A model generated the notes under the pieces. It ran no database searches. It was given only the letters and a program-made list of their open reading frames with translations, and was not told where the DNA came from. This document shows, one piece after another, positions 1 through 64,000 of a DNA stretch of 64,000 bases. Numbering within the stretch: position 1 is the first letter of the stretch; each line of letters opens with the position of its first letter. A program made the position numbers and the translations under genes. Origin of the DNA: a virus (taxonomy: Duplodnaviria; Caudoviricetes); IMG/VR virus record IMGVR_UViG_3300021255_000123, positions 21,435 to 85,434 of that record. One strand, given 5' to 3'.

Positions 1-149
1 ATCGCGGTGCCACGGTCGCTGTCTTGGATGCCCTCAGGGAGGTTTTCGTACTTGTCGTTCTCTTCCTCCTGCATTTCCTCAATGCCGGATTTGATTTCTT
101 CGAGAGACTCTTTCCATCCGTCGATGGTCTTGCGTTGGTTCTTGTTCAT
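1..149 (-). CDS. Small acidic/coiled-coil phage protein, truncated by the window edge (MNKNQRKTIDGWKESLEEIKSGIEEMQEEENDKYENLPEGIQDSDRG...)
   Basis: ATG at 147-149 on minus, open to position 1. The EE..Y.NLPE..Q...RG pattern resembles a recurrent phage hypothetical family (recalled). Not in the ORF track. Confidence 0.7.
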   Translation of the reverse strand, partial: MNKNQRKTIDGWKESLEEIKSGIEEMQEEENDKYENLPEGIQDSDRGTA

Positions 150-168
150 GTCTGTTGGGTTTTATGGG

Positions 169-426
169 TTAATACGTTTTTCTTTTCCGTCCGGCCAGCT
201 CATGTGCATAGGGGCTTTCGCTCCCAAGCACGATGTCCGTGCCTTTTCCGTTGATGGTGTATGTCATCTTTACCTCGCCGTTGTCCGTGTAGGATGCCTT
301 AATGTCCGTGATGGCTTCCTTCCGACCAGTATAGAGGTTGCTGAACATAGATACATAGCCACGGGCGCGGTGGCGGGCGATATTGAGGTCTTTCTGGACC
401 TTATCAACCATTTCCTGATAAAGCAT
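169..426 (-). CDS. Hypothetical early protein (probable start MLYQEMVDK)
   Basis: ORF 169..474; ATG at 424-426 overlaps the upstream stop and follows AAGGAGG. Confidence 0.7.
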   Translation of the reverse strand: MLYQEMVDKVQKDLNIARHRARGYVSMFSNLYTGRKEAITDIKASYTDNGEVKMTYTINGKGTDIVLGSESPYAHELAGRKRKTY

Positions 427-710
427 TACTCTACCTCCTTTTCTTCGATTTTTACAACGCTGTCGAACTTGCAACAGCGCCAGCCGGATTTTTCGAGGTC
501 GTAGTACGAGGTCTGGTCCGGACGCTCAACCTGCTCGGACTCGGAGTGCTTGAACTGCTTGTCTGCCTCAGGCACATCGTCGAGGTTCAGGGTTCCGACG
601 GCCGCACGGCGACTTCCGTCTTTCTTGATGAATACGAAGTTGGTCTTGCCAGCCTTCAATGCGGTGCGCAGCACTTCGGGCACGTCTTCTCTTTTGATTT
701 TGTCTTCCAT
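426..710 (-). CDS. DUF2693/WYL_2-like SH3 beta-barrel protein
   Basis: Motifs FVFIKKDGSRRAAVGTL and YYDLEKSGWRC match the family pattern as recalled. Confidence 0.65.
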   Translation of the reverse strand: MEDKIKREDVPEVLRTALKAGKTNFVFIKKDGSRRAAVGTLNLDDVPEADKQFKHSESEQVERPDQTSYYDLEKSGWRCCKFDSVVKIEEKEVE

Positions 711-788
711 TGTGTGATGAATTTTATTGGTTAATAGATAACGACATATTGTTTCTTTTATTGTCCACAATTTCCAATTTTTGTCGCT

Positions 789-1049
789 TTAATTTATGGG
801 TTCGAGATAAAGTTTAGCTGATATGCCACGCTGAGAAATGTGTCCGCACACCTTATACGGCTTCCGGTTGAATGTGATATACTGGCATTGATGGGTGCGC
901 CATGTTTCCAGAGTATCACCCTTTGTGCTGCATATCTTGGTCGTCTTCCCGTCCGTAACTTCCAGTTTGCCGTATGGCATCGTATGCCGGTTGCCGAAGT
1001 ACGGGAACACCCAATCGACAATGCGCTTGATTCTGACTTGTGTTTCCAT
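789..1049 (-). CDS. Hypothetical early protein
   Basis: ORF track; tiles with neighbours on the minus strand. Confidence 0.65.
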   Translation of the reverse strand: METQVRIKRIVDWVFPYFGNRHTMPYGKLEVTDGKTTKICSTKGDTLETWRTHQCQYITFNRKPYKVCGHISQRGISAKLYLEPIN

Positions 1050-1055
1050 GGTACG

Positions 1056-1373
1056 TTAGTTTACATAAAATCCACAGGGCGTGTCCTGCGTTACCTCGTC
1101 GTAAGGTAGCGGGGTGCATCGTCTGTAATACTCCTCCACCTCCTCCAACGAGACTGTGCCCTGATACTGTTTTGTGTTCTCGAAAAGCTCCTGCGCTTTC
1201 TCGGTGCATTGGGTGCCATCAATATCCATGTAGCAGAACGTGCCTTGGACCAGTTGGTACTCTTCGTCGTTGAAGTAGCAGAAGCCGTCGATGTGGATAA
1301 CTTTCTTGCCGGTGCTTTTGTCAATCTCGACCTGATACACGTCGCAGTCGAGGTATTGTTTTACGTCTTCCAT
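1056..1373 (-). CDS. Hypothetical acidic early protein (start MEDVKQY)
   Basis: ORF 1056..1439; A-rich leader before ATG at 1371-1373. Confidence 0.7.
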   Translation of the reverse strand: MEDVKQYLDCDVYQVEIDKSTGKKVIHIDGFCYFNDEEYQLVQGTFCYMDIDGTQCTEKAQELFENTKQYQGTVSLEEVEEYYRRCTPLPYDEVTQDTPCGFYVN

Positions 1374-1474
1374 GATGTTTTGGTTTTGAGTTAGACCAAT
1401 GCTTTGCCAAGAGCCTTGACAAGCGAGAATTGCTCCCAATTATTTACTTTGTTTGCCATGATTCTCCTTTCTTG

Positions 1475-1915
1475 TTAGCAGATGCAGTAGCAGTCATCGA
1501 CATTGTTGTAGGTCAGGAAGAAGCCCTGCTTTTCAAGTTCGAGCTGCAACTCGGTGATTTGCATATCGGTCATTTCATCCAACTCCCGATACTCGGCGCT
1601 GCCATTGCAATAGGTCTCGCAATGGGCGTATTTTTTGACTAAATCTGTTTTTACCATGATGATTGATTTTACTGGTTTGATGAATACTTGTTCTGGATTG
1701 TGCTCCAGTTTGTCCCAATCGATATTCTGATAGGGTTCCACCGGCTCAACATGTACGTTGCGGAGGCCGATGCCGCACTCTTCTGATACGAAGTTGGGCT
1801 GAATGGCCAGACCGAGGGCGAAATGGTCTTTCTCCTCTTGTGGCATATCGGCATAGTAACTGTTGTCATCCTGCTCGTATTCTATGCGGACAACTACGTT
1901 GACGACTCGTTTCAT
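1475..1915 (-). CDS. Hypothetical acidic early protein
   Basis: 146-aa ORF; ATGA overlap with the upstream gene. Confidence 0.75.
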   Translation of the reverse strand: MKRVVNVVVRIEYEQDDNSYYADMPQEEKDHFALGLAIQPNFVSEECGIGLRNVHVEPVEPYQNIDWDKLEHNPEQVFIKPVKSIIMVKTDLVKKYAHCETYCNGSAEYRELDEMTDMQITELQLELEKQGFFLTYNNVDDCYCIC

Positions 1916-2271
1916 GCTTGGGCTCCTTTCTTGATTGCGTCGATTTCTGCTTGTAGGGCAACAATCTTAGCCTTCTCCTCGGAAGTGAGGATTTTGACGT
2001 GCTTGTTGACAAGCTCCGTCAGGGCCTCAAAGTCTTCTTTCTTATCGAAGATACCTTTGATGAACTCGTTGTGATAGCTGACGAATGTATCGGCAATGGT
2101 CATAGAGAACTTGACGTTTCCAACCCCAACTTTCACATGAGCGTAGTAGCCAGGATGGTCATCCGGCATGTACTCAGCTTTCAACTCCTCGTTGAGGAAG
2201 GCTTTGCGGATTTCGTCGCGCATAGTTTGGAGAGCCTGCTCGACACGGCTCATTTCCTTTGTGTTTTCCAT
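1912..2271 (-). CDS. Hypothetical early protein with C-terminal coiled coil
   Basis: 119-aa ORF with A-rich leader. Confidence 0.75.
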   Translation of the reverse strand: MENTKEMSRVEQALQTMRDEIRKAFLNEELKAEYMPDDHPGYYAHVKVGVGNVKFSMTIADTFVSYHNEFIKGIFDKKEDFEALTELVNKHVKILTSEEKAKIVALQAEIDAIKKGAQA

Positions 2272-2284
2272 GATAGATTTTTTT

Positions 2285-2485
2285 TTATTTGTTTGTATTG
2301 ATTTTGAAGTACCATCGACTACGTTTGTGTTCTACAATGTAGTTGCTTAGGTACATGTTTGTGAACGTGTTGAAGATGCGGTTGTTATCTGTGATGAAGA
2401 GAGAAAGGGAGTGAAAATACTCGTTGATTAACTCCTGCAATTTCTCTTTTGTTGGCGCCGATGCCAAGATGCCTGTCTTTGTCAT
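2285..2485 (-). CDS. Small hypothetical early protein
   Basis: 66-aa ORF tiling the operon. Confidence 0.65.
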   Translation of the reverse strand: MTKTGILASAPTKEKLQELINEYFHSLSLFITDNNRIFNTFTNMYLSNYIVEHKRSRWYFKINTNK

Positions 2486-2497
2486 AGTGCTGCGGTG

Positions 2498-2695
2498 TTA
2501 ATTACATTGCTTGTCGCCGAATATCCAATCAAGGGCATCAGCGTTGTAGCGGTCGATTACATTCCACTCCACCAGATAGTCGAGGACACGTTCAATCTTT
2601 GCTTGAACAGCATCCTGTTGGCTGAGAGGTTGAGAGAACATGTGGCACAAGTCCTCGACATCGCAAATCGTGGGGTAAGGATTTCCGTCTGCCAT
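2498..2695 (-). CDS. Small acidic hypothetical protein
   Basis: 65-aa ORF preceded by an AACCTTAAA leader. Confidence 0.65.
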   Translation of the reverse strand: MADGNPYPTICDVEDLCHMFSQPLSQQDAVQAKIERVLDYLVEWNVIDRYNADALDWIFGDKQCN

Positions 2696-2721
2696 ATCAG
2701 ATTTTGATTGATATTTAAGGT

Positions 2722-2985
2722 TTAACCAAATATTTCCTCGATGTCGTAGTCAGGAAACTCGGAGTCGTCAGATGTGTCGTTGTCAACCATCCAATCGGCT
2801 CCAGCATCCAAGATGTCATCGTATAGCATCGGGTCTGCCATCCGCAGAGGACAGCGGTCGCGCCCGATAATTGAAAGTGCGTGTTGGTAACGAGGCTCGA
2901 AGTCATCAACATTATCAATGATGTACTGCACCATTTCTTTGGGTGCGTTCTCGGTGTTGAAGTCTGTTGCGGTGAACATGGTCAT
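2722..2985 (-). CDS. Highly acidic small protein (candidate DNA mimic)
   Basis: 87 aa, D/E-rich with tail DNDTSDDSEFPDYDIEEIFG. Confidence 0.7.
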   Translation of the reverse strand: MTMFTATDFNTENAPKEMVQYIIDNVDDFEPRYQHALSIIGRDRCPLRMADPMLYDDILDAGADWMVDNDTSDDSEFPDYDIEEIFG

Positions 2986-2991
2986 TGTGCT

Positions 2992-3510
2992 TTACAGTGA
3001 TATAATCAGGTCTTCTATGTTGAAGAAGTTTGTCTTGTAGTGATAGCGAGAATAGCGGTCAGAGCATCTATTGATAGACACCGTAAACCCGTTCCTCTCA
3101 AAATAATCACCCAAATCCAGCAACTCCTCGTGGCCGTAGAGGTAATTGCATTTCCAGATGTCATCAACGTCTTCGACACAAATCTCTTTTTCGTCTATGA
3201 CGGAATGAGGATAGGTGTCGGCTCGTTTCACCACGAGCAGGTAGTGCTTGCCGTTTCGATAGTAAACTCCATCATCTGCTTTGCCGATGGTGTCTAACCT
3301 CCATCCTTCCGGCATACCGATGCTCAACAGCTTTTCTTTTGTGGGCGCACAAATCGTCCTGTCGTAAGATTTTGCCAGAATGAAATGAACCTCTCTTTTG
3401 CCACCTTTGATTGCGTCGATGACATATTGCTTCCGGTCAAGGAAACTCCGTGTGCTATTGTCGCACAGGCCTTTGATTTCGTTTCTTAGTTGTTCTGCTA
3501 AATTTGCCAT
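2992..3510 (-). CDS. Hypothetical early protein
   Basis: 172-aa ORF tiling the operon. Confidence 0.75.
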   Translation of the reverse strand: MANLAEQLRNEIKGLCDNSTRSFLDRKQYVIDAIKGGKREVHFILAKSYDRTICAPTKEKLLSIGMPEGWRLDTIGKADDGVYYRNGKHYLLVVKRADTYPHSVIDEKEICVEDVDDIWKCNYLYGHEELLDLGDYFERNGFTVSINRCSDRYSRYHYKTNFFNIEDLIISL

Positions 3511-3522
3511 GATATTGTGATT

Positions 3523-3840
3523 TTAACGGTTGTAATTGTCAATGCTGCGGTTGCACTCTTCGTAGAACTCCTTGCAGTTGTCGTAACTGTGAATGAGGTC
3601 GGTGTACCACACGGACAATCCATCCACATAGTTGAGGAGGTCTTGCTTGGTGTACTTTTTGGCCTCCTCACCGAGGAACTCGAACAACTCGAAGATGTCG
3701 AACCATACCACAAAGTGAAACCTCTTGAAGCGAGTCCGTGCATCGTTGATTATCTGGCCATACACTCCAAAGTAGAAGTTGTGGCACATATCGTTGTTGA
3801 CCTCGTGGAGTTTCACTCGTTTTGTTATCTTGATTTCCAT
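3523..3840 (-). CDS. Hypothetical early protein
   Basis: 105-aa ORF. Confidence 0.75.
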   Translation of the reverse strand: MEIKITKRVKLHEVNNDMCHNFYFGVYGQIINDARTRFKRFHFVVWFDIFELFEFLGEEAKKYTKQDLLNYVDGLSVWYTDLIHSYDNCKEFYEECNRSIDNYNR

Positions 3841-3948
3841 AATGATAATTGTTTTGCGGTTGAGTTAAAGGGGCATTGTCGGCTGCCCCTCGGTCAACCT
3901 TAAAATCTATCAATGACACACCTGCCGACACAAGTGTTCACACAACAT

Positions 3949-4206
3949 TTATTCTTCGTTTCTCATTCCACACTTGCGGAATAGTTCGTAGATGATAGGC
4001 TCCATCGCCTTTGGCATCCACCTCGCTGGCCCGTATGTCTCTTCATAGGGAAGCCATGTGTCATCGACATACAACTCAATATCCATGCCTCCGTAATTCT
4101 GAGGCTCACGTCCCACAACAAAGAACCAGCGGACAGAACATTCGTCTCGGTTCACCTCAACAACGATGCGTCCGTCTTTGTATTTTTTGCTTGCCGTGCT
4201 TTTCAT
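3949..4206 (-). CDS. Hypothetical early protein
   Basis: 85-aa ORF; ATGA overlap with the upstream gene. Confidence 0.7.
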   Translation of the reverse strand: MKSTASKKYKDGRIVVEVNRDECSVRWFFVVGREPQNYGGMDIELYVDDTWLPYEETYGPARWMPKAMEPIIYELFRKCGMRNEE

Positions 4207-4817
4207 AGTAGTGCTGCTTTAAGTTCGGTTCTCGGAGTCTTTCTCTCGTAGATGGCCTCGCCATTGGAGAATTGAGCCACCTTGACCAACTCTTCTTCCG
4301 CACATGTCCGGCAAATCTTCTCGCAATCCTCGACGATACTGTCGAGCCACAGTTCGAGTTTTTTTTCCAAACCCTTTCTGTGCATTGTTGCAAGACCCTT
4401 GTTCACGGAATGGTTCCCGTCTTTGTATTTGTCCTCTACGAAAGAGAGTGCAAGAGAGCCGGTGTCTCCTTGTTTGAGCTCGTATCCGTCATAGAAGTTG
4501 TCCGAAAGTTCTATGTTGTAGTCTATGGTGGCGCCTTCATAATATGCAGAGCGGAGCCCAAGCATGACTTTGGCATAATATATTTCGCCACCATACCGCA
4601 TTTCGTAGTTTCGTTCTGTGGCGAAATGAAGTTGGTAGTCCCTTGCATAACTGCGCTCCCATTCATCGGTATCGCTCCATGCCTTGTTTTCGGCCTTTGC
4701 CACTTCCTGTATGTCTTCACGGATGGAATCCAAATCAATGTATTCCTCAGGTTCTCTATTGATGCCTACACAATGGTAGTCTTTTGCGTTCTTTTTTGAA
4801 AAGTTGTGTGTGCTCAT
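4203..4817 (-). CDS. Conserved-type phage hypothetical protein (RSAYYEGA motif)
   Basis: 204-aa ORF with A-rich leader; the RSxYYEGA word recurs in phage hypotheticals (recalled). Confidence 0.75.
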   Translation of the reverse strand: MSTHNFSKKNAKDYHCVGINREPEEYIDLDSIREDIQEVAKAENKAWSDTDEWERSYARDYQLHFATERNYEMRYGGEIYYAKVMLGLRSAYYEGATIDYNIELSDNFYDGYELKQGDTGSLALSFVEDKYKDGNHSVNKGLATMHRKGLEKKLELWLDSIVEDCEKICRTCAEEELVKVAQFSNGEAIYERKTPRTELKAALL

Positions 4818-4913
4818 AATGTGTTACTTTTTGATGGTTAATACTATTTAAGGTTTGAATTGGTGAGTATGGGAACCTCTCGGCTCCCATACCCTGCGGA
4901 GTTTCCGACGCTC

Positions 4914-5372
4914 CTATTTGTTCTCTCCCTCGGCTTCGGGGTTCTCCACCACGGCATACTTGCCTTTTGTGATGCCTTTCACGAGGTCTTCGAGTTTCTG
5001 GCTTGACCACCAATCGTAGTCGTATCCGATTTGCAGGATGATGACACTTCCGATGATGCTGTCGGTGAACGGTGCGCCCTCTTCGCTGTTCTTGCGGTTG
5101 TGGCTGTCAACCCAAGAACAGACCATGTTGATGGCCTCAACGTCGCTCTTGCTCTTCGGCAGGAGGACATAGGCGTGGTTGTCATCGCTGCCAGTGTCGA
5201 AGATACCATACTCGGTGCCCTCGTTGATGACACAGTTGCGCATCCGTCCGAAGATGACGCCTTTGGCAGACTTTTCGTATGTCTGGCACTCGGCCTCGTT
5301 GGTGAACTCGGTCCCGTCGCAAGCGACATAGACGGTGGTGTAGGAAATGTTTTCTCTCTGTTCTTTTTTCAT
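4914..5372 (-). CDS. Hypothetical protein (YVACDGTEFTNEAECQTYE motif)
   Basis: 152-aa ORF; the N-terminal Y.A.DGT.F....EC..YE word is common in Bacteroidota phage hypotheticals. Confidence 0.8.
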   Translation of the reverse strand: MKKEQRENISYTTVYVACDGTEFTNEAECQTYEKSAKGVIFGRMRNCVINEGTEYGIFDTGSDDNHAYVLLPKSKSDVEAINMVCSWVDSHNRKNSEEGAPFTDSIIGSVIILQIGYDYDWWSSQKLEDLVKGITKGKYAVVENPEAEGENK

Positions 5373-5427
5373 TTTGATAGGATTTTAATTGTTTATAACT
5401 GAATTGATTATTCTTGATTGTTCTTGA

Positions 5428-5922
5428 TTAGCTCTGCATTATTCCTGCAAGCAGGACCAGTCCGAGGGCTGCATCCGCTTGTGCAGGAGTCTCAATCATT
5501 CCCACGGTGTCGGCGACCTTCTTCTTGGTGTCGTCATTGAGGGCGTTCCAGCCGGCCTCGAACATATTGGTGAAGCGCTCACACTTCTCGTGTTCCTCCT
5601 TAGCCTTGCCCTCAACGAGGATGTTGCGGAGAGGTGTGCTGAGGTGTTCGGGAAGTTTGGCGCAGGCGTTCTGTCGGCTGAGGTCGTAGTCGAAGCGCTG
5701 CCACGGGCGGTTGAGCCATGAGGACTTGCCCGTAACCGTGTACAGGGTGCGATACTCGGCACCTTCACCGCACGTTACCTCAATCTCGGTGCGCTCGGTG
5801 TGGCTGCCCGTGGTGTAGCAGTAGCGGGTGTACTCGTACACTCTCGCTGAATACTTTTTGTTGTCCGTACCGATGAAATCGTGGTACGTTACATTCTCGT
5901 TGTAAGGTTTTGTAGAAGCCAT
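5428..5922 (-). CDS. Hypothetical early protein
   Basis: 164-aa ORF with AACCTTAAA leader. Confidence 0.8.
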   Translation of the reverse strand: MASTKPYNENVTYHDFIGTDNKKYSARVYEYTRYCYTTGSHTERTEIEVTCGEGAEYRTLYTVTGKSSWLNRPWQRFDYDLSRQNACAKLPEHLSTPLRNILVEGKAKEEHEKCERFTNMFEAGWNALNDDTKKKVADTVGMIETPAQADAALGLVLLAGIMQS

Positions 5923-5961
5923 TTTTCTTTGATTTTTAAGGTTTGTTATCGATTGATTATT

Positions 5962-6219
5962 TCATGTGTCTTCTTCATAATATTCTACAGACGTTGGACT
6001 AATTGTTGCCATAAAGTTCTCATCACGAACAATGGTAACAGCGATTGACTTATAGTTCACGTCTATATAGTGTTCTTCATCATTTTTTCGGATTATGTTT
6101 GCTTTAACGTCCATAAATTCGGACGTTAGTACATCTTCAATATCCTCAAATGGGAAGCTGCGTACAATATCAAGTAATTCGGTGTATGCTTGAATTGCTT
6201 TGTATGGGAGTATTGTCAT
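5962..6219 (-). CDS. Hypothetical acidic protein (AT-rich gene)
   Basis: 85-aa ORF. Confidence 0.7.
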   Translation of the reverse strand: MTILPYKAIQAYTELLDIVRSFPFEDIEDVLTSEFMDVKANIIRKNDEEHYIDVNYKSIAVTIVRDENFMATISPTSVEYYEEDT

Positions 6220-6231
6220 GTCTTGATGTTT

Positions 6232-6471
6232 TTAATTGATTAGTTGAGGACCAGAGGAGAGGCACCACATATTGCAAGCCATGCGTACCTCGCTCGGCTC
6301 GTGTTTACCCCTCAACGCCTCGGTCAGTTTATCCATGAGTTTCTCATAGACGCTCATGCGGAGTTTGTGCTTGCAGCAGTCGATAGGATTGTCCTCTGTT
6401 ACTTCGTTAATATCCACGGACGGCTCACTTTGCAGGTAGCACTCGCGGACGAAATCGTTGAATGTTTCCAT
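6232..6471 (-). CDS. Hypothetical early protein
   Basis: 79-aa ORF. Confidence 0.7.
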   Translation of the reverse strand: METFNDFVRECYLQSEPSVDINEVTEDNPIDCCKHKLRMSVYEKLMDKLTEALRGKHEPSEVRMACNMWCLSSGPQLIN

Positions 6472-6475
6472 GTCG

Positions 6476-6592
6476 TTATCCTCTCTTGGTTATCGTTATC
6501 AGCCCAAGTGCGTTCTTCCTGCGCACATAGTCGCAGGCTTTTTTCTCGTTGTGTGTCATCATGCCGCACACAATTCGGCCTTCGTTGTTCAT
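6476..6592 (-). CDS. Possible 38-aa peptide (MNNEGRIVCGMMTHNEKKACDYVRRKNALGLITITKRG)
   Basis: Manual translation; fills the gap after an AACCTTAAA leader and ends just before the next ATG. Confidence 0.45.
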   Translation of the reverse strand: MNNEGRIVCGMMTHNEKKACDYVRRKNALGLITITKRG

Positions 6593-6737
6593 ACATAATA
6601 TGTGGATTTTCATCGTATTGGTGATTTAAGGTTGATAATCGTAAAGGTCGGTGTAGAGGTCGCATAGTTGACGTATTTCATCGTACACAGGCAGGTCAAG
6701 GTTATTTCCGTACATTCTTCGCCTCCTTCCTATCGTA

Positions 6738-6935
6738 TTAAAATCGTACTAAATTCGCCATACGGCTAATGTATTCGTCGTAGGTATTGCTGCCAGCGAC
6801 ATAACGCTCCCAGAAATTCTTCGCACCACGCTCCGTCTTGTGGTAGACGTACTCGTAGCACCTGGTCTTCCTGTTGTATAAGGTCGTTACGTATTCACCG
6901 TAGCGACCCGCCTGATAATTCTTGTAAGTCTTCAT
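6738..6935 (-). CDS. Small basic/aromatic hypothetical protein
   Basis: 65-aa ORF tiling the operon. Confidence 0.7.
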   Translation of the reverse strand: MKTYKNYQAGRYGEYVTTLYNRKTRCYEYVYHKTERGAKNFWERYVAGSNTYDEYISRMANLVRF

Positions 6936-6943
6936 TGTATTTC

Positions 6944-7306
6944 TTATTCTGCGCCAACAAAGGCGACTTGGTTGTTATACTCGACCGTTACGGCCTCTTG
7001 TTTGTACTCTCTGGCTATTCTTCTGGCGATGTCTACCACCTCGTCAGCATGTGCCACGGATTGTTCGGTCGTGCAGTATGCGTACACGATGGTAACTTGT
7101 TCCGTCACCACTTTCCCGTCGGCACATCGCCATCCACCAAGCGCAGGAGTCGCGGTTGCACCACCGAAGAGGTCTGACAATTCACCAATGACACGCTCGA
7201 CCTCTTTCGTGTTGTCGATGTGTTCATTCACATTCATTGTGCTTGGGACGTAAATTGCCCATCTGCAGTTCAAATCGAATTTGAATTTCAATTCTTTCGT
7301 TTTCAT
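6944..7306 (-). CDS. DUF3574-like (ferredoxin/P-II-like fold) protein, start MKTKELK
   Basis: LFGGATATPALGGWR..DG....E...and YKQEAV resemble DUF3574 motifs; ATG overlaps the upstream TGA. Confidence 0.5.
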   Translation of the reverse strand: MKTKELKFKFDLNCRWAIYVPSTMNVNEHIDNTKEVERVIGELSDLFGGATATPALGGWRCADGKVVTEQVTIVYAYCTTEQSVAHADEVVDIARRIAREYKQEAVTVEYNNQVAFVGAE

Positions 7307-7530
7307 TGTTCGCCTCCTTTCCATTCTAATCCTAAAAAGATTGTTATCCACAAAAACATTGAGACAAGGTAAGCCACCCCCCAAAAGGTCGGGGTGTCTT
7401 GTTGGAACATTAATGTTATTTGTTTGTTTATTGTCTGGAATACAACTGGCGCAATGGCGGCCACTGCAAACAGTATCATGGTGAACATCACCCACCATTC
7501 TGAGCCCAAAAATCTCTTAATTGCTTTCAT
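7303..7530 (-). CDS. Small two-TM membrane protein (start MKAIKRF)
   Basis: Two hydrophobic stretches; A-rich leader. Confidence 0.65.
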   Translation of the reverse strand: MKAIKRFLGSEWWVMFTMILFAVAAIAPVVFQTINKQITLMFQQDTPTFWGVAYLVSMFLWITIFLGLEWKGGEQ

Positions 7531-7651
7531 TGTTAAAAATATTAAATTGTTTGTAAATTCCACAAAATTGTCTATCACGTGCGTACACCTGCACGTTAAA
7601 TAAAACTACTCGTGCACCCGCGTCCCGTCGCGTGCGCAGTTATACTACAAG

Positions 7652-7930
7652 TATTATTCTCATTCGTGGGTGCGGGAGTTATTCGGGGCACACTATTCGC
7701 CCAGACTATTCATCGACAATTCGGACATAGTACGGACTATTCGGGTTATTCGTTTATACTTCGTACTTTCGTACATAGCAACCACGACGCAATTTCTCGC
7801 ACCGTGGCCATATTATTCTCGCACACTATTCGCTCACAACTCACACCCGTACCTAGTACCGGCAAATTCTTTTTTATCCCATGTATTGCGGCTATTCTTC
7901 ACCCTCATTTTTACACTATTCGTGCGACAA
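7652..7930. repeat. Cluster of about 12 dispersed WATTCG/TTCG repeats in non-coding DNA
   Basis: ATTCG at 7662, 7681, 7695, 7719, 7739, 7748, 7828, 7918. GCACACTATTCGC occurs at 7688 and 7821; TATTATTCTC at 7652 and 7811. Confidence 0.7.
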
Positions 7931-8091
7931 TTCACACGTTCTTTGTACACATGAATGTCGTTTAACTTGTCCGGCAATTCTTTATTATACCCAAGTTTCA
8001 CGGCATAGTTCATTGCCTCGCTACGGGTGCAAAATGTGGACACAATGCACCCGTATTTGTACACATGATATTCTCCCATTGTTCGTTGAGT

Positions 8092-8541
8092 TTATTTGTT
8101 GTATTTGCTTGCTTTTTTGCCTACAAGGTTGAAAAGTTTATCCGTGTTGTAATGCGAATTGTTGCAGCAACGCAACAGTTCTTCTGAGGTGCAGCAGTCA
8201 ATAGTAAGTTTCATCTGGTCGATTGTGAAGGGATATTTCTTTTTCAACATGATATTGCGTAATGTGCTTTTTGCCTTATTTTTCAATTCCAATTCACTCA
8301 ATTTACAGTGCTCAATCATGGTTATTCCACATGATTTTGTGCCCCAATTGTTACTGTTTGCATTTGCAATTGCACGGACATTCAACCACAATTGAATGTT
8401 TAGTTTCCGAAGCAATTGCATTGCGTGGTGGTACTTGTTTTTTAGTAACATACATTTTGCAATGTCATTGTTTGCAATTGCGTTGTTTGCAATATTTACA
8501 ACAATTTCGTTTGCTTTTTCGTTTTTAACAATGTGTTTCAT
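8092..8541 (-). CDS. Hypothetical N/K/C-rich protein, probably the first gene of the early operon
   Basis: 149-aa ORF with the same AACCTTAAA leader 13 nt upstream as gene 5428..5922; atypical composition. Confidence 0.55.
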   Translation of the reverse strand: MKHIVKNEKANEIVVNIANNAIANNDIAKCMLLKNKYHHAMQLLRKLNIQLWLNVRAIANANSNNWGTKSCGITMIEHCKLSELELKNKAKSTLRNIMLKKKYPFTIDQMKLTIDCCTSEELLRCCNNSHYNTDKLFNLVGKKASKYNK

Positions 8542-8607
8542 AATGTTATAAATTTTAAGGTTATTAATAAATTAGTGCCGTTGTGTTATCGAAAACTATT
8601 TGCGTAA

Positions 8608-8623
8608 TGTTTCACGTGAAACA
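8608..8623. promoter_or_regulatory. parS: parS site (TGTTTCACGTGAAACA), copy 1
   Basis: Exact match to the conserved bacterial parS consensus, inside a perfect 24-bp palindrome at 8604-8627. Confidence 0.85.
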
Positions 8624-8685
8624 TTACCAAACAACGGCAATATAGAGTTACTAATTTGCGTTATTCGTTTCTGTCAACGCAACAA

Positions 8686-8701
8686 TGTTTCACGTGAAAC
8701 A
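8686..8701. promoter_or_regulatory. parS: parS site (TGTTTCACGTGAAACA), copy 2
   Basis: Exact match, inside a perfect 24-bp palindrome at 8682-8705; 78 bp from copy 1. Confidence 0.85.
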
Positions 8702-8739
8702 TTGTGTTGCAAACCTGTCTTAACTATTTTTGCAACAAT

Positions 8740-9330
8740 TAGTTAGTTATTGGCTCAATTAATGCAATTGCGTTATTTGCTTTCCTATTTTGCACATATT
8801 GCAGAATGTGTTGTGTATGTTTTCCACATTGCGCACACTCTAATTGTCAGTGTAATATTGTCCGGTTGCATAGTTGTATATGCAGCGCCATGAATATGTG
8901 TGTACACTATATATAGCAAGTGCCAAACCTTAACACAATATACAACGTATTGTGCTTTCGTTGTGTCAATACTTACATAACTGGCAACTTGTTTTGTCAT
9001 GCAGTATATTGACAATGTTTTATTGCTATATAGTGAGTTATACAATTGTAAGTGCAATTTGCGTTGTATCATACAAACAATTGTATAACTGACAATTTGC
9101 AATGTTTTGTTGTGTCTGTCTGTTTCAACAAACATAACTTACACTTTTATATATTTTGTTGGCTGGTTTGTTTTCTGTTATTGCCGTTAGTGTATTGGCA
9201 GTGCAAAATATACAATGTATATCGTTATTTTCGTTTAATATACACAACGTTTCCCGTTTCTTATCCTCTCATGCCTTTCGGTATCATGAATGCCAATGTG
9301 AGTTGCAAAAACTCTAACAACGTTTGTTTC
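8740..9330 (-). other. AT-rich multi-hairpin non-coding leader (possible ncRNA or ssDNA structure)
   Basis: Perfect 14-bp stem 9036-9049/9077-9090; nested stems 8905-8919/9023-9035, 8965-8973/9003-9013 and about 8934-8954. Confidence 0.45.
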
Positions 9331-9413
9331 TGTGTCAATAAACTATATTACGGCTGTTTCAACTGCCTCAATGTTTCATGAATAACATACTTTTTCAACC
9401 CGCCAGCCAGTGT

Positions 9414-9426
9414 GTCAAAGAACTTT
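9414..9426 (-). promoter_or_regulatory. boxA-like antitermination site (AAAGTTCTTTGAC)
   Basis: About 25 nt downstream of the predicted early start site; near-identical word after the 15162 promoter. Confidence 0.55.
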
Positions 9427-9455
9427 CGAAAACCTTTTTGTTTCGTTTTCGGTTG

Positions 9456-9490
9456 CAAAAGTACAACGACTTTCGGACACTTTCGGAAAA
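9456..9490 (-). promoter_or_regulatory. Bacteroidota primary-sigma promoter driving the leftward early operon
   Basis: -7 element TACTTTTG (plus strand CAAAAGTA, 9456-9463). The -33 TTTG is not canonical here and is replaced by TTTCGG repeats. Confidence 0.65.
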
Positions 9491-9798
9491 ACACGTTTTT
9501 TTTAACATTTTCGGACCGGCTGAACGCTGTAAAGTGCTGAAAATGAAAGGGTACACCCCCGAACGCCAACCGTGGTGCGCCGGTATGCTCCCCATCGATA
9601 TTTTTTATTTTTTAATTTTTTCTGATTTTTATTTTTCATTTTTTTATTTTATTATTTTATACGTCAGGTAGTTGTGTGAGGTCAGTTAAATTGACACTTG
9701 AACAATAAAATCGGTGGTGCTGCGTTATATGGATATAATTTATTAACTATAAAACTAGAATAGATATGTGTTGTAAATGGATAAAAGAGTCGAACAGG

Positions 9799-10041
9799 AT
9801 GTACCATGTGTATGTCGGGTTCGTAGCGGCCTTGTTCGGGACCATAGTGGGCGCCATTGAGGTTGGAGTGGCTATGGAGGCCAAGGATTGTCATCACGAT
9901 GCAGCTAATACCGGGAAGAAGCCGTGGGAGTGGACGTGGAGGTGCTTTGACTGGAAGGACTTTGCCGCGACGGTCGTCGGCGGTATATTGGGCCAGCTGG
10001 TGCAGCTTGGGGTGGTCTGGCTGATATTTTTGCGGAAATAG
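9799..10041 (+). CDS. Small membrane protein (FDWKDFAATVVGG motif)
   Basis: Two hydrophobic segments; the DWxDxxAT..GG word is common in Bacteroidota phage membrane proteins. Confidence 0.7.
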   Translation: MYHVYVGFVAALFGTIVGAIEVGVAMEAKDCHHDAANTGKKPWEWTWRCFDWKDFAATVVGGILGQLVQLGVVWLIFLRK

Positions 10042-10051
10042 TGTGATTTTT

Positions 10052-10083
10052 TTTTGGTATGTTGGGAATTATGTGTATATTTG
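10052..10083 (+). promoter_or_regulatory. Bacteroidota promoter
   Basis: TTTG near 10053 and TATATTTG at 10076-10083. Confidence 0.7.
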
Positions 10084-10107
10084 CATTGTAACATTTATGA
10101 TGTAAAC

Positions 10108-10359
10108 ATGGATAAGAAAATCGAAATCAACGGCTTGGAGAGGTCTGACAAGGGCGGTTCCCATCGGAAATACCGGCATGGGGGCGTAAAAATCGGCATG
10201 TACAACTTCAACGGGGAGCTGGAGGCCGAGTTTTTGGACCTCGACTCCGCTGTCGCGGAGAATACTGTCGGTGCGACGTACCGTGGGATAGTGGACTGCA
10301 TCACTGGGAAGACGAAGAAACATGCCGGGAAGATATGGAGGAAGGAGGCTGCGGTATGA
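10108..10359 (+). CDS. Stand-alone NUMOD1/IENR1-like HTH DNA-binding protein
   Basis: IGMYNFNGELEAEF...IVDCITGKTKKHAGKIWR aligns with the NUMOD1 repeats of the two HNH genes. Confidence 0.65.
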   Translation: MDKKIEINGLERSDKGGSHRKYRHGGVKIGMYNFNGELEAEFLDLDSAVAENTVGATYRGIVDCITGKTKKHAGKIWRKEAAV

Positions 10360-10646
10360 TGGGCCAAGGGACACTGAGGATAGAGGTGGCGACGCTAATG
10401 AAGCTGCTGCCGCTGTGGATGCGGACCGCCGGGTTCGTGGTTGACGACAGCAAGATAGCCGCCACGGGGATGATGTGGGTGGACGCCGGCACGTTGGGCT
10501 TCGGCTCCAGAGAGATTGCCGGCTACTTTGCATCGATGCTGCGGGGCCTGACGATTATAGACGGCGGCCTGTGGTACAAGGTTGACGACGAGCGCCGGGT
10601 GGTGTTTGTGAAGATAGAATACGATAATAACCAACAAAAAGACTGA
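10356..10646 (+). CDS. Hypothetical protein
   Basis: ATGA overlap with the upstream stop; ORF track 10335..10646. Confidence 0.65.
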   Translation: MMGQGTLRIEVATLMKLLPLWMRTAGFVVDDSKIAATGMMWVDAGTLGFGSREIAGYFASMLRGLTIIDGGLWYKVDDERRVVFVKIEYDNNQQKD

Positions 10647-10650
10647 TACG

Positions 10651-10812
10651 ATGTTTTGGAAGATATTTTTGATAGTTGTAGCGGTGCTACTGCTGTTGTT
10701 CCTGCTGTTTGCCGTGTTCTTTTGCGTCGGCCTTGCCGTGATGCTGAACGGCGACGACGAGGGGAGTCTCACCGTGTTCTACCATGAAGGCGACATCGAC
10801 CAAAGACTGTGA
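10651..10812 (+). CDS. 53-aa single-pass membrane protein (MFWKIFLIVVAVLLLLFLLFAVFFCVGLAVML...)
   Basis: Manual translation; long hydrophobic stretch followed by an acidic tail. Confidence 0.6.
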   Translation: MFWKIFLIVVAVLLLLFLLFAVFFCVGLAVMLNGDDEGSLTVFYHEGDIDQRL

Positions 10813-10932
10813 GGACTGGTGCGACTGGCTGTGCGAGTGCTGCGACACGACCAAATGTGCGTCGTACAGGCCGCCTGATGTTAAACCAGAGGTTGAAGTA
10901 AACGAATGTAAACAATTAACACTCTTTGAGAT

Positions 10933-11259
10933 ATGAAGAACAATAAACTCTTTATCGCCATGCCGTCTATGGCCGAGGCCCTGATGGACGACCTGCGCAA
11001 GAAGCTCGAAATCGCCGACACCCTGTTCGACAGGCACGGCAATGCGGACGTGGCTCTCCGCGAGAACCACTACGGCTTCTCCACCGTGGCGCCCAAGAAG
11101 ACTGACAGCAAGTTCCGGTGCTTCCGGCGTATGCTCGGATGCTCGTTCATCTACATGCCGTGCGGATGGCACAATGACGACTGCAGCCGCAAGGCTTTCG
11201 CGTGGGCCGAGTTCCTCGGCAAGAAAGTAATCTTCGAGGAGGACGGACGATGCAGATAA
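10933..11259 (+). CDS. DUF4406-like (nucleoside deoxyribosyltransferase-fold) protein, divergent
   Basis: KLFIAMP...MLGCSFIYMPCGW...AEFLGKKVIFE follows the DUF4406 pattern. Confidence 0.6.
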   Translation: MKNNKLFIAMPSMAEALMDDLRKKLEIADTLFDRHGNADVALRENHYGFSTVAPKKTDSKFRCFRRMLGCSFIYMPCGWHNDDCSRKAFAWAEFLGKKVIFEEDGRCR

Positions 11260-11747
11260 GGGATTGGGTCAGCCTGATGTCCCGCAACGGTCAGGTATGC
11301 ACGTCGTACATGCGCAAGCTGGGAGCAGTAGAGACCAAGGAGGACATGTTCCGAGTCCTGTGCGACGCCAACGGTGGCGCGTGGCTCTTCGAGCTTGCTG
11401 CAAAGGACTTCCGTCTGCTCCCCGTCGAACAGTTTATGAAGGAGTTTGACGAGTACATCAACGGCAAGCGCGTCATGCAGTACCCGAAGGGCTACAGCGG
11501 CAAGTTCTACTGCCGGCACGACGGCGAGATTGTGGCCGACGCCACTCTGGTGTACGTTCTCGACTGCCCGGACGCCAAGATTACGGTGCCGAAGAACATG
11601 TACCCGTCGGTCATCCTGTCGCCACACTCCCATGCCACGATTGCCGTGGAGCCGGGTGCCCGCCTGAACATCGAAACCTACGGCGACGCATCGGTGAAGT
11701 CCATTGCCGGCGACATGAGCCGGGTAAGAGTCAAGAACAATGTCTGA
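11250..11747 (+). CDS. Hypothetical protein with C-terminal beta-rich repeats (start MQIRDW)
   Basis: ORF 11202..11747; strong C-ending codon bias typical of this genome. Confidence 0.75.
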   Translation: MQIRDWVSLMSRNGQVCTSYMRKLGAVETKEDMFRVLCDANGGAWLFELAAKDFRLLPVEQFMKEFDEYINGKRVMQYPKGYSGKFYCRHDGEIVADATLVYVLDCPDAKITVPKNMYPSVILSPHSHATIAVEPGARLNIETYGDASVKSIAGDMSRVRVKNNV

Positions 11748-12162
11748 CGAGGAGCGCGACATATACGAGGATTTGACGTCCTACGGACCGGAGGAAGGCT
11801 CGTCAGGCCCGATTACGGGCGTGAAGGTCTATGACGGGCACAGCTGGTACATAACGACCCGCCTGTCGGACATCGTGGGCGCCGAAATCATCGAGAAGGA
11901 GGACGAGGACACCGGAAGGCCCGTCCGTGGTTTGTTCCTGCCATTCGGGATGTCCGGCCTGACGGTAACGCCGAAGAAGAACGTCCTCTTGGTCTGCAAG
12001 GCGCAGATGGCTCAGGTTGCTTCGAGCAAGTACACCCACCTTCTCACCCAGATAATCGACAAGACGGTCGCCGAGGCCAGAAAGAAGCTCGGTTTCCAGC
12101 AAAACTATATAGGGCACATGCGTCAGGCTGGCCCAAAACCACTCAAAAAACGTAAAAAATAA
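11740..12162 (+). CDS. Hypothetical protein, distant paralog of 54783..55142 and 55512..55931
   Basis: Shared pattern L..I.G..I.E...G...RG.F.P...G...TH.L. Confidence 0.7.
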   Translation: MSDEERDIYEDLTSYGPEEGSSGPITGVKVYDGHSWYITTRLSDIVGAEIIEKEDEDTGRPVRGLFLPFGMSGLTVTPKKNVLLVCKAQMAQVASSKYTHLLTQIIDKTVAEARKKLGFQQNYIGHMRQAGPKPLKKRKK

Positions 12163-12163
12163 C

Positions 12164-12394
12164 ATGAAAGAAAGGCAGATAGGAGAAAAATTCAAGTACC
12201 CCGGATTGGGGACTCTCATGGTAGTTCGGGAAGGCGCCGTGAACGAGTGCCACGGGTGCATATTCAACGGTCCCAAGCACTGCGAGAACGACGTTGATAA
12301 GATTCACACCGGCAGCTGCGCCCTCAGCGAGAGGAGCGACAAATACGGTGTGATTTTCGTCAAATCGACCAAGGAAGGAGGTGCCAATGCGTGA
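12164..12394 (+). CDS. Small Cys-containing phage protein (CxGC...C...C; RSDKYGVIFVK)
   Basis: 76-aa ORF; motif typical of small Bacteroidota phage proteins. Confidence 0.75.
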   Translation: MKERQIGEKFKYPGLGTLMVVREGAVNECHGCIFNGPKHCENDVDKIHTGSCALSERSDKYGVIFVKSTKEGGANA

Positions 12395-12776
12395 CATTCT
12401 GTTTAGAGGCAAGAAGGAGTCCGGAGAATGGGTGTATGGCGACCTTCTTCACATCAATGATGAATACGAGATTGGAGTCCCAGGAAAGGGTGTTTCGCGT
12501 GTATGTGGCGAGACTGTCGGCCAGTACACCGGACTGAACGACAAGAACGGCAAGAAAATCTTTGAAGGCGACTACTTGAAGACAAGAGCGCTCACTGGAG
12601 AGGTGTATGTTCAGGAGGTTCGCTGGACCAACAAATTCAATATCGTTGGATTCCGTATGGTTGACAGTGATGAGTATTGGGATGATTTCGACGACTATGA
12701 GGGTCGTATTGAAGTTGTTGGAAATATCCATGACGACGATATTGAAAAAATCAAAGAGGAGGTCTACAATGCTTAA
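12381..12776 (+). CDS. YopX family protein
   Basis: MRDILFRGK...GEWVYG...TVGQYTGLNDKNGKKIFEGD...EVVGNIHD. Confidence 0.9.
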   Translation: MPMRDILFRGKKESGEWVYGDLLHINDEYEIGVPGKGVSRVCGETVGQYTGLNDKNGKKIFEGDYLKTRALTGEVYVQEVRWTNKFNIVGFRMVDSDEYWDDFDDYEGRIEVVGNIHDDDIEKIKEEVYNA

Positions 12777-12950
12777 AGTTGACGATACCGGACGAGGAGT
12801 CCTGCAATTCGAGTCCACGGGGGTTGTCCGGCGCATACCGCTGGAGCGCCGTGGTCATACCAAGGGCGGCAAGGAATGGACGCTCGGTTGGGGTCCTGCT
12901 GGAGGTCGGTGAGAAGCGACAAGTGCGGTGTCATTTTCATCAAAGAGTGA
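12769..12950 (+). pseudogene. Chimeric relic: 5' part of a DUF3127-like gene joined to a copy of the 3' end of gene 12164..12394
   Basis: RRIPLERRG.TK.G.EW.LG is shared with 13892..14254. 12909-12944 matches 12329-12364 at 30/36 nt (RSDKCGVIFIK). Confidence 0.75.
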
Positions 12951-13109
12951 TTTTTTTTGATATTGACACAATAATTATGCAAAACCATCGTTATAGCAGT
13001 ATCGACCATAAAACAGGGGTGTCTGCTACCATCCTTGTGCGAGATAAACGCTAATTTTAGCGGGAAGCCGTAGATTGTAGCAGGTCTATGGCTTCCACTT
13101 TTTATAACA

Positions 13110-13895
13110 ATGGAAACAGGGAATAAAATAAACGAGGAATGGAGGCCGGTTGTCGGCTATGAAGGCATTTATGAGGTGTCTGAATATGGTGATATTGCGT
13201 CGTTGAATTACAACAAAACAGGAGTCAGGAATATTCGTAAGCCAAAAATAACAAAAGACGGGTATCTTGAAATAGCATTATGCAAAGACTCAAAAATGAA
13301 ACATGTTCGTGTTCATAGGGTTGTTGCAATGGCTTTTATTCCAAACCCAAACAATTTACCTCAGATAAATCACAAAGACGAGAATAAGTTAAATAATCAT
13401 GTTGAAAATCTTGAATGGTGTGATTTGAAGTACAATGTGAATTATGGTACGGCAATAGAAAGGCGGTCAAAGAAGATAAGTATTCCTGTTATGCAGATGT
13501 CGTTAGACGGCGATATTATTTCTGAATATGAGTCCGTCAGTGAAGCCGCAAGAAAAGTTGGGTTAAGAACAGGCGACATCGTAAATGTCTGTAATGGGAA
13601 GAATGTTTCTGCTCATGGATATAAGTGGAGATATAAAGACGATTGCTTATTCAGAAAAGCACAAACTCGTAGAAAGAAGGTAGTGGATAAATATACAAGT
13701 AATGGCATTATATGTAGTGTTGACAATATAAAACCTGTTTTGCAATATACACTTGATGGAATTTTTATGGAAGAACATACTAGTATCAGAGCCGCCGAGA
13801 GAAAAACAGGGATAAGACACGATTCGATATGGCAATGTTGTCACAACAAGGTCAATAAAACGCATGGATATATATTCAAATTCAAAGAAATATGA
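13110..13895 (+). mobile_element. Free-standing NUMOD4-HNH-NUMOD1x2 homing endonuclease
   Basis: EEWRPVVGYEGIYEVSEYG (NUMOD4); VHRVVAMAF...INHKDENKLNNHVENLEW (HNH); two NUMOD1 repeats; AT-rich relative to flanks. Confidence 0.92.
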
Positions 13896-14254
13896 TAACA
13901 CAAGATTCTACAGGCAAATGTCTCCTCTCTTTTGAAAACGAGGCAACTATAAGGAGAATACCACTAGAGAGACGTGGTATGACAAAAAAAGGGATAGAAT
14001 GGGTCCTTGGAAGTTGTTTGGTCGAGGTATCTGATAATGAGCAGAATTGCTCGGCCCAACTGTTTTTGGTAACCTTTGAGCCAGAGCTGATTGAGCAACT
14101 GAACGTGATTGGTGTAGGGAAAAATGTCAAGATACGGTGGCACATTGATTGTCGTGAAAGATACGATTCATACTCTGTATCGGCAATCCTAGACGAGATA
14201 GGCTTGATGACCGATGCTGAGAACTTCCTGATTGGCAAAGGTAAAAAGAAATGA
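13892..14254 (+). CDS. DUF3127-like OB-fold protein
   Basis: ER.G....G.EW.....EV......TF..E.IEQ....VG..V...HIDCRE matches the DUF3127 pattern as recalled. Confidence 0.65.
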   Translation: MITQDSTGKCLLSFENEATIRRIPLERRGMTKKGIEWVLGSCLVEVSDNEQNCSAQLFLVTFEPELIEQLNVIGVGKNVKIRWHIDCRERYDSYSVSAILDEIGLMTDAENFLIGKGKKK

Positions 14255-14646
14255 GCGAGACCTACATAGACTTGGAGCCATACGAGGACCGGATTATCGC
14301 ACAGCGGAGCCGCACGGCGATAATCTTCCTGTACCCGTTCATCCGGGAGGCGTACAGGTACGGCATGAGGGTGCAGACCCGCGACGGTCGCGTAGTCAAA
14401 AAGGTCCGCGTAGGAGGCGCAAACGGAGCCGCTGTGGTGGTAGGCATCCTAGACGGCGAGGAATTGCGCTGGGATGCCGCAGGACGCTTTCTGGGGCCGT
14501 ATCAGGACGACCCGAGAGACTTGTTTGTGCCGGAACGCTACATGTACAAGGACTGGAGGGAGAATATCGGCCTGTCGAACAGCGAGTGGGCCGTAACCTT
14601 CGGGAAGCCTCATCCGGGAGTCAAGATGCCGAAAAAAGATAATTAA
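14251..14646 (+). CDS. Hypothetical protein (VQTRDGRVV motif)
   Basis: 131-aa ORF; ATGA overlap. Confidence 0.75.
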   Translation: MSETYIDLEPYEDRIIAQRSRTAIIFLYPFIREAYRYGMRVQTRDGRVVKKVRVGGANGAAVVVGILDGEELRWDAAGRFLGPYQDDPRDLFVPERYMYKDWRENIGLSNSEWAVTFGKPHPGVKMPKKDN

Positions 14647-14657
14647 CCGTTTCTAAT

Positions 14658-14864
14658 ATGACCGACGAGGAATTTGACAACACAACATTCCACAAAGGAG
14701 ACAAGATTGAAGTGTGCCACTACTTCAAGACCGAAGTTGAAGATGTAGAATATGTGAATATAATTGACAGATATATAAATAATTACAAACCACAACAAAT
14801 CTCAAAATATATAAGTCATGCCAAGAAAGAAACCAGAAGAACCAATCATCGTCAATCCGAATGA
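14658..14864 (+). CDS. Small hypothetical protein
   Basis: 68-aa ORF. Confidence 0.6.
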   Translation: MTDEEFDNTTFHKGDKIEVCHYFKTEVEDVEYVNIIDRYINNYKPQQISKYISHAKKETRRTNHRQSE

Positions 14865-15063
14865 ACCGCTCCGCAAGTGCTACGACTGCGTGCATTGGCA
14901 CATGTGCAAGGATGGCAACAACAGTGACGGCGCTGTCGATTTCTCGTCCGGCAGCTGCGACCACAACGGTTACTCCAAGGTGCCGCCGCTGTTCACATGC
15001 CCCGGATGGGCCTCAGGAAGCGGCGAAATTGCCGATACATTGAGCCTACTGATGTCGAATTAG
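14818..15063 (+). CDS. Small Cys-rich hypothetical protein (CxxC..W..C...C...C)
   Basis: 81-aa ORF; possible zinc binder. Confidence 0.65.
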   Translation: MPRKKPEEPIIVNPNEPLRKCYDCVHWHMCKDGNNSDGAVDFSSGSCDHNGYSKVPPLFTCPGWASGSGEIADTLSLLMSN

Positions 15064-15138
15064 CCGGCATCCGTGCCGAAAGATTGAAAAATTTTCTCGC
15101 ACAAAATCAGCAAAGTACGAAATATTTTCAAAAATTAT

Positions 15139-15169
15139 TTTGCCATATCGGAAATAGTTTGTACTTTTG
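15139..15169 (+). promoter_or_regulatory. Bacteroidota promoter for the tRNA/ncRNA cluster
   Basis: TTTG near 15139-15142 and TACTTTTG at 15162-15169. Confidence 0.8.
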
Positions 15170-15192
15170 CATCGCTTTTGAGACGGAAACGG

Positions 15193-15205
15193 AAAGTTCT
15201 TTCAC
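15193..15205 (+). promoter_or_regulatory. boxA-like site (AAAGTTCTTTCAC)
   Basis: 12/13 identical to the site at 9414-9426 and in the same promoter-proximal position. Confidence 0.55.
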
Positions 15206-15260
15206 TCGAAAGGGTAATATGGCCAGAAGAACGGAGTACGAGAAGTTAAGAAAGCAACTT

Positions 15261-15351
15261 CGCTGAGTAGCTCAGGTATTAGAGCGGTTTGGTAAGTCCG
15301 GAAACGGTGAGTCCAAGCAGGTCATTGGTGAGAAGCCAATCTCGGCGACTA
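15261..15351 (+). ncRNA. tRNA-like RNA with an expanded 22-nt anticodon loop
   Basis: Acceptor CGCTGAG/CTCGGCG; D-stem GCTC/GAGC; anticodon stem GTTTG/CAAGC around a 22-nt loop containing CCG-GAAA-CGG; T-stem ATTGG/CCAAT with non-canonical loop TGAGAAG; 3' ACTA. Confidence 0.7.
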
Positions 15352-15373
15352 GAATCAAAAGAGATTCAGAGAT

Positions 15374-15450
15374 TGTGGGGTCACTGGAGACGGTTCCAGC
15401 CTTGGCTCATAACCAAGTCCACGTCGGTTCGATTCCGACCCCCGCTACCA
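15374..15450 (+). tRNA. tRNA-Met (CAT)
   Basis: Anticodon stem CTTGG/CCAAG with loop CTCATAA; T-arm GTCGG-TTCGATT-CCGAC; encoded ACCA; 1:72 mismatch. Confidence 0.85.
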
Positions 15451-15559
15451 AGCCAAAAGAAGGCAACACAATATAAGCTGAATGTCGGGAAAGTCAGCGA
15501 GGATTGTAAGACAGATTAGGTTCGGTTTCACCAGTCAAGTAAACCATCTTCAACCCCTG

Positions 15560-15590
15560 CAACCCCGACTACGCTGGGGTTGACTTTTTT
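15560..15590 (+). terminator. Rho-independent terminator-like hairpin
   Basis: CAACCCC/GGGGTTG followed by a T run; an alternative 5' arm TCAACCCC lies at 15550-15557. Confidence 0.6.
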
Positions 15591-15591
15591 A

Positions 15592-15860
15592 TATTGGCTG
15601 GTGTTCCACAAGACGAGTAAAGAGAACCCACCCAAAGGAACACGAGAGCCGTAGGGGAGCCAGTACAACACGGCAGCGTAAAGGGAAAGCGAGAGTTGAG
15701 GTGATTCCGCGTACACGACGATGATTGTCGAATAAACACCTCTGCGATTAGCAAACATCGGCGAAATCGCTTGTAAAGTCCGGGACTGACAGGTTCAGCA
15801 GAAGACAATACAAAGTTTTGTTCGCCGGTTGACGGTAAGGGAAACTTTGGTCTGAACCGA
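15592..15860 (+). ncRNA. Unidentified multi-domain structured RNA directly upstream of an HNH gene
   Basis: Stems 15592-99/15658-65, 15601-07/15637-43, 15698-703/15737-42, 15744-49/15765-70, 15792-98/15852-58 and 15811-18/15842-49; no credible ORF. Confidence 0.6.
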
Positions 15861-15900
15861 AACGTTCTTGGTTAGCAGTAAGATAAAATAGATATATACT

Positions 15901-16464
15901 ATGACGATGGATAAAGAAATATGGAAAGATATACATAATTACGAGGGACGGTATCAAGTTAGTAATTATGGGAATGTACGTTCCTTAAATCATAATCAGA
16001 AAGGTGTTGTAAAAGAAATAAAAAAGAGAATTTTACGAGGTTATTATTATGTTAGGTTGCAAAAGAACGGACAAAAAGAAGAGTTTAAGATACACAGATT
16101 AGTATATGCAGCATTTGTAGGAGAATTGCCAGAATGTACATTAAAAGGTGACGGAAATAAAATACTGGTTGTAAACCACAAGGATGAAAATAAACTAAAT
16201 AACCGTGCGGATAATTTGGAACTTTTATCGCATACTCAAAACATAAACTATGGGGAAAATTCAGTTGTAAGGAGTGTGTATCAGTATAGTTTAGACGGTG
16301 TATTGATAAAAACTTGGCGTTCTATGACGGAGGCAGAGTCTGCCGGATTCAGCAAACATGCCATCTGTTTATGCTGTACAGGAAGAATTAAAACACACAA
16401 AGGGTATAAGTGGGTGTATGCTGACAATAAACAAAATCGAAAAGGAAGAAAAAAGACAATATAA
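15901..16464 (+). mobile_element. Free-standing NUMOD4-HNH-NUMOD1 homing endonuclease
   Basis: EIWKDIHNYEGRYQVSNYGNVRS; IHRLV...VNHKDENKLNNRADNLE; C-terminal NUMOD1; AT-rich. Confidence 0.92.
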
Positions 16465-16655
16465 ACCAATAAAACAGACAATTATGAGTAAAATTCTGAA
16501 AATCTCAGCCGGCGTCCGTTATGATGAGGATGCCGGGTCTCTTAACCACCTCAGCACTGGTTGTGCAGGATAAAAAGAGCTTATGGATGGAATGATGAAA
16601 AAATCTCTTCATGTTTTGAACAAAACTTATTGAAAACCATTATAAAACACAAAAT

Positions 16656-16865
16656 ATGAATACATTTCAAGGTGAACGTACAAAACCGTTATCCAAAGGA
16701 AAAGTGAAATATACAAATGATTCCTGCGTCGGAATTGAGTTTGCTCCTATTGACGAAAGTGAAACACACGGCAGGATTCCAATCTTGTCCATCATTATGA
16801 CCGTTTCAGTTGAGGATGCTGTAGAAATCGCGAAAGATATTTTGAAAAGATATGAGCAACAATAG
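16656..16865 (+). CDS. Small hypothetical protein
   Basis: 69-aa ORF with A-rich leader. Confidence 0.65.
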   Translation: MNTFQGERTKPLSKGKVKYTNDSCVGIEFAPIDESETHGRIPILSIIMTVSVEDAVEIAKDILKRYEQQ

Positions 16866-17055
16866 ATTTACGCAAGTTGACCGTATATTTCACGGAGAAG
16901 GGGCCAGCAAGTGTAACTGGTATGAGGTGTACCATAAGTATGGTTATTATTGGGCGAAATTTGAGTTGACATCAGGTAAGAAGTATGCTCAAACGCCAAA
17001 GCAATGTATTAGTATTAAGTGGATTCTTGAAAGTCATTTCAAAAAAATGTTATAG
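16852..17055 (+). CDS. Small hypothetical protein
   Basis: 67-aa ORF overlapping the upstream stop. Confidence 0.6.
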   Translation: MSNNRFTQVDRIFHGEGASKCNWYEVYHKYGYYWAKFELTSGKKYAQTPKQCISIKWILESHFKKML

Positions 17056-17063
17056 TAAACGAC

Positions 17064-17249
17064 ATGACAGATAAAGAAAAAGAAATAGGACGCAATTCCG
17101 TAATATCGGGAAGAACTTACATAAAAACGGATATGGCGTTTCAACGATATAAAGAACGTCGGCGTGACAATGCTCTTATCCTGTTGTTTGACGGTATTGT
17201 CATCCTGATTATTGCAATCGTTTTGGTATTATTTAATTTTTGTCAATAA
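17064..17249 (+). CDS. Small protein with a C-terminal TM helix
   Basis: Hydrophobic LILLFDGIVILIIAIVLVLF. Confidence 0.6.
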   Translation: MTDKEKEIGRNSVISGRTYIKTDMAFQRYKERRRDNALILLFDGIVILIIAIVLVLFNFCQ

Positions 17250-17302
17250 ATCGAAAAAATTGGCAAAAAATTGAAACGTAAAATAGTAAATAACAATAAA
17301 TT

Positions 17303-17641
17303 ATGGAAGACACAATAAAAGTAAAAGTGAACGAGAACGGCCAGTGGACCGAATATTCATTGCCTTATGAGGAGTTCGCGTATATTCAACCCATCCTCGA
17401 ACGCTGCAAGGACAAGCGGGTGGTCAACTTCGACCCCAACGACCCCGAACAGTCTGCGGAACTCATTGGGCGTATCTTTATGCCGTTTGGCACGGCCCAG
17501 CAGAACGGGCGCAAGGGCATTATCTACAACCTCAATGACAAGCCCAAGGATATGACAAAGGAGCAAGTTGAGGACACTTATCAGAAAAAGGGTATTCTTT
17601 ACATCAGGAGCAAGAAAACACAAACACAGGCAATATTGTAA
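17303..17641 (+). CDS. Hypothetical protein
   Basis: 112-aa ORF with core codon bias. Confidence 0.75.
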   Translation: MEDTIKVKVNENGQWTEYSLPYEEFAYIQPILERCKDKRVVNFDPNDPEQSAELIGRIFMPFGTAQQNGRKGIIYNLNDKPKDMTKEQVEDTYQKKGILYIRSKKTQTQAIL

Positions 17642-17660
17642 ACGTTTTAGGATTAGTATA

Positions 17661-17703
17661 AAAAGCGGAGGCTCGGCGTTAAGTTGTCGAGCCTCTTGCT
17701 TTT
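17661..17703. terminator. Bidirectional terminator between convergent operons
   Basis: AAAAGCGGAGGCTCGGC...GTCGAGCCTCTTGCTTTT hairpin with A and T tails. Confidence 0.8.
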
Positions 17704-17765
17704 CAAGAGTCGCCGTCCGACGGCTCCCTAACTACACGACCAACATGGGCCGTAAGATGGAATAT

Positions 17766-18353
17766 TCACTCGCGGGGCGTAAATGCCGGGTTATCCAGCG
17801 AGACCTCTCCTGTGATAGCATCCACGAATACACAGTCGTCGAAGGCGCCTCCAAAGATATACTGCGGGTTACATTCATACGGCCCGACCATTTTCCGGAG
17901 TACGCAGTCCTTCGTGTGCGGTTTGATGCAGTTCGCTTTCATCAGGTTCTTGTAGGCTTGACGGTAAGTAATAGTAATGTAGTCTTTAGCCATGTCGCAA
18001 TCTTCCATCCAAGCGTCATCGACTACTTTAATTGTAAACGTACTATCAGTGTGCTTAAACATATACACATGAGGTGAGTACGCTGTGTCGCCGCCGTCAA
18101 CGATTTGGAACACGTTGAGAACACTGGCAACTGTGCCGGTGCAGTTATCGTCATCGAGCCACTCGTTGAGGACAATCTGTGTCTCGTAATAGACGTAGCC
18201 GCAGCCGTAGTGGTCGCACATGTACTGGCGGTCAGATTGGACCACCTGCTCGACCATAGTTTCCATCTGCTTGACCTCCTTATTGCACGATGTGCAAGAC
18301 GACGCCCCAAGCAGGAGGGCAAACGCCATCAGGAACGCTAAAAACTTTTTCAT
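17766..18353 (-). CDS. Lipoprotein (lipobox LLGASSC) with a PepSY-like C-terminus
   Basis: Signal peptide II; C-terminal NPQYIFG...VFVDAITGEV. Confidence 0.75.
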   Translation of the reverse strand: MKKFLAFLMAFALLLGASSCTSCNKEVKQMETMVEQVVQSDRQYMCDHYGCGYVYYETQIVLNEWLDDDNCTGTVASVLNVFQIVDGGDTAYSPHVYMFKHTDSTFTIKVVDDAWMEDCDMAKDYITITYRQAYKNLMKANCIKPHTKDCVLRKMVGPYECNPQYIFGGAFDDCVFVDAITGEVSLDNPAFTPRE

Positions 18354-18396
18354 TTGTGTGAAGTTTTTGTTAATAAAAAGGTAAATTAAACGGTTA

Positions 18397-18702
18397 TTAC
18401 TTTAATATCCAAAGGTTTAACAATTCTTTGATTTTGTGGGTGTGATTGCTTCCAATCAACCGGCCCTGTTCGATACCGTTCTCGTAGAACACCAGTACCG
18501 GGTAGGCGTCGATGTTCCTTGCGTTGGAGAGTTCCCGACTTTCTGTGAAATGGAAACCAAGAAGCGGGTAGTTTTTCTCCACGCTTTCGACGCAGGTTCG
18601 GACGATTGAGCAATGCAAACAGTCTTCCTTACCGAACATGACAACGGAGCGGGCCTGATTTGCGGCCTCTCGCAGCTCCTCTCGCGTTTTTATCTCTTTC
18701 AT
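18397..18702 (-). CDS. Thioredoxin-fold protein (CLHC)
   Basis: CxxC after VVMFG; AYP cis-Pro motif followed by VLVFYENG. Confidence 0.85.
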   Translation of the reverse strand: MKEIKTREELREAANQARSVVMFGKEDCLHCSIVRTCVESVEKNYPLLGFHFTESRELSNARNIDAYPVLVFYENGIEQGRLIGSNHTHKIKELLNLWILK

Positions 18703-18708
18703 GGTAGA

Positions 18709-20289
18709 TTATTCGTATTTGTTGTTTTTATTCGATTTGGAGGCGTATTTTGCATTGATGGCGCCCGTCTTCTCCAGTTTGTCGAGTTCCTTCTGGGCCA
18801 ACTCTTCCTGCTCACGCTGGATGCGCTCGACCTCATCCGGGCGACTGATGGTGTTGGCCTCGACAGCGGTCTTCTGGGACAGGATGCCGCTGGTCTTCAT
18901 GGTAGAGAGCATCTGGTTGTACTCGGCCTCGGAGAACGGCTGCCAGATGTCGAAGCTGGCGTTGATTCTCATCTTGTCAAACTCAGTGATGGCGTCTGGC
19001 TTGTAGAACGGGTCGCTGGGGTCTTTGTTCACCAGCTCGACTGCGAGGCCGCGCTTGAACAGGCGAACCATCTTGTCGGCGACGTTCTGCCACTCGACAA
19101 TGCCGTTTTTTGCAGTCTGAATATCCAGACTCTGAGTCATTTGGACTGCCACACCTGATGTATCACTTGAAGTGTGGATGTCTTTCGGCAGGATGAAGGT
19201 CGTGCCACAGGCAATCTGGATTTGGGAGAAAATTTGGTCCAGAGTGTTGATGGAGTTCTGCGGCGAGGGCGGGTCGAGGAACTTGGCGTCGCCCTTACCC
19301 TCGTAGCTGGTGTCGTTTAGGACGATATTGCCGGCGAGTTTCTTTGCTTTTTGGTCGATACGGCCCTTGACGTATAGGAGGCCCCAGCCAAACTTGTTTT
19401 GGAGTACCTTGAAGATATTGTCGAGTCTTTCGTAGCTCTCGATGAGGGTCTGGCCGTTGTCCCAAGCGACCTTGGTGCGCTTGGTGATGAGGGGAATCTC
19501 GCCGAACGGGTGTGGGATGACCTGCAACTCGTAGTCGCCGTTGTCGGACACATACCGGATGCGGTACATATTGTAATCGTCCCAGCAGTCGATTAGTTCC
19601 TCGCCGTCGGACGATGTGTAGTACACCACCTCCAGCATACGGTCTCCATTCATGTCGTTGTGGGAGCAGATGACATAGCCGTCCTCGTAGCTGATGAGCC
19701 TCGACTTGATTTCGCCGTGGCGGTCGATGTAGTACAACAGGCCGGCGTCGCCGAATGACTTGGCGGTGGCCACCATTTTGACTTTCATGCCGTCCTGATT
19801 GCGGAGGTCCCAGAAGTGCTTGAATGTAACAAAGTCCTCTTGAACACTCTCTGCCGGTTTCTTGTCGGATAAGGTAAATTTCATTGGCAGACAGGCCATG
19901 TGGAGAGTCTGTTTCTCCATAATGCACTGCTGGAACGGCTGTGCGGCCTTGACGAACTTGATTTCTACCACACCACCGTTCTCTGTGCGGACGCAGATGC
20001 TCGGAATGTTCTCGTCGAACAGGACATCGTGCATGTTGGGGTCAAGTTCGGCCATGTACCTGTCTTGGCTGATGACCTCTTTCTTGATGCACGACTGTCT
20101 GGCGGCGATTTTCGAGCCGAGGTGGACCGGCTTCTGGTTCTTGTAGTTTTGCTGGATTTTGCCTCCACGGGTAAACGGCTTGCGCCTGAGGAGTTTCTCA
20201 CGGTCGGTGAGTAACGCCTTTACATCGTCGGCTGTCTTTGCAAGCAGCTCGTCGATTTGCTCCTGAGTTGTTTTATTGCTGGTTTCCAT
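18709..20289 (-). CDS. Portal protein (SPP1 gp6-like)
   Basis: 526 aa, next to TerL; FGEIPL, acidic/coiled C-terminus, MSQKTA-like wing motif (LSQKTA). Confidence 0.85.
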   Translation of the reverse strand: METSNKTTQEQIDELLAKTADDVKALLTDREKLLRRKPFTRGGKIQQNYKNQKPVHLGSKIAARQSCIKKEVISQDRYMAELDPNMHDVLFDENIPSICVRTENGGVVEIKFVKAAQPFQQCIMEKQTLHMACLPMKFTLSDKKPAESVQEDFVTFKHFWDLRNQDGMKVKMVATAKSFGDAGLLYYIDRHGEIKSRLISYEDGYVICSHNDMNGDRMLEVVYYTSSDGEELIDCWDDYNMYRIRYVSDNGDYELQVIPHPFGEIPLITKRTKVAWDNGQTLIESYERLDNIFKVLQNKFGWGLLYVKGRIDQKAKKLAGNIVLNDTSYEGKGDAKFLDPPSPQNSINTLDQIFSQIQIACGTTFILPKDIHTSSDTSGVAVQMTQSLDIQTAKNGIVEWQNVADKMVRLFKRGLAVELVNKDPSDPFYKPDAITEFDKMRINASFDIWQPFSEAEYNQMLSTMKTSGILSQKTAVEANTISRPDEVERIQREQEELAQKELDKLEKTGAINAKYASKSNKNNKYE

Positions 20290-20291
20290 CG

Positions 20292-20819
20292 TTATTGGGG
20301 TTTTTCGATTAAGTTAAACTTTTCCATTGCGGCTTCCTTGTCGAGCTGGTAGCACTCATGTCTGGTGTGGGGGCAGATGAAATCGAATTTCTTTTCGACG
20401 ATAATCATCCTGTTTCGCTTCGACGCCTCAACCTTGAACTTGTCGTTCAACTTGGTTCGGATGTCAACGATTCTGGCATAACCGTCTTTCTTTTCGATAA
20501 CGCCCTTCTCCATATCGCGCTCGATGTCGGCAATCATCTTCGTAAGAGCCGATTTGTTTTCCTCGAAGGTGATGCTTCCGTCATCCTCATCGGTGCTTAT
20601 GGCCCGGATGTAACCCTCTTCTGTCATATATTCTTCCAGCTTACTCCTCAACTCGTCGTTGATATAGTCGCTGTACCCTTCCTGCGTGCCGAACAAGCAC
20701 TGGTAGGCAGTCTTCGTGTCGGAGAACATCTTTGAAAGCAGGATGTATGCTATGTCTCTGACACGGATGCCGTCAGTCTTAAAACGCTCAACTGTGTTTT
20801 TTATTTGTTCATTGTCCAT
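20292..20819 (-). CDS. Helical packaging-operon protein, candidate terminase small subunit
   Basis: 175 aa, helical, between TerL and portal; function inferred from position only. Confidence 0.5.
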   Translation of the reverse strand: MDNEQIKNTVERFKTDGIRVRDIAYILLSKMFSDTKTAYQCLFGTQEGYSDYINDELRSKLEEYMTEEGYIRAISTDEDDGSITFEENKSALTKMIADIERDMEKGVIEKKDGYARIVDIRTKLNDKFKVEASKRNRMIIVEKKFDFICPHTRHECYQLDKEAAMEKFNLIEKPQ

Positions 20820-23511
20820 AACTTATACCAAATTGAGTATCATCATATATATCTACCCTGTTTCCTCTATCTATATCGTCCTGATAGTCTTCCATATCTT
20901 TGCGGCTGTTCTCCAGCTCGTAGCCGTCCGGGATGTCGAGCAGGGGGTACATACGCATTGAGCACGGGTCCATCAGGTCCATCGAGCGGCCTCGACCGAG
21001 GAGCTTGTTCATTTCCTTTTTGGTCATCAGGCGCTTCTTTCCTGATTGAGCATCGACGTAGCGGATGACGCGGGCTTCCTCGATAAATTCCTCCCGGACT
21101 GTGATGTCGGACTTGCGCTTCTCTGCCACGTTGGTGTATAGCTTTCTCGCCACCTCTTCCGAGCATGAGATATATCCGTTCTTTATCAGGTATATCAGTT
21201 TCCCGAAACAACAGTCTTTCAGCTTCACATATTGCAGGGCATTGACTCCCATCGGGGCTTTGTAGCTCTCGTATGGTATGGCCTCCGGGATGTAGTCGTT
21301 GATGTATCTGCCACGGATGCCGTCGAATATAATGTGAGAATAACCGATGTTGTGTTTGTTGGCAAAAGCCTTCATTCTGTTGGCGTTGTCAACAGGCTTA
21401 GTGAACGGAGCTATGTCGATGTCGAAGATATGAAGGCCGTCCCAAGCCAGCTGGAGGAAGTTGTTGGTGCCAAAGTCTGCGAGGTCAGCCGTAATCCACT
21501 TGTCGCCGTTTCTCTGCGGGTCGTTCAGGAATACGCTTGAAGCTTCCTCATAAGTAACCAGATTGTCCTCTTCGTCTTTGGAAGATACATTCCAGTTGCC
21601 CTCCAGCATTTTGGCCGCCTCTGCGCCGCCGGACATGGCGATGGCGCCGATGTAGTCCGGGTTGTTTTCGAGCATATCAAGATTCTCGCTCATTCTGCCG
21701 AGGTAGAATACAAACGAGCGTATCATGTGCGGCCACTTGTCGCGGCCCTTCATAAATCCAAATATGCCGTCCAGCTGTTTGTCGATTGCGTACTTGCATT
21801 GCTCATAGACCTCTTCCTTGCTGTCGCCCCAGACAACCTCATCAACCGTTTTTCCGACGACATAGAAGTATCTGACAACGCCGTCGCGTTCAGGAATGAT
21901 AAGGCCGTCCTCGCCGATGTACCAGTCGATGAACTTGCGAATCCAGCTTTCCCTCTCAGGGTTGGTGGTCGCGAGGCATTTGCCCGGAAATTTTGACTTA
22001 CCACGGTTACGGGTAAGCAGAGTCTTGAAGGCGTCCCAAGTGAACCCTGTCAGCTCGTCGAAATATATCCAGTCGTACTGACTGCTCTTGAAACGACGCA
22101 GGATGGCCTCGACGCTCTGGTCTGCAAGATGAGCAAAGTCTATCCATGAGCCATACGGGGAAGTGAGTCGTGGCATTTCCGACATACGGAGGCTGGTCCA
22201 CTCGCCGTACAATTCTTTGTTGAATGTGTCGATGACACCACCACCACGCTTCAAGTCGTCGATGTTGTTCTTGACGACAAGACCTCGCCAGTTCGGGTCG
22301 AGGATAGGTTCGGCTGTGGCGAGAGCGGCGCCGAATGTGTTGTGAGTTACAGTAAAATCGTTTGTAATGTAAAGTCTGTTAGGATTAGAAACGGTAATAC
22401 AACGCATTTCCGTTGGAGGTAATTTTCTGTACGATATTACACCAAGTTCATCATCACTACCTCCACCGCGATATTTTACTGTTTTTATCCTGTCTCTTTT
22501 TCTTGTTAAATTAAATAACTTGGTGGCGTTTTTTATATTGACAGAAACCCTATAACAGTCCCTACATTCAATAGTTTCGCCATTTTTGGTATATCTACTC
22601 TTTTTTACATGAACAGAAGCCCAACCGCCCAATGAGCGAATAATCCAAACAACATCATCACAAAGTTGCTTGCTGGTTGTATAATACTCTATATTACCTT
22701 TTTCGTCAACTGTACCATCAGTATCGAATAGACCCTGTATAAGTTCATATCTGTCTTCTATGCGAGAAGTTTTATAACATTCTGGAATAAACTTATCATA
22801 AGAATGTTTACCCCACAGTCCTTTTTGTTTGAGTTCTTTTACAACTTCTTTGTCGTAAATATAGTATGTTTTTGGACTAGATGGAATATTGTGAATGTCG
22901 TACCCAATGGATTTGATTTTATCGACTATCTCTTTATCAACCGTTGTAAGTTGAGGCGAATATAACCTTTCAGACAAACATCCATCACCAAGAAGGCATC
23001 CTAATAAATATGGGTGGATGGTTATGCCTTGATTTCGACATCCTTTGGTAAACTCAATAGGTTCACATAGAGGTATAAATAGTTTGTTGTTGTATTTTGA
23101 ATCAAGAATGGATATTACCTTTTCCGTAGTCATAATTTCCCACAGATTTTCTCTATCCATACCTTTTTTATACCATTTCGGTCTCTTTCCAACTCTTCTC
23201 GCTTTCCAAAGATGGTCTAATGCACATTCAATTTTTCTACCATCAGAGAAGGTAAATTCGTAATTTTCCAAGACACCTCTCTCGAAAATTTGAATAACAG
23301 TTTCGTACCCTCCATCCGTACTTGATATTTTATCACCAACTTTAAGGTCTCCCATTTTTCGGAAACCAAAAGGAGTACAAATGGCAGAATATAAAGGCTG
23401 TGCCTTACCGCCTCCAAGCATACCGCCGGAGAAGCAGACATTGACGTTTGTCCGGGCGAAAGCTCGCTGGAAACCCTCGTGTGGACGAATGATTATTTGC
23501 TCTTCTGCCAC
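20809..23511 (-). CDS. terL: Terminase large subunit, intein-containing (probable GTG start VAEEQII)
   Basis: Walker A GGMLGGGK|T split by the intein; Walker B IYFDELT; RNase H-like nuclease TADLADFG and SMDLMD. The track start at 23613 lies upstream of the promoter. Confidence 0.92.
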   Translation of the reverse strand: MAEEQIIIRPHEGFQRAFARTNVNVCFSGGMLGGGKAQPLYSAICTPFGFRKMGDLKVGDKISSTDGGYETVIQIFERGVLENYEFTFSDGRKIECALDHLWKARRVGKRPKWYKKGMDRENLWEIMTTEKVISILDSKYNNKLFIPLCEPIEFTKGCRNQGITIHPYLLGCLLGDGCLSERLYSPQLTTVDKEIVDKIKSIGYDIHNIPSSPKTYYIYDKEVVKELKQKGLWGKHSYDKFIPECYKTSRIEDRYELIQGLFDTDGTVDEKGNIEYYTTSKQLCDDVVWIIRSLGGWASVHVKKSRYTKNGETIECRDCYRVSVNIKNATKLFNLTRKRDRIKTVKYRGGGSDDELGVISYRKLPPTEMRCITVSNPNRLYITNDFTVTHNTFGAALATAEPILDPNWRGLVVKNNIDDLKRGGGVIDTFNKELYGEWTSLRMSEMPRLTSPYGSWIDFAHLADQSVEAILRRFKSSQYDWIYFDELTGFTWDAFKTLLTRNRGKSKFPGKCLATTNPERESWIRKFIDWYIGEDGLIIPERDGVVRYFYVVGKTVDEVVWGDSKEEVYEQCKYAIDKQLDGIFGFMKGRDKWPHMIRSFVFYLGRMSENLDMLENNPDYIGAIAMSGGAEAAKMLEGNWNVSSKDEEDNLVTYEEASSVFLNDPQRNGDKWITADLADFGTNNFLQLAWDGLHIFDIDIAPFTKPVDNANRMKAFANKHNIGYSHIIFDGIRGRYINDYIPEAIPYESYKAPMGVNALQYVKLKDCCFGKLIYLIKNGYISCSEEVARKLYTNVAEKRKSDITVREEFIEEARVIRYVDAQSGKKRLMTKKEMNKLLGRGRSMDLMDPCSMRMYPLLDIPDGYELENSRKDMEDYQDDIDRGNRVDIYDDTQFGISYGQ
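22339..23403 (-). mobile_element. 355-aa class 3 intein with LAGLIDADG homing endonuclease, inserted in the TerL P-loop
   Basis: Starts with Ala (GGGK|AQPL) and ends VTHN|T. WCT triad: ALDHLW, MRCITV, VTHN. LAGLIDADG motifs YLLGCLLGDG and LIQGLFDTDG. AT-rich relative to exteins. Confidence 0.92.
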
Positions 23512-23537
23512 CTTAATTTCTATAATTAAATCCGGTG

Positions 23538-23570
23538 CAAAAGTACGAACATTTTTCAAAATGACAAAAA
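23538..23570 (-). promoter_or_regulatory. Promoter of the packaging operon
   Basis: TACTTTTG on minus (23538-23545) with upstream TTTG elements. Confidence 0.75.
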
Positions 23571-23707
23571 TTTTCTTCAAGCACAACTTTAAATATGGCG
23601 TTTTATTGCCCACAAAACCAACAAAATATAAAAATCATCATAAATTTAATCGCGTTTTAGTCAACGAGTTAAAGTGTTACTTTAAGTAATTGTTGAAAAA
23701 TATTTGG

Positions 23708-23735
23708 TTTGTATAGAAAAAAGTTATTATTTTTG
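23708..23735 (+). promoter_or_regulatory. Promoter of the head-tail operon
   Basis: TTTG at 23708-23711 and TATTTTTG at 23728-23735. Confidence 0.8.
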
Positions 23736-23773
23736 CACCCGAAATACGTTCAAAAACTTAAAATTAAATTCAC

Positions 23774-24475
23774 ATGAAATTCACCAAACAGCAGGCTATT
23801 GAAGCACTCAAAGCCAAAGTCCCGGCCAAGGACAAAGAACTTGACTTGGAGAGGACGATTACCGAGGCAGTAGACAACTGCTTGGCATTCGTCGGGGAAG
23901 AAAGTGAAATGGAGTTGAATGATTTCGTTGAAAAAGCTTGGAAGTCAGTGAAGTCCTCTATTGGCTTAGCTCACAACGAAAACTCCAAAGTCGCACAGAA
24001 GCTCAAAGACCAAATTGCAGAACTGCAACGTAAACTCGACGGCAAGGAGCCTCCTAAGACTGACGACGACGACAAATCCATCAAGACAGACGACCCCACA
24101 TTGAAAGCAATGCAGGATGAGATTGCCGAGATGAAAAAGAAGTTGGCCGCCAAGGATGCCGAGGAAGCCGTCACCGAGAAGCGTAAGCAGCTTGTCGCAA
24201 AGATGGGCGAAAGCATTAAGGACAAGGATTGGATTGAGGCTTACCTCTCCGAGATTAGCATTACCGCTGAAACCGATGTCGAGGCCAAGGCCAAAGACTA
24301 TGTGGCTTTCTACAACAAGACCCACGCGAAAGGCGGCAAAGTTACTCCACAATCCACTGGAAACGATGATGACGACAACTCCAATGTGAAGTCAACCGTG
24401 GCCGCCGCCGCCGCTCTCAAAAAGAACATGTCAGGTCGCAGAGGCCCGGTGGAATCAACCACAGAAAACAAGTAA
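23774..24475 (+). CDS. Capsid scaffolding protein
   Basis: 233 aa, charged coiled coil, first gene upstream of the capsid genes. Confidence 0.7.
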   Translation: MKFTKQQAIEALKAKVPAKDKELDLERTITEAVDNCLAFVGEESEMELNDFVEKAWKSVKSSIGLAHNENSKVAQKLKDQIAELQRKLDGKEPPKTDDDDKSIKTDDPTLKAMQDEIAEMKKKLAAKDAEEAVTEKRKQLVAKMGESIKDKDWIEAYLSEISITAETDVEAKAKDYVAFYNKTHAKGGKVTPQSTGNDDDDNSNVKSTVAAAAALKKNMSGRRGPVESTTENK

Positions 24476-24497
24476 AACAACTTAAATTCAATTAACA

Positions 24498-25364
24498 ATG
24501 GCAGAAATCACTCCTAACGGACATTTTCGTGGCCTCGGTCTCATCCAGAAAAAGGGTGACATCGGAGGTGCCCGTAATGTCTTCGTCAATCTGGTGGGAA
24601 ACCATGACGATTTGGTTTATCCGCAGTTCGGTGGTAAGGTGATGAATCCTCCCAAGGGCCGCACCAAGATGTTTGCCGGCGACCTTCTGGAGTATCGTCC
24701 CAAAGTTGGCAGCGACAAGCTCGACCCGGAGATTTACATTCTCCGTACCTTTGAGGTTGCTGATGCTGTCAGTGCAGCCACCACGGTTTACATCAAGCGT
24801 GACGAGTTCCGTCACAAACCCTTCGTAGGCGATGTCCTGATGGTTGCCCCCGCCGTCATTGGTGGAACCGGCACAGCCGTCACCGTGACCGCCGTCACCG
24901 CAACCACTGCCACTATCAGTGGTGTCGCCACCCCTGTTTGGCAGCTTACTATCAGCACGTCTCTGACCATCGCCAAGGGCGCCATCATGGTCGAGGCTGA
25001 GGAGGCTGGTTCGGACAAGAAAATGCTTGTCAAGGCTATCAACGGTGTGTTCGACTGCGACGCCGATTTCTTCGAGAACGAGAACATCGACGACATCGAA
25101 GTCACCCGCGACGGTGAGACCGGTGCTATCACCGCTGTCACCGATGCCGACTTCTACAAGGCCCGCTACCAGTACACCCCGGCTCTCGGTGGTCTGATGT
25201 GGATTCACAGGATGTCGCCGATACCTCAGTGCGTCCTCGACCTCAACATGTGCAACATTCCCGGAATGTATCACGTCAACTGGCAGCTCAACGGCAAGAA
25301 GGCTGCTTCTATGGATGCAGCTATCAAAGCCCTTGACACCCGTGTAACCACTCTCGAAGGCTAA
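24498..25364 (+). CDS. Capsid decoration or head fibre protein
   Basis: 288 aa between scaffold and MCP; A/T/V-rich beta insert; C-terminal heptad AIKALDTRVTTLEG. Confidence 0.6.
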   Translation: MAEITPNGHFRGLGLIQKKGDIGGARNVFVNLVGNHDDLVYPQFGGKVMNPPKGRTKMFAGDLLEYRPKVGSDKLDPEIYILRTFEVADAVSAATTVYIKRDEFRHKPFVGDVLMVAPAVIGGTGTAVTVTAVTATTATISGVATPVWQLTISTSLTIAKGAIMVEAEEAGSDKKMLVKAINGVFDCDADFFENENIDDIEVTRDGETGAITAVTDADFYKARYQYTPALGGLMWIHRMSPIPQCVLDLNMCNIPGMYHVNWQLNGKKAASMDAAIKALDTRVTTLEG

Positions 25365-25386
25365 TTAAAAAAGAAAGGAGATTACC

Positions 25387-26637
25387 ATGCACAAAAATCC
25401 TGATTTTTCCGAGTCTTCGTTCTTCCAAATCTGGAGTCCCGAAGGCCGTGTGGTTGTGAGTGAAATCCTCAACAACCCTGACCTCATCGAAATCAACAAC
25501 TATGACGCTTGGCGCGACGACTTTGACATCGACCCCGAAATCACCGCCCATGACTCTAACGGCTTCGCCGTCGTTACCGCCATGATGCGTGAGGTTGAGC
25601 ACGGTGTTATGTCCGACATGCGTGCTCCTCTGGGCGACTCCATGCCCGTCGAGCAGGGTAACGCTAAGAGCTACACGGTGCCTATCGCCCACTTCACGAC
25701 CCGTCACTTCCATGAGACCAAGGCCACGATGATGGACAAGAAGGCCCGCTACGAGGCTCTCCGCGACACCTACGGCGAGTACGACGCCCAGCTCATCGCC
25801 AGCTACGCTGACAAGGTGCAGGGCTTCATCGACGGTGCCAACATGACCCTGACCAACATGGGTGAGCAGCTGATGACCAACGGCTATGTCTTCTACGACA
25901 AGGGCGCTGGTATCCACGCTGGTATCCATAAGGCCGACATCCCCGCCAAGAACTTCCTCGGCGCTTGCGTGTACAAGCTGTCGGGTGGCTCCGAAGTCCA
26001 GACCACTTGGGCTGACCTCGACTGCCTGTTCATCGAGTCCATGAACCGCCTCATCGAGCAGATTAACACTGTCAATAGTAAGAACTGGAAGTGGCAGCTC
26101 GACCTCCCGAAGGCCATCTGGGACAACTACATCAAGAAGAACAAGGAAGTTCTGCAGGTGATGGCACAGAAAGCCAATCCTCTCATCCTCAGCACCGACC
26201 AGTTCAACTTTGCAACTGCCGGCATGACTTTCGAGGATGCTGACATTCTGGCTATGCTGAACAGCCGCATCAAGAACTGCACCCTCTTCATCCACGACTC
26301 CGCTCAGTACGACGCCTTTGAAGGTATCGTCCACGGCTGGAAGACTGGTGTTGCCACCCTCCGTCCTCTTGGCCGCGCCGGTTTGATTCGTCACACCGAC
26401 ATCATCGACGCTCAGTGGTTCGACGACAAGTATTCCAACCCCGCCATCAAGGACTTCTACGTCCCTGCTCTGATGGGTCTTGGCTACCTGAACAACACCA
26501 TCTGGCCCAACGGTCGCGACCTCGAATACCGTACTCGTTACATCTATTCGAGCACCCCGTCTCTCGATGAGTTCCTGTTCCACTTCATCCTGAACACCGG
26601 CTCGGCCAGTGCTAACGGAAACTGGTACACCAAGTAA
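25387..26637 (+). CDS. Major capsid protein
   Basis: 416 aa, strongest C-ending codon bias, positioned before the head-tail connectors. Confidence 0.8.
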   Translation: MHKNPDFSESSFFQIWSPEGRVVVSEILNNPDLIEINNYDAWRDDFDIDPEITAHDSNGFAVVTAMMREVEHGVMSDMRAPLGDSMPVEQGNAKSYTVPIAHFTTRHFHETKATMMDKKARYEALRDTYGEYDAQLIASYADKVQGFIDGANMTLTNMGEQLMTNGYVFYDKGAGIHAGIHKADIPAKNFLGACVYKLSGGSEVQTTWADLDCLFIESMNRLIEQINTVNSKNWKWQLDLPKAIWDNYIKKNKEVLQVMAQKANPLILSTDQFNFATAGMTFEDADILAMLNSRIKNCTLFIHDSAQYDAFEGIVHGWKTGVATLRPLGRAGLIRHTDIIDAQWFDDKYSNPAIKDFYVPALMGLGYLNNTIWPNGRDLEYRTRYIYSSTPSLDEFLFHFILNTGSASANGNWYTK

Positions 26638-26661
26638 ACTCAAAAAAAGGAATAGACGATT

Positions 26662-27033
26662 ATGGCTGCTATAGAGTTTGACATCTTACAGTACATGAGC
26701 GGTCTTACCGGCTTCACCTTCGACAAGGCGGTGCTTACACGCATCGCCTTGGAGAGGGGAGTTGACCAAGTAACCGCCTATGCGCAACTGACGAAGCGTC
26801 AGCGCGACCTCATTACCGCAGACCTTCTGCTCACCGCCTATCTCTCGCCGACTGTCTGGGCCAGCTTTGACCAAGCACACGGCAGCTTCAAGAAAGGCGT
26901 TGGCTCCCAGACGATGTACAACAAGGAGGAGATTTACAACTACTTGTACAACATCTACAGTCAGTACGAGGATGAAAAGCTCGAAGAGCTGCCTGACAAC
27001 TCTGCACACGTTTTCTTCCGTAACGACATCTAA
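26662..27033 (+). CDS. Head-tail adaptor
   Basis: 123 aa, helical, immediately after MCP. Confidence 0.65.
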   Translation: MAAIEFDILQYMSGLTGFTFDKAVLTRIALERGVDQVTAYAQLTKRQRDLITADLLLTAYLSPTVWASFDQAHGSFKKGVGSQTMYNKEEIYNYLYNIYSQYEDEKLEELPDNSAHVFFRNDI

Positions 27034-27044
27034 CAAACAGAATC

Positions 27045-27449
27045 ATGGCATACATCGACAGGGACGAACTTCAAGACTTTCCGTTTACCGGTAAGTTTTA
27101 CAAATCCACGATAGACAAAACCAAGCCCCTCTCCCAACAGGTAGAGACTGAGGTTGTAATCGCCGAGGTGGTGTGTGACATTCAGGAAGAGTCTAATTTC
27201 CGCGCCACGGCGACTGCGAAAGCCGTCTATGGTGTGTACGTTCCTTTCGATAGCGACACCACGGAAATCCCGGTCCAGCGAGGACACATGTTCAAGGGCT
27301 ACCAGTACGGGTTGCTTGTTTCCGGCAAGGTTATAGGCGTATTCCCGTCTCAGCTGGGACCTTTCGACAACTATACCGAGCGAGGGAGCGACGTGGTGCC
27401 GCACCGTTGCCGTGGTTATCTTGCAAGAGTGGAGGCTACCGACGTATGA
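27045..27449 (+). CDS. Head closure or stopper protein
   Basis: 134 aa, beta-rich; synteny. Confidence 0.6.
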   Translation: MAYIDRDELQDFPFTGKFYKSTIDKTKPLSQQVETEVVIAEVVCDIQEESNFRATATAKAVYGVYVPFDSDTTEIPVQRGHMFKGYQYGLLVSGKVIGVFPSQLGPFDNYTERGSDVVPHRCRGYLARVEATDV

Positions 27450-28198
27450 GCAAGTATCAATATGGTGGTATCTATTGCTGCATACCTCTTGGGTATCTGT
27501 ATGACGAGAGCTTGGTCTCGTCCATCAGATGGCGTCTTCGCAAAAACTTAGGAGTTACAATCAAGGGACTCACAAACGAGCAATTAAACAAAGTCATTCG
27601 TGAAACGCTGGTGAAATGGATAAGAGGGCTTATGTCTGGTAGTAAAATACCGAATTACGCCTCTTTGACAAAGGCAGCAGACCGGAGAGAGGAGAGGTTG
27701 ATTGCAAAGCAGAACGCCTTGGTAAATCAAGGAAAAAGCGACGCTGACATCAATACTCAAATCAACAAGTCCATTGAAAGATATGGAGAATTGCGGTCGA
27801 TAATCGAGGAGGTGAATAATTCAATCGGATTCGGCATCTACCATAACAATCTCCTGCTTTCAAACTCTGTTGGGACGCCAGCCGCTCACAATGAATACGC
27901 CAGATTGGGAAACATCCGCAATTTCCTTTTGCACAACAAGAGTAAGTTGCCGATAGACCCGAAAGGATGGACTGTCGTTTTGGTCGTTGCTCACTATGCG
28001 GCGGCCCGTTTTGAAGCAAAAGGAGCTTATCCAGACAGACGATACAAGGGTTTCAACAAGAGAGTCTTGTATGCAATGGTCTGGAATATAGCAAACGCAT
28101 TGCGAGAAATGACCGGGAGAAAACACAGTGGCAATTTGAGATATGGATATATTCTTTCCAGAACTGGATATGAAGGTCAGATATTCAATGTAATATGA
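27446..28198 (+). CDS. Neck/tail-completion (HK97 gp10 position) protein, divergent allele (start MSKYQYGG)
   Basis: Synteny; IGFGIYHN and VLVVAHYAARFE motifs; lower GC than neighbours. Confidence 0.55.
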   Translation: MSKYQYGGIYCCIPLGYLYDESLVSSIRWRLRKNLGVTIKGLTNEQLNKVIRETLVKWIRGLMSGSKIPNYASLTKAADRREERLIAKQNALVNQGKSDADINTQINKSIERYGELRSIIEEVNNSIGFGIYHNNLLLSNSVGTPAAHNEYARLGNIRNFLLHNKSKLPIDPKGWTVVLVVAHYAAARFEAKGAYPDRRYKGFNKRVLYAMVWNIANALREMTGRKHSGNLRYGYILSRTGYEGQIFNVI

Positions 28199-28596
28199 GA
28201 GAGGTTAATAGATACGCAAACACATCAAAGGTCGAAGAGTACCTGTACAGCATCCTCTACAGTGCTGTATCAGACCACGTTTTCGCAGGGACACTCCCTT
28301 CTTCGATAGGAGAGTCTTGGAACGATATGGTACTTATAGACTGTGATATGCCGTTGAACGACAATGGGACGTATAGCTGGGGAACCGTGTACGTTATATT
28401 GTATGCGAGACCCAATGCAGACGGCTCAAAAAATGTTCCGGTAATGGCACAGTTAGAAACAAAACTATGTGATGTGCTTGATACCGCTCACAATGACCAC
28501 TATTCCATAGAACGGATTGCAAATGCCGCAGATTACGACAATAACATCGGATGGCATACCAATTTCGTCCATTTCAATTTGACAATCACAAAGTAA
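28195..28596 (+). CDS. Tail terminator protein
   Basis: 133 aa preceding the major tail gene. Confidence 0.6.
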   Translation: MREVNRYANTSKVEEYLYSILYSAVSDHVFAGTLPSSIGESWNDMVLIDCDMPLNDNGTYSWGTVYVILYARPNADGSKNVPVMAQLETKLCDVLDTAHNDHYSIERIANAADYDNNIGWHTNFVHFNLTITK

Positions 28597-28627
28597 ATTA
28601 ACAACTTAAATACAGAAAGGATTAACA

Positions 28628-29305
28628 ATGAGTGCAACTCTTAAACACCTCAACACTGGTCAGCGTCGTTTTCAGGACGCCAAGGGTATGTTCGTCACCC
28701 CGTACACCTCCGAAGGTCTGCTCGGTGAGACCACCTACGACATCCATGACATCGTGGGTGACACCCTGAGTATCACTGCTGATGACCCCGACCGCACTGA
28801 AATTCCTTGGGAGTTTGGCGACACCGCCCTCGACGAGAACGTCAAGATGGGTAAGATGAACTTCGCCTGCCAGTGCCTCGACTTCCAGAACGACATCATG
28901 CTGGCCCTCTTCGGCTGCAAGACTGTCAATGACGCCGTGGTGTTCCCGTCCGAGTACGGGGACCTCTACGTTATGATTCGCATCAAGTTCGACGACGTGG
29001 ACCTAGTGCTGCCTTACGTCAAGATGAACTCCAAGGCAACTCTGGAGAACATGCGCACCGACATCGCCCGTGGCGAACTCGCCGGCACCATCCTCTCGAA
29101 GGAAGTTGTCGTTGGTGCCCTTCCTGACGCTGGCACCCAAGCCCCCTCGACAGCCATTACCTACAGTGCCGCCAATGCCGCCGACACCCCGATGCTGTAC
29201 CTCCCCAACGACAGCACCAACGGTAAGGCCGCTTATGTTCCCGGCACTGGCTCGACGTCCAGCTCGCCGGTCTATCTGACCGACGTCCACGCCGACGCAG
29301 CCTAG
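28628..29305 (+). CDS. Major tail tube protein
   Basis: 225 aa with strong codon bias, followed by a terminator; paralog downstream. Confidence 0.75.
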   Translation: MSATLKHLNTGQRRFQDAKGMFVTPYTSEGLLGETTYDIHDIVGDTLSITADDPDRTEIPWEFGDTALDENVKMGKMNFACQCLDFQNDIMLALFGCKTVNDAVVFPSEYGDLYVMIRIKFDDVDLVLPYVKMNSKATLENMRTDIARGELAGTILSKEVVVGALPDAGTQAPSTAITYSAANAADTPMLYLPNDSTNGKAAYVPGTGSTSSSPVYLTDVHADAA

Positions 29306-29336
29306 TCGTAGGTTGACTTAACGTCTCATTATCAGG

Positions 29337-29374
29337 GAAAGGGAGAGGTCGAGTACCTTCTCCCTTTCTTTCTT
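29337..29374 (+). terminator. Rho-independent terminator after the major tail gene
   Basis: GAAAGGGAGA...TCTCCCTTTC followed by TTTCTT. Confidence 0.75.
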
Positions 29375-29392
29375 AAAACAAAAACGAGTATC

Positions 29393-30169
29393 ATGCCAAT
29401 AATAAGGACAAAAACAGGACGGAAGTTGCTGAAAAACGCAAGAAATCTCTTTGTGCTTCCGTATCGCTACGACACCACGTTGTCGCAGTATGTGTTGGGC
29501 CAGAACCTTTACGACCTGTCGGCCATCATCGGCGACAGTATCACTCTGGAGCAGAGCGATGGTGACACCCAGACGAAAGAGAATGAGTTTACCAACGAGG
29601 CTCTCGTCAAGAACGTAACGACCGGGGAATGGAAGTTCACGGCTCAGTGCTTGGACCTTCAAAACTCCGTGCTGAAAGCGTTGTTCATGGCCTATACAAA
29701 CGACACCTATGGCGCCGCAGCCTTGCGTCCGGAATACGAGACTCTGTACGCCCTGATTATGGTCAGGTTTTCCGACACTGGCACACCCGACGTCTGGCTG
29801 CCGAAGGTGCTTCTGAATAGCAAGCTTCTTCTGCAGCAGATGAAAACTAGAGGTTCGCAGGGGAATGTAAGCGGCACGTTGTTCTCCAGCCGGTGCGGTA
29901 TCATCCAGTCTTCCTCTCAGTCGCAGGGCCATACCGTGTGTACTTTGATGCCTCTTGCGGACAATATTGCCGGCACGAATGTCTATACGCCGAATGTGCC
30001 CGTTTTGTTCGCCCCGCAGACCTATCGAGTCATAGTTCTCAACCATAGGTCCGAGGAGGACGGAGAAACTGTCTTTGACAGCCCTAATCCCGCGACGACT
30101 GGTAATCAGGATTGTTGCGGCCACAACATCGTCGTGTCGGACGACAATCCGGCTGTGGCTGTAATTTAG
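29393..30169 (+). CDS. Second tail-tube paralog (minor tube protein)
   Basis: Shares YD(L/I)..I.GD...(L/I)...D.D, F..QCLD(L/F)QN....ALF and LY..I..(R/K)F with 28628..29305. Confidence 0.8.
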   Translation: MPIIRTKTGRKLLKNARNLFVLPYRYDTTLSQYVLGQNLYDLSAIIGDSITLEQSDGDTQTKENEFTNEALVKNVTTGEWKFTAQCLDLQNSVLKALFMAYTNDTYGAAALRPEYETLYALIMVRFSDTGTPDVWLPKVLLNSKLLLQQMKTRGSQGNVSGTLFSSRCGIIQSSSQSQGHTVCTLMPLADNIAGTNVYTPNVPVLFAPQTYRVIVLNHRSEEDGETVFDSPNPATTGNQDCCGHNIVVSDDNPAVAVI

Positions 30170-30194
30170 TTTCTGACAAGTGCAAAATTCTTCG

Positions 30195-30202
30195 TATCTT
30201 TG
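30195..30202 (+). promoter_or_regulatory. Internal promoter -7 element, within a GTGCAAA/TTTGCAC inverted repeat
   Basis: TATCTTTG 25 nt upstream of the chaperone ATG. Confidence 0.55.
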
Positions 30203-30226
30203 CACCTGAATTAAAACTTTAACTAG

Positions 30227-30778
30227 ATGCCTTTAGTAAAAGCAAAATCAGACGTTAAGCAACGCCTTAAAGAACAAAAGAACAAGGACTTGTTCGTCAG
30301 CGAGGAGGCCCAGAACAGACTCGCGGCCATTATCGCGGACGCTCCTTCGATAGAGAAGTTTGCAGGAACGGAGTGGGAAATGCGCCCTCTCCGTTTCGGC
30401 ACTCAGTATCTCATAGTCGATGAGGTGAGAAAAATCAAGGAAATGGAGTCTGCCACCTACGAGAACTCAATCCTAGGTCTGGCAGCTACCATGCCGGCCA
30501 CCGTTACGGTCGTTACGCTGGCCCTGTTGAACGACAAGAACCGCATCTACCAGAACGGCGACCCCAATCAAGGGTACAGCAAGCTCTTCAAGCGCACCTA
30601 TGACACTATTATGTGGAACGCCAATAAGGAGGAGCTTATCAAGATACTCTGGGACTGCATCCAGATGGTTGATGTGTCTTTTTTTATGGAAGCTCTGGGT
30701 ATGCTCCAGATATTCAGAGCTCAGGTGACGGAGAAGAAGAGGACGAGGACGAAGATGAAGAGAGCAGAAGCGAAATAA
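30227..30778 (+). CDS. Tail assembly chaperone (G)
   Basis: Between tube and tape-measure genes; contains a slippery T7 run. Confidence 0.8.
   Translation: MPLVKAKSDVKQRLKEQKNKDLFVSEEAQNRLAAIIADAPSIEKFAGTEWEMRPLRFGTQYLIVDEVRKIKEMESATYENSILGLAATMPATVTVVTLALLNDKNRIYQNGDPNQGYSKLFKRTYDTIMWNANKEELIKILWDCIQMVDVSFFMEALGMLQIFRAQVTEKKRTRTKMKRAEAK
30679..30685 (+). other. Programmed -1 ribosomal frameshift site (T TTT TTT) producing the GT chaperone
   Basis: The -1 frame is open from the slip site into ORF 30805..31029 (checked codon by codon). Confidence 0.8.
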
Positions 30779-30804
30779 TCCGCTCCGTCAGCGAAATTGG
30801 AGAA

Positions 30805-31029
30805 ATGGTGGACTTCCTGAAATACAACCCATATATGACAATAGAGGAGTATCAATGGAAGTACAGCATACCGATGATAAAAATAATGGGGATGGATAAC
30901 ACTCATTCTGTCTGTTTATCCAAGAAAGAGATAGAGAGAAGAAAAGGACAAGTAGTAAACACGAAGGGGAAGAGTGTGCAGGATTTGAACAACGACCTTG
31001 GGGTCAAAATACAGTTTCCAAACGAATAA
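30805..31029 (+). CDS. Tail assembly chaperone C-terminal part (T), probably expressed by frameshift
   Basis: In the -1 frame of the G gene, directly before the tape measure gene. Confidence 0.75.
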   Translation: MVDFLKYNPYMTIEEYQWKYSIPMIKIMGMDNTHSVCLSKKEIERRKGQVVNTKGKSVQDLNNDLGVKIQFPNE

Positions 31030-31041
31030 AAACATACCGCT

Positions 31042-34000
31042 ATGGCAGACAATGTTTCCGACGGAATAAAAAACCTTGACAAGTGGATTAAGAGTGCCGA
31101 CCAGTCGCTCTCCACGATGATGCAGCGATACGAACGTTTCCAGAGGGCCGCTTCCACTGGTGATGCGACCAAGATGCAACAGGCTTGGAACTCTTTGCAG
31201 ACGGGAGCAAATACGACTGCCGCAAAGCTCCGTACTCTCGAAAAAGAGATAAAGAATTTGAAGGCTCAGACGAAAGACCCGGCCAGCTTACAGCGCCTAG
31301 ACAAGTTGTTCCGTCAGCTCAACTCTGCATCCGGTGCTTGGGCCTCCGTGTTGGCCAGCGTCAACCGTGGCCAGCAGACGACTCAGGTGTTCGCCGAGAG
31401 ATTAGCCCGTGCGTTCGAGAAAGGCCAGAAGGCTCTTGCTGCGTTCAATACTGAGCAGACAAGAGGAGCTTCTGCAAGCAGTCGTCTGAATAGAGGTCTG
31501 GCTGATTTATTGCAGGGATTAACTGCATATTTTGGATTCCGTCAAATAGGCGGCTTTTTAAGAAACGTTGTTCAGATTCGAGGAGAATTTGAAAAGACAG
31601 AGGTTGCTCTGAGAAACATCATTGGCAACCAAGAGAAGGCAAATCTCATCTGGGAAAAAACAATGAATCTTGCAGTCAACTCGCCTTTCACAGCGAGACA
31701 ACTTACCAGTTACGTCAAGCAGCTTGCAGCTTATAGGATTGAGAATGACAAGATATTTGACACCACAAAGAGATTGGCCGATGTGTCTGCCGGTCTTGGT
31801 GTCGATATGCAACGCCTCATCCTTGCTTACGGTCAGGTGAAAGCAGCAAACTACCTCCGCGCTTCTGAAATTCGTCAGTTTACCGAGGCTGGTGTGAATA
31901 TCCTTGGAGAATTAGCTGATTATCTGTCAATAACGAGAGGAGAAATGATTTCTACCGCTCAGGTTATGGAAATGGTTCAGAAACGAATGGTGAAGTTTGA
32001 AGATGTCGAGGCCATATTCAAGCGTATGACAGACGAGGGTGGTACGTTCTACCACATGCAACAGGAGTTATCCAACACCGTGCAGGGCCAGATTAACAAA
32101 ATCAAAGACACTTGGCAACAGGCTATGAATGAACTTGGTAAATCTGACCAAGGATTGATAAGGGGAATCACCAATATGGTGTTGAGTATTGTGCGAAACT
32201 GGAGGACTTGGGTAACGGCAATAGAATCTTCTGTAATAGCCATTATCGCCTTTAAAGCGACGAATGTTGTCCGGGCACTTACATCTACGGCATACGCTGC
32301 CAATGCTGCAACCAAAAGCACTCTCCGTTTAGCTAATGCGTTCAAGAGTCTAGGAAAGGGATTGAAGGCGAATTGGGTTGCTTTGGCAATCGCCGCCGTA
32401 GCCGCCGCCGCAACGGAGCTTTTCATGGCTACAAAGCGCATGAAGGACTTCAATGATGAGATTGATGAACAATCCATCACTCTATACGATGCCCAGCAGA
32501 AGATGTATGAGTATCAGAATACCGTCGAGAGAAATAACGGCATATTAAAGGATGCGAAGAGTAAGGAAGAGGACATTAAGAATGCCAGAGAAGAGAATTT
32601 GAAGGTCCTCAGTGCCCTACGCAAGGAATATCCGGAATTGGTCGAGGGTATAGAACAACAGGCTAACGGTGAGGTTATTCTTACGCAGCGTATTGAAGCT
32701 CATAACGAATCTTTGCGGGAGCAAATACGACTGAATGAACAGTTAAAACAGAAGTCTATTACTGACGACCCGTTTGAGACTGATACAAGGCAGTATTTTG
32801 AGAAGCTGGATGAATGGAGAAAGAAGATACAAATTTCTCAGCAGCAACTTAAACTGAAACTACTTAGAGGTGAGATAAACAAAGACGAAAACCCGATAGT
32901 AGAAAGATTACTCGGTATAAATACTGACGACATTTTAAATGCCGTCAACGAATACAACCAGATAGTTGGTGAAGTTCAAGCTGTAATTGTAGGCAAAACT
33001 ACTGAGTTAAATAAGGCTTACAGGGAGGCGTTGAATGAGGCACAAAAAAATTTGTCTAACCCTGACAGTGCAAAAAAAGTACAGGAATTACAGAATAGAT
33101 TGATGAATTTGAGACATTTCGCAATCGAATCCAGCAATCTTGGAGCTGTCGCCGGCCTACCACTTATTGATACAGATGTACAGGAAACAAGGGAGTTTAA
33201 AAAAGAATCTGATGCCATAGTAAAAGAGCTTATCGGGAGCTTTGAACTTGGTGTTAGGGCACTGGATAACGAGCAAAAATTGATTCAGGAAACCTACAAT
33301 GGTAATTTTGCTGAGTATCTAAAAGCTAACGGCTCCCGTCTCAGGGAAATGGTCGAAACTAATACTGTTGACGTAAACGAAACCATTAGAACATTCTTGG
33401 AGAAAAACGGACAAGCCCTGACCGACGAGAACAAGAAGGTGTGGAACGACATCCTCAACGAATATATTTTTGGTGCAGATAAGGCTCGGAGAATCATGGA
33501 AATTACATTCCAGATGATGTCGGAGAAAGACCCGTTTGTCAGGAATATGCTGTCTCGCCAGATGCAGGAAATAAAGGATGAATATTACGATTTCTTTGCT
33601 TCCTACACTTCTCCTACAAAGGGTGATGGTCTTGAAGACAAGAATAAGACATATAAGTCCATTGATAGTCTGATTTCTTTGCTCAAAACCATGAACAGTG
33701 AGTATGGGAAGCTGTCAAAATCAGCGTATGGTTTTGCTAAGTCTCAGGAAACCGTTATGGAGGTTTTCAAAGAGTCATTCAAAGACATAATGAAGGCCAC
33801 GAAGGGTGGTGGGTTCGCTCTCGACAAGGCGTTTACCATGGTTGACTGGAATAAGCTTGACATCACCTCAAAAGGCGGTGTGGCAGCAGCTTTGCAGCAG
33901 GTGTATGATTACCTTGACGGTCACAAGATGTGGGGGCAGTTCGGTAAGAATGCTGAGGAGGTTCGCAAGAAATTTGAGAAGGAAATGGCATCATGGAAAG

Positions 34001-36603
34001 TTGAAGCCGGGGTGGAATTACAGGTCCAGATGCGTGACGATTTCAAGAAACAGATGGAGCAAATGTTCTCTGATTACGAGCTTACCGTTACGCTTCAAGG
34101 AATGGATATTTCTGCTCAGGCTGCAAAAGACTGGCTGAATGTAGATTTTACCTCTCTTGGCGATATGCAAGCTGCTATGTCTGCTTTTGCTGATAAGCAG
34201 ATTGCTAAGGGCACTTGGGACCAAGATGATATAGAGGCATACTTGCAGTGGTCAAAGAAGGTTGAAAATCAAATATATAAAGAGCGTAGAGACAAGGCGA
34301 AAGAGTATTCCAAGTATCTTGAAAAAGAGTTGAGTGAACGAGCAAAACTCGAAATGGAATATACAAAGAAAGTTGTTGAGGTTAGAAGTAGTAGGGCTTT
34401 CACAGAGGACCAGCAGACGGCTATCCTTACCAACATGAAGCAGGAGTATGAAAATGCTCTGCGTGACTTGTCTTGGAAATCGTTTAAGGAAAGTGACTTC
34501 TATGAGGAAATGATGGACGACCTGACGTCCATCCCGGCAGAGTATTCTCAAATCATGCTTGATAAGTTGAACGAGATACTTGCTCACCCGGAAGACCTTT
34601 CGCCCCGTGCCTTAAAAGAGGCTATCAATGCCAGACAAAAGGTTATGGAGGCTCGTCGTCAGATGGACCCCATGTCAGCCATGAGAGACAATCGTGCAGG
34701 TTTTCGTAACTTTTATCAGAATGAAGAAAATCGACAAGAGTTTGGTATCAATGCAAAAACTTGGAAAGAGGCCGAAAAAGAGATTGATGGTTTAATTGTT
34801 AAGAAGACAAGAGAGCTTGCTCAACTGGAAGAAGAAATCACCATATATGACAAGCTGATTGGCGAGATAACCACCTACAATAACAAAAAGCGGGCCGCAG
34901 AGCAGTCAATGATTGGCCTTGGTGGTACAATCGAAGATTATGATGTTGCTGGTTTACAGGAAGAAATTGACAATATCCAGCTTGTACTTGACCCATTAGA
35001 GAAAGAGCAGGACCGATATGAGACTCTGCGCGATTTGAAGCAGCAAGGCGCAGAAATTGACGAGCAGGAGTATAAGAATTTGCTTGAAAGCCTCGCTGTC
35101 AGACAGCAAAAAATAGCACAGCTGAGTAGTGAAATAGCATTATATCAGTTGGCAAAACAGGCGAGAATCGAATACGACCAAGCCGAGCAGGGACTATCCT
35201 CTCAGGGTCGAACCCTTATTCAAGGTGGAGAAGTAACTGTAGGCCAAACTACCGGTGTGACAGCTCAAAATATTGGCTCTAACAGACAAGCCGCCGTAAC
35301 AAAGAAGGATACGACCAAAGGGGCGTTACAAAAGATGAAAGATGCCAAGAAAATGTCTAAAGAATGGGCTATGGCTTGGCATGAATTTAATGCTCAGTTA
35401 GGTAGCACAATAAAGAGTGTCGCTAGTATGGGTTCCGCGTTCATGGACACATACGAAGCCCTCGGAGGCGAGACCAATGCACTTACGGAGGGCTGGAAGG
35501 AGTTTGGCTCCACTATGGTCGATGTGATTGTTCAGGCCCTCGAAATGATACCCACCCTCGTTACAGGGTTTACGGCAACTGGTGAGGCCATCAATTCCGC
35601 CATGGGCATCATCGGACTTATTGCAAAGGCCATTCAGCTTGTCTTGACTGCGATTACCGCAATATCCAAACTTCACGATGCCGGATATGAGAAGGAAATT
35701 GAGAATCAACAGAAGAAGATTGACGAACTAAAATCCGCATACGAGCGTCTGGAGAAGGCTATTGAGAAGACTTGGACCACGATGTCCTATATCGACACCT
35801 ACAATCAGCAGGTAGAGAATATCAAGCAGCAGATAGAGGCTCTGGAGGCCCAGCGTAACGCCGAAAACTCCAAAAAGAACACTGATGAGGACAAAATCCG
35901 CGAGTATGGCGACTCCATCCAAGAGGCATACGACGAACTGGAGGAACTGGAGCAGAAGCGTATCGAGGTGTTTGGTGGTCTCGGTGAGGTCAACTACCGT
36001 AGTGCTGCCGAGGAATTTGTATCTGCATGGAAGGATGCCTTCCTTGAAACCGGCGACGGTCTGGAGGCATTGCAGGAACATTTTGACGAGTTCTTGCAGG
36101 AGTGGTTTGTGAAACAGGCCACGATGCGTATTGCCGGAGCCATGCTGGAGCGTACCTTCCGCATGATTGACGAATCGGTCAACGAGAGTAGTGAGGGCGG
36201 TGTAGCTGTTACCATGGCAGAACTACAAGCTATCCGGGATGAGTTTGCAACTCAGGCTCCGCTTATCTCCGAGGCTTTGGAGGAGTTGGCCGGAATGTGG
36301 GACCTTGGTAACGGAGAAGGCTCTCTCAGCGGCCTTGCAGCCGGCATACAGGGCATGACCGAGGAACAGGCAAATATCCTCGAAGCGTACTGGAACAGTG
36401 TCAGGATGTACACGGCAAACATTGATGGAAATGTCGAGCGTATTGCCAATATTCTTGGCGCCGGCGGCTCCGCAACCAATCCTCAGTTGCAGCAGTTACA
36501 GATAATAGCGCAGCACACCGAGGCCATCCACAATCTGCTTGACAATGTTACAAGGAGTGGCCATCCGCAGGGAGGTCTTGGTATAAAGGTGTTTAACAAC
36601 TAA
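31042..36603 (+). CDS. Tape measure protein
   Basis: 1853 aa, helical; tape-measure N-terminal motif RGEFEKTEVALRNIIG...SPFTARQL...KQLAAY. Confidence 0.92.
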   Translation: MADNVSDGIKNLDKWIKSADQSLSTMMQRYERFQRAASTGDATKMQQAWNSLQTGANTTAAKLRTLEKEIKNLKAQTKDPASLQRLDKLFRQLNSASGAWASVLASVNRGQQTTQVFAERLARAFEKGQKALAAFNTEQTRGASASSRLNRGLADLLQGLTAYFGFRQIGGFLRNVVQIRGEFEKTEVALRNIIGNQEKANLIWEKTMNLAVNSPFTARQLTSYVKQLAAYRIENDKIFDTTKRLADVSAGLGVDMQRLILAYGQVKAANYLRASEIRQFTEAGVNILGELADYLSITRGEMISTAQVMEMVQKRMVKFEDVEAIFKRMTDEGGTFYHMQQELSNTVQGQINKIKDTWQQAMNELGKSDQGLIRGITNMVLSIVRNWRTWVTAIESSVIAIIAFKATNVVRALTSTAYAANAATKSTLRLANAFKSLGKGLKANWVALAIAAVAAAATELFMATKRMKDFNDEIDEQSITLYDAQQKMYEYQNTVERNNGILKDAKSKEEDIKNAREENLKVLSALRKEYPELVEGIEQQANGEVILTQRIEAHNESLREQIRLNEQLKQKSITDDPFETDTRQYFEKLDEWRKKIQISQQQLKLKLLRGEINKDENPIVERLLGINTDDILNAVNEYNQIVGEVQAVIVGKTTELNKAYREALNEAQKNLSNPDSAKKVQELQNRLMNLRHFAIESSNLGAVAGLPLIDTDVQETREFKKESDAIVKELIGSFELGVRALDNEQKLIQETYNGNFAEYLKANGSRLREMVETNTVDVNETIRTFLEKNGQALTDENKKVWNDILNEYIFGADKARRIMEITFQMMSEKDPFVRNMLSRQMQEIKDEYYDFFASYTSPTKGDGLEDKNKTYKSIDSLISLLKTMNSEYGKLSKSAYGFAKSQETVMEVFKESFKDIMKATKGGGFALDKAFTMVDWNKLDITSKGGVAAALQQVYDYLDGHKMWGQFGKNAEEVRKKFEKEMASWKVEAGVELQVQMRDDFKKQMEQMFSDYELTVTLQGMDISAQAAKDWLNVDFTSLGDMQAAMSAFADKQIAKGTWDQDDIEAYLQWSKKVENQIYKERRDKAKEYSKYLEKELSERAKLEMEYTKKVVEVRSSRAFTEDQQTAILTNMKQEYENALRDLSWKSFKESDFYEEMMDDLTSIPAEYSQIMLDKLNEILAHPEDLSPRALKEAINARQKVMEARRQMDPMSAMRDNRAGFRNFYQNEENRQEFGINAKTWKEAEKEIDGLIVKKTRELAQLEEEITIYDKLIGEITTYNNKKRAAEQSMIGLGGTIEDYDVAGLQEEIDNIQLVLDPLEKEQDRYETLRDLKQQGAEIDEQEYKNLLESLAVRQQKIAQLSSEIALYQLAKQARIEYDQAEQGLSSQGRTLIQGGEVTVGQTTGVTAQNIGSNRQAAVTKKDTTKGALQKMKDAKKMSKEWAMAWHEFNAQLGSTIKSVASMGSAFMDTYEALGGETNALTEGWKEFGSTMVDVIVQALEMIPTLVTGFTATGEAINSAMGIIGLIAKAIQLVLTAITAISKLHDAGYEKEIENQQKKIDELKSAYERLEKAIEKTWTTMSYIDTYNQQVENIKQQIEALEAQRNAENSKKNTDEDKIREYGDSIQEAYDELEELEQKRIEVFGGLGEVNYRSAAEEFVSAWKDAFLETGDGLEALQEHFDEFLQEWFVKQATMRIAGAMLERTFRMIDESVNESSEGGVAVTMAELQAIRDEFATQAPLISEALEELAGMWDLGNGEGSLSGLAAGIQGMTEEQANILEAYWNSVRMYTANIDGNVERIANILGAGGSATNPQLQQLQIIAQHTEAIHNLLDNVTRSGHPQGGLGIKVFNN

Positions 36604-36614
36604 AACTCAATACA

Positions 36615-37049
36615 ATGGAAATCAAAGTTATCCGTAAGTACAAGAAAGAAACTTACACGATTGGCGAAATGCTTGTGAATGGTGAGCATTTCTGCGAGAC
36701 CTGCGAAGACCGCGACCGTGGTTTGCGTTCCGACATGACCCTCTCGCAAATCAAGAAAATCAAAGTGTATGCACAGACAGCCATCCCCTATGGCACTTAC
36801 AAGGTGTCAGTGTACTTCTGGCCCAAGCACCGTAAAAACTTTCCGCTTCTGCATGATGTTCCCGGATTCACCGGAATCCTCATCCATGGTGGTGCCAATG
36901 CAGGTCACTCTGCCGGCTGCATACTTATCGGAGAAAACAAGATTAAAGGCGGTCTTGTCAACTGCGAAAAGTACGTTCGGAAGCTCACTACGATGTGCGA
37001 CGAAGCCATCAAACGTGGTGATGTAGTGAAGATTACGGTTTGCGACTAA
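36615..37049 (+). CDS. DUF5675 family protein, candidate endolysin (L,D-transpeptidase-like)
   Basis: TIG.....FC.T.ED...TAIP.G.Y...VPGF.GILIH.G...S.GCIL.G. Confidence 0.8.
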   Translation: MEIKVIRKYKKETYTIGEMLVNGEHFCETCEDRDRGLRSDMTLSQIKKIKVYAQTAIPYGTYKVSVYFWPKHRKNFPLLHDVPGFTGILIHGGANAGHSAGCILIGENKIKGGLVNCEKYVRKLTTMCDEAIKRGDVVKITVCD

Positions 37050-37067
37050 CAGAGGTTGAAATATTAT

Positions 37068-37099
37068 TTTTGCAGAACCGAGAAAAAGTTGTATTTTTG
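37068..37099 (+). promoter_or_regulatory. Internal promoter before the lysis and tail-tip genes
   Basis: TTTG near 37068 and TATTTTTG at 37092-37099. Confidence 0.65.
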
Positions 37100-37141
37100 C
37101 AGCGAAATAGGTTCAACTAACACTTAAAATAAACAAACGCA

Positions 37142-37594
37142 ATGTGGTGGCAAACAATCATTATCGACGTCCTTTCAGTGACATCAATCCTTAGCATTAT
37201 TGCTATGATTCGGTTCTGGAAACAGAACAAGGAACTCAAAGAAAACGAGGTCAAAGTATCGAACGCAAACGCACAGACAGAGCAAATCAATCTTGGTGAT
37301 TTGTTCATGCAGAAGTCCGCAGAAATGTTCCAAAAAATGCAAGACTTACAGGAAGAAACACTGAAAGCTGCGCAGAAAAACGGAACTGATAATGAGGACA
37401 TTATAAAACGTGTCGATGCAATAGCGGCAGAGCAGAAAAAGTTAGCCGAGGAACAAGTCAGAATGGCTAAAGTACAAGATAATATCTTGCAGGAACAAAA
37501 GAGACAGGCCGATGAGCAAAGCCATCTTGTTAAGTTTGCTAATGGCGAGTACCAAGACTTCCTCGTCAGAAACGGTTTCAAAAAGGAAGGATAG
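37142..37594 (+). CDS. Holin-like membrane protein (one N-terminal TM plus coiled coil)
   Basis: Hydrophobic N-terminus; located in the lysis cassette. Confidence 0.55.
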   Translation: MWWQTIIIDVLSVTSILSIIAMIRFWKQNKELKENEVKVSNANAQTEQINLGDLFMQKSAEMFQKMQDLQEETLKAAQKNGTDNEDIIKRVDAIAAEQKKLAEEQVRMAKVQDNILQEQKRQADEQSHLVKFANGEYQDFLVRNGFKKEG

Positions 37595-37595
37595 T

Positions 37596-38120
37596 ATGCG
37601 AAACGGTTTTCTTTCATGTCATAATAGTTTTTTATTGGTTAGCGGTTTGAGAAAAGCCGTACTGGTGGCAGCATTGATTTGTCTGGCCATCAGTACGGTC
37701 TCTTGCCGTTCTGTCAAGGAGGTCCAGATTGTGACTGACACTTTGGCAGTCCATGACACGACCAATGTCTTCATCCATGACACTACGAAGATTAAGGAGG
37801 TCCGCTATGACAGCATTGACCGCCTTGTCGAGAAGACCGTGTATGTCGATACCAATGGCGTTGTGCATGAGAATGAGGTCGAGAAGCTCACCCACTACAT
37901 TTATATGCAGGATGAGCAGTACAAGGTGATGGAGTCCTACTACAAGAGTAAGGTCTCTGAACTGGAGAAAAAGCTCGAAGAGAAGGCGAAAGTGGAGTAT
38001 GTGGAGAAGGAACTTAACTGGTTCCAGAAGACGATGATTGGCCTTGGATGGTGTTTCATTGCTGCGATTATAATTACAGGTATATGCCTGTACTTCAAGT
38101 TGAAAAGAAAGGTAACATAA
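37596..38120 (+). CDS. Spanin-like lipoprotein with a C-terminal TM (unimolecular spanin candidate)
   Basis: Lipobox-like TVSC, coiled coil, C-terminal hydrophobic helix with basic tail; start uncertain. Confidence 0.6.
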   Translation: MRNGFLSCHNSFLLVSGLRKAVLVAALICLAISTVSCRSVKEVQIVTDTLAVHDTTNVFIHDTTKIKEVRYDSIDRLVEKTVYVDTNGVVHENEVEKLTHYIYMQDEQYKVMESYYKSKVSELEKKLEEKAKVEYVEKELNWFQKTMIGLGWCFIAAIIITGICLYFKLKRKVT

Positions 38121-38121
38121 T

Positions 38122-41100
38122 ATGAAGGAGAGGTTTTTAACCGTATTGGTTCCTATTAAAGACAGCGACGCAACGACAGTAACTACCCTTCCTGCCGTCA
38201 GTCCGGACAACATCAACGTGATATACAAGCACGAGGGTGTTTATAAGCGTGTGTGGCTGAATCCTGCCACAAACCAGTACGAGTACCATGAGGTTGTGGA
38301 CCGCGAGTTCCCCTATCTTGGAAAACCTCTCGAAATCTTTGACTTTACCTATGACGCTACCCGCATGGGGCCTGCGCCTACCATAACCGCTCAGGGTGTC
38401 ATGTGGTTCGCCGACAAGGATGCCGACGGAAATGACGTCACTCTCGAATCCCTGTGGCAACAGGAATGCCATGTGAGCTTCAATGGCGAGAACTTTTACC
38501 TGAAACAGATTCCTACGTCGAGCAAATCTAATGAGGATGCCCGATACAAATACGACATCGATTTTGTGTCCGAGAGGGCCGTTTTGGAGCGCGTATATCT
38601 GTACGACGTTGTGCAGCCGTTCGTTTCCTCGAAGCCTATCTCAGAGAGCGCACAATTCAGCTTCTACGGCGACATCACCGAGCTTGCGAAGCGCATCAAT
38701 GCCAGCTTGCTGAGAAGCGGTCTGGCGACGATTGCTTTGAGGTCCGGCGTCACTCCGGGGAGCTACCTGACATACGAGGAGTTTAACTCCGTGGGTCTTG
38801 GAACCTATACCGGCACGAAAGATACATCCGACCCGTATCCTATCGTTCCCGGCGAAATGCAGACTTATATCCACTATCCTCATGCCAACATCTATGAGCA
38901 TTTTGGTGGTAACTACACACTCTATCTGCTCAATCGGGTGTATCTTGTAGACAACCCTGTATCCTATCACGTTGGTCCTTCCGATAGCGGTTACGATGTT
39001 ATTACCGACGGCGACCCGCGTCTGTCTGGCTATAAGTGCCTCATCGGTAAGGATAAGAAGGGCGTTATGACCACTTCCGAGGAGAAACTCATTACCTTCG
39101 AGAATAACACCATCCACGAGGCCCTGCAACAGTTCCATGATACATTTGAGCTGCAATACTACATCTATCGCGATACCGACTCCAATGGCGACTTTACTGG
39201 TGATACCATCATTATGGTAGCCGACTGCCAACACGACTTTGCCGATTGGGATGCCACAGCCGCTTCCGGAGAAGGTGATTACACCCGCGACAGCGATGGT
39301 ATTCCTACTACCACGCATCCTTTCGACTACGGTGTTGAAGACGCCCTATTGTCGAAAGAAAAGACCAATACTACCGATAAGATTATTACCCGTATAACGG
39401 GTGTCGGTAGTGAAGAGAATATACCTTGGTATTACCCCAATCCAAACGCTGACGGATGGATAAGACCTCTCTATAAGACAAACGGGGAAGAACAGCCTGT
39501 AACTATCAATTATCCTACATCAGAAGGAACTTCTGTTGCAGAGTCCGTTAGGTATGAGAAATTCTTAAAAAACAGAATTGGTGACGTATTCCAGTTTGGT
39601 AAAAAGATATGCTCTGTAAACAAGAAAGCAAGTCTTGTCAGTAAATTCTCTACATACACATCTTATGTGGATGAGACATCGGCAAGACTGTGTTACGATT
39701 TTACTTTGTCGTATGATGCGAGAGTGAAGTCTGATGGTTTTTCGTTAAATGACCTATCGGAATCATCAATAACATACTATCTATTTAAAGGCACAACGAA
39801 TGTTACTGCATCCGGAAACGCATTCTTAATAAACGGAGGTAGCGGGACTTTGACGGCAGGAGATTACCACCTAATTATAAACATAACATTCTCTGGTACA
39901 GGCCCAACACCTGTAACATCTGTTACAAAATACTATTATCCTGCAAAAAATAGAATCTGCGGATGGATAGATACTTTTGGCTTTGGAAACCTTAATGGAG
40001 CATTGGCTATGGGTTTGGGTCTACTTGCTATAGCTACCGTTATATCTGATTTATGTACTGGAGGTTTTGCATGTCATTTGCCAAGCTTCTTCTCTACTAA
40101 TCCAAACTTGACTTGGAACAACAGTCCCGATGGTTCAAAGATGGGTTGGTATGATGGAAACAGGCGAATAGCTATCAGCGAAATGGAATTTTGTGAGGCC
40201 AACTCGGAAACCTACGCATTTATGGGCGGTAGCGGCGCAAAGACTCTCGGTGTGGATGATGTATACAAGGTAACTTGCGACAATGATACTTGGGTATCTT
40301 CTTATAACCTACAGCTTAAAGGAGTTCAATGGGACGACTGGTACGACATCTATTGTTTGTACATGGATTGGGTGAATGGTATGAGGGATTCAAGACGCTC
40401 GGCTACATCCGTTGAGGAAGTTGATGTCAGTGTTGATTCTTTTGTCAACAATAATGTTGTATTCGGTCTCACTGGATATTTGGCTGATGGTTGGTATAAG
40501 AATAATAAAAAATATGCTCTCGCAGACTTTGGTATTACGAACGAATCAACACTCAATCAAACCGCAGACGTGTTTGATACTATTGAGTTTCAGCGTATCA
40601 AATACGTTACACCACAACCAAGACTGATGCCGGAAGTGTATATAAAAACCGATGGCGAAAGACGCTTCTATAATGCTCACAACTATTATGTTAATGGTGA
40701 CCTTCTTAATGGCACAGCCGACCCAATGATAGGTGAAGTCCAAACTGGAACAAAGGTCAGGAATCCCTTGTATAAGGAGAAAGGAACGGATGCAGACAAC
40801 AAGCATTATCAGTTTGAGAATGAATACGTGCAGATAATGCCGCATGAGCATATTGAGGAGTTCGATGATGTAAAACCGACTATCAAAGGGCAGCAAAGTT
40901 ACATCCGTACTTACCCAACAGAAGATGATTTTTATGTAGACCCAACAACTTTCTATATAAAGTCGAATGGGCAATATACACAATGTACTTCATCAACAAC
41001 TTATAGTGACACAACAGCATACTATCGTCTTGTTCGTATAGATATTGTTGAAGAGTTCGCTTTTGACGAACTTGATAACAACGAAATCTGGGAGAGCAAC

Positions 41101-43023
41101 GAAGATGGCAATACAAGTGGTGAGTATAAACATCCGTATTTCTTTGCCAAACTTCGTCCAATGGGGTTCAATATCTTCGACCTCGCATTGCAGGATGAAA
41201 TGATACTCTCGATGACTACTGGCCATTGTGGAGCCTGTAACTTTAAGATTGCTGTCGATGAGAATACAAAGAAGAATCCTGTTCAGATTTGGGAGTATGA
41301 TGTGTATGGAGGTTCCACTTATGAGACCAAGGGTGTCAAGCTATATTCTGCCGGCGAATTGCGCAGGGTCATTATTAGCAGAGGTCTTCATTACGATACC
41401 GATGGAACTTCCGATGGTTATATACTTGTCGATTTTAATCCGAATGCACTGACTACCGGGTTCCTAGTTGATAGAGAAAGTACAGGGAGCGCAAGAAGTA
41501 GACGTTTTGAAAGAACAACATATACCGCAGAAGAGGTTACTAATGGCCGTGTTGGTTCTTTGAAGCTTTCTCCAAAGAAGGCTTTTGAGGGCGATGTTAT
41601 GACGAGCGGTAAGTTTATTGATAGCCAGCAAGACACTTCGGAAGGATTTGTGTGGATTGCTCTCTACAAAGATACAGAGACCTATGGTGCCCTTATGCCG
41701 TCCGCACAGCCGGATTATGGCGACGACAACTATAGCCACTATATTGACCCCAAGGGACACATCTATACAGACAGAAAAACTGGTTTGACTGAGGTGTTGG
41801 AGGACGATGAGGCTGATAAATTTGTTTTGACAAATATCAGGCTCCCTCAGGCATATCTCCGTAGAGCCGAACGCGACCTGTCTCGTAGGATTATAGCCTA
41901 CATGTACGACAATAATTATCAGAAGTTTAACTTCTCGATAAAGTTTAGCCGCATCTATCTTGCTGAGAATGATACCATCGAGGGTAACTTGAATGAAAAT
42001 TCCGTGTTGTATGTAACGTTTAACAATAAGATTTACAGGCAGTACGCTAAACACTACACTTATAGAATGGTGCATGATGCAGCTTTACCTGAGATTAGTG
42101 TGGAAATGAACGAGGAACTTTCTGTTTCTCGCACATCCATTGAGCAACAGGCTGCTCTACAAGCGCAAGCCACGTCGAATAACAATAGGCGTTGGCGCAG
42201 AGAGTTGAATGAGGAGATAGCCGGAGTCAGAAGAATAACTATTGGACGTGGTGAGGATGTCGTTATTAGCGGAAATATCTTTAGCAGAGATAGCCGTACA
42301 TCCATAAGAGATTTGGCTAAAGAACGCGAGATAGATGTTGGCGACCTAAATTTGAGACATTTCTCCATGGATGACTTTACGCTGTTTAACGGAACAGACC
42401 TTCGTATTGGAGAGAAGGTGTATCTGCCAACATCGTTCAAGCGCGGTGGCCGTATTATCAAGAGAAGATGGGATGCCACATCTGGAACATTTGTCGAGGA
42501 CAATAACGAGACATTTGCACCAGCATTTATTGATAAATCTGCTACTCTCAGGAAGTTGGTTGATTATGGATATGTGGCCGTTAGTGGGGCGTCTGCTCCC
42601 ACATTTGCAGCCAACACTTACTACAAACTGGAGAATGGTGTCTATACACTCCTTACAGAGGAGCCTTCCGACTGGTCAACCGCATGGACTAGCTATTACA
42701 AGGAAGCCACTCGCGAACAAATGAAAATTGACGAGTTTGTCAATACTGTCAATACGTTCAATACAGGTATACGCAACAATATGCTGCAGGTACAGCAGAC
42801 AGTAGAAAGTAGGCTTGTTCCTTACGCAAATGGAGTTACACACGATACTAGTCATGGCTTATGTAAACCTGCTTATTATTATGAGGTTTCCGGACGTGAC
42901 TATGTTGAGCAATTCTGGCTTGATTCTTACGGATTCCCGCAGTTAGCTGGAAGCACAGAAGGCACCTGTACAACTTCCGAGGGTCTAAGTGTTCAGGGGT
43001 GGACCAACTTCAATATAGGTTAA
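38122..43023 (+). CDS. Large tail tip/hub protein
   Basis: 1633 aa; IITRITGVGSEENIP motif typical of phage tail Tal/hub proteins; AT-rich central insert. Confidence 0.75.
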   Translation: MKERFLTVLVPIKDSDATTVTTLPAVSPDNINVIYKHEGVYKRVWLNPATNQYEYHEVVDREFPYLGKPLEIFDFTYDATRMGPAPTITAQGVMWFADKDADGNDVTLESLWQQECHVSFNGENFYLKQIPTSSKSNEDARYKYDIDFVSERAVLERVYLYDVVQPFVSSKPISESAQFSFYGDITELAKRINASLLRSGLATIALRSGVTPGSYLTYEEFNSVGLGTYTGTKDTSDPYPIVPGEMQTYIHYPHANIYEHFGGNYTLYLLNRVYLVDNPVSYHVGPSDSGYDVITDGDPRLSGYKCLIGKDKKGVMTTSEEKLITFENNTIHEALQQFHDTFELQYYIYRDTDSNGDFTGDTIIMVADCQHDFADWDATAASGEGDYTRDSDGIPTTTHPFDYGVEDALLSKEKTNTTDKIITRITGVGSEENIPWYYPNPNADGWIRPLYKTNGEEQPVTINYPTSEGTSVAESVRYEKFLKNRIGDVFQFGKKICSVNKKASLVSKFSTYTSYVDETSARLCYDFTLSYDARVKSDGFSLNDLSESSITYYLFKGTTNVTASGNAFLINGGSGTLTAGDYHLIINITFSGTGPTPVTSVTKYYYPAKNRICGWIDTFGFGNLNGALAMGLGLLAIATVISDLCTGGFACHLPSFFSTNPNLTWNNSPDGSKMGWYDGNRRIAISEMEFCEANSETYAFMGGSGAKTLGVDDVYKVTCDNDTWVSSYNLQLKGVQWDDWYDIYCLYMDWVNGMRDSRRSATSVEEVDVSVDSFVNNNVVFGLTGYLADGWYKNNKKYALADFGITNESTLNQTADVFDTIEFQRIKYVTPQPRLMPEVYIKTDGERRFYNAHNYYVNGDLLNGTADPMIGEVQTGTKVRNPLYKEKGTDADNKHYQFENEYVQIMPHEHIEEFDDVKPTIKGQQSYIRTYPTEDDFYVDPTTFYIKSNGQYTQCTSSTTYSDTTAYYRLVRIDIVEEFAFDELDNNEIWESNEDGNTSGEYKHPYFFAKLRPMGFNIFDLALQDEMILSMTTGHCGACNFKIAVDENTKKNPVQIWEYDVYGGSTYETKGVKLYSAGELRRVIISRGLHYDTDGTSDGYILVDFNPNALTTGFLVDRESTGSARSRRFERTTYTAEEVTNGRVGSLKLSPKKAFEGDVMTSGKFIDSQQDTSEGFVWIALYKDTETYGALMPSAQPDYGDDNYSHYIDPKGHIYTDRKTGLTEVLEDDEADKFVLTNIRLPQAYLRRAERDLSRRIIAYMYDNNYQKFNFSIKFSRIYLAENDTIEGNLNENSVLYVTFNNKIYRQYAKHYTYRMVHDAALPEISVEMNEELSVSRTSIEQQAALQAQATSNNNRRWRRELNEEIAGVRRITIGRGEDVVISGNIFSRDSRTSIRDLAKEREIDVGDLNLRHFSMDDFTLFNGTDLRIGEKVYLPTSFKRGGRIIKRRWDATSGTFVEDNNETFAPAFIDKSATLRKLVDYGYVAVSGASAPTFAANTYYKLENGVYTLLTEEPSDWSTAWTSYYKEATREQMKIDEFVNTVNTFNTGIRNNMLQVQQTVESRLVPYANGVTHDTSHGLCKPAYYYEVSGRDYVEQFWLDSYGFPQLAGSTEGTCTTSEGLSVQGWTNFNIG

Positions 43024-43043
43024 AACATTAAATACCATAAGAT

Positions 43044-43388
43044 ATGGCAACATTGAGACAATTCAAAAAGGGTGAGACAATCAACATCACGGTCGCTCCG
43101 GAATCCGGGGTAACTATGACGTCACCTGTCCTGTATGTTTATCCGGACAATCTTGATTTGCAGTCAGAACCCACCAGTAGCCCAAAGATTCAGAAAATAA
43201 CGAACCCCACCACGAGCGGTAGTAGTTATGTTTTCACAATCCTGCCTTCCGTAACAGGTGGTGCGAATATGCCGGCTGGTGATTACACAATTGAATTGAA
43301 GTACGGAAGCTCGAATGACATTTCCATTGTCAGCCAAAACCACGCATTTACTCTCGTTGAGAGCGGTTATAACACCTACGGCTCGTAA
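43044..43388 (+). CDS. Small beta-sandwich tail or baseplate protein (BppU-N-like)
   Basis: FK.GETI...T....AGDYTIELKY pattern. Confidence 0.5.
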   Translation: MATLRQFKKGETINITVAPESGVTMTSPVLYVYPDNLDLQSEPTSSPKIQKITNPTTSGSSYVFTILPSVTGGANMPAGDYTIELKYGSSNDISIVSQNHAFTLVESGYNTYGS

Positions 43389-43390
43389 TT

Positions 43391-43765
43391 ATGGATATAA
43401 CGATTGAAACTTCTAACAATGTTCAGATAGGTCTGTCTCAGGACAACCCTGCTATCTCCGTCAAAAAGCCGGGGCAGATAGGGTTTGACGTATCCAAGAA
43501 GGAGGTCAATCTTTCGCCAAAGAAGAGTCATGGTCCGGCTTTTGAGTTCGTACAAAAGGTTGTGGCCGGTGCCAATGTTGTGCGTTGCACTTTGGAGCAG
43601 TTTCAAGCCCTTCCTTCACTCGATGGAAAAACTTGGTATGCTGTAACCACGACACAAGACGAACTGCGTTACCTCTACCTTGGTGCTACACTGATTGCAC
43701 AGGCAAGTCAGGACGAGGGGACATGGGGATTTGCATACACATTCCCAATGATATTCGGACGATAA
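43391..43765 (+). CDS. Minor tail protein with a T..QF.AL...D..T.Y motif
   Basis: CTLEQFQALPSLDGKTWYAV resembles upper tail-fibre repeats. Confidence 0.55.
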   Translation: MDITIETSNNVQIGLSQDNPAISVKKPGQIGFDVSKKEVNLSPKKSHGPAFEFVQKVVAGANVVRCTLEQFQALPSLDGKTWYAVTTTQDELRYLYLGATLIAQASQDEGTWGFAYTFPMIFGR

Positions 43766-43792
43766 CATATTTATTAACAAAACCCTATCAGT

Positions 43793-46700
43793 ATGGCAAG
43801 AACAAACATTTCCGATTTGAAGAACAAAATCGAAAATGAGGGTATGACCGAGCAGGGTCGATTGGGTGCCAATGAGTTTAACAGACTTATTGATGCAGTC
43901 ATCGAAAACCAAGGCAGTATCCTTTCTGTCAGCTTGAACGGTAGTGAGCCTACTACTCCGGATAAGGATGGTAACTTAAACCTTACCATTGCTCTTGGCG
44001 ATTATGAGCAGGTTCTTACTATTAAGTACAACGGCAGCGAGGTCTCTGGCGGTGCATCCATACTTAGCGCTGACGGCGATGTTACTCTGCAAGTACAGTA
44101 CAAGGAAAGTTCTGTTACTCAGGGTAGCGGAGGTCAAGCTTCGTATAGCCCAACAGGTCAGATTGTCACCCTTACCGCCTATGGTGTTAGTGCCACTGGC
44201 GGTCTTTCCACTTTGTTCTCACGGTCCCTGCAGTCTGTCGGGCATGACAGTACTGTATTCACCGACATCCCGCTGAAAGATTACCTCAGCAACGGTGAGC
44301 AAAACATCCAGATTCGTATCACGAATACGATTAACGCTAATCCTCTACAGCAACTTCTTACGATTGTCAAAGCTAATCTAGAACTTCGTATTGAGGGTGA
44401 TGCCGCTTGGTATCGTGATGCAAAGATTATGAATGGCAGTAACGCCAGTCTTACGTCTCGATACATTGTGCTTGGCGCAGTCGAGAAGGCTCTGCATGTG
44501 AAATTTATTGGCGCCAGTGGCAACAGGACAATCGATGTGACTGGTATCACATCCAACTCGCCCACGGAAATCATTACCGCCACATTCACGGAGACTCTGG
44601 CCAATAATATTGGCTTCTTTGGAACCAATGGAGTAAGGACTGTTGAGGCTTGGATTACTTGTACCTATGGCACACAGACGGTAGAAAGTAACCACATCAC
44701 GAACCAAATTATCGTTGTGGCTGATGAGTCTACTGCTACTCCGATGATTGCTCTGCAGAGTAAGATTGCAACGATGCCGAACTACGAGACTGTAACAATC
44801 TTCTCGTGGAACATGTACAATCCAAGTCTCGGAACAAACGAAACTTCGGATGTTGAGTTTACTCTGGCTAACCAGACAAAGACGACCGTGTGGCTCACTC
44901 AGCTCATTGAAGATGCCGAGAACAACACCCTATACCCGTTCTCGCAGAACGTGAGTATTGAGGCTAGTGGTGACTATATCGACGTCTATGTGTTTGCAAA
45001 AGTGGATGATGTGGCCGTCGGCGACGCTGAGTTGGCATATTTCCAAGTAGACAACACTATCGACTACTCTGCTGTTGCAGGTCCAGATTTTTACATCAAT
45101 CCCGGTTTGCGCTCAAATTCTGAGAGTAATCCTGCGCGTATCATCAACTCCTACGACAATGCCGTTGTCTCCGGATGTACTTTCGAGAATATGGCATGGC
45201 AGGATGGCGTTGATGGTTGGATGCAGGGTGCCGACGGTAGACGATTCTTGCGTATCGCATCTGGTGGTAAGATTACCATCCCTTACGATGTGTACTCGCA
45301 ATTCACAAGCAACAGCCGTCACTTCCTGACAATCGAGATTGATTTTGCGGCCCGCAACATCACGAATGAGGCTGACCCTGTTATCACTATCGGCAACCGC
45401 AACTTTGCGGCTCCGAAGGGCCTCTACATGAAGCCGCTGAACGGTGCCTTTATGACCGGAAACCAGACGAACTGGGATAATGCCGATGTATCATGGCAGG
45501 AGAACACCAGAACGCATCTTGTGTTCAATATTTGCCATAACTACACAATCAGCAATCCTGATACCACTCGTGGTACTGACCAGCCGACAACGAAGACTCT
45601 GGCCCTCATCCGCACCTATATCAATGGTATCATCAATAAGGAATACACCTTTGATACCAATGAGGCTTCCGAAATCAACGCCGGAGGTGATATTGTTCTC
45701 GGTCAGGCCGGATTCCTTCTCCTGCCTTCCGAGCCAGAAGACTGGGACACCAACTATGGTAACTACTACATCTACTCCAATGGTGAGTATGTGGCTATCG
45801 ATGCGGTTTCCGCTCCCACATTTGCAACCAATACCTACTACAAGAAGATTGATTCTGGATGTGACCTCGACATCTACTGCTTCCGTGTTTATAAGGACAC
45901 AAATGACAAATCGAATCTCGGTCCTGCGGAGGTCATCAAAAACAGAATCTCGGTCCTTCCTACCGGTGCAGAACGTGCGGCTTTCAAGTCCGCTAACGAC
46001 ATTTTGCAAGGTGGTCTGATTAGCTTCAACAAGGCTCTGGCAGCTGGTTACAATTGTCTCGTTTGGCATGGTCTCCCGGTAAACAAAAACAACTCCAACA
46101 GCCAGAAGCGATACGGATATGCCGAAATCTATCGACATAAGGCCGACGGCTCTCTGGATGTCGAACACAGCGGTAAACTGTATGGCATAGAAATGAAGGG
46201 TCAGGGAACCACCGCTATGGGTTATGCAGAGTGGAATATCCAGTTCAAAGAGGACAAGAAAACCGGAAGTGGCCATGATGAGTTCAAGTACAACGATAAT
46301 GGAACGCTCCGAAACGTCTTCGTTGATGATGATGGTGTTATAGCCTATGGTAGTAGCAGCAAAAAGTTTGGCTTCAAACTTGATACCACCGACCCGGCTG
46401 GCAAGAAACTTGTTGGTAAGGTCAACTATGCCTCTTCGATGCAGAGCCACAAAGAGGGCGCTTGTAACCTTTATAACGACCTATATGCCAGTATTGTAAC
46501 AAATAGTGTTACCGACTTTAGCTCTCACGAGCGTGTGACCGTAAAGGAAGAGCCGTTTTTGTATTTCGTTCAGCGCACGGAAGGTAGCGATGACGGCCTC
46601 AAAGTATTCCAAGGTCTTATGACGTTTGGCCCCGGTAAGGCTGACAAGCCGACGTGGGGTGTAAGTGATAGCGACCTTGCAGCTGGCGACAGTATGCTCG

Positions 46701-49700
46701 AAGGTTCGTTGAACAACAACCCTCTGGGTGATGCTCGCGTACCGTTCATCGATAATGGTGACATCACTTACTCCGTAAGTAATGAGGCATTCATGTATTC
46801 CGGTGCAAAGAACCTGAATTTCAGCTTCGGAGACACCGCAGACCTTCACGACGGACAGGGTGCTTGGGAGCATGTTGTACAGGATGGTGATGAGGCTTCA
46901 AGCGAGGTGCCGACTACAGCTCAGGTGAAACTCTGGCAGCCAATTTTCAACTTCTTGTATCTCACCAATGTTGGAATCAAGCCTTGGAATGGTACTTTGG
47001 CCGAGTTGAACACTGCAGCTGAAAGTGACGACTTCGACTATAAGTCAGCCTACTGGATGAACGGCGCCGGCTCAGGCTATTCTCGTTTTGACCTATACCG
47101 TTGTCGCTATACCAGAAACGGTAACGAGGAGAGTCGCGAATTTGTTCCTGCCGGTCTCCGACTGGTACAAGGTACGAAAACATTCCTCAACTTCAACTGT
47201 CTTTACGCGACATCCACTTCCGACACCACTAAGCCGCAGGAGTATACTTCTTCGGATATGTGGTACGATACCGACTCTAACGGTATCCGCAATCTGACGT
47301 TGAACATCAAGACTGCACTGGAGAATGCTCTCGGTATCACAATTAGCACAAGCGGTGTTTCCGCTGACAGCCTGAATACCACATTCAAGACTCAGCTTGC
47401 AAATCTATTTGCATCCTATGTCAATTCCAACCTCTATCTCAATAAACAGAGTCACCTCTTCCACCATGAGATTATGAAACTCTGGGCTGGAACCGATAAC
47501 CGCTCGAAGAATACGTATTACCGTCTTAACATCACCCTCACTCGTCCGAATATGGAAATGAATGACGATGACCTTGATACTATCTTCAAGACAAACAATG
47601 CCGGTATTCAGTCCAAGCCTTACTACATCCTTGAACACGACACGGATGATGCTGGTAGAACGTACTGGGACGGTCAGGATAACGCTCTGAACAACACTCT
47701 GGAGGCAACATACGGTAGTACGCTCGGTGTTAGCGGAGACCGTCAGAATGAGTTGCAGGGTATGATGAATACTATTCTAACCCGTATGGTTGGGCTTGTC
47801 TCTGCCGGCGACACAATGCCGGATGGTACTGAGATTCCTAACACTCCTATGGGTTGCATGGATAAGTATTTCTTCAAGATTCAGAAGTACTTCCCTGCCG
47901 TGGCCTACAATGAGACTGCGCGTATCCGTTACGAGGTTCCTGCTACATTCTACATGTCGGAACAGCCAGCACAGGCCCCTCTCACTCAGTCGTTGGGAGA
48001 CCAGTACGATAGTGAGCGTGAGTATGTTAAGCGTCGTATAATCATGTTAGCCGGTTATGCCGGTTATGAGCTTGATATGCTGTCGTTCCGTGGTTATCTT
48101 GGTTCTTATACGGCCAACATCATTCCGCACTTTTGGCTCTACCCGATGTCGAAGATGGGTAATCCGTCCGACGCTCCCGTCAAGAGCAACGTTCGTGTTC
48201 CTGCCGGTACACAGTACACTCTCGGTATGGGTACTGCTGTTAGCGGTAACACTATCTTCCTGCACTTTATCAATGAGCTTACCGACATCGGCAATATCGG
48301 TCCTTGGGGTAATGGTAGCAAGGATGGTGACGCTAGTTCTATTCTTACATTCAAGTCTGAGCGACTCCGTTCTTTCAAGTGTTTTGGCGCCACAACCGCA
48401 GATGTGACGTTCCCTCTGGGCGTTGCGGATATTAGTGAGTCTACCAATATTGAGGAGATTAACTGCCGCAACTGTGCGACACTTACATCTTTCGACCGTG
48501 GTATCTCCAACCTGATGCGTCTGCGCAGCATTGACCTCCGTGGCACCAATGTAACCACGGTAGGTCTGCCCCAGACAACATCCTTGGAGACTGTTAGACT
48601 TCCCGGCGGTTTCACGGTAATCAACATTACCAAATGCCCGAATCTTGAAACCCTTTCGGTTGGTGACTTCTCAGGCATGACCCGTATTGCTATTGCAGCA
48701 CCTGTTAAGTTCAATACTCTTGAATTTATGATGGGTTGCTACAGCTACAATATCACTCAGTCAGAGAATGTTATACAGAACGTTAGCTTGACTGGTGTTG
48801 ACTGGTCAAATGTAACCGCATCCTTCCTGAATTGGCTGCTGTCTGTCAACACCCTCACGCTTACCGGACGTATCCACATGGTTCGTAACTCCAGCGGCCA
48901 GATTACCTTCGCTTTGAAGAAGAAACTCATCGAGAAGTTTGGCAATGTTGATAGTGAGTCAAACTCACTTTACATTGACTACGAATCAAATACGCTCGGT
49001 TCTGTTCAAGTTACCGGTGACGGTTACATTGGTTCTGTCGGTGAGGTGAAGCATTACGACCTCATCCCGAATGTGGCTAGCGGTAACACTATTAAGTCTT
49101 ACGCTTGGACTATCTCTGGTGGCAGTTCCGGTATCGACCCGGACGACTATGCCGAGGTTGATGCACTTGGTAATGTCACCTGCAAGCAGATGGGTGTGGA
49201 GTCTGGTGGCTCAGGTCCTACTGTCACACTCCAGTGTGTTGTGACACTTACCAACGGAAACACACTACCAGCTGTTACGATGGATATTCGTTGTTATTTC
49301 CGTCAGGCCAAACTAGGTGACTACGTGTATCACGATGGCACTTGGGATGACCGATTGAATGTCGCGAAATCTGTTATCGGCATCTGCTTCTACTGCAAGA
49401 AAGTTGTGGTTGATGGTGGCGCCGGCGACTGGTACGACCGCCGTATGGTTGCATGTGCCAACGTGAACAGCAGACCATGGGGCCTCTATCCAAATGGCGA
49501 TTCCAAGGGAACGAACGGTTTCGCCTCCAGAGGTGCTAACGCACTGAAATACATGCTTAATGGTGTTGCAACAGACCCATGGGACGTACCTCTACTGAGC
49601 AACATCACTTCTGCCGGCACCTCGTACACTACCTACGCGAACATGATTGACACCAACAACCTCGACCCCGGATTCCCGGAGAACGACCCGCAGCGCTACT

Positions 49701-50413
49701 TCAAGCAATACAGCAACAGTACGGCTGTTGGTAGATTTAATCTCGTCGAAATGGGCCAGAGTATTAAGAGCGACGTCTTCGGTTCCGACAATATGTACAC
49801 CGCAGAGAGCATGGTCCCGCAGGGCCTCTATGATACTGCTTGCATCATCCGTCATCGTAACAACGTACTTTCGGGCACCACTTACGACAACGGAACGCCT
49901 AGCAACCCTGACGACGATACGAACTATACCTACTTCAAGCCCAGCGATGACAGCCGTGGCAATCTTTCTGACATGATGTTGGCAATCAAGAATTTCGCTG
50001 CGAACACCATCGGCGACACCTACACCGATATTTACATGCGGTATCTCTATCCGGCGGCCTCTGAGTGCTTTGCTTACGAGCCTTCCGTGTCTAGCGATAA
50101 TGCTCTCGCGGATAAATTCAAGTGCCACCACTGGTATCTGCCAAGCATCGGTGAGCTTGCTCGTCTGTGCTTCCTGTCAATGACATGCTACAGTGGTTCG
50201 TCGATTTACGAAGCTTCTGCGGCTGCACTCTTTGGCGATATATTTGCCAATGCTGTAACCGCTGGTAAGTTTACCAGAATGTCGGCTTCTTACTACTGGA
50301 GTTCCACTGAGTTTAATAGCGACAGCGCTTGGTGCGGGTATTTCAGTCCAGGGCGCATCGACAGCGGTCCCAAGTACAGCACTTCCGTTGTCCGGCCCGT
50401 GGCCGCATTTTAA
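43793..50413 (+). CDS. Giant receptor-binding/tail fibre protein with LRRs, an Ig-like domain and a C-terminal C-type-lectin-like DGR target domain
   Basis: 2206 aa; LRR LRSIDLRGTNV; Ig-like YAWTISGG...VTLQCVVT; ends WYLPSIGEL...YWSSTE...AW...VRPVAAF. Confidence 0.88.
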   Translation: MARTNISDLKNKIENEGMTEQGRLGANEFNRLIDAVIENQGSILSVSLNGSEPTTPDKDGNLNLTIALGDYEQVLTIKYNGSEVSGGASILSADGDVTLQVQYKESSVTQGSGGQASYSPTGQIVTLTAYGVSATGGLSTLFSRSLQSVGHDSTVFTDIPLKDYLSNGEQNIQIRITNTINANPLQQLLTIVKANLELRIEGDAAWYRDAKIMNGSNASLTSRYIVLGAVEKALHVKFIGASGNRTIDVTGITSNSPTEIITATFTETLANNIGFFGTNGVRTVEAWITCTYGTQTVESNHITNQIIVVADESTATPMIALQSKIATMPNYETVTIFSWNMYNPSLGTNETSDVEFTLANQTKTTVWLTQLIEDAENNTLYPFSQNVSIEASGDYIDVYVFAKVDDVAVGDAELAYFQVDNTIDYSAVAGPDFYINPGLRSNSESNPARIINSYDNAVVSGCTFENMAWQDGVDGWMQGADGRRFLRIASGGKITIPYDVYSQFTSNSRHFLTIEIDFAARNITNEADPVITIGNRNFAAPKGLYMKPLNGAFMTGNQTNWDNADVSWQENTRTHLVFNICHNYTISNPDTTRGTDQPTTKTLALIRTYINGIINKEYTFDTNEASEINAGGDIVLGQAGFLLLPSEPEDWDTNYGNYYIYSNGEYVAIDAVSAPTFATNTYYKKIDSGCDLDIYCFRVYKDTNDKSNLGPAEVIKNRISVLPTGAERAAFKSANDILQGGLISFNKALAAGYNCLVWHGLPVNKNNSNSQKRYGYAEIYRHKADGSLDVEHSGKLYGIEMKGQGTTAMGYAEWNIQFKEDKKTGSGHDEFKYNDNGTLRNVFVDDDGVIAYGSSSKKFGFKLDTTDPAGKKLVGKVNYASSMQSHKEGACNLYNDLYASIVTNSVTDFSSHERVTVKEEPFLYFVQRTEGSDDGLKVFQGLMTFGPGKADKPTWGVSDSDLAAGDSMLEGSLNNNPLGDARVPFIDNGDITYSVSNEAFMYSGAKNLNFSFGDTADLHDGQGAWEHVVQDGDEASSEVPTTAQVKLWQPIFNFLYLTNVGIKPWNGTLAELNTAAESDDFDYKSAYWMNGAGSGYSRFDLYRCRYTRNGNEESREFVPAGLRLVQGTKTFLNFNCLYATSTSDTTKPQEYTSSDMWYDTDSNGIRNLTLNIKTALENALGITISTSGVSADSLNTTFKTQLANLFASYVNSNLYLNKQSHLFHHEIMKLWAGTDNRSKNTYYRLNITLTRPNMEMNDDDLDTIFKTNNAGIQSKPYYILEHDTDDAGRTYWDGQDNALNNTLEATYGSTLGVSGDRQNELQGMMNTILTRMVGLVSAGDTMPDGTEIPNTPMGCMDKYFFKIQKYFPAVAYNETARIRYEVPATFYMSEQPAQAPLTQSLGDQYDSEREYVKRRIIMLAGYAGYELDMLSFRGYLGSYTANIIPHFWLYPMSKMGNPSDAPVKSNVRVPAGTQYTLGMGTAVSGNTIFLHFINELTDIGNIGPWGNGSKDGDASSILTFKSERLRSFKCFGATTADVTFPLGVADISESTNIEEINCRNCATLTSFDRGISNLMRLRSIDLRGTNVTTVGLPQTTSLETVRLPGGFTVINITKCPNLETLSVGDFSGMTRIAIAAPVKFNTLEFMMGCYSYNITQSENVIQNVSLTGVDWSNVTASFLNWLLSVNTLTLTGRIHMVRNSSGQITFALKKKLIEKFGNVDSESNSLYIDYESNTLGSVQVTGDGYIGSVGEVKHYDLIPNVASGNTIKSYAWTISGGSSGIDPDDYAEVDALGNVTCKQMGVESGGSGPTVTLQCVVTLTNGNTLPAVTMDIRCYFRQAKLGDYVYHDGTWDDRLNVAKSVIGICFYCKKVVVDGGAGDWYDRRMVACANVNSRPWGLYPNGDSKGTNGFASRGANALKYMLNGVATDPWDVPLLSNITSAGTSYTTYANMIDTNNLDPGFPENDPQRYFKQYSNSTAVGRFNLVEMGQSIKSDVFGSDNMYTAESMVPQGLYDTACIIRHRNNVLSGTTYDNGTPSNPDDDTNYTYFKPSDDSRGNLSDMMLAIKNFAANTIGDTYTDIYMRYLYPAASECFAYEPSVSSDNALADKFKCHHWYLPSIGELARLCFLSMTCYSGSSIYEASAAALFGDIFANAVTAGKFTRMSASYYWSSTEFNSDSAWCGYFSPGRIDSGPKYSTSVVRPVAAF
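50291..50413 (+). other. DGR variable region (VR) with IMH-like 3' end
   Basis: YWSSTEFNSDSAWCGYFSPGRIDSGPKYSTSVVRPVAAF; many NNC/NNT codons (AGC GAC AGC, TGC, CGC ATC GAC AGC, TAC AGC) as expected from AAY mutagenesis. Confidence 0.75.
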
Positions 50414-50427
50414 TTAGGATAATAAAA

Positions 50428-50468
50428 CCTTCGGCGGGCGAGCTTCGACGCCTCGCCCGCCCAGAAGG
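50428..50468 (+). other. GC-rich hairpin/cruciform downstream of the VR (DGR homing element)
   Basis: Perfect 10-bp stem GGCGGGCGAG/CTCGCCCGCC extended by CCTTC/GAAGG. Confidence 0.75.
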
Positions 50469-50514
50469 TTAAAAACAGAAAATCAAACAATAAACAAAGA
50501 AAGGAGAAATTCTT

Positions 50515-50727
50515 GTGAAGGCAGAGCAGTCATCGTTGTATCGTCACCTAGAGACATTACACTTCTGGGCACTCGAAACTTTTGAGAATGTTCCAAAGAA
50601 CACGGCGTTACAGACTGACGTTAAACTCGTTGTGGAGAATATCGTTCAGGCGCAGACAGCTGTGGCGATGGCTCTTTTGACCGAATGGGTATGCCAAGCG
50701 AATGAAAATTCTGTTGTCGTACAATAA
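50515..50727 (+). pseudogene. avd: Truncated Avd-like four-helix-bundle accessory protein
   Basis: MKAEQSSLYRHLETLHFWALETFENVPK... resembles the Bacteroidota Avd N-terminus; only 70 aa, and the resemblance ends near ALLTE. Confidence 0.65.
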
Positions 50728-50860
50728 ATTTTACAAATTTGCGTACTTAAAAACAAATAAACACGTTGTTAAACTCAGAAGACAATACACAATAGGAGAA
50801 TTAAGATATGAGAAAGACAGAATGGAGAGGGCAAGAATGTCCTCCTACGTACTTGACTAG
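50681..50860 (+). pseudogene. Probable C-terminal scrap of the DGR reverse transcriptase (GYAKRMKILLSYNKFYKFAYLKTNKHVVKLRRQY)
   Basis: Open frame overlapping the avd tail; the basic/aromatic pattern resembles the end of Bacteroidota DGR RTs. From recollection, unverified. Confidence 0.45.
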
Positions 50861-51263
50861 GAACAACGGTGGTCAGCTGCAGCTGATAATCTACACCGAT
50901 GTCAGGCAAGAGATTGGAGAAAACGAACAGGTCACTTATGTGGCCACAGAAATTACAATGCCGATTGGTATTGTTGACTACGGCAGCATTGTGAGTGCCA
51001 TCATTTATGCTCACTACAGTTTCGACCAGATGCAAGCCATAGTGAACAACTACCTGATGGAAACGGACGTGTCTGTCCTGATTAACCTTTTGCAGACTAC
51101 GCAGAATTTCAACAAACTGCGTCAGGCGATGTCATCATGGCTCAGTAACCGCGACTCCGAGATTGTTGCCGAGTACAACGCCATGCAGGAGTATTGCAAG
51201 TATGCCAAGCAGCTTGCCAAAACCATCGTCAATGAATTTGAACCTAATCCAGAGGAGGAATAA
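50808..51263 (+). CDS. Hypothetical protein commonly found after tail fibre genes (IVSAII..HYSFDQMQAIVNNY...EY..MQEY..YAK)
   Basis: 151-aa ORF; recurrent motif in Bacteroidota phages. Confidence 0.75.
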   Translation: MRKTEWRGQECPPTYLTRNNGGQLQLIIYTDVRQEIGENEQVTYVATEITMPIGIVDYGSIVSAIIYAHYSFDQMQAIVNNYLMETDVSVLINLLQTTQNFNKLRQAMSSWLSNRDSEIVAEYNAMQEYCKYAKQLAKTIVNEFEPNPEEE

Positions 51264-51266
51264 GTC

Positions 51267-51731
51267 ATGGGAAGAAGCTCACAGTATAACCACTATTTCC
51301 AGCGTATCGACATTCCGGGCCAGAATGTTATCGACATCGAGGAGTATTTCCCCGGCCTGTTGTACGAGAAAGCAGATGGAATCAACAACATCGGGAAGAC
51401 CAAGAATGTCTATACCGAGGAGTATGCCGACAGCGACCGCAAGCGGTATTTCCTGCCGGACGACAACAACTACGCCAACGAGGGCACGGAGGTTACGATG
51501 ACATTCCTTGTCGTCGGCACCCCGGTCGAGAGAGAGAACATCATCCACAATTTCTTCGAGTATGTCCGCAAGGGTGTACACCGCTATTGGGACAACGCCC
51601 GCAACCGGGAGTTTGACTTCATAGTAACGAATGAGTTGAAGGTGGGAGAGGAGCGCTGGCACGGAAGCAATCCCTATGCCGAGCTGACGGTCCACATGCA
51701 GAACCTTAACGGCTACACCAGACCTCACTAG
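51267..51731 (+). CDS. Putative distal-tail (Dit)-like protein
   Basis: 154 aa; Y.EEYADSD...Y.P and TMTFL...F.EY motifs. Confidence 0.5.
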   Translation: MGRSSQYNHYFQRIDIPGQNVIDIEEYFPGLLYEKADGINNIGKTKNVYTEEYADSDRKRYFLPDDNNYANEGTEVTMTFLVVGTPVERENIIHNFFEYVRKGVHRYWDNARNREFDFIVTNELKVGEERWHGSNPYAELTVHMQNLNGYTRPH

Positions 51732-51771
51732 ACCCTTTTCTTGATATTCAATATATCCTCCTACTTTAACG

Positions 51772-51806
51772 GAAAACGGGACTCAATCGGTCCCGTTTTC
51801 TTTTCT
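51772..51806. terminator. Terminator hairpin between convergent operons
   Basis: GAAAACGGGAC/GTCCCGTTTTC followed by TTTTCT. Confidence 0.8.
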
Positions 51807-52133
51807 CAGCTGGTAGGCCAAGTCTTCGATTTCCGTTCTCTTGAAGCCTACGCTCATATTGTTCAGTTTCACTTGCTCGATACAGTGGAGTCGGCAGATG
51901 TCTTTGAACTTGTTTCTGTTCCTGATGCCGAGCATTTCCATTGCCTCGTCGTAGTTCAAGAGAGAGGTCTTGTCGTAGAACCCCTTACTCTCGGCATTGA
52001 ATCTGCTTATCATCGACATTGCGTCTGCCTCGCTGCACTCGTCGTTGTCAATCATTTTGACCGCGTGTAGGAGGAGAGAGCGCAGGTACTTCAATATCGC
52101 GGGCTTTTCTTTTCCTTTAGTTTCGGTTCCCAT
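51783..52133 (-). CDS. Protein with a C-terminal excisionase/MerR-like HTH
   Basis: LLNYDEAMEMLGIRNRNKF...FKRTEIE. Confidence 0.6.
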   Translation of the reverse strand: MGTETKGKEKPAILKYLRSLLLHAVKMIDNDECSEADAMSMISRFNAESKGFYDKTSLLNYDEAMEMLGIRNRNKFKDICRLHCIEQVKLNNMSVGFKRTEIEDLAYQLRKENGTD

Positions 52134-52489
52134 ATTTTCTTCAATCTCTTTACTTTAATGTAATGGTCAATAGCAAGAATGGTTGTTGTACTCAGTCCAA
52201 CGGCGATTATAATGGCCGGGACGAATACCATGAAATTAACAGGGAATACATCAAATAAGTTATCTATGCAGACGATGGTGTCCGACAGCAGGATGCCGTA
52301 GGCCGTCCACTTGATATACTTGCAATGATATACTCCCTGCTTCGATATGCAAAGACACAGGCATAATTCAAACAGCAGGTAGTAGGTCTGGTGCCAAATA
52401 TCAATACCGGCAGTTACAGATAGAATGTAGCACAGTATTAAGTATGTGGCCACAAGAATTACCGTGATTCTGATTAAGAATTTGCTCAT
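52091..52489 (-). CDS. Multi-pass membrane protein
   Basis: Three to four hydrophobic segments. Confidence 0.75.
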   Translation of the reverse strand: MSKFLIRITVILVATYLILCYILSVTAGIDIWHQTYYLLFELCLCLCISKQGVYHCKYIKWTAYGILLSDTIVCIDNLFDVFPVNFMVFVPAIIIAVGLSTTTILAIDHYIKVKRLKKIWEPKLKEKKSPRY

Positions 52490-52549
52490 TTTTGCTTCAT
52501 TTCTGTTTTCACTACAACAGCCTTCTCAATGATGGTGTTGTGAGCCGTT

Positions 52550-53200
52550 CTATTCGGCTTTGCCTTCACCTTGGCCTTGGTTCTCACCTTGGCTCTCGAT
52601 TTGCCCTTTGCCATAGCCCATGCGTTTTTCGTATTCTTTACCTTGTTTCTCCAGCCCGGCGGCGAAGTTCTCCATCAGCTCGTTCATGCCGACGATGAAC
52701 TTGTCGTACTCCGGGTTCTCGGTGTCTGGAGTCGGCACCTCGCCCATCTTCTGCAACAGCAGCATGTATCTCGAAGCGACATCGGCGATGGTGATGGTGG
52801 CGTCAAAATTGCTGAATATGAACATAGGAAGACGGAACACCATTTCCACAGCGCCGTTCCATGTCTCGACATCCTCCTGCGTAAGGCCCTCAGGAAGCGG
52901 GTCAATCTTGCCGTCCATGAGCAGCTGCATTGCTCCACAAGTGTTCATCAGCTTCTCGTCAACGAGGACGCTGTAGCCTCCGTGGTAGTGGAGCAGGTAG
53001 CCGTTCTTGGTCTTGTGGACTTTAGCGAACTGCAAGTCCTTCGTGTCTTCAATATCCTTCTCGCCGACATGGAATGGACTCTTGATATTCGCGTTGTCGA
53101 TTTCTTCCTCGGTGAGCTGGTCGAGGAGCTTCCGGGTCTCGATGGGGTCTTTGCTCAACTCCACGAGTCTCTCTCTTAAATGGATAATACTGTCTGTCAT
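52550..53200 (-). CDS. Hypothetical protein
   Basis: 216-aa ORF with core codon bias. Confidence 0.8.
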   Translation of the reverse strand: MTDSIIHLRERLVELSKDPIETRKLLDQLTEEEIDNANIKSPFHVGEKDIEDTKDLQFAKVHKTKNGYLLHYHGGYSVLVDEKLMNTCGAMQLLMDGKIDPLPEGLTQEDVETWNGAVEMVFRLPMFIFSNFDATITIADVASRYMLLLQKMGEVPTPDTENPEYDKFIVGMNELMENFAAGLEKQGKEYEKRMGYGKGQIESQGENQGQGEGKAE

Positions 53201-53203
53201 GGT

Positions 53204-53632
53204 TTATTCCTCCATTGCGTTGAGTTGCTGAAATACTGCGGCCTTGACAATTTCTCTGTTAAGGTCTGCGACACTGGCGTTCTCGAAGTCGATTTCGTAG
53301 GGAAGGTGAAGCGACTGGAGATAGCTGATGCGACCGTCGCGGTCTTCCTTGTCGGCGAACTTCTTGATGTTGGATTTGTCGATTTTAATGTAAGGGTACA
53401 CCTCCTCCACATGCAGGATGGGCGACGTAGCGCCGTTGATGTAGGTAACGGTGTAGGTCAGGTCCGGGTTACGTTTCACAATGCCGAAGCCGTAACTGCC
53501 GTCAATAAGTTTGATTTTGCCGATGCCTTCAATCCAGATGAAGTTTTCCGGGTCCATTTTGGCGGGCAGCTTCGTCAGCTGGGCCTTATCCAAGGCATCA
53601 GCGAGAAGTCTCTGTTCGTACTCTGATAACAT
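53204..53632 (-). CDS. Hypothetical protein
   Basis: 142-aa ORF. Confidence 0.8.
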   Translation of the reverse strand: MLSEYEQRLLADALDKAQLTKLPAKMDPENFIWIEGIGKIKLIDGSYGFGIVKRNPDLTYTVTYINGATSPILHVEEVYPYIKIDKSNIKKFADKEDRDGRISYLQSLHLPYEIDFENASVADLNREIVKAAVFQQLNAMEE

Positions 53633-53644
53633 ATTGGTTTGTAT

Positions 53645-62007: not shown

Positions 62008-62292
62008 TTAGCTGTTTAATTGTTGGTTAATTTTTTCGATGTCTTCCTTGAATTTGGTGTCCGATTTGAGGGCGACACAGGCTCTGGCGCAGATAATCTG
62101 GACCTGCCTGTCGGTAATGCCGAACAGCTCGGACAGGACGTAGCTCTTGACTCCGTTGGAGTACAGCAACCACATCAGGGCGCTACGGGCGCCGTCGTAG
62201 GGATAGGTGTACTTACCCTTCTTGTACAGGTCGGCGGCATCCACCTTGAAGTGGGCGCTGACCGCTTTCTCTATTTCTGATTTCTGTTTCAT
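62008..62292 (-). CDS. Second stand-alone DnaA domain IV-like protein (start MKQKSEIEK)
   Basis: IEKAVSAHFKVDAADL...ARSALMWLL...LSELFG...D..FKEDIEKINQQL. Confidence 0.7.
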   Translation of the reverse strand: MKQKSEIEKAVSAHFKVDAADLYKKGKYTYPYDGARSALMWLLYSNGVKSYVLSELFGITDRQVQIICARACVALKSDTKFKEDIEKINQQLNS

Positions 62293-62300
62293 TTCGGATG

Positions 62301-62330
62301 CAAAAGTACGAATAATTTTTGATACACGAA
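62301..62330 (-). promoter_or_regulatory. Promoter yielding a near-leaderless mRNA
   Basis: TACTTTTG (62301-62308) lies only 8 nt from the ATG at 62292. Confidence 0.65.
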
Positions 62331-62350
62331 TAAATTTTTTCGCGTTTTCT

Positions 62351-63055
62351 TCAAGATTTTTGGTTAAACATTGTGTCTGAGGGCATTGTGGCGGTAAATT
62401 TTTCACACCAAGACTCCTCTTCGAGCTTTTTCGTGAGAGGATTGTCGCCATCGAACACCTCAATTTTGTGTTTTTGCATCAATGCTTTAGACGCATCGTT
62501 GAGAGTCGCTGTACTTCCGAGCCTTCCATAGAAGTCCTCTTTGAGGTATTTTATCATCCTGTCGGCATGGTGCTTTCTCCGGTGCCCCTCCTTTGTCTCG
62601 ATGGTGTAGATAGTCTTCCACTCTTCGTAACCCTCGCTGTCAAAGCCAACAGCATAAATGCAGCGACAGAACTGCGACCGGGCGTCGTACACTTTGATAA
62701 CCTTTCCTTCCGGGACAACGAACTGGTTGGTAATGTTGCGCTCGGCAATCATGGCAATCTCGATGTCCTCTTGGAGCCTCTTATGGAAGCTGTCCTCGCC
62801 ATCGTCGCTGCACTCCAGACGGTCTATTCTGTTTGCATACGCAAATGCAGCCCGCATGATGATTAAGCCTTTGCGGTATTCTTTCATCGTCTCTTCGCTC
62901 AGGGACCTTGCATAGTTCTGCTCCCAATCGTCCGGGTCAACCTTATCCTCTTCGAGGAGCCTGTGTTCCTCAAACCGTTTCAGCTGCTCGGCGAAAGGAA
63001 TAATGTAGAATGTGTTGAAATGGTCCTGAGCATATTCAAATTTTCCTCCGCTCAT
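62351..63055 (-). CDS. Hypothetical protein with an MSGG.FEY N-terminus (SGDDG-type family)
   Basis: MSGGKFEYAQ...YA.RID.L..SDDGEDSFHKRLQED, a recurrent phage family. Confidence 0.75.
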   Translation of the reverse strand: MSGGKFEYAQDHFNTFYIIPFAEQLKRFEEHRLLEEDKVDPDDWEQNYARSLSEETMKEYRKGLIIMRAAFAYANRIDRLECSDDGEDSFHKRLQEDIEIAMIAERNITNQFVVPEGKVIKVYDARSQFCRCIYAVGFDSEGYEEWKTIYTIETKEGHRRKHHADRMIKYLKEDFYGRLGSTATLNDASKALMQKHKIEVFDGDNPLTKKLEEESWCEKFTATMPSDTMFNQKS

Positions 63056-63336
63056 TGTTTGCCTCCTTTCATTGCTAATGAAGCCGCCAGCCGAGCGATA
63101 CGGACTGCTATCTTGTTGTGTTCTACGAATCTCTCCGGCTGAGAGGTGTGGCACACCGTACTGATAGCCGACAGGACGTAGCCGTTAATGATGTCGTTGT
63201 TAATTACGTTTGCATCTGCCCTGCCGTCTTTGCACGAAATCTCAACGATGACGTTGAAGTCATCGTCATTTTGGCTGTGCGCGTACTCTGTGGTAGCACT
63301 CATCAAACAGCCTTCAAATCCGAATTGGTCTTTCAT
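63052..63336 (-). CDS. Hypothetical protein
   Basis: 94-aa ORF with ATGA overlaps. Confidence 0.7.
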   Translation of the reverse strand: MKDQFGFEGCLMSATTEYAHSQNDDDFNVIVEISCKDGRADANVINNDIINGYVLSAISTVCHTSQPERFVEHNKIAVRIARLAASLAMKGGKQ

Positions 63337-63761
63337 ATCTCGTCTCCTTTCAAATCAAAAATATTGCCGACGATTATCATTTTTTTAGTGTACTTAGGCA
63401 GACAAGTGGTAAAGTCGTTAATTGTACCGCAAACATTACCGTGGTAATGGTGTCTGTTCATCTGCCAACCGATATGCCTATCAGCACAATCATTATCATG
63501 CCAAAACACTTCATACGACACGTAATTATTTACCTCTATTCTGTTTTCTGGAGGGTATCGCAAAATGTCGCCCTCAAAAATCTTTGTGTTATTTTTGTCG
63601 GTCAACCCCGTGTACTGCCCGACGGTATCTGGGTCAACACGGTGTAATGTGTCCGTTGTCAAAAACTGTGAAATACAAACACTGGTGCTTCCTTGCATAA
63701 GGTTTCCATAGACCCATTCGCCGTTGTAGATGCATTTGCCTCTGTAAAGTATTTCTCTCAT
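63333..63761 (-). CDS. Second YopX family protein
   Basis: MREILYRGK...GEWVYG...TVGQYTGLTDKNNTKIFEGDI...VGNIFD. Confidence 0.9.
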   Translation of the reverse strand: MREILYRGKCIYNGEWVYGNLMQGSTSVCISQFLTTDTLHRVDPDTVGQYTGLTDKNNTKIFEGDILRYPPENRIEVNNYVSYEVFWHDNDCADRHIGWQMNRHHYHGNVCGTINDFTTCLPKYTKKMIIVGNIFDLKGDEI

Positions 63762-63893
63762 GATTATTTATGTTTTAATGTTTCATCGATACTGTACAAT
63801 GCGCGACTAATCAGCCCTAATGTTAAGGCTATAAAGAACATTAAGACCGCTATAATAATCAATAGTTTCGTCATTGTTCGTCTTCCTTTTTAA
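63758..63893 (-). CDS. Small membrane peptide
   Basis: MTKLLIIIAVLMFFIALTLGLISR-type hydrophobic ORF ending in an ATGA overlap; exact start uncertain. Confidence 0.45.
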
Positions 63894-64000
63894 ATTGCAT
63901 AAGTATTCGCATTCCATTCCTTGTATGGGAATCAAACGATATTCCACTTTCTCCCGAATCAGCCATCTTATTAAGATACCAATCGATAAGCATAAGTATC

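Follow-up and report, generated by a model that had tools for sequence, protein, structure and literature searches.

Two conserved ParB-type parS sites in the early-operon leader of a rumen phage without partition genes probably recruit host ParB

We analysed a 64,000-nucleotide stretch (hereafter the window) corresponding to positions 21435–85434 of a complete 85,434-bp rumen phage record, in which the palindromic 16-mer TGTTTCACGTGAAACA is present as two exact copies. These palindromes are probably genuine ParB-type parS sites that selection has kept on a virulent-type phage lacking partition proteins, where they would recruit the chromosomal ParB of the host. Recruitment of host ParB is the best reading of the locus because the parS words are selected, the conserved unit is exactly the 16 bp read by ParB, and the phage itself encodes neither ParB nor ParA nor an integrase. 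The features of the locus are collected in Table 1.

Table 1 Features of the parS locus and the early-operon leader, in window coordinates.
Feature	Position	Strand	Remarks
First leftward gene, predicted all-helical 149-aa protein of no known family	8092–8541	−	
Mosaic leader of the leftward early operon	8542–9445 (to ~9460)	−	Non-coding; AT-rich (30–37% G+C)
parS module, ~190 bp	8575–8765	.	Common to L208; an unrelated ~145-bp stretch stands in its place in L209
Inverted repeat P1, first arm TGCCGTTGT (+ strand spelling)	8576–8584	−	Pairs with 8631–8639
Small hairpin P3, GTT-TTCGAT-AAC (minus strand)	8585–8596	−	Loop TTCRAT conserved; stem covaries in relatives
Proximal parS	8608–8623	.	Exact 16-mer; centre 74 nt before the ATG of gene 8092–8541
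Inverted repeat P1, second arm ACAACGGCA (+ strand spelling)	8631–8639	−	Pairs with 8576–8584
Hairpin beside distal parS, arms 8656–8662 and 8676–8682	8656–8682	−	Arms covary in relatives, read from the alignment
Distal parS	8686–8701	.	Exact 16-mer; centre 152 nt before the ATG of gene 8092–8541
Candidate rightward −7 box TATTTTTGCA	8725–8734	+	Just right of distal parS; not conserved in L208
Bacteroidota-type −7 promoter box TACTTTTGCA, leftward	9454–9463	−	922 nt upstream of the first gene

Both copies fit the ParB/Spo0J-type consensus, a 16-bp palindrome of the form TGTTNCACGTGAAACA, at 16 of 16 positions. The original observation of two exact chromosomal-type copies was confirmed, and neither the window nor the rest of the complete 85,434-bp genome has a further match to TGTTTCACGTGAAACA at three or fewer mismatches; by our own arithmetic, the chance expectation for one exact 16-mer in 64 kb is about 1.5e-5. 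As had also been noted, each copy lies inside a different perfect 24-bp palindrome, the proximal one in 8604–8627 (GTAATG...CATTAC) and the distal one in 8682–8705 (ACAATG...CATTGT), with the 20-bp core AATGTTTCACGTGAAACATT common to the two. Host DNA misjoined during assembly is excluded as the source because the same module recurs at the same place on independent JGI, ENA and Logan contigs of different samples.

The phage genome was scored as 100% complete and has 107-bp direct terminal repeats. PHROG matches identified a portal, a large terminase, a tape-measure protein and RecT, and an HU gene and two HNH endonucleases are present. Six-frame searches of the whole genome found no ParB_N, HTH_ParB, TIGR00180 ParB or AAA_31 (ParA-type) domain and neither a tyrosine integrase nor a serine recombinase, each searched ParB, ParA and integrase family having been detected in control genomes. 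The lack of ParB and ParA that had been noted for the window thus extends to all 85,434 bp, and the remainder of the genome, where parA, parB and an integrase had still to be looked for, holds none. The large terminase (window 20809–23613, minus strand) is unusually long at 934 aa, and its N-terminal half also gave PHROGs matches to helicase-loader and primase-type P-loop families.

The extended Bacteroidota −7 box TAnnTTTGCA occurred 14 times against 2.9 expected, a count reached by 0 of 100 shuffles; Bacteroidota-type −7 boxes were placed at operon starts, and a Shine-Dalgarno sequence is missing from most genes. These promoter motifs and the weak Shine-Dalgarno use indicate that the host is probably a member of Bacteroidota. 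Consensus-type parS clusters are located at the origin domains of gut Bacteroidales (PMC10197239). The phage HU gave matches of just 38% and 29%, in genomes without SusD, and a wider HU search for host assignment returned phage relatives only. HU had also been grouped with two DnaA-domain-IV-like proteins as a toolkit for taking over the host nucleoid. The HU is real, but of the pair (53645–53953 and 62008–62463, minus strand) one matched Bac_DnaA_C below threshold only (22 bits versus a cut-off of 31.5; E 1.3e-4) and the second had no Pfam hit, leaving the argument weak. The word AAC(C)TTAAAA recurs about 12–20 nt before the start codons of many genes without a Shine-Dalgarno sequence, for example at window 8554–8563 and before the genes starting at 5922, 5372, 3510, 23774, 24498 and 28628; it may signal translation initiation in a way specific to the phage or its host.

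Relatives were found via the gene beside the sites in metagenome and assembly look-ups, which gave about 19 contigs representing 11 distinct lineages with 59–89% protein identity. The proximal site, located 67–89 nt before the ATG, was exact in seven of the 11 lineages, decayed by two mismatches in one and replaced together with the module in three; the distal site was exact in four lineages and carried one mismatch in a fifth, L208 (CACGTG to CATGTG). In an alignment anchored on the proximal site, with 14 nt taken as flank on each side, all 16 parS columns were invariant across seven lineages in which the neighbouring protein fell to 59% identity, while 26 of the 28 flanking columns varied. 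At the distal site, 15 of 16 columns were invariant. Invariance of the 16 columns within varying flanks therefore indicates that selection acts on the 16-bp ParB recognition word and that constraint is confined to it. The 24-bp palindromes were rejected as the functional unit; they are lineage-specific and not kept in relatives, so the extensions described originally fall outside the conserved unit.

Counting parS in related phages had been proposed as a check, and gave 0, 1 or 2 sites per lineage with the word itself conserved. The module is dispensable, as close relatives carry any of these numbers: parS is missing from L209 and L224 and decayed in L217. The portal is common to about 60 viral contigs; 30 of them were examined (50–98% portal identity), including distant ones at 50–67% portal identity, and an exact parS was found in 0 of these 30. 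G001, which at 98% portal identity is the nearest relative of full length, was uninformative as a comparison, its contig lacking window 4596–18350, and the proteins neighbouring the parS sites had no matches in the viral contig collection. Assemblies break around 4596–18350, where the G001 contig ends on both sides, and most contigs with the 149-aa gene are just 0.8–2.7 kb long; the breaks suggest strain-level hypervariability.

The exact parS 16-mer was found in at least 119 IMG/VR contigs, 26 of which, among the matches listed, had 2–5 sites. Control palindromes of the same composition were found in 2 contigs (reversed) and 39 contigs (centre-swapped), none of them multi-site. Among deposited phage genomes, a parS-containing 30-mer matched 479 records, 342 of them at ≥99% identity, versus 32 and 3, respectively, for a control 30-mer. 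Exact parS is thus over-represented relative to controls in both viral contigs and deposited phage genomes.

This over-representation bears on an unlikely explanation of the locus, in which the 16-mer is the operator of a non-ParB regulator, either a phage protein or another host factor, that controls the leftward early operon, its identity to parS being coincidental. Such an arrangement would fit the position of the sites in a divergent regulatory region, immediately before the first early gene, the spacing of the paired palindromes (about 75 bp, as in operators), the candidate promoter adjoining the distal site, and the swapping of the module as a cassette in L209, L218 and L224, which resembles that of immunity regions. 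It would, however, require a 16-bp palindrome to equal parS by chance (4^-8) and leave the specific excess of parS over control palindromes in phages without a cause. Nor is there an HTH protein or ParB-type domain nearby or genome-wide that could serve as the regulator. In phage repressor–operator pairs, a cognate DNA-binding protein tracks the palindrome; here, the neighbouring proteins have no assigned family, and the 149-aa neighbour is 86–89% identical whether parS is present or absent. The predicted structure of the 149-aa protein is confident (pLDDT 88) and all-helical; Foldseek found nothing at E ≤ 0.001, VIA-align gave helical matches at background level only, and the protein atlas yielded no usable match. 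As modelled, the neighbour gives the operator idea no support because it has no significant fold match, DNA-binding folds included, and does not differ in lineages that have lost the sites.

The leader containing the sites was examined for genes, promoters and stems. A 116-aa ORF at 8785–9135 (minus strand), the sole long ORF nearby, was rejected as a gene, its reading frame being broken in relatives. The promoter-like boxes at 9129–9136 (minus strand) and 8725 (plus strand) are likewise not kept in relatives. Most lineages have a gene-facing consensus promoter equivalent to the leftward box of Table 1 at 610–950 nt upstream. Since this promoter is far upstream and points in the same direction, the parS sites are probably near the end of a long transcribed leader. 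The original description of their setting as non-coding DNA upstream of the first early gene is accurate in that the DNA is non-coding, but the sites do not lie simply upstream of a promoter; they are inside a long predicted transcribed leader. L208 matches the window leader at about 9400–9160 and 8770–8540 and not between, and L209 at about 9150–8770 only, a patchwork that therefore points to recombination between leader cassettes.

Probable transcription of the sites raises a second alternative, that the palindromes act as hairpins in the early-operon leader RNA or in single-stranded origin DNA, as part of a multi-stem control of processing, stability, antitermination or priming. The arms of P1 bracket the proximal parS and change jointly in L225 and L227, so that their complementarity is kept in three spellings (GCCGTTG/CAACGGC, GCGGTTTG/CAAACCGC and GTGGTTTGTTTG/CAAACAAACCAC); P3 and the hairpin beside the distal site also covary, and in L209, which lacks the parS module, the −75 position is occupied by a different hairpin of 12 bp. 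Unlike these structural stems, the 16-mer is invariant even in what would be its loop, and the outer positions of the palindromes are unpaired in most relatives. Palindrome position 11 has changed on both arms of both sites between the window and L208, which speaks for hairpins, but palindrome-correcting copying slips leave such double changes too, without any selection. An Rfam search of window 8000–10200 gave nothing credible. With the identity to parS again left to coincidence, we consider a hairpin function of the sites decidedly unlikely. It is highly improbable that they are a functionless passenger (recently acquired host DNA, a chance palindrome or an assembly artefact), since, although the module is missing from some close relatives and the region assembles poorly into short contigs, the exact word is kept down to 59% protein identity while its flanks diverge, is present in many independent assemblies and has no adjacent host gene.

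For the preferred reading, recruitment of host ParB, we infer from the sequence a course of events in a Bacteroidota host that comprises ParB binding, clamp loading, partition and silencing. Each 16-mer would be bound by host ParB dimers; these would form closed, CTP-dependent clamps and then slide along the adjoining DNA, which here is the leader and promoter region of the leftward early operon. The resulting partition complex would engage host ParA, and possibly SMC, to position and segregate phage episomes during a non-lytic, carrier-state infection, and transcription through the early leader would be damped as a side effect or second function. Partition of an episome in persistent infection is the role we favour, and the sites may in addition damp early transcription, although the data would accommodate partition, titration, SMC loading and silencing. 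A single copy of chromosomal parS, together with Par proteins, stabilises otherwise unstable plasmids (PMC7022226). Some features run counter to the ParB reading: the module is dispensable, the more distant relatives with 50–67% portal identity have no site, two sites are few compared with the five of phi29, and the location in a leader among covarying stems would also fit an RNA or regulatory role. A selected host-centromere site nevertheless offers a cheap and concrete hypothesis, hitch-hiking on the host ParABS and/or silencing by ParB, for the open question of how virulent gut and rumen Bacteroidota phages persist without lysogeny. The locus is a good test case for it, since the comparative signal is unusually clean, the conserved unit coincides with the 16-mer, the early leader is defined, and variants with 0, 1 or 2 sites occur naturally.

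A more far-reaching and rather unlikely version is that ParB at the leader sites works as a switch, by which the early leftward operon is held down while the genome is partitioned as an episome, making the sites a device for both lysis deferment and inheritance. To our knowledge, ParB is not a developmental regulator in Bacteroidota. If the switch were real, it would let a phage that has no lysogeny genes defer lysis in a Bacteroidota host of the gut or rumen that does not sporulate, and the variation between 0, 1 and 2 sites among close relatives would tune the persistence of strains. Bacteroidota form no endospores, and spore entrapment of the phi29 type would be inapplicable if the uncultured host has been correctly assigned.

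Host-type parS on a phage is not a new idea, and the phi29 precedent has been published: five parS sites are bound by host Spo0J and aid entry of the genome into the prespore (PMC2731898). What appears to be new is the probable non-sporulating host and the placement of the sites in a predicted transcribed early leader. The virulent Bacillus phages phi29 and Nf likewise carry several host-type parS without a ParB, ParA or integrase of their own, and host proteins are presumed to act on the phage DNA (PMC2731898, citing Meijer et al. 2005); the present phage has two such sites, both kept by selection. By contrast, phi29 is a protein-primed podovirus with a 19-kb genome and a spore-forming host, whereas the present phage is 85 kb, terminally redundant and probably hosted by Bacteroidota. 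The five sites of phi29 serve spore entrapment and accompany Spo0A boxes, whereas the two found here are clustered in the leader of an early operon. No alternative life cycle is known for this phage.

The locus shares with chromosomal ParABS systems, such as Spo0J-parS of B. subtilis and ParB-parS of Caulobacter (PMC7022226), the identical 16-bp word and the possibility of small clusters in non-coding DNA. It differs from them in being off the chromosome, with no adjacent parAB or oriC, on a replicon without a ParB gene. Like the plasmid-prophages P1 and N15 and the extrachromosomal mycobacteriophages (PMC7157519, PMC3585329), it belongs to a phage genome that, in an episomal state, may depend on active partition; those phages have their own ParA and ParB and their own specific centromeres, whereas this genome has neither protein and thus no parA-parB operon beside the sites. 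A site for a host protein in a phage early control region is also known from the Spo0A boxes of phi29 and the CtrA sites of alphaproteobacterial phages, which are associated with lytic deferment (PMC9437464). Unlike Spo0A and CtrA, the candidate protein here is the partition clamp ParB.

Orphan consensus parS is common in phages, to an extent seemingly far beyond the literature, in which phi29 was the sole experimentally studied case we found. ParB_N was missing from 48 of 50 sampled parS-bearing viral contigs, several near-complete genomes included. The named hosts of the deposited records included Listeria, Clostridium, Bacillus, Microbacterium, Arthrobacter, Gordonia and Pseudomonas, and phi29-like C. 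perfringens podophages among these records had up to seven sites. The annotation around a parS-like match in Butyrivibrio virus Arian was uninformative. Orphan parS also occurs in spacers close to promoters on several other contigs that are rich in Bacteroidota-type promoters.

Individual contigs showed further arrangements. On a contig with Bacteroidota-type promoters (L050:10302–10360), an exact parS lies 40 bp from a TGTTCCACGTGAAACA variant, both being upstream of a leftward operon. L047 is a complete 54.5-kb phage that has Bacteroidota-type promoters and no ParB; at 11566–11900, an orphan parS adjoins a long G+C-rich tandem repeat whose units resemble GAGCCTGAGAGCCCGGGAGCCCAA. A viral contig with a G+C content of 30% has two exact parS within a 60-bp tandem repeat (L061:6680–6790); the repeat is located inside a long ORF (5910–7223), and parS is therefore written into coding sequence. 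Five phi29-like human-gut viral contigs of 12–18 kb (L008, L022, L066, L072 and L107) have 3–4 exact parS each without ParB_N, several of them with inverted terminal repeats, suggesting that many Bacillota phages of the gut use the phi29 strategy.

Follow-up and report, generated by a model that had tools for sequence, protein, structure and literature searches.

The analyzed sequence encodes an 88-nt RNA that is shaped like a tRNA but is non-decoding and has no usable anticodon loop. It probably imitates tRNA rather than decoding, and we consider it somewhat likely (probability about 0.55) that it is a functional mimic that acts through its acceptor/T half and forms the first cassette of a short non-coding operon. 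The 64,000-nt stretch, hereafter called the window, is the final 64 kb of an 85,434-bp IMG/VR virus record that bears direct terminal repeats. Its source is an uncultured gut or rumen phage.

Structure of the 88-nt RNA

The Rfam tRNA model (RF00005) aligned to the RNA from end to end in a local scan, scoring 30.4 bits against a gathering threshold of 29. When the whole window was searched with default filters, both the 88-nt RNA and the adjacent tRNA(CAU) were missed, and they were recovered only in the local scan. The minimum free energy (MFE) structure, at −32.5 kcal/mol, was a four-arm cloverleaf with a z-score of −2.9, and none of 200 shuffled sequences folded as well. The pairing of all four cloverleaf stems, which the first-pass annotation had read from the sequence, was found by the Rfam alignment and the MFE fold alike. 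The D stem has 4 bp, and the stem pairs are intact throughout (25/25). The positions of the RNA, of the operon that contains it, and of related cassettes are listed in Table 1.

The yeast tRNA-Phe set of tertiary pairs serves as the yardstick for the class-I core. The 88-nt RNA has the same 8-nt D-loop and the same 5-nt variable loop as this tRNA and was numbered accordingly. The interactions U8-A14-A21, A9-A23-U12, G10-C25-G45, C13-G22-G46, G15-C48, G26-A44, G53-C61, and U54-A58 were kept, as was a purine at position 57. The only departures from the core were at 18/55, which are A and G, and at 19/56, which can pair as U-A versus G-C. G55 and A56 replace U55 and C56, as the first-pass annotation had also noticed, and abolish the universal T-loop in this RNA. 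The earlier statement that the 3′ end lacks CCA also proved correct: A73 is followed by CUA, and CCA is not encoded.

At the place of the 7-nt anticodon loop, 22 nt by the Rfam alignment or 20 nt by the MFE fold lie between the strands of the anticodon stem, in keeping with the 22-nt loop holding a GAAA-capped hairpin that had been described before. The pairs of the extended arm had probabilities of > 0.99, and this 24-nt arm is present once in the genome. The internal loop of the arm was compared with the kink-turn, the sarcin-ricin/loop E motif, the 11-nt GAAA receptor, and the 16S decoding site, and fully fitted none of them.

Table 1. Positions of the small-RNA operon and its parts in the window, and of cassettes in related phages (L numbers)
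Feature	Position	Strand	Basis or remark
Bacteroidota-type promoter of the small-RNA operon (−33 TTTG, 19-nt spacer, −7 TAnnTTTG)	15139..15169	+	pattern search
Variable leader, including a "boxA-like" word at 15193-15205	15176..15249	+	not homologous in L076, L077, and L079 (~50% identity, many gaps)
8-nt junction word directly upstream of the cassette	15250..15257	+	conserved; position −1 is U in every copy
tRNA-shaped RNA, tRNA positions 1-73, discriminator A at 15348	15261..15348	+	Rfam 30.4 bits; MFE cloverleaf; copies in L076, L077, and L079; 75-nt allele in L100-L103
Acceptor stem, 7 bp	15261-67 with 15341-47	+	fold
8-nt D-loop, A18 U19 replacing G18 G19	15274..15281	+	sequence reading
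Anticodon stem	15287-92 with 15313-18	+	6 bp by MFE; 5 bp by Rfam
Lengthened, sealed anticodon arm	15287..15318	+	6-bp stem, symmetric 5×5 internal loop (15293-97 / 15308-12), 3-bp helix with GAAA cap (15298-15307)
T stem, 5 bp	15324-28 with 15336-40	+	fold
T arm with non-canonical loop U54 G55 A56 G57 A58 A59 G60	15324..15340	+	sequence reading; stem identical in the 75-nt allele
Spacer starting with CUA	15349..15373	+	sequence reading; only 7 nt and unrelated in L076
tRNA(CAU) with encoded CCA, second cassette	15374..15450	+	ARAGORN; Rfam 37.2 bits
Trailer RNA with intrinsic terminator, constant part of the locus	15451..15592	+	alignment of 9 phage loci
Intrinsic terminator	15560-15592	+	terminator prediction
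HNH homing-endonuclease genes	13110-13895 and 15901-16464		on both sides of the small-RNA operon
Cassette: tRNA(CAU) alone	L012, L108, L116
Cassette: tRNA(CAU) body with anticodon AAU	L111 4121-4194
Cassette: 75-nt mimic	L100-L103
Cassette: 88-nt mimic and tRNA(CAU)	window, L076
Cassette: unrelated 71-74-nt tRNA-like RNA	L077 4392-4462; L079 10747-10817; L098 4474-4547; L099	− (L077)
Cassette: 35-nt minihelix	L098 4590-4624; L099 (same); L109 2430-2464
Cassette: nothing	L106

Absence of a usable anticodon loop

The RNA has no 7-nt anticodon loop with U33 and a purine at position 37, and the G18 G19 and U54 U55 C56 of decoding tRNAs are represented by A18 U19 and U54 G55 A56, with U54-A58 retained. 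Removal of an insert does not produce a normal loop. If the anticodon stem is taken as 5 bp, a single excision from the 22-nt region, wherever it is made, can give only two 7-mers, each with U at position 37 and a Watson-Crick G32-C38 pair; if the stem is taken as 6 bp, no excision product has U33. A bulge-helix-bulge motif (two 3-nt bulges and a 4-bp helix) could not be fitted, because the 4 nt after the 5′-strand bulge cannot pair with the 4 nt before the 3′-strand stem, and the same failure had been reported in the first-pass annotation. In bacteria, no tRNA introns are known other than those of group I, which span about 200 nt or more. Rfam gave no group I intron match in the window, and the insert here would be only 13–15 nt. 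No RNA ligase, splicing endonuclease, or repair enzyme was found among the approximately 40 proteins scanned, the annotation of which was non-exhaustive.

ARAGORN labeled 15261-15349 as a class II tRNA-Leu(AAG). This assignment was rejected: the fold drawn by ARAGORN has an energy of −16.8 kcal/mol versus −29.9 kcal/mol for the extended-arm fold, about 13 kcal/mol worse, and it contains G·A and G·U mismatches, with both the anticodon stem and the variable arm mismatched. ARAGORN run with the tmRNA search reported no tmRNA, and a local Rfam scan with E-values up to 10, which covers YrlA/bacterial Y RNA and the other tRNA-like families, returned only tRNA at this place. The earlier proposal of an anticodon-less tRNA mimic remodeled by expansion, instead of an intron-bearing tRNA, is supported by the failure to fit a bulge-helix-bulge, the lack of a canonical loop after excision, the preserved core, and the second allele described below, which is anticodon-less as well.

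Copies and a second allele of the 88-nt RNA

A pattern scan of metagenome contigs keyed on the loops found three copies of the RNA, two of them identical to that of the window (L076 and L077, 88/88) and one with a single change (L079, 87/88) at position 47, which has no tertiary contact. L077 and L079 are near-identical to each other over the whole operon. Comparison of L076 with the window gave 100% identity for the 88-nt RNA versus 69% for tRNA(CAU), 60% for the trailer, and 69% for the terminator, with an unrelated leader, and the conserved block matched cloverleaf positions 1-73 exactly. Our first reading of this perfect identity, as the product of purifying selection alone, was weakened by a sliding comparison with L076, which gave a mosaic of blocks with 63–92% identity and blocks with about 99% identity. 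The identity of the L076 copy may therefore be due in part to recombination, besides selection. Downstream of the operon, a non-coding block (window 16526-16634; L076 1849-2230) is 97–100% identical between the two, versus 63–92% for genes of the same contigs, and is another strongly conserved or freshly exchanged element.

The clade carrying the 88-nt RNA is narrow. None of 64 loci around related portal genes contained it, and pattern scans of IMG/VR outside the near relatives, built on its loops, its elbow, or its body, returned no genuine copy. A scan of IMG/VR for the trailer start found only the L012 contig and two chance matches. BLAST against 50,697 GenBank phage records gave chance matches only, and the prokaryote species genomes searched gave seven chance matches and no copy. 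The RNA is missing from most relatives, from the rest of IMG/VR, and from the species genomes, and is therefore dispensable.

Further contigs were reached through homologues of the 81-aa ORF upstream. Four of them, all from ENA, carry a 75-nt allele, which scored 58.7 bits with the single-sequence model. Its acceptor, D, and T stems, variable loop, and discriminator are identical to those of the window RNA. In its anticodon stem, four of the six pairs are changed on both sides and one on one side, with 100% pairing, and the stem closes on a loop of 4–6 nt, without an anticodon loop. The T-loop of the 75-nt allele has the G55 common to both alleles together with C56, for which a G in its longer D-loop is a suitably located partner. 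Pair 19-56 therefore covaries between the alleles (G-C versus U-A), in what is a single comparison of two alleles, the 88-nt one being nearly invariant. In the shorter allele, CCA is encoded directly after the RNA. The two alleles show the features of a working class, not a curated family, that we termed "natural tRNA-scaffold/top-half mimic": an intact tRNA body in which a structure that differs between alleles takes the place of the anticodon end.

The true tRNA nearest to the mimic is the tRNA(CAU) of the L012-type cassette, which scored 44–46 bits with model R2 and also has G55. The T-loop of this tRNA (L012 14319-14395, minus strand) is without U54, U55, and A58.

Organization of the small-RNA operon

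The locus has a fixed frame consisting of a promoter, a variable leader, the 8-nt junction word, one to three cassettes, and a conserved trailer, with CCA as its first letters and the terminator at its end. The presence of a promoter ahead of the RNA, claimed in the first-pass annotation, was supported by the recurrence of the promoter block in the genomes of relatives, with 95–98% identity in L076, L077, and L079; the promoter pattern had four matches in the window versus 0.86 expected. The boxA reported at the same time was not supported by conservation, as the word lies in a leader segment that is unconserved in the three other copies of the operon.

The trailer of about 110–140 nt, with the terminator at its end, is conserved in all phages of the group (for example, L012 14180-14322, minus strand; L106 4366-4501; L108 4216-4363). 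Outside the terminator, it is mostly the primary sequence that is conserved. In L106, the trailer is present without any cassette before it, and it appears to be the small-RNA gene that stays constant at this locus.

The 88-nt RNA is one of several cassettes of a swappable slot; the others include true tRNAs, a further tRNA-like RNA, and minihelices ending in CCA. The junction word precedes different cassettes in the window, L076, L077, L079, L100, L109, and L111. In L012, the same promoter is followed directly by tRNA(CAU). The RNA following the 88-nt RNA in the window had been called a normal tRNA-Met; a tRNA(CAU) is indeed encoded there, but it is not fully normal, as U1 and U72 are mismatched and its D stem is preceded by an additional base. 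The spacer between the two RNAs may derive from a decayed trailer start or from the leader of L108-type tRNA cassettes, which match it equally well.

The 71–74-nt tRNA-like RNA, which precedes either the 88-nt mimic or the minihelix, has a canonical T arm with an aberrant D region and loop. Downstream of this RNA comes a small hairpin, the 7-nt loop of which resembles the odd T-loop of the 88-nt mimic. The 35-nt cassette is a natural tRNA acceptor/T-arm minihelix. It forms a 12-bp helix capped by GAAA, in which a 7-bp acceptor-like stem is stacked on a helix of 5–6 bp, and it ends in a single unpaired base plus CCA; its z-score is about −5, and its two versions differ by a compensatory change in the inner stem. 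The cassettes have in common an acceptor stem with a discriminator, usually with CCA, and an anticodon half that is variable or missing; the mimic therefore appears to work through its acceptor/T half.

Genome context and host

The window encodes a portal protein, a large terminase, HNH endonucleases, RecT, and replication proteins. The contigs of the relatives derive from gut, rumen, and bioreactor assemblies. The promoters of the window are of the Bacteroidota type (TTTG, 19 nt, TAnnTTTG), which indicates a bacterial host. Under genetic code 11, the large ORFs of the window are unbroken, and a suppressor tRNA is therefore not needed. The ORFs neighboring the 88-nt RNA have no known domains, and no candidate partner protein was found.

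The region around the small-RNA operon is an insertion hot spot. Near the spot of the HNH genes, L097, L108, L112, L116, and L117 hold a PAPS-reductase-family gene instead, and L098 holds an IS605 OrfB/TnpB gene (1242-2438).

Several other features of the window were recorded. The large terminase ORF, of 934 aa (20809-23613, minus strand), also matches helicase-loader and primase-type P-loop families in its N-terminal half, which suggests a fusion or an inserted element. Two more tandem tRNA-like RNAs, with canonical T arms and abnormal anticodon regions, lie at 60755-60922 (minus strand), and the relatives G004 and G005 have tRNA-like RNAs of 82–83 nt whose central regions are abnormal in a similar way (L081 1501-1583, minus strand; L082 1501-1582). 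About 2 kb from the tRNA-like genes at 60.8 kb, near RecT, is a gene for a hydrolase with the metallo-β-lactamase fold (Pfam Lactamase_B_2; 57908-58669, minus strand). RNase Z has the same fold, and a nuclease of the recombination module is just as likely.

Proposed role and alternative explanations

If the RNA is a functional mimic, its transcript would be cut out like a tRNA, by RNase P on the 5′ side, where the U at −1 lies, and by a 3′ endonuclease after A73, and CCA would be added afterwards by a host enzyme. The product would fold into the L-shape, with U19-A56 holding the elbow in place of G19-C56. Its anticodon end, closed into a helix that exceeds a normal arm by about nine layers, would block entry into decoding. 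Action would proceed through the acceptor/T-arm half, which is invariant between the alleles and is imitated also by the minihelix cassettes of relatives, and the RNA would take the place of a tRNA on a tRNA-binding factor. This factor would most likely be a host enzyme or a defense toxin that reads or modifies the acceptor end, and the lengthened arm may supply a second binding surface.

Several steps of this scheme have precedents. Bacterial cells still process a tRNA with a replaced anticodon arm and keep it stable (PMC3401473), and RNase P acts on a wide range of tRNA-like substrates (PMC11143913). The established defense effectors include host toxins that check the acceptor stem and modify the CCA end (10.1101/2024.07.05.602228; 10.1101/2021.04.30.441581; PMC9712102; PMC10435456), and phage tRNA genes counter host defenses directed at tRNA (PMC11555353; PMC10802454). 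A decoy role of the 88-nt RNA is plausible on these grounds. A broader and rather doubtful extension would be that the operon leader is a slot for interchangeable "top-half" tRNA decoys, namely sealed cloverleaves and 12-bp CCA minihelices, which would soak up acceptor-end toxins (toxSAS, MenT-like, or similar) or be modified by them instead of host tRNAs.

Among the alternatives, it is possible, albeit unlikely, that the RNA is a functionless remnant, a tRNA cassette with ruined anticodon and T-loops that hitch-hikes by recombination at the hot spot. The absence of the RNA from most relatives and its narrow clade, the loss of the universal U55 and C56, the unencoded CCA, and the empty slot of L106 would all be expected of such a remnant, and mosaic exchange can yield high identity between contigs. 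However, the 25 stem pairs and nine tertiary contacts are intact, and pair 19-56 is re-paired instead of broken. The replaced loop is an ordered, GAAA-capped helix; the second allele has the same body with a covaried arm that is also sealed; and the sole substitution among the four copies falls at the non-interacting position 47.

It is less probable that the RNA has no role beyond serving in cis, as a tRNA-shaped handle that recruits RNase P and 3′ enzymes to cut and stabilize the other RNAs of the operon, tRNA(CAU) and the trailer. Such a handle would suit an RNA embedded in a polycistronic non-coding operon in which the trailer starts directly after the CCA of the preceding cassette, whichever that is, and the broad substrate range of RNase P (PMC11143913) would allow it. 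Against it, L012, L108, and L116 have the same arrangement of tRNA and trailer without the 88-nt RNA, the trailer of L106 has no cassette at all, and in the window the cassette abutting the trailer is tRNA(CAU), not the 88-nt RNA. The ordered, conserved arm extension and the re-paired elbow would also be left unexplained.

We regard as very improbable a feature at the DNA level, in which the site is a target for recombination or for a homing endonuclease at the cassette hot spot, with the RNA fold arising only by chance. The HNH genes that flank the operon (13110-13895, 15901-16464), the delimitation of cassettes by the junction word and the conserved trailer start, and the mosaic pattern of identity point in this direction, but there is no need for a DNA site to match a tRNA in nine tertiary positions and 25 pairs, the conserved block coincides exactly with cloverleaf positions 1-73, and the covariation of stems between the alleles is a signal at the RNA level.

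Hardly any weight can be given to a real decoding tRNA, either a class II tRNA-Leu(AAG) or a tRNA from which a 13–15-nt insert is spliced out: the ARAGORN label and the two 7-nt words flanking the hairpin, each holding U and then a Leu-type triplet, favor it, but the labeled fold, about 13 kcal/mol poorer, has mismatches in both its anticodon stem and its variable arm, the D arm and 5-nt variable loop are those of class I, each single excision gives U37 with G32-C38 or a loop without U33, no bulge-helix-bulge can be fitted, the promoters point to a bacterial host, where only group I introns would be expected and Rfam detects none, RNA ligase and splicing endonuclease are absent among the scanned proteins, the 75-nt allele also has no anticodon loop, and the ORFs, intact under code 11, need no suppressor.

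Comparison with known systems

The 88-nt RNA shares with class I tRNA (RF00005) the cloverleaf, the acceptor, D, and T stems of 7, 4, and 5 bp, the 5-nt variable loop, the core tertiary pairs, and transcription beside a tRNA. It differs in having no 7-nt anticodon loop, U33, or R37, in its A18 U19 and G55 A56, and in its unencoded CCA. Archaeal and eukaryal pre-tRNAs with introns also have extra anticodon-loop nucleotides in an extended helix; in contrast to them, the 88-nt RNA has no bulge-helix-bulge and gives no canonical loop on excision, its host is bacterial, and the insert-free second allele is still anticodon-less.

The T-even phages encode RNA C and RNA D in the T4 tRNA cluster; these are 120–140 nt long and are not complete cloverleaves. 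Reportedly, tRNA-like molecules were catalogued in J Biol Chem in 1978 (cited in PMC11143913). The T4 RNAs resemble the 88-nt RNA in being phage-encoded, co-transcribed with tRNAs, tRNA-like at their ends, and non-decoding, whereas the 88-nt RNA is a complete cloverleaf; this comparison is one of descriptions. To our knowledge, no function has been assigned to non-decoding tRNA look-alikes of phages since the T4 stable RNAs.

The tRNA-like RNAs of gammaherpesvirus MHV68 and mascRNA, which are of viral or cellular origin, likewise have the shape of a tRNA and play no part in translation. RNase P or RNase Z processes them, and they are linked to a downstream small RNA, but they are eukaryotic, driven by Pol III, and unrelated in sequence, and the local Rfam scan gave no match to them.

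The engineered "tRNA scaffold" RNAs (Ponchon and Dardel 2007) carry a hairpin in place of the anticodon stem-loop and, according to PMC3401473, are processed and stable like tRNAs. Both they and the 88-nt RNA display a structured hairpin at the anticodon stem-loop of an otherwise complete tRNA body. Unlike the scaffolds, the 88-nt RNA is natural and phage-encoded, its elbow is altered, and the displayed hairpin is short.

Implications

The 88-nt RNA is a natural counterpart of the engineered tRNA scaffold, and its predicted fold would provide a tRNA elbow held by U19-A56, as opposed to the near-universal G19-C56. One slot that holds a true tRNA, sealed cloverleaves, or bare minihelices in close relatives constitutes a compact natural experiment. 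Its contents point to the acceptor half as the working part, and cassette-swap experiments would be straightforward. If the slot does hold decoys, they would represent an RNA-based anti-defense strategy, in which the altered elbow and the lengthened arm would keep the decoys off the ribosome.

Follow-up and report, generated by a model that had tools for sequence, protein, structure and literature searches.

A candidate structured RNA module beside the tRNA genes of a phage genome

The window analysed here is a 64,000-nt stretch of an 85,434 bp virus genome with direct terminal repeats. Between the terminator of its tRNA genes and an HNH endonuclease gene lies a gene-sized non-coding phage module, called A hereafter (+ strand, 15592-15883, 292 nt), whose limits are those of a block exchanged between related phages. 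Judging from comparisons of sequences, we lean towards the view that this module encodes a folded + strand RNA of about 290 nt, which would belong to the tRNA operon region and not to the HNH gene. The evidence for the fold, taken overall, is moderate: the helices have changed in sequence and kept their pairing in two diverged homologues, and the folding energy of the whole module is ordinary.

Limits, coding status and relatives of the module

An earlier note had flagged the stretch 15592-15900 as lying between a terminator and the start of an HNH gene, which is correct: the terminator occupies 15560-15590 and the HNH open reading frame begins at 15901. Every frame of the stretch contains all three types of stop codon, neither strand has a usable ORF, and at three places within it there are 1-nt insertions or deletions between close relatives; for these reasons we consider it non-coding on both strands. 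The idea of a decayed gene is unsupported, since a tblastx comparison of the module with all the related loci that were collected returns only the module's own homologues.

The relatives were found through two proteins of 131 aa (14251-14646) and 81 aa (14818-15063). In three of them (L092, L093 and L105), positions 15426-15883 are kept at 93-97.5% identity and the HNH gene is absent; the identity ends at 15883/15884, which sets the 3' limit of the module. Two others (L118 and L120) are 98-99% identical to the window through the terminator and switch exactly at 15592 to an unrelated 228-nt module, B, which is also present in L086 (5885-6113), L117, L090, L126 and L127. In L118, L120, L086 and L117, different modules stand in place of the whole of module A. 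A third module, C, of about 470 nt (L099:7715-8195 and L116:7470-7975), starts with the boxA-like word GTTCTTTGAAC, contains GAGCCGTAGGGAATCC and has a T-arm-like hairpin, GGTTCAAACCC, at its end. When the three modules are compared with one another, no significant similarity is found, only a weak local likeness around GAGCCGTAGGG.

Two diverged homologues of module A occupy the same genomic place, L088:5165-5487 and L125:4655-4961; nhmmer matches them to the 3' half of the module with E-values of 2.6e-4 and 3.9e-5, respectively, and matches their 5' parts to each other with an E-value of 7.9e-9. Both sit after tRNA or tRNA-like genes and a T-rich terminator. In the three lineages a series of words is found in constant order: TAGGGG, GAG, GATAG, CGAAAA, AGYAAGG, GCTTGT, GTCC, GAC, GCA..AAG.CAA, GAACC and GCAGT.

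These comparisons bear on a reading to which we give a low probability, namely that module A is a stretch of spacer DNA without any role as RNA, left over from mosaic recombination in a hot spot and conserved by kinship, its hairpins arising by chance or acting at the level of DNA. The hypervariability of the locus, where sister phages carry the unrelated modules B and C, is in its favor, but L088 and L125 are still homologous at identities down to about 64%, with the module in the same position and the words in the same order, which a mere leftover does not readily account for.

Module A is known from three lineages and about seven contigs, so it appears to be rare, and the sequences place it so far in one small phage group. 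The phage genome contains no second copy. A blastn search of the INPHARED phages matches the 5' end of the HNH gene only, and pattern scans of IMG/VR with five words taken from the module or from beside it give nothing beyond the record itself, or chance matches in a coding gene. The GTDB genomes contain neither a relative of the neighboring protein nor a match to the patterns, hence no prophage copies, and a scan of JGI metagenomes yields five loci, all of which carry module B or are too short.

The tRNA operon upstream of the module

The elements around the module are all on the + strand, in the order promoter, boxA-like word, tRNA-like gene, tRNA-Met, trailer, terminator, module and HNH ORF. 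The promoter box, TACTTTTG (15162-15169), is of the Bacteroidota -7 type, with a TTTG about 19 nt upstream, and it is the sole perfect copy between 14600 and 17300 of TAnnTTTG, which we take to be the Bacteroidota-type promoter consensus. The boxA-like word AAAGTTCTTTCAC (15193-15205), 3' of the promoter, is by its sequence a candidate antitermination site.

The first gene (15261-15349) is an odd tRNA-like gene with an enlarged anticodon arm, and a relative, L086, has a normal tRNA-Arg (ACG) in its place (4974-5050). The acceptor, D and T arms of the two match, and the tRNA-like gene has a longer insert where the tRNA-Arg has its anticodon arm. Another version of the tRNA-like gene, to which ARAGORN assigns a 2-base anticodon, is found in L092, L093, L105 and L116. 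No tRNA is called in L088, where the promoter is followed (4920-5010) by a mini-helix made up of a stem resembling an acceptor (ACCGAG/CTCGGT), a T-arm (CCTGCG TTCGACC CGCAGG) and a CCA end.

The second gene is tRNA-Met (CAT) (15374-15450), and the module starts 141 nt 3' of it. It is followed by a trailer of about 110 nt (15451-15559) that begins with AAGCCAAAAGAAGGCAAC in most relatives, as read by eye; this start word is present whether the phage carries module A, B or C. After AAGCCAAAAGAAGGCAAC come two hairpins, and their sequences vary among the relatives: the stems are GCTGA/TCAGC in the window, ACGAG/CTCGT in L086 (trailer 5744-5860), GACGAA/TTCGTC in L099 (7618-7715) and GCAGA/TCTGC in L125 (about 4540-4640). 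On this comparison, the trailer looks like a conserved structured 3' trailer or a small RNA that ends at the terminator. The latter (15560-15590) is an intrinsic terminator with an 8-bp stem and a T tract, whose folding z-score is -3.3.

The HNH gene is a separate cassette

The gene that follows the module (15901-16464, + strand) codes for a free-standing, I-HmuI-like HNH homing endonuclease of 187 aa. The earlier description of the protein as a DNA-binding HNH of the NUMOD type is borne out by Pfam, which detects NUMOD4, HNH_3 and I-HmuI NUMOD-like domains (E-values of 3.8e-13, 4.1e-12 and 3e-3), and the ORF belongs to PHROG 59, 'HNH endonuclease' (E 7e-38).

The HNH cassette can be delimited by comparison with the relatives: identity stops at 15883/15884 and the homology with L092 restarts at 16458, so that the cassette is 15884-16457. 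It consists of the ORF and an AT-rich leader of 17 nt (15884-15900) devoid of a promoter of its own, and little else; L092 has 309 nt in its place. Past 15883, L092, L093 and L105 share another sequence and then diverge into cassettes that differ, the 309 nt in L092, a TnpB/OrfB_IS605 gene in L093 and a run of small genes in L105. The HNH gene is thus present in one and absent from others of a set of otherwise collinear genomes, which is the pattern by which homing endonucleases are recognized.

According to the earlier note, the RNA could be a partner of the nuclease, or a degenerate intron or ribozyme carrying the HNH gene in a loop. The reading in which the RNA belongs to the HNH gene, either as a guide or partner (as the omega RNA, or HEARO, does for IscB) or as what is left of an HNH-carrying intron, is suggested by their adjacency, the ATG lying 17 nt past the end of the module, but this adjacency is seen in one genome only. 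The module occurs without the HNH gene in L092, L093 and L105, and its diverged versions in L088 and L125 have no adjoining HNH gene either; conversely, none of the 80 loci that carry HNH homologues (at most 46% identity) has a module-like sequence. Besides, the HNH gene lies outside the module, beyond the 15883/15884 junction, there is no exon context, no Rfam intron or HEARO model matches at E ≤ 10, and the 187-aa NUMOD4/HNH_3 protein has no RuvC domain. Module and nuclease are therefore not linked, and both suggestions fail; we consider this reading extremely improbable. The HNH gene is an unrelated later insertion, a separate selfish element and not the partner of the module, and since the nuclease is an ordinary free-standing homing endonuclease, there is no case for RNA guidance here.

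Mobile genes are found at several other places in these phages. The TnpB/OrfB_IS605 gene of L093 (5276-6502) occupies the cassette site directly after module A, and another one follows module B in L090 (7466-8899); the 3' end of the latter contains a match to RAGATH-18 (8753-8822, 33 bits, E 0.014, below the gathering threshold), placed where an omega RNA is expected. A different HNH gene (147 aa, L086:5219-5662) lies between the tRNA-Arg and tRNA-Met genes of L086, and more HNH genes are present at other intergenic sites of the phage group, for instance at 13110-13895 of the window, a site where L086 has none. This phage lineage is heavily colonized by free-standing HNH genes.

The sequence 3' of the HNH gene is a junction between two lineages. 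Positions 16458-16525 are the leader and, from the ATG at 16485 on, the initial codons of a 148-aa gene which is truncated here and whole in L092, L105 and L118; positions 16526-16634 are 97-98% identical to the block that lies directly 3' of module B in L086, L117 and L120. The two are fused at a shared 9-nt word, GAGGATGCC. The earlier note had mentioned further hairpins after the HNH gene. The one at 16509-16536 does exist (z -3.0), but its arms straddle the junction of these two unrelated blocks, and it is a recombination scar at GAGGATGCC and not a part of the RNA.

What follows the module also bears on the main rival of our reading, according to which the module is a cis-acting leader, that is, a folded 5' region that controls the downstream genes, such as a processing site or an element of processive antitermination. 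The next ORF begins 17 nt after the module in the window and about 11 nt after it in L125, no promoter box separates the module from the next gene, and boxA-like words are found both downstream of the tRNA promoter and at the beginning of module C (L099, L116), all of which would suit a leader. Against this, the downstream genes are unrelated among the phages (HNH, TnpB, a 69-aa gene, a 214-aa gene), and in L088 no + strand gene follows the module, only A/G-rich sequence, a bidirectional terminator and convergent late genes. Because the genes that follow differ from phage to phage and there is none in L088, we hold that the module is unlikely to be a leader.

The module does not belong to a known RNA family

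A full match to a known family was named beforehand as an outcome that would speak against a new RNA, and no such match was found. A cmscan search of Rfam 15 with gathering thresholds gives no match in the stretch; when the E-value is relaxed to 10 and permissive filters are used, on 14900-16800 (1.9 kb) and on 15445-15905 (461 nt), the stretch still matches none of the families. RNase P, group I and group II introns, HEARO, ROOL, GOLLD and RAGATH are ruled out on this basis. Searching six related loci with Rfam (E ≤ 1) finds neither ROOL nor GOLLD; over the window and these loci together, the only matches are tRNAs, a terminator look-alike and, beside a TnpB, RAGATH-18.

Short words reminiscent of RNase P RNA and of domain V of group II introns are indeed present in the module, as had been pointed out, but no family model matches. 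In the P4 helix of RNase P RNA, a AAAGUCCGG strand near the 5' end pairs with a CCGGCUU-type strand near the 3' end. In the module, the word AAAGTCCGGG (15775-15784) has no complementary partner of the CCCGG type, the ACAGAACCC-like word is 5' of AAAGTCCGGG, which is the wrong order, and L088 and L125 do not keep the RNase P-like word (they have GACGTCCTCC and TGAGTCCGAA); the models of bacterial RNase P RNA (RF00010, RF00011 and their relatives) do not match at E ≤ 10. As for domain V, there is no match to Intron_gpII, and GAGCCGT...ACGGC closes a loop of 17 nt with no upper helix.

Three further candidates were discarded. A group I intron with an HNH ORF would interrupt a gene, and here there is no interrupted gene, no Rfam match, and the HNH gene is outside the module. 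The omega RNA of IscB (HEARO) has no model match, the protein contains NUMOD4 and HNH_3 only, and the two are not linked. ROOL and GOLLD give no match at the gathering threshold or at E ≤ 10; the module is found in the context that is typical of them, next to tRNA genes in a phage, but context alone does not confer membership.

Folding energy

The stems that had been seen in the flagged stretch exist, and their coordinates were confirmed on the window. The stretch as a whole does not fold beyond chance: the z-score of the minimum free energy is -0.74 for the + strand of 15592-15900, 24 of 100 shuffled sequences folding as well, -0.85 for the module proper (15592-15883) and 0.01 for the L088 homologue. 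Scanning in segments of 100 nt, only 15775-15899 stands out (z -2.5 to -2.6), and 15575-15775 is close to 0. This ordinary energy is what spacer DNA would give, and module B, which folds worse than its shuffles (z +1.7), can be counted on the same side.

The 3' part of the module behaves differently from the whole. The 3' domain has folding z-scores of -3.7 and -4.2, and the hairpin between AAGACAA and GAACC is stable in the three lineages despite its differing sequence (z -4.2 in the window, -4.9 in L088 and -2.1 in L125); such stability in three lineages is difficult to reconcile with spacer DNA.

Helices and compensatory changes

The helices of the window were compared with their counterparts in the two diverged homologues. 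P1b (15602-07/15637-42) is TGTTCC/GGAACA in the window, TGTGTG/TGCACA in L125 and GGAGTG/TGCTCC in L088, in register in a structure-blind alignment. P2 (15648-52/15670-74), whose loop opens with the conserved TAGGGG, is GCCGT/ACGGC, CCGTA/TACGG and CGGCA/TGCCG in the same order of genomes. P3 (15684-87/15705-08), threaded by eye, is GGAA/TTCC, TGGCA/TGCCA and GGGAC/GTCCC, and the alignment to a covariance model places L088 likewise. The loop of P3 (GAGGTG) can pair with a downstream CACCTC (15698-703/15737-42) to form a pseudoknot, which as threaded is GAGGT/ACCTC in the window, GACGG/CCGTC in L125 and GCGAG/CTCGC in L088; its 3' strand comes after CGAAAA, and the offsets from the conserved words are the same in L125 and L088. 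A further stem is found at 15716-19/15727-30. P6 (15744-48/15766-70) is GCGAT/ATCGC, GGTTG/CAACC and GGCGG/CCGTT.

In the 3' domain (15792-15858), H2 (GGTTCAG/CTGAACC, 15792-98/15852-58) surrounds the long hairpin H1 and a small inner hairpin; the domain was delineated from z-scores and homologues. H1 (15811-18/15842-49) is CAAAGTTT/AAACTTTG in the window. It is kept in L088 (CAAAGTCT/AGACTTTG) with one compensatory pair, and L125 has a different long hairpin there (TCACCAAC/GTTGGAGA). H2 is absent from L088, and neither H2 nor the outer helix proposed by RNAalifold is kept in all the lineages. We also considered that the H1 strands could contain a promoter (TTTG ... AAACTTTG), and dropped this reading because L088 and L125 do not keep the sequence.

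When the window, L125 and L088 are threaded on six helices, one of which is the pseudoknot, 199 of 204 cells are canonical (97.5%) and 27 of 34 pairs have changed on both sides, in an alignment which leans towards structure since it was fitted by eye. Sliding the 3' partner by 1-3 nt lowers the fraction of canonical cells to 38-47% and leaves 2-8 pairs changed on both sides.

An alignment that ignores structure is less open to this bias. The structure-blind global alignment of L125 and L088 lets P1b, P2 and the pseudoknot emerge, each with 6 bp and two or three double changes. Four covarying stems of at least 6 bp are observed, versus 0.2-0.3 in column shuffles (full or within blocks of 25 columns), and none of 500 shuffles reaches four. 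A more severe control is provided by similarly diverged coding segments from these phages: 15% of them reach four such stems, and in broader counts of covariation 15-23% of them equal the module. This common background of short covarying stems is a further point for spacer DNA. The count of stems of at least 6 bp with at least two double changes, a statistic that was picked after the data were seen, is three in the module; among the 44 coding controls it averages 0.3 and never exceeds two. A control with parallel stems shows that 4-bp stems with G-U pairs are pure noise. Among the coding controls, columns 338-676 of the alignment of the portal gene (window 18709-20289, L088:6025-7626 and L090:9072-10637) are unusually rich in covarying stems in each of the three pairwise comparisons, which may reflect local mRNA structure or repeats.

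The automatic procedures are less favorable. On MAFFT alignments, RNAalifold returns no supporting covariation term (z -1.3 to -1.65) and the automatic window test gives nothing; the reason is that MAFFT sets the helix strands of the diverged homologues out of register. The covariance model R1, built on the close group, finds neither L125 nor L088, even with the filters off. Within the close group, our own reading of the alignment shows four substitutions inside helices, all four of which are compatible with wobble pairing.

Several helices contain G-U pairs and the reverse complement scores lower, both of which point to an RNA of the + strand. G-U pairs suit a single-stranded RNA and not DNA, so they argue against the module being spacer, and so does the fact that the helices change in sequence while the pairing is kept, with the pseudoknot in strict register.

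The earlier proposal of a new class of non-coding RNA is therefore partly upheld: the module has no Rfam match, is conserved and non-coding, and shows compensatory changes in diverged homologues, but the energy of the module as a whole is ordinary.

Proposed fold, expression and role

The folded + strand RNA that we favor would begin with the 5' hairpin P1b, followed by P2 with its conserved TAGGGG loop and by P3, the loop of which would pair downstream as an H-type pseudoknot; it would be completed by two small hairpins, P5 and P6, and by a 3' domain organized around the long hairpin H1.

On the simplest model, it would be expressed from the promoter at 15162 by transcription that reads through the terminator, possibly with help from the boxA-like word, and it would share its transcript with the tRNAs, an arrangement already proposed for ROOL and GOLLD. 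The terminator that stands between this promoter and the module speaks against such a model. As to the HNH gene, it took the place of 309 nt directly beyond the module (15884-16457) and left the module itself intact; it probably rides on the same read-through transcript.

Regarding the role of the RNA, our guess is that it is a stable molecule which, during infection, acts in trans on translation in the host, on tRNA metabolism or on defense. In its most developed form, which we hold possible but would not call probable, the module would be the founding member of a new class, pseudoknotted phage RNAs of about 300 nt that share transcripts with tRNA or tRNA-like genes and exert their effect on the host in trans, a smaller counterpart of ROOL and GOLLD in Bacteroidota phages. 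Their targets would be translation, tRNA processing or an RNA-sensing defense, and modules B and C would be alternative RNAs performing the same task and swapped by recombination.

Comparison with known systems

ROOL and GOLLD appear, by analogy, to be the nearest known kind of RNA. Like the RNA proposed here, they are non-coding RNAs with multiple helices and pseudoknots, next to tRNA genes in phages or prophages; unlike it, they are large (about 580 nt for ROOL and more for GOLLD, compared to about 290 nt), and there is no match in sequence or structure. ROOL and GOLLD often adjoin tRNA genes in phages and prophages, and it has been suggested that they are transcribed together with the tRNAs; ROOL was originally discovered in metagenomes of the cow rumen (PMC5737381). 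The phage of the module has likewise been recovered from rumen and gut assemblies.

Other systems resemble the locus in part. I-HmuI shares with the HNH ORF its NUMOD4, HNH_3 and I-HmuI NUMOD-like domains, but it is located inside a group I intron, whereas the HNH gene described here is a free-standing cassette made of the ORF and its 17-nt leader. HEARO and IscB have in common with the locus a candidate structured RNA that immediately precedes an ORF containing an HNH domain; however, IscB has a RuvC domain and is over twice the size of this protein, and RNA and ORF are not found together in the relatives of the phage.

The tRNA cluster of phage T4 encodes small RNAs that are stable, together with SegB, a free-standing homing endonuclease. 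It resembles the arrangement proposed here in that it has extra stable RNAs and has been invaded by a free-standing homing endonuclease gene, but the RNAs are different and SegB is a GIY-YIG enzyme, versus HNH here.

If both the fold and the transcript are real, a compact pseudoknotted RNA would join ROOL and GOLLD among the few phage RNAs that accompany tRNA genes. Its source would be phages with Bacteroidota-type hosts, for which RNAs of this sort have seldom been described. The presence of three interchangeable non-coding modules at one site would then amount to a natural experiment on the role of these RNAs.

Follow-up and report, generated by a model that had tools for sequence, protein, structure and literature searches.

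The stretch of DNA analysed here (the window; 64,000 nt, starting at position 21,435 of a phage genome of 85,434 bp; coordinates without prefix refer to the window) contains a locus that looks like a diversity-generating retroelement (DGR) without its central part. A long target gene ends in a variable region (VR), a GC-rich hairpin follows, and the beginning of an avd-like gene runs directly into a peptide resembling the end of a reverse transcriptase (RT), with no template repeat (TR) in between. The locus raises the question of whether a complete DGR has been lost here, by which event, and what this means for the variable region. The analyses described below indicate that the locus is very probably a DGR that was knocked out recently by one deletion of 1,561 bp.

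The target gene, its variable region and the hairpin

The target gene (43793..50413, plus strand) encodes a protein of 2206 aa that ends in YYWSSTEF...AW...VVRPVAAF. The first-pass annotation had described this end as CLec-type, and this was borne out by Pfam: residues 2109-2203 match PF07603 (Lcl_C/DUF1566, C-type-lectin-like) with an E-value of 1.1e-8 and 35.8 bits, above the curated cut-off of 34.9. The comparison of the 2206-aa protein with PHROGs yielded no match. The gene is located four genes downstream of the tape measure protein gene (31042..36603, phrog_9959), and from gene position only the protein is presumed to be a tail fibre or receptor-binding protein.

The variable region of this gene, VR1, covers 50283..50410 (plus strand), with a 120-nt core at 50291-50410. 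It matches, at 81%, the TR (10062-10189) of L010, a Logan contig that served as an intact reference for the window. The differences between VR1 and this TR showed a DGR-type pattern, i.e., 20 of 23 were located at adenines (binomial p = 3.6e-7), and in the 115-nt core 19 differences were at TR adenines and 3 elsewhere. The VRs of L010 and the window differ at 25 positions in 128 bp, whereas the 1,736 bp of VR1 flank contain just 10 differences (99.4% identity); this corresponds to an about 35-fold excess in the VR.

The 3' end of VR1 is formed by a GC-rich, IMH-like 14-mer (50393..50406, plus strand; IMH as defined in PMC5758913), which is also the 3' limit of the VR/TR homology. The homology stops just past GCCGCA, where the TR continues with ACTT and the VR with ATTT. 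Downstream of VR1 a GC-rich inverted repeat (50426..50470, plus strand) is predicted by DNA folding to form a hairpin or cruciform. The 17-bp stem has a bulge of 2 nt, and TTCGAC occurs in the loop of 9 nt; the perfect 10-bp GC stem that had been noticed before (50433-50442 with 50452-50461) is part of this stem. The folding energy was -19.2 kcal/mol (z = -5.4), which was equalled by none of 200 shuffled sequences. The hairpin of L010 is identical to that of the window. In the hairpins after the VR of another relative (L011) and after a second variable region of the genome (VR2, see below) the stems differ and the TTYGAY loop is kept, which represents compensatory change. A function of the VR1 hairpin as a canonical terminator was ruled out, because no T-run follows it. 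Judged from these sequence features, VR1 is a DGR target region, and its IMH-like GC end and the downstream inverted repeat have a putative role in homing.

A deletion of 1,561 bp between avd and RT

L010 holds a complete cassette exactly at the position of the window's junction, with the fibre gene and its VR, the hairpin, avd (137 aa), the TR, and an RT of 482 aa (P0005). This element is a true DGR, because the RT contains the motifs IGNLTSQ and FVDD, matches RVT_1 with 34.5 bits (cut-off 29.6) and has Brt (8ub7_A) as its best solved relative, because all 11 differences between the VR and the TR of L010 are at adenines, and because the Avd has the appropriate fold. Full-length members of this Avd family have 128-137 aa, and the AF2 model of a full-length relative is a four-helix bundle (pLDDT 90.7). 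The best folds retrieved with Foldseek were 2gsc, 8ub7 (its Avd chains) and 4dwl, with weak E-values (4.6e-3 to 0.11) and target-normalised TM-scores of 0.82-0.91. One family member also had a weak match to bAvd (PF22296, E = 0.0017). The family profile found only designed helical repeats among PDB sequences, and structure comparison was used instead.

Two alignments connect the window with L010: positions 7847-9713 of L010 correspond to 48822-50685 (98.2%), and positions 11273-11647 correspond to 50684-51058 (98.7%). Relative to L010, 1,561 bp are absent from the window, comprising avd codons 58-137, the TR, and RT codons 1-424. The first-pass annotation had asked for such an alignment to an intact relative and had proposed a single deletion that took out the 3' half of avd together with the TR and almost all of the RT, and both its occurrence and its size were thus established. 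A three-way alignment of the window with both L010 flanks placed the junction at 50684..50685 (plus strand), within the interval 50683-50690 in which the resemblance to Avd had been seen to end.

On the left side of the junction lies the avd remnant (50515..50685, plus strand), i.e., codons 1-57 of 137, which encode the first helix and most of the second. Residues 1-57 of the L010 Avd match it at 98% (tblastn). It is part of a chimeric 70-aa ORF (50515..50727, plus strand), in which the 57 Avd residues are followed by 13 residues from the RT tail read out of frame. Searches of this ORF against Pfam, PHROGs and NCBIfam gave nothing credible, and its identity as Avd, suspected earlier, therefore rests on the full-length relatives, which confirmed it. 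On the right side lies the RT remnant (50684..50860, plus strand), which consists of the last 58 codons (residues 425-482) and the stop codon, as revealed by BLASTP and tblastn. The peptide of this second frame had been taken for an RT end, and indeed 57 of its 58 residues (98%) are identical to P0005. The RT remnant also gave nothing credible against Pfam, PHROGs and NCBIfam. Among 50,697 phage genomes, tblastn retrieved no match at E <= 10 for either the 70-aa ORF or the second-frame peptide (59 aa), and blastn of 50200-51300 against phage genomes gave no match.

The junction has a microhomology of 2 bp (AA), with the imperfect forms ACCGAA and ACCAA. Avd codon 57 was fused to RT codon 425 at this microhomology, and the two C-terminal Avd helices, the entire TR and the catalytic core of the RT were lost in this step; the most likely mechanism is replication slippage or illegitimate recombination. 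The opposite direction, namely an insertion that brought the cassette into the relatives, with the window as the ancestral empty site, would equally leave a presence/absence polymorphism, which is all that speaks for it. The length of 1,561 bp is 3n+1, and the Avd and RT remnants are in different reading frames, which argues for a deletion in the window and not for an insertion in a relative. An insertion could not complete two genes of which the window contains the first 57 and the last 58 codons, mutually out of frame. In addition, the full cassette was present in 12 of 12 other relatives examined, and an insertion has next to no probability.

The deletion might also be apparent only, either as an assembly misjoin or as a minor subpopulation beside a dominant intact genome. 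The genome was assembled from a metagenome and was examined at the level of the assembly, and VR/TR repeats can mislead assemblers. However, the junction is located away from the VR/TR repeat and its two sides have just 2 bp in common. The same junction was present in three assemblies from different pipelines, one of them at 32.6x, and the genome closes with direct terminal repeats. Two of these carriers, L012 and L015, are assemblies other than the window's; the junction was recovered in an ENA contig (NODE_318, 85,382 bp, coverage 32.6) and in a contig of JGI 3300002641, and the three assemblies may stem from one sample. The source data sets are those behind ENA ERZ12302814, JGI 3300002641 and SRR873598. 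A scan of IMG/VR with the junction word found only the genome itself. An artefact is therefore regarded as highly improbable, and a genuine deletion is the preferred explanation.

The next gene (50808..51263, plus strand) encodes a 151-aa protein of unknown function, and its start overlaps the RT tail. A homologue is located 3' of the RT in all intact relatives. This overlap probably sets the rightward limit of viable deletions.

Two variable regions without TR and RT

The first-pass annotation had found neither a TR nor a YxDD RT in the window, and this holds for the entire genome. RVT_1 had no match in the whole 85,434 bp, a YxDD RT was not found, and a third copy of the repeat, which would represent a TR, was absent even when an inferred TR was used as query with a word size of 7. 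The only remains of a DGR core detected by tblastn were Avd residues 1-57 and RT residues 425-482. Of the parts of a functional DGR, the genome lacks an RT with (L/I/V)GxxxSQ and YxDD, a TR and a full Avd (57 of 137 residues kept). The features of a DGR target are present, i.e., a C-terminal VR in a domain with C-type-lectin fold, a bias towards codon positions 1 and 2, and a GC end with an inverted repeat. A 243-aa ORF with a YMDD word (55959..56690) was considered as an RT and ruled out, as it has no RVT match. The VR2 gene of a single relative (L005 = L006) was all that exact-pattern scans with invariant VR stretches retrieved from IMG/VR and JGI metagenomes. The same scan of GTDB genomes retrieved three unrelated DUF1566 sequences, and a matching TR in a host genome was not found.

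VR2 (20433-20552 of the genome) is located about 0.9 kb before the window, in an Lcl_C protein of 151 aa, and has its own downstream hairpin. It extends the first-pass annotation, whose window excluded it. VR1 and VR2 differ at 22 positions, which are distributed over codon positions 1, 2 and 3 as 10, 10 and 2, and of the 14 codons that differ, 13 are non-synonymous. In both VRs the marks of a DGR target, a GC-rich 3' end and a hairpin downstream of it, are retained, and VR1 and VR2 show homology to the TR of L010 at both of their ends. As in a known system, a cassette adjacent to a tail gene goes together with a remote second VR in a non-structural region; here, in contrast, both VRs are orphaned.

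With these parts missing, the phage would no longer make mutagenised cDNA, and VR1 and VR2 would now alter by ordinary mutation alone, frozen because avd, TR and RT were lost. The non-adenine changes in the VRs (3 and 1) were rejected as a clock for the time since the loss, as the intact L011 also has 3-4.

An alternative to freezing is that the orphaned VRs are occasionally rewritten in trans, via a co-infecting DGR-positive relative or a related prophage, whose Avd, RT and TR RNA would home to the IMH and hairpin signals kept at both VRs. The homology of the L010 TR to the ends of both VRs fits this mechanism, and intact relatives whose TR is compatible are common, since the RT cluster at >= 90% identity comprises 12 sequences, some of them on 80-kb contigs (L010 and L013 are examples of such relatives). 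Passages in PMC8632793 (citing Wu et al.), PMC3521204 and PMC12629997 report DGRs that act on remote targets and in trans. Trans diversification by an intact co-infecting relative is thus plausible. However, VR1 is identical in L012, the sole other carrier of the deletion allele whose contig includes VR1, and that such rewriting takes place in this genotype is considered rather unlikely.

Decayed alleles in relatives and comparison with known DGRs

In the intact relatives the target gene, whose C-terminal VR is of the Lcl_C/C-type-lectin kind, is followed by the GC hairpin, avd, the TR, the RT and the next gene; the TR sits within the RT reading frame, in its 5' portion. The intact DGR is of the type of large phages from gut or rumen samples. 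Two distant loci (L003 and L004), reached via the downstream gene, lack a DGR there and did not inform the comparison.

Relatives contain at least three more decayed alleles (L014, L018, L019), whose breakpoints differ from those of the window. In all four junctions, that of the window included, a 5' portion of avd is fused to a 3' portion of the RT. The data sets DRR855030 and DRR855096 contained an intact and a deleted allele. On both sides, the breakpoints of L018 are within about 5 codons of those of the window, despite a protein identity of just 52-65%. At the two junctions that are comparable with an intact relative (window, L014) microhomologies of 2-5 nt were present. These similarities would be accounted for if the element itself favoured the deletion, by a hot spot, template switching of the RT or a structure-prone site. 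However, the breakpoints of the other alleles lie elsewhere (Avd residue 83 or 124, RT residue ~331 or ~446), microhomology is generic to such deletions, and L018 and L019 are short contigs. Furthermore, viable deletions that kill the DGR must fall between the start of avd and the overlapping next gene, and thus selection alone confines the breakpoints. An element-driven deletion is therefore judged improbable. It is also quite unlikely that DGR-less genotypes recur in this phage family as 'free riders', which are re-diversified only by co-infection with a DGR-positive sibling. They would have shed the cost of self-hypermutation and kept the homing signals, and the clustered breakpoints might even have been made by the RT.

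The deletion allele and L010 represent a natural DGR knock-out and its matched wild type, i.e., two genotypes with 99.4% identity around the locus, distinguished by the presence of avd, TR and RT, and the relatives add more independent knock-out alleles. The cost and benefit of targeted hypermutation become testable in natural populations by following the rise and fall of genotypes and the variation of orphan VRs. As no TR is left, detection programs anchored on RT or TR would miss the locus, and surveys based on them would score the genome as DGR-negative despite its two clean VRs.

The locus represents a well-known system in decayed form. The intact relatives keep the part order of the DGR of Bordetella phage BPP-1 (mtd with VR, IMH, hairpin, avd, TR, brt). 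They share with it the C-terminal VR in a receptor-binding protein, the GC-rich IMH-like end, the GC inverted repeat, a four-helix Avd, a TR and an RT, and among solved structures their RT and Avd are nearest to Brt and Avd of that phage (8ub7, 4dwl). In contrast to BPP-1, the VR domain belongs to the Lcl_C/DUF1566 class (CLec2-type) and not to Mtd, the TR is located inside a 5' extension of the RT reading frame, and the window has lost 88% of the RT together with the TR and the 3' portion of avd. The hairpin loop has 6-9 nt here, whereas that of BPP-1 has 4 nt.

The VR class is shared with the Legionella LdtA DGR (DUF1566/CLec2 'category d', Wu et al. 2018, PMC5758913), including YxWSST...AW...VRPV and PF07603. 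As in category d, short DUF1566-only targets (here 151 aa, VR2) occur beside long multidomain ones (here 2206 aa, VR1). LdtA is a bacterial lipoprotein, whereas the target described here is a presumed phage structural protein, and, unlike the Legionella DGR, the element of the window would be non-functional.

Inactivation of DGRs has been reported previously, i.e., RTs truncated by transposon insertion, nonsense mutation or frameshift, and a decayed RT beside distal targets (Schillinger et al. 2012, PMC3521204). The present case resembles these in its recent inactivation, clean VR signature and targets without an RT of their own. It differs from them in that one internal deletion also removed the TR and half of avd, and in that one phage family has several deletion alleles of independent origin; otherwise the decay is of a kind expected for a well-known element.

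Remnants of a diversity-generating retroelement downstream of the target gene

The virus record has a length of 85,434 bp with direct terminal repeats and is rated complete; the window comprises bases 21435-85434. The target gene of the diversity-generating retroelement (DGR) is an ORF of 2206 aa (43793..50413), in which the C-terminal stretch of approximately 100 residues scores above the curated cut-off for Pfam Lcl_C/DUF1566. The tape measure gene (31042..36603) is found four genes upstream, and, thus, "tail fibre" is a positional reading, not a result of homology. The stop codon is followed by a GC-rich stem of 17 bp (50426-50470), which was far more stable than shuffled sequences in a fold test and includes the perfect 10-bp stem noticed in the first-pass annotation. 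No T-run follows the hairpin. An ORF of 70 aa (50515..50727) is located 3' of the hairpin, and beside it a second open frame extends to 50860.

Neither the 70-aa ORF nor the second-frame peptide had a match in Pfam, PHROGs or NCBIfam, or, by tblastn, in 50,697 phage genomes. Comparison with longer proteins revealed that the second-frame peptide (59 aa) matches P0005 (482 aa) and P0006 (495 aa), which both contain RVT_1 and Lcl_C. It is identical to residues 425-482 of P0005 at 57 of 58 positions and is, as had been proposed, the tail of a reverse transcriptase (RT). P0005 exceeds the RVT_1 cut-off and contains the DGR motifs IGNLTSQ and FVDD, and its closest solved structure is Brt of a Bordetella phage (8ub7_A, E = 9e-13). 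Its N-terminal Lcl_C region has many Asn (AAC) codons, and this "domain" is the template repeat (TR) translated in frame. In two intact relatives the TR was found in frame within a 5' extension of the RT reading frame (L010 10001-11449; L011 3626-5113), and therefore gene callers annotate a fusion of "Lcl_C + RVT_1".

The intact relative L010 encodes a protein of 137 aa between the variable region (VR) and the TR-RT gene. Its full-length homologues have 128-137 aa and share a conserved GRWRN motif at the C-terminal end. AlphaFold predicted a four-helix bundle with confidence (pLDDT 90.7), and the top PDB folds were 2gsc, the Avd chains of the DGR ribonucleoprotein 8ub7, and bAvd 4dwl, with target-normalised TM-scores of 0.82-0.91 and weak E-values. 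One family member had a weak match to the bAvd Pfam entry. From the modelled fold, the family match and the gene position, the protein was accepted as Avd.

Size and authenticity of the deletion

L010 is a 46.7-kb Logan contig that encodes P0005 and has the gene order fibre (2213 aa), 137-aa gene, TR-RT gene and next genes. L010 7847-9713 corresponds to window 48822-50685 (98.2% identity), and L010 11273-11647 to window 50684-51058 (98.7% identity). According to a three-way alignment of the window with L010, the junction lies at 50684/50685 and has the microhomology AA, and the window is 1,561 bp short. Excluding the VR, 10 of 1,736 positions differ in the left flank and 5 of 375 in the right flank. 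All that the whole genome retains of the two proteins is residues 1-57 of Avd and residues 425-482 of RT. These remnants are out of frame because 1,561 equals 3n+1, and therefore the 70-aa ORF consists of 57 Avd residues and 13 unrelated ones. Hence the collapsed DGR described earlier, with a partial avd, an RT tail and no TR, was confirmed, and its explanation by a single deletion is supported by the missing 1,561 bp of the L010 cassette.

A misassembly could mimic such a junction. However, the identical junction is present in an 85,382-bp ENA SPAdes contig with 32.6x coverage, which is 100% identical over 8,456 bp, and in a 1,035-bp JGI contig. These contigs and the IMG/VR record stem from different assembly pipelines, but may share one sample. 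The junction is not located at a repeat.

The absence of TR and RT, first claimed for the window, holds for the whole 85,434-bp genome: RVT_1 had no match, and no third repeat copy was found, also with the inferred TR as query. An ORF bearing YMDD was rejected as an RT. Invariant VR words were also used to search IMG/VR, JGI metagenomes and GTDB genomes, and no matching TR emerged outside this phage group.

The target gene is a mosaic. Its last 1.6 kb and the DGR remnant (window 48822-51058) are 99% identical to L010, its middle (43793-48821) just 65-73%, and the surrounding genes 86-93%. This sequence pattern suggests that the receptor-binding/DGR module was recently exchanged by recombination.

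A second variable region and conserved hairpins

Besides the VR of the 2206-aa gene (VR1), the genome contains one further copy of this DNA (VR2), on the minus strand at 20433-20553 and thus some 0.9 kb outside the window start. It belongs to a second DGR target of 151 aa with little beyond the Lcl_C domain (genome 20421-20876, minus strand; L002 1489..1944), about 0.6-1.0 kb ahead of window position 1. Exact copies of this protein occur in contigs of Logan SRR873598 and JGI 3300002641. VR2 is 82% identical to VR1, and the homology starts and ends abruptly. Of the 22 differences, 10 each fall on the first and the second codon position and 2 on the third; 14 codons differ, 13 of them non-synonymously. 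Neither is the template for the other, and thus both are VRs. Compared with the L010 TR, changes at adenines and elsewhere numbered 19 and 3 for VR1, 16 and 1 for VR2, and 11 and 0 for L010's own VR. In contig L005 the VR2 flanks are 93.5% identical to this phage, and VR2 itself is heavily rewritten. The L010 VR (9310-9441) exceeds its TR by one codon in a run of AAC codons; such length indels have been reported for other DGRs (PMC5758913).

VR2 has its own downstream GC stem of 9 bp with the loop TTTGAT, and the more distant L011 has a different stem with the loop TTCGAC. As the stems of VR1, VR2 and L011 differ and the loops are alike, the structure is conserved via compensatory change. The loop word TTYGAY was constant at all three loci. 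The hairpin of the decayed relative L014 (around 166-207) lacks the 2-nt CA bulge of window 50426-50470, resulting in a perfect 17-bp stem.

Loss among relatives and comparison with known systems

The intact layout was found in L010, L011 and L013 and in nine of nine IMG/VR loci retrieved with an Avd profile. The RT cluster at ≥90% identity comprises 12 sequences, some on 80-kb contigs. Further DGR-loss alleles are present in L014 (1-1225), L018 (223-560) and L019 (107-504). L014 shares 95% identity with L010 in the VR-avd stretch and 97% in the RT tail. Its deletion differs from that of the window: it spans 1,432 bp, has the microhomology AAAA and left an Avd of 124 aa together with about 110 nt of RT. 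In L018, the fusion point is at about residue 53 of Avd and about residue 420 of RT, and in L019 at residue 83 of Avd and about residue 331 of RT. All four junctions, including that of the window, are out of frame. Both L018 breakpoints are at most about five codons away from those of the window at a protein identity of just 52-65%; this closeness may be due to chance, constraint or a hot spot. A short Avd homologue (P0004, 78 aa; ENA ERZ27257203, 556-bp contig) diverges from the family past about residue 70 and may be a fifth truncated allele.

Taken together, the locus represents a known system in a decayed state. The element falls into the DUF1566/CLec2 class of DGRs (PMC5758913) and, as a natural DGR knock-out, is moderately interesting. 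A second, remote VR is already known from gut Bacteroidota phages (PMC12629997), and action in trans has been reported for DGRs in general (PMC8632793). RTs disrupted by insertion, nonsense mutation or frameshift, and targets without an own RT, have been described (PMC3521204). In contrast to those broken DGRs, a clean internal deletion is found here and the TR is lost too. Particular to this case are the near-identical intact sibling and the several independent deletion alleles.
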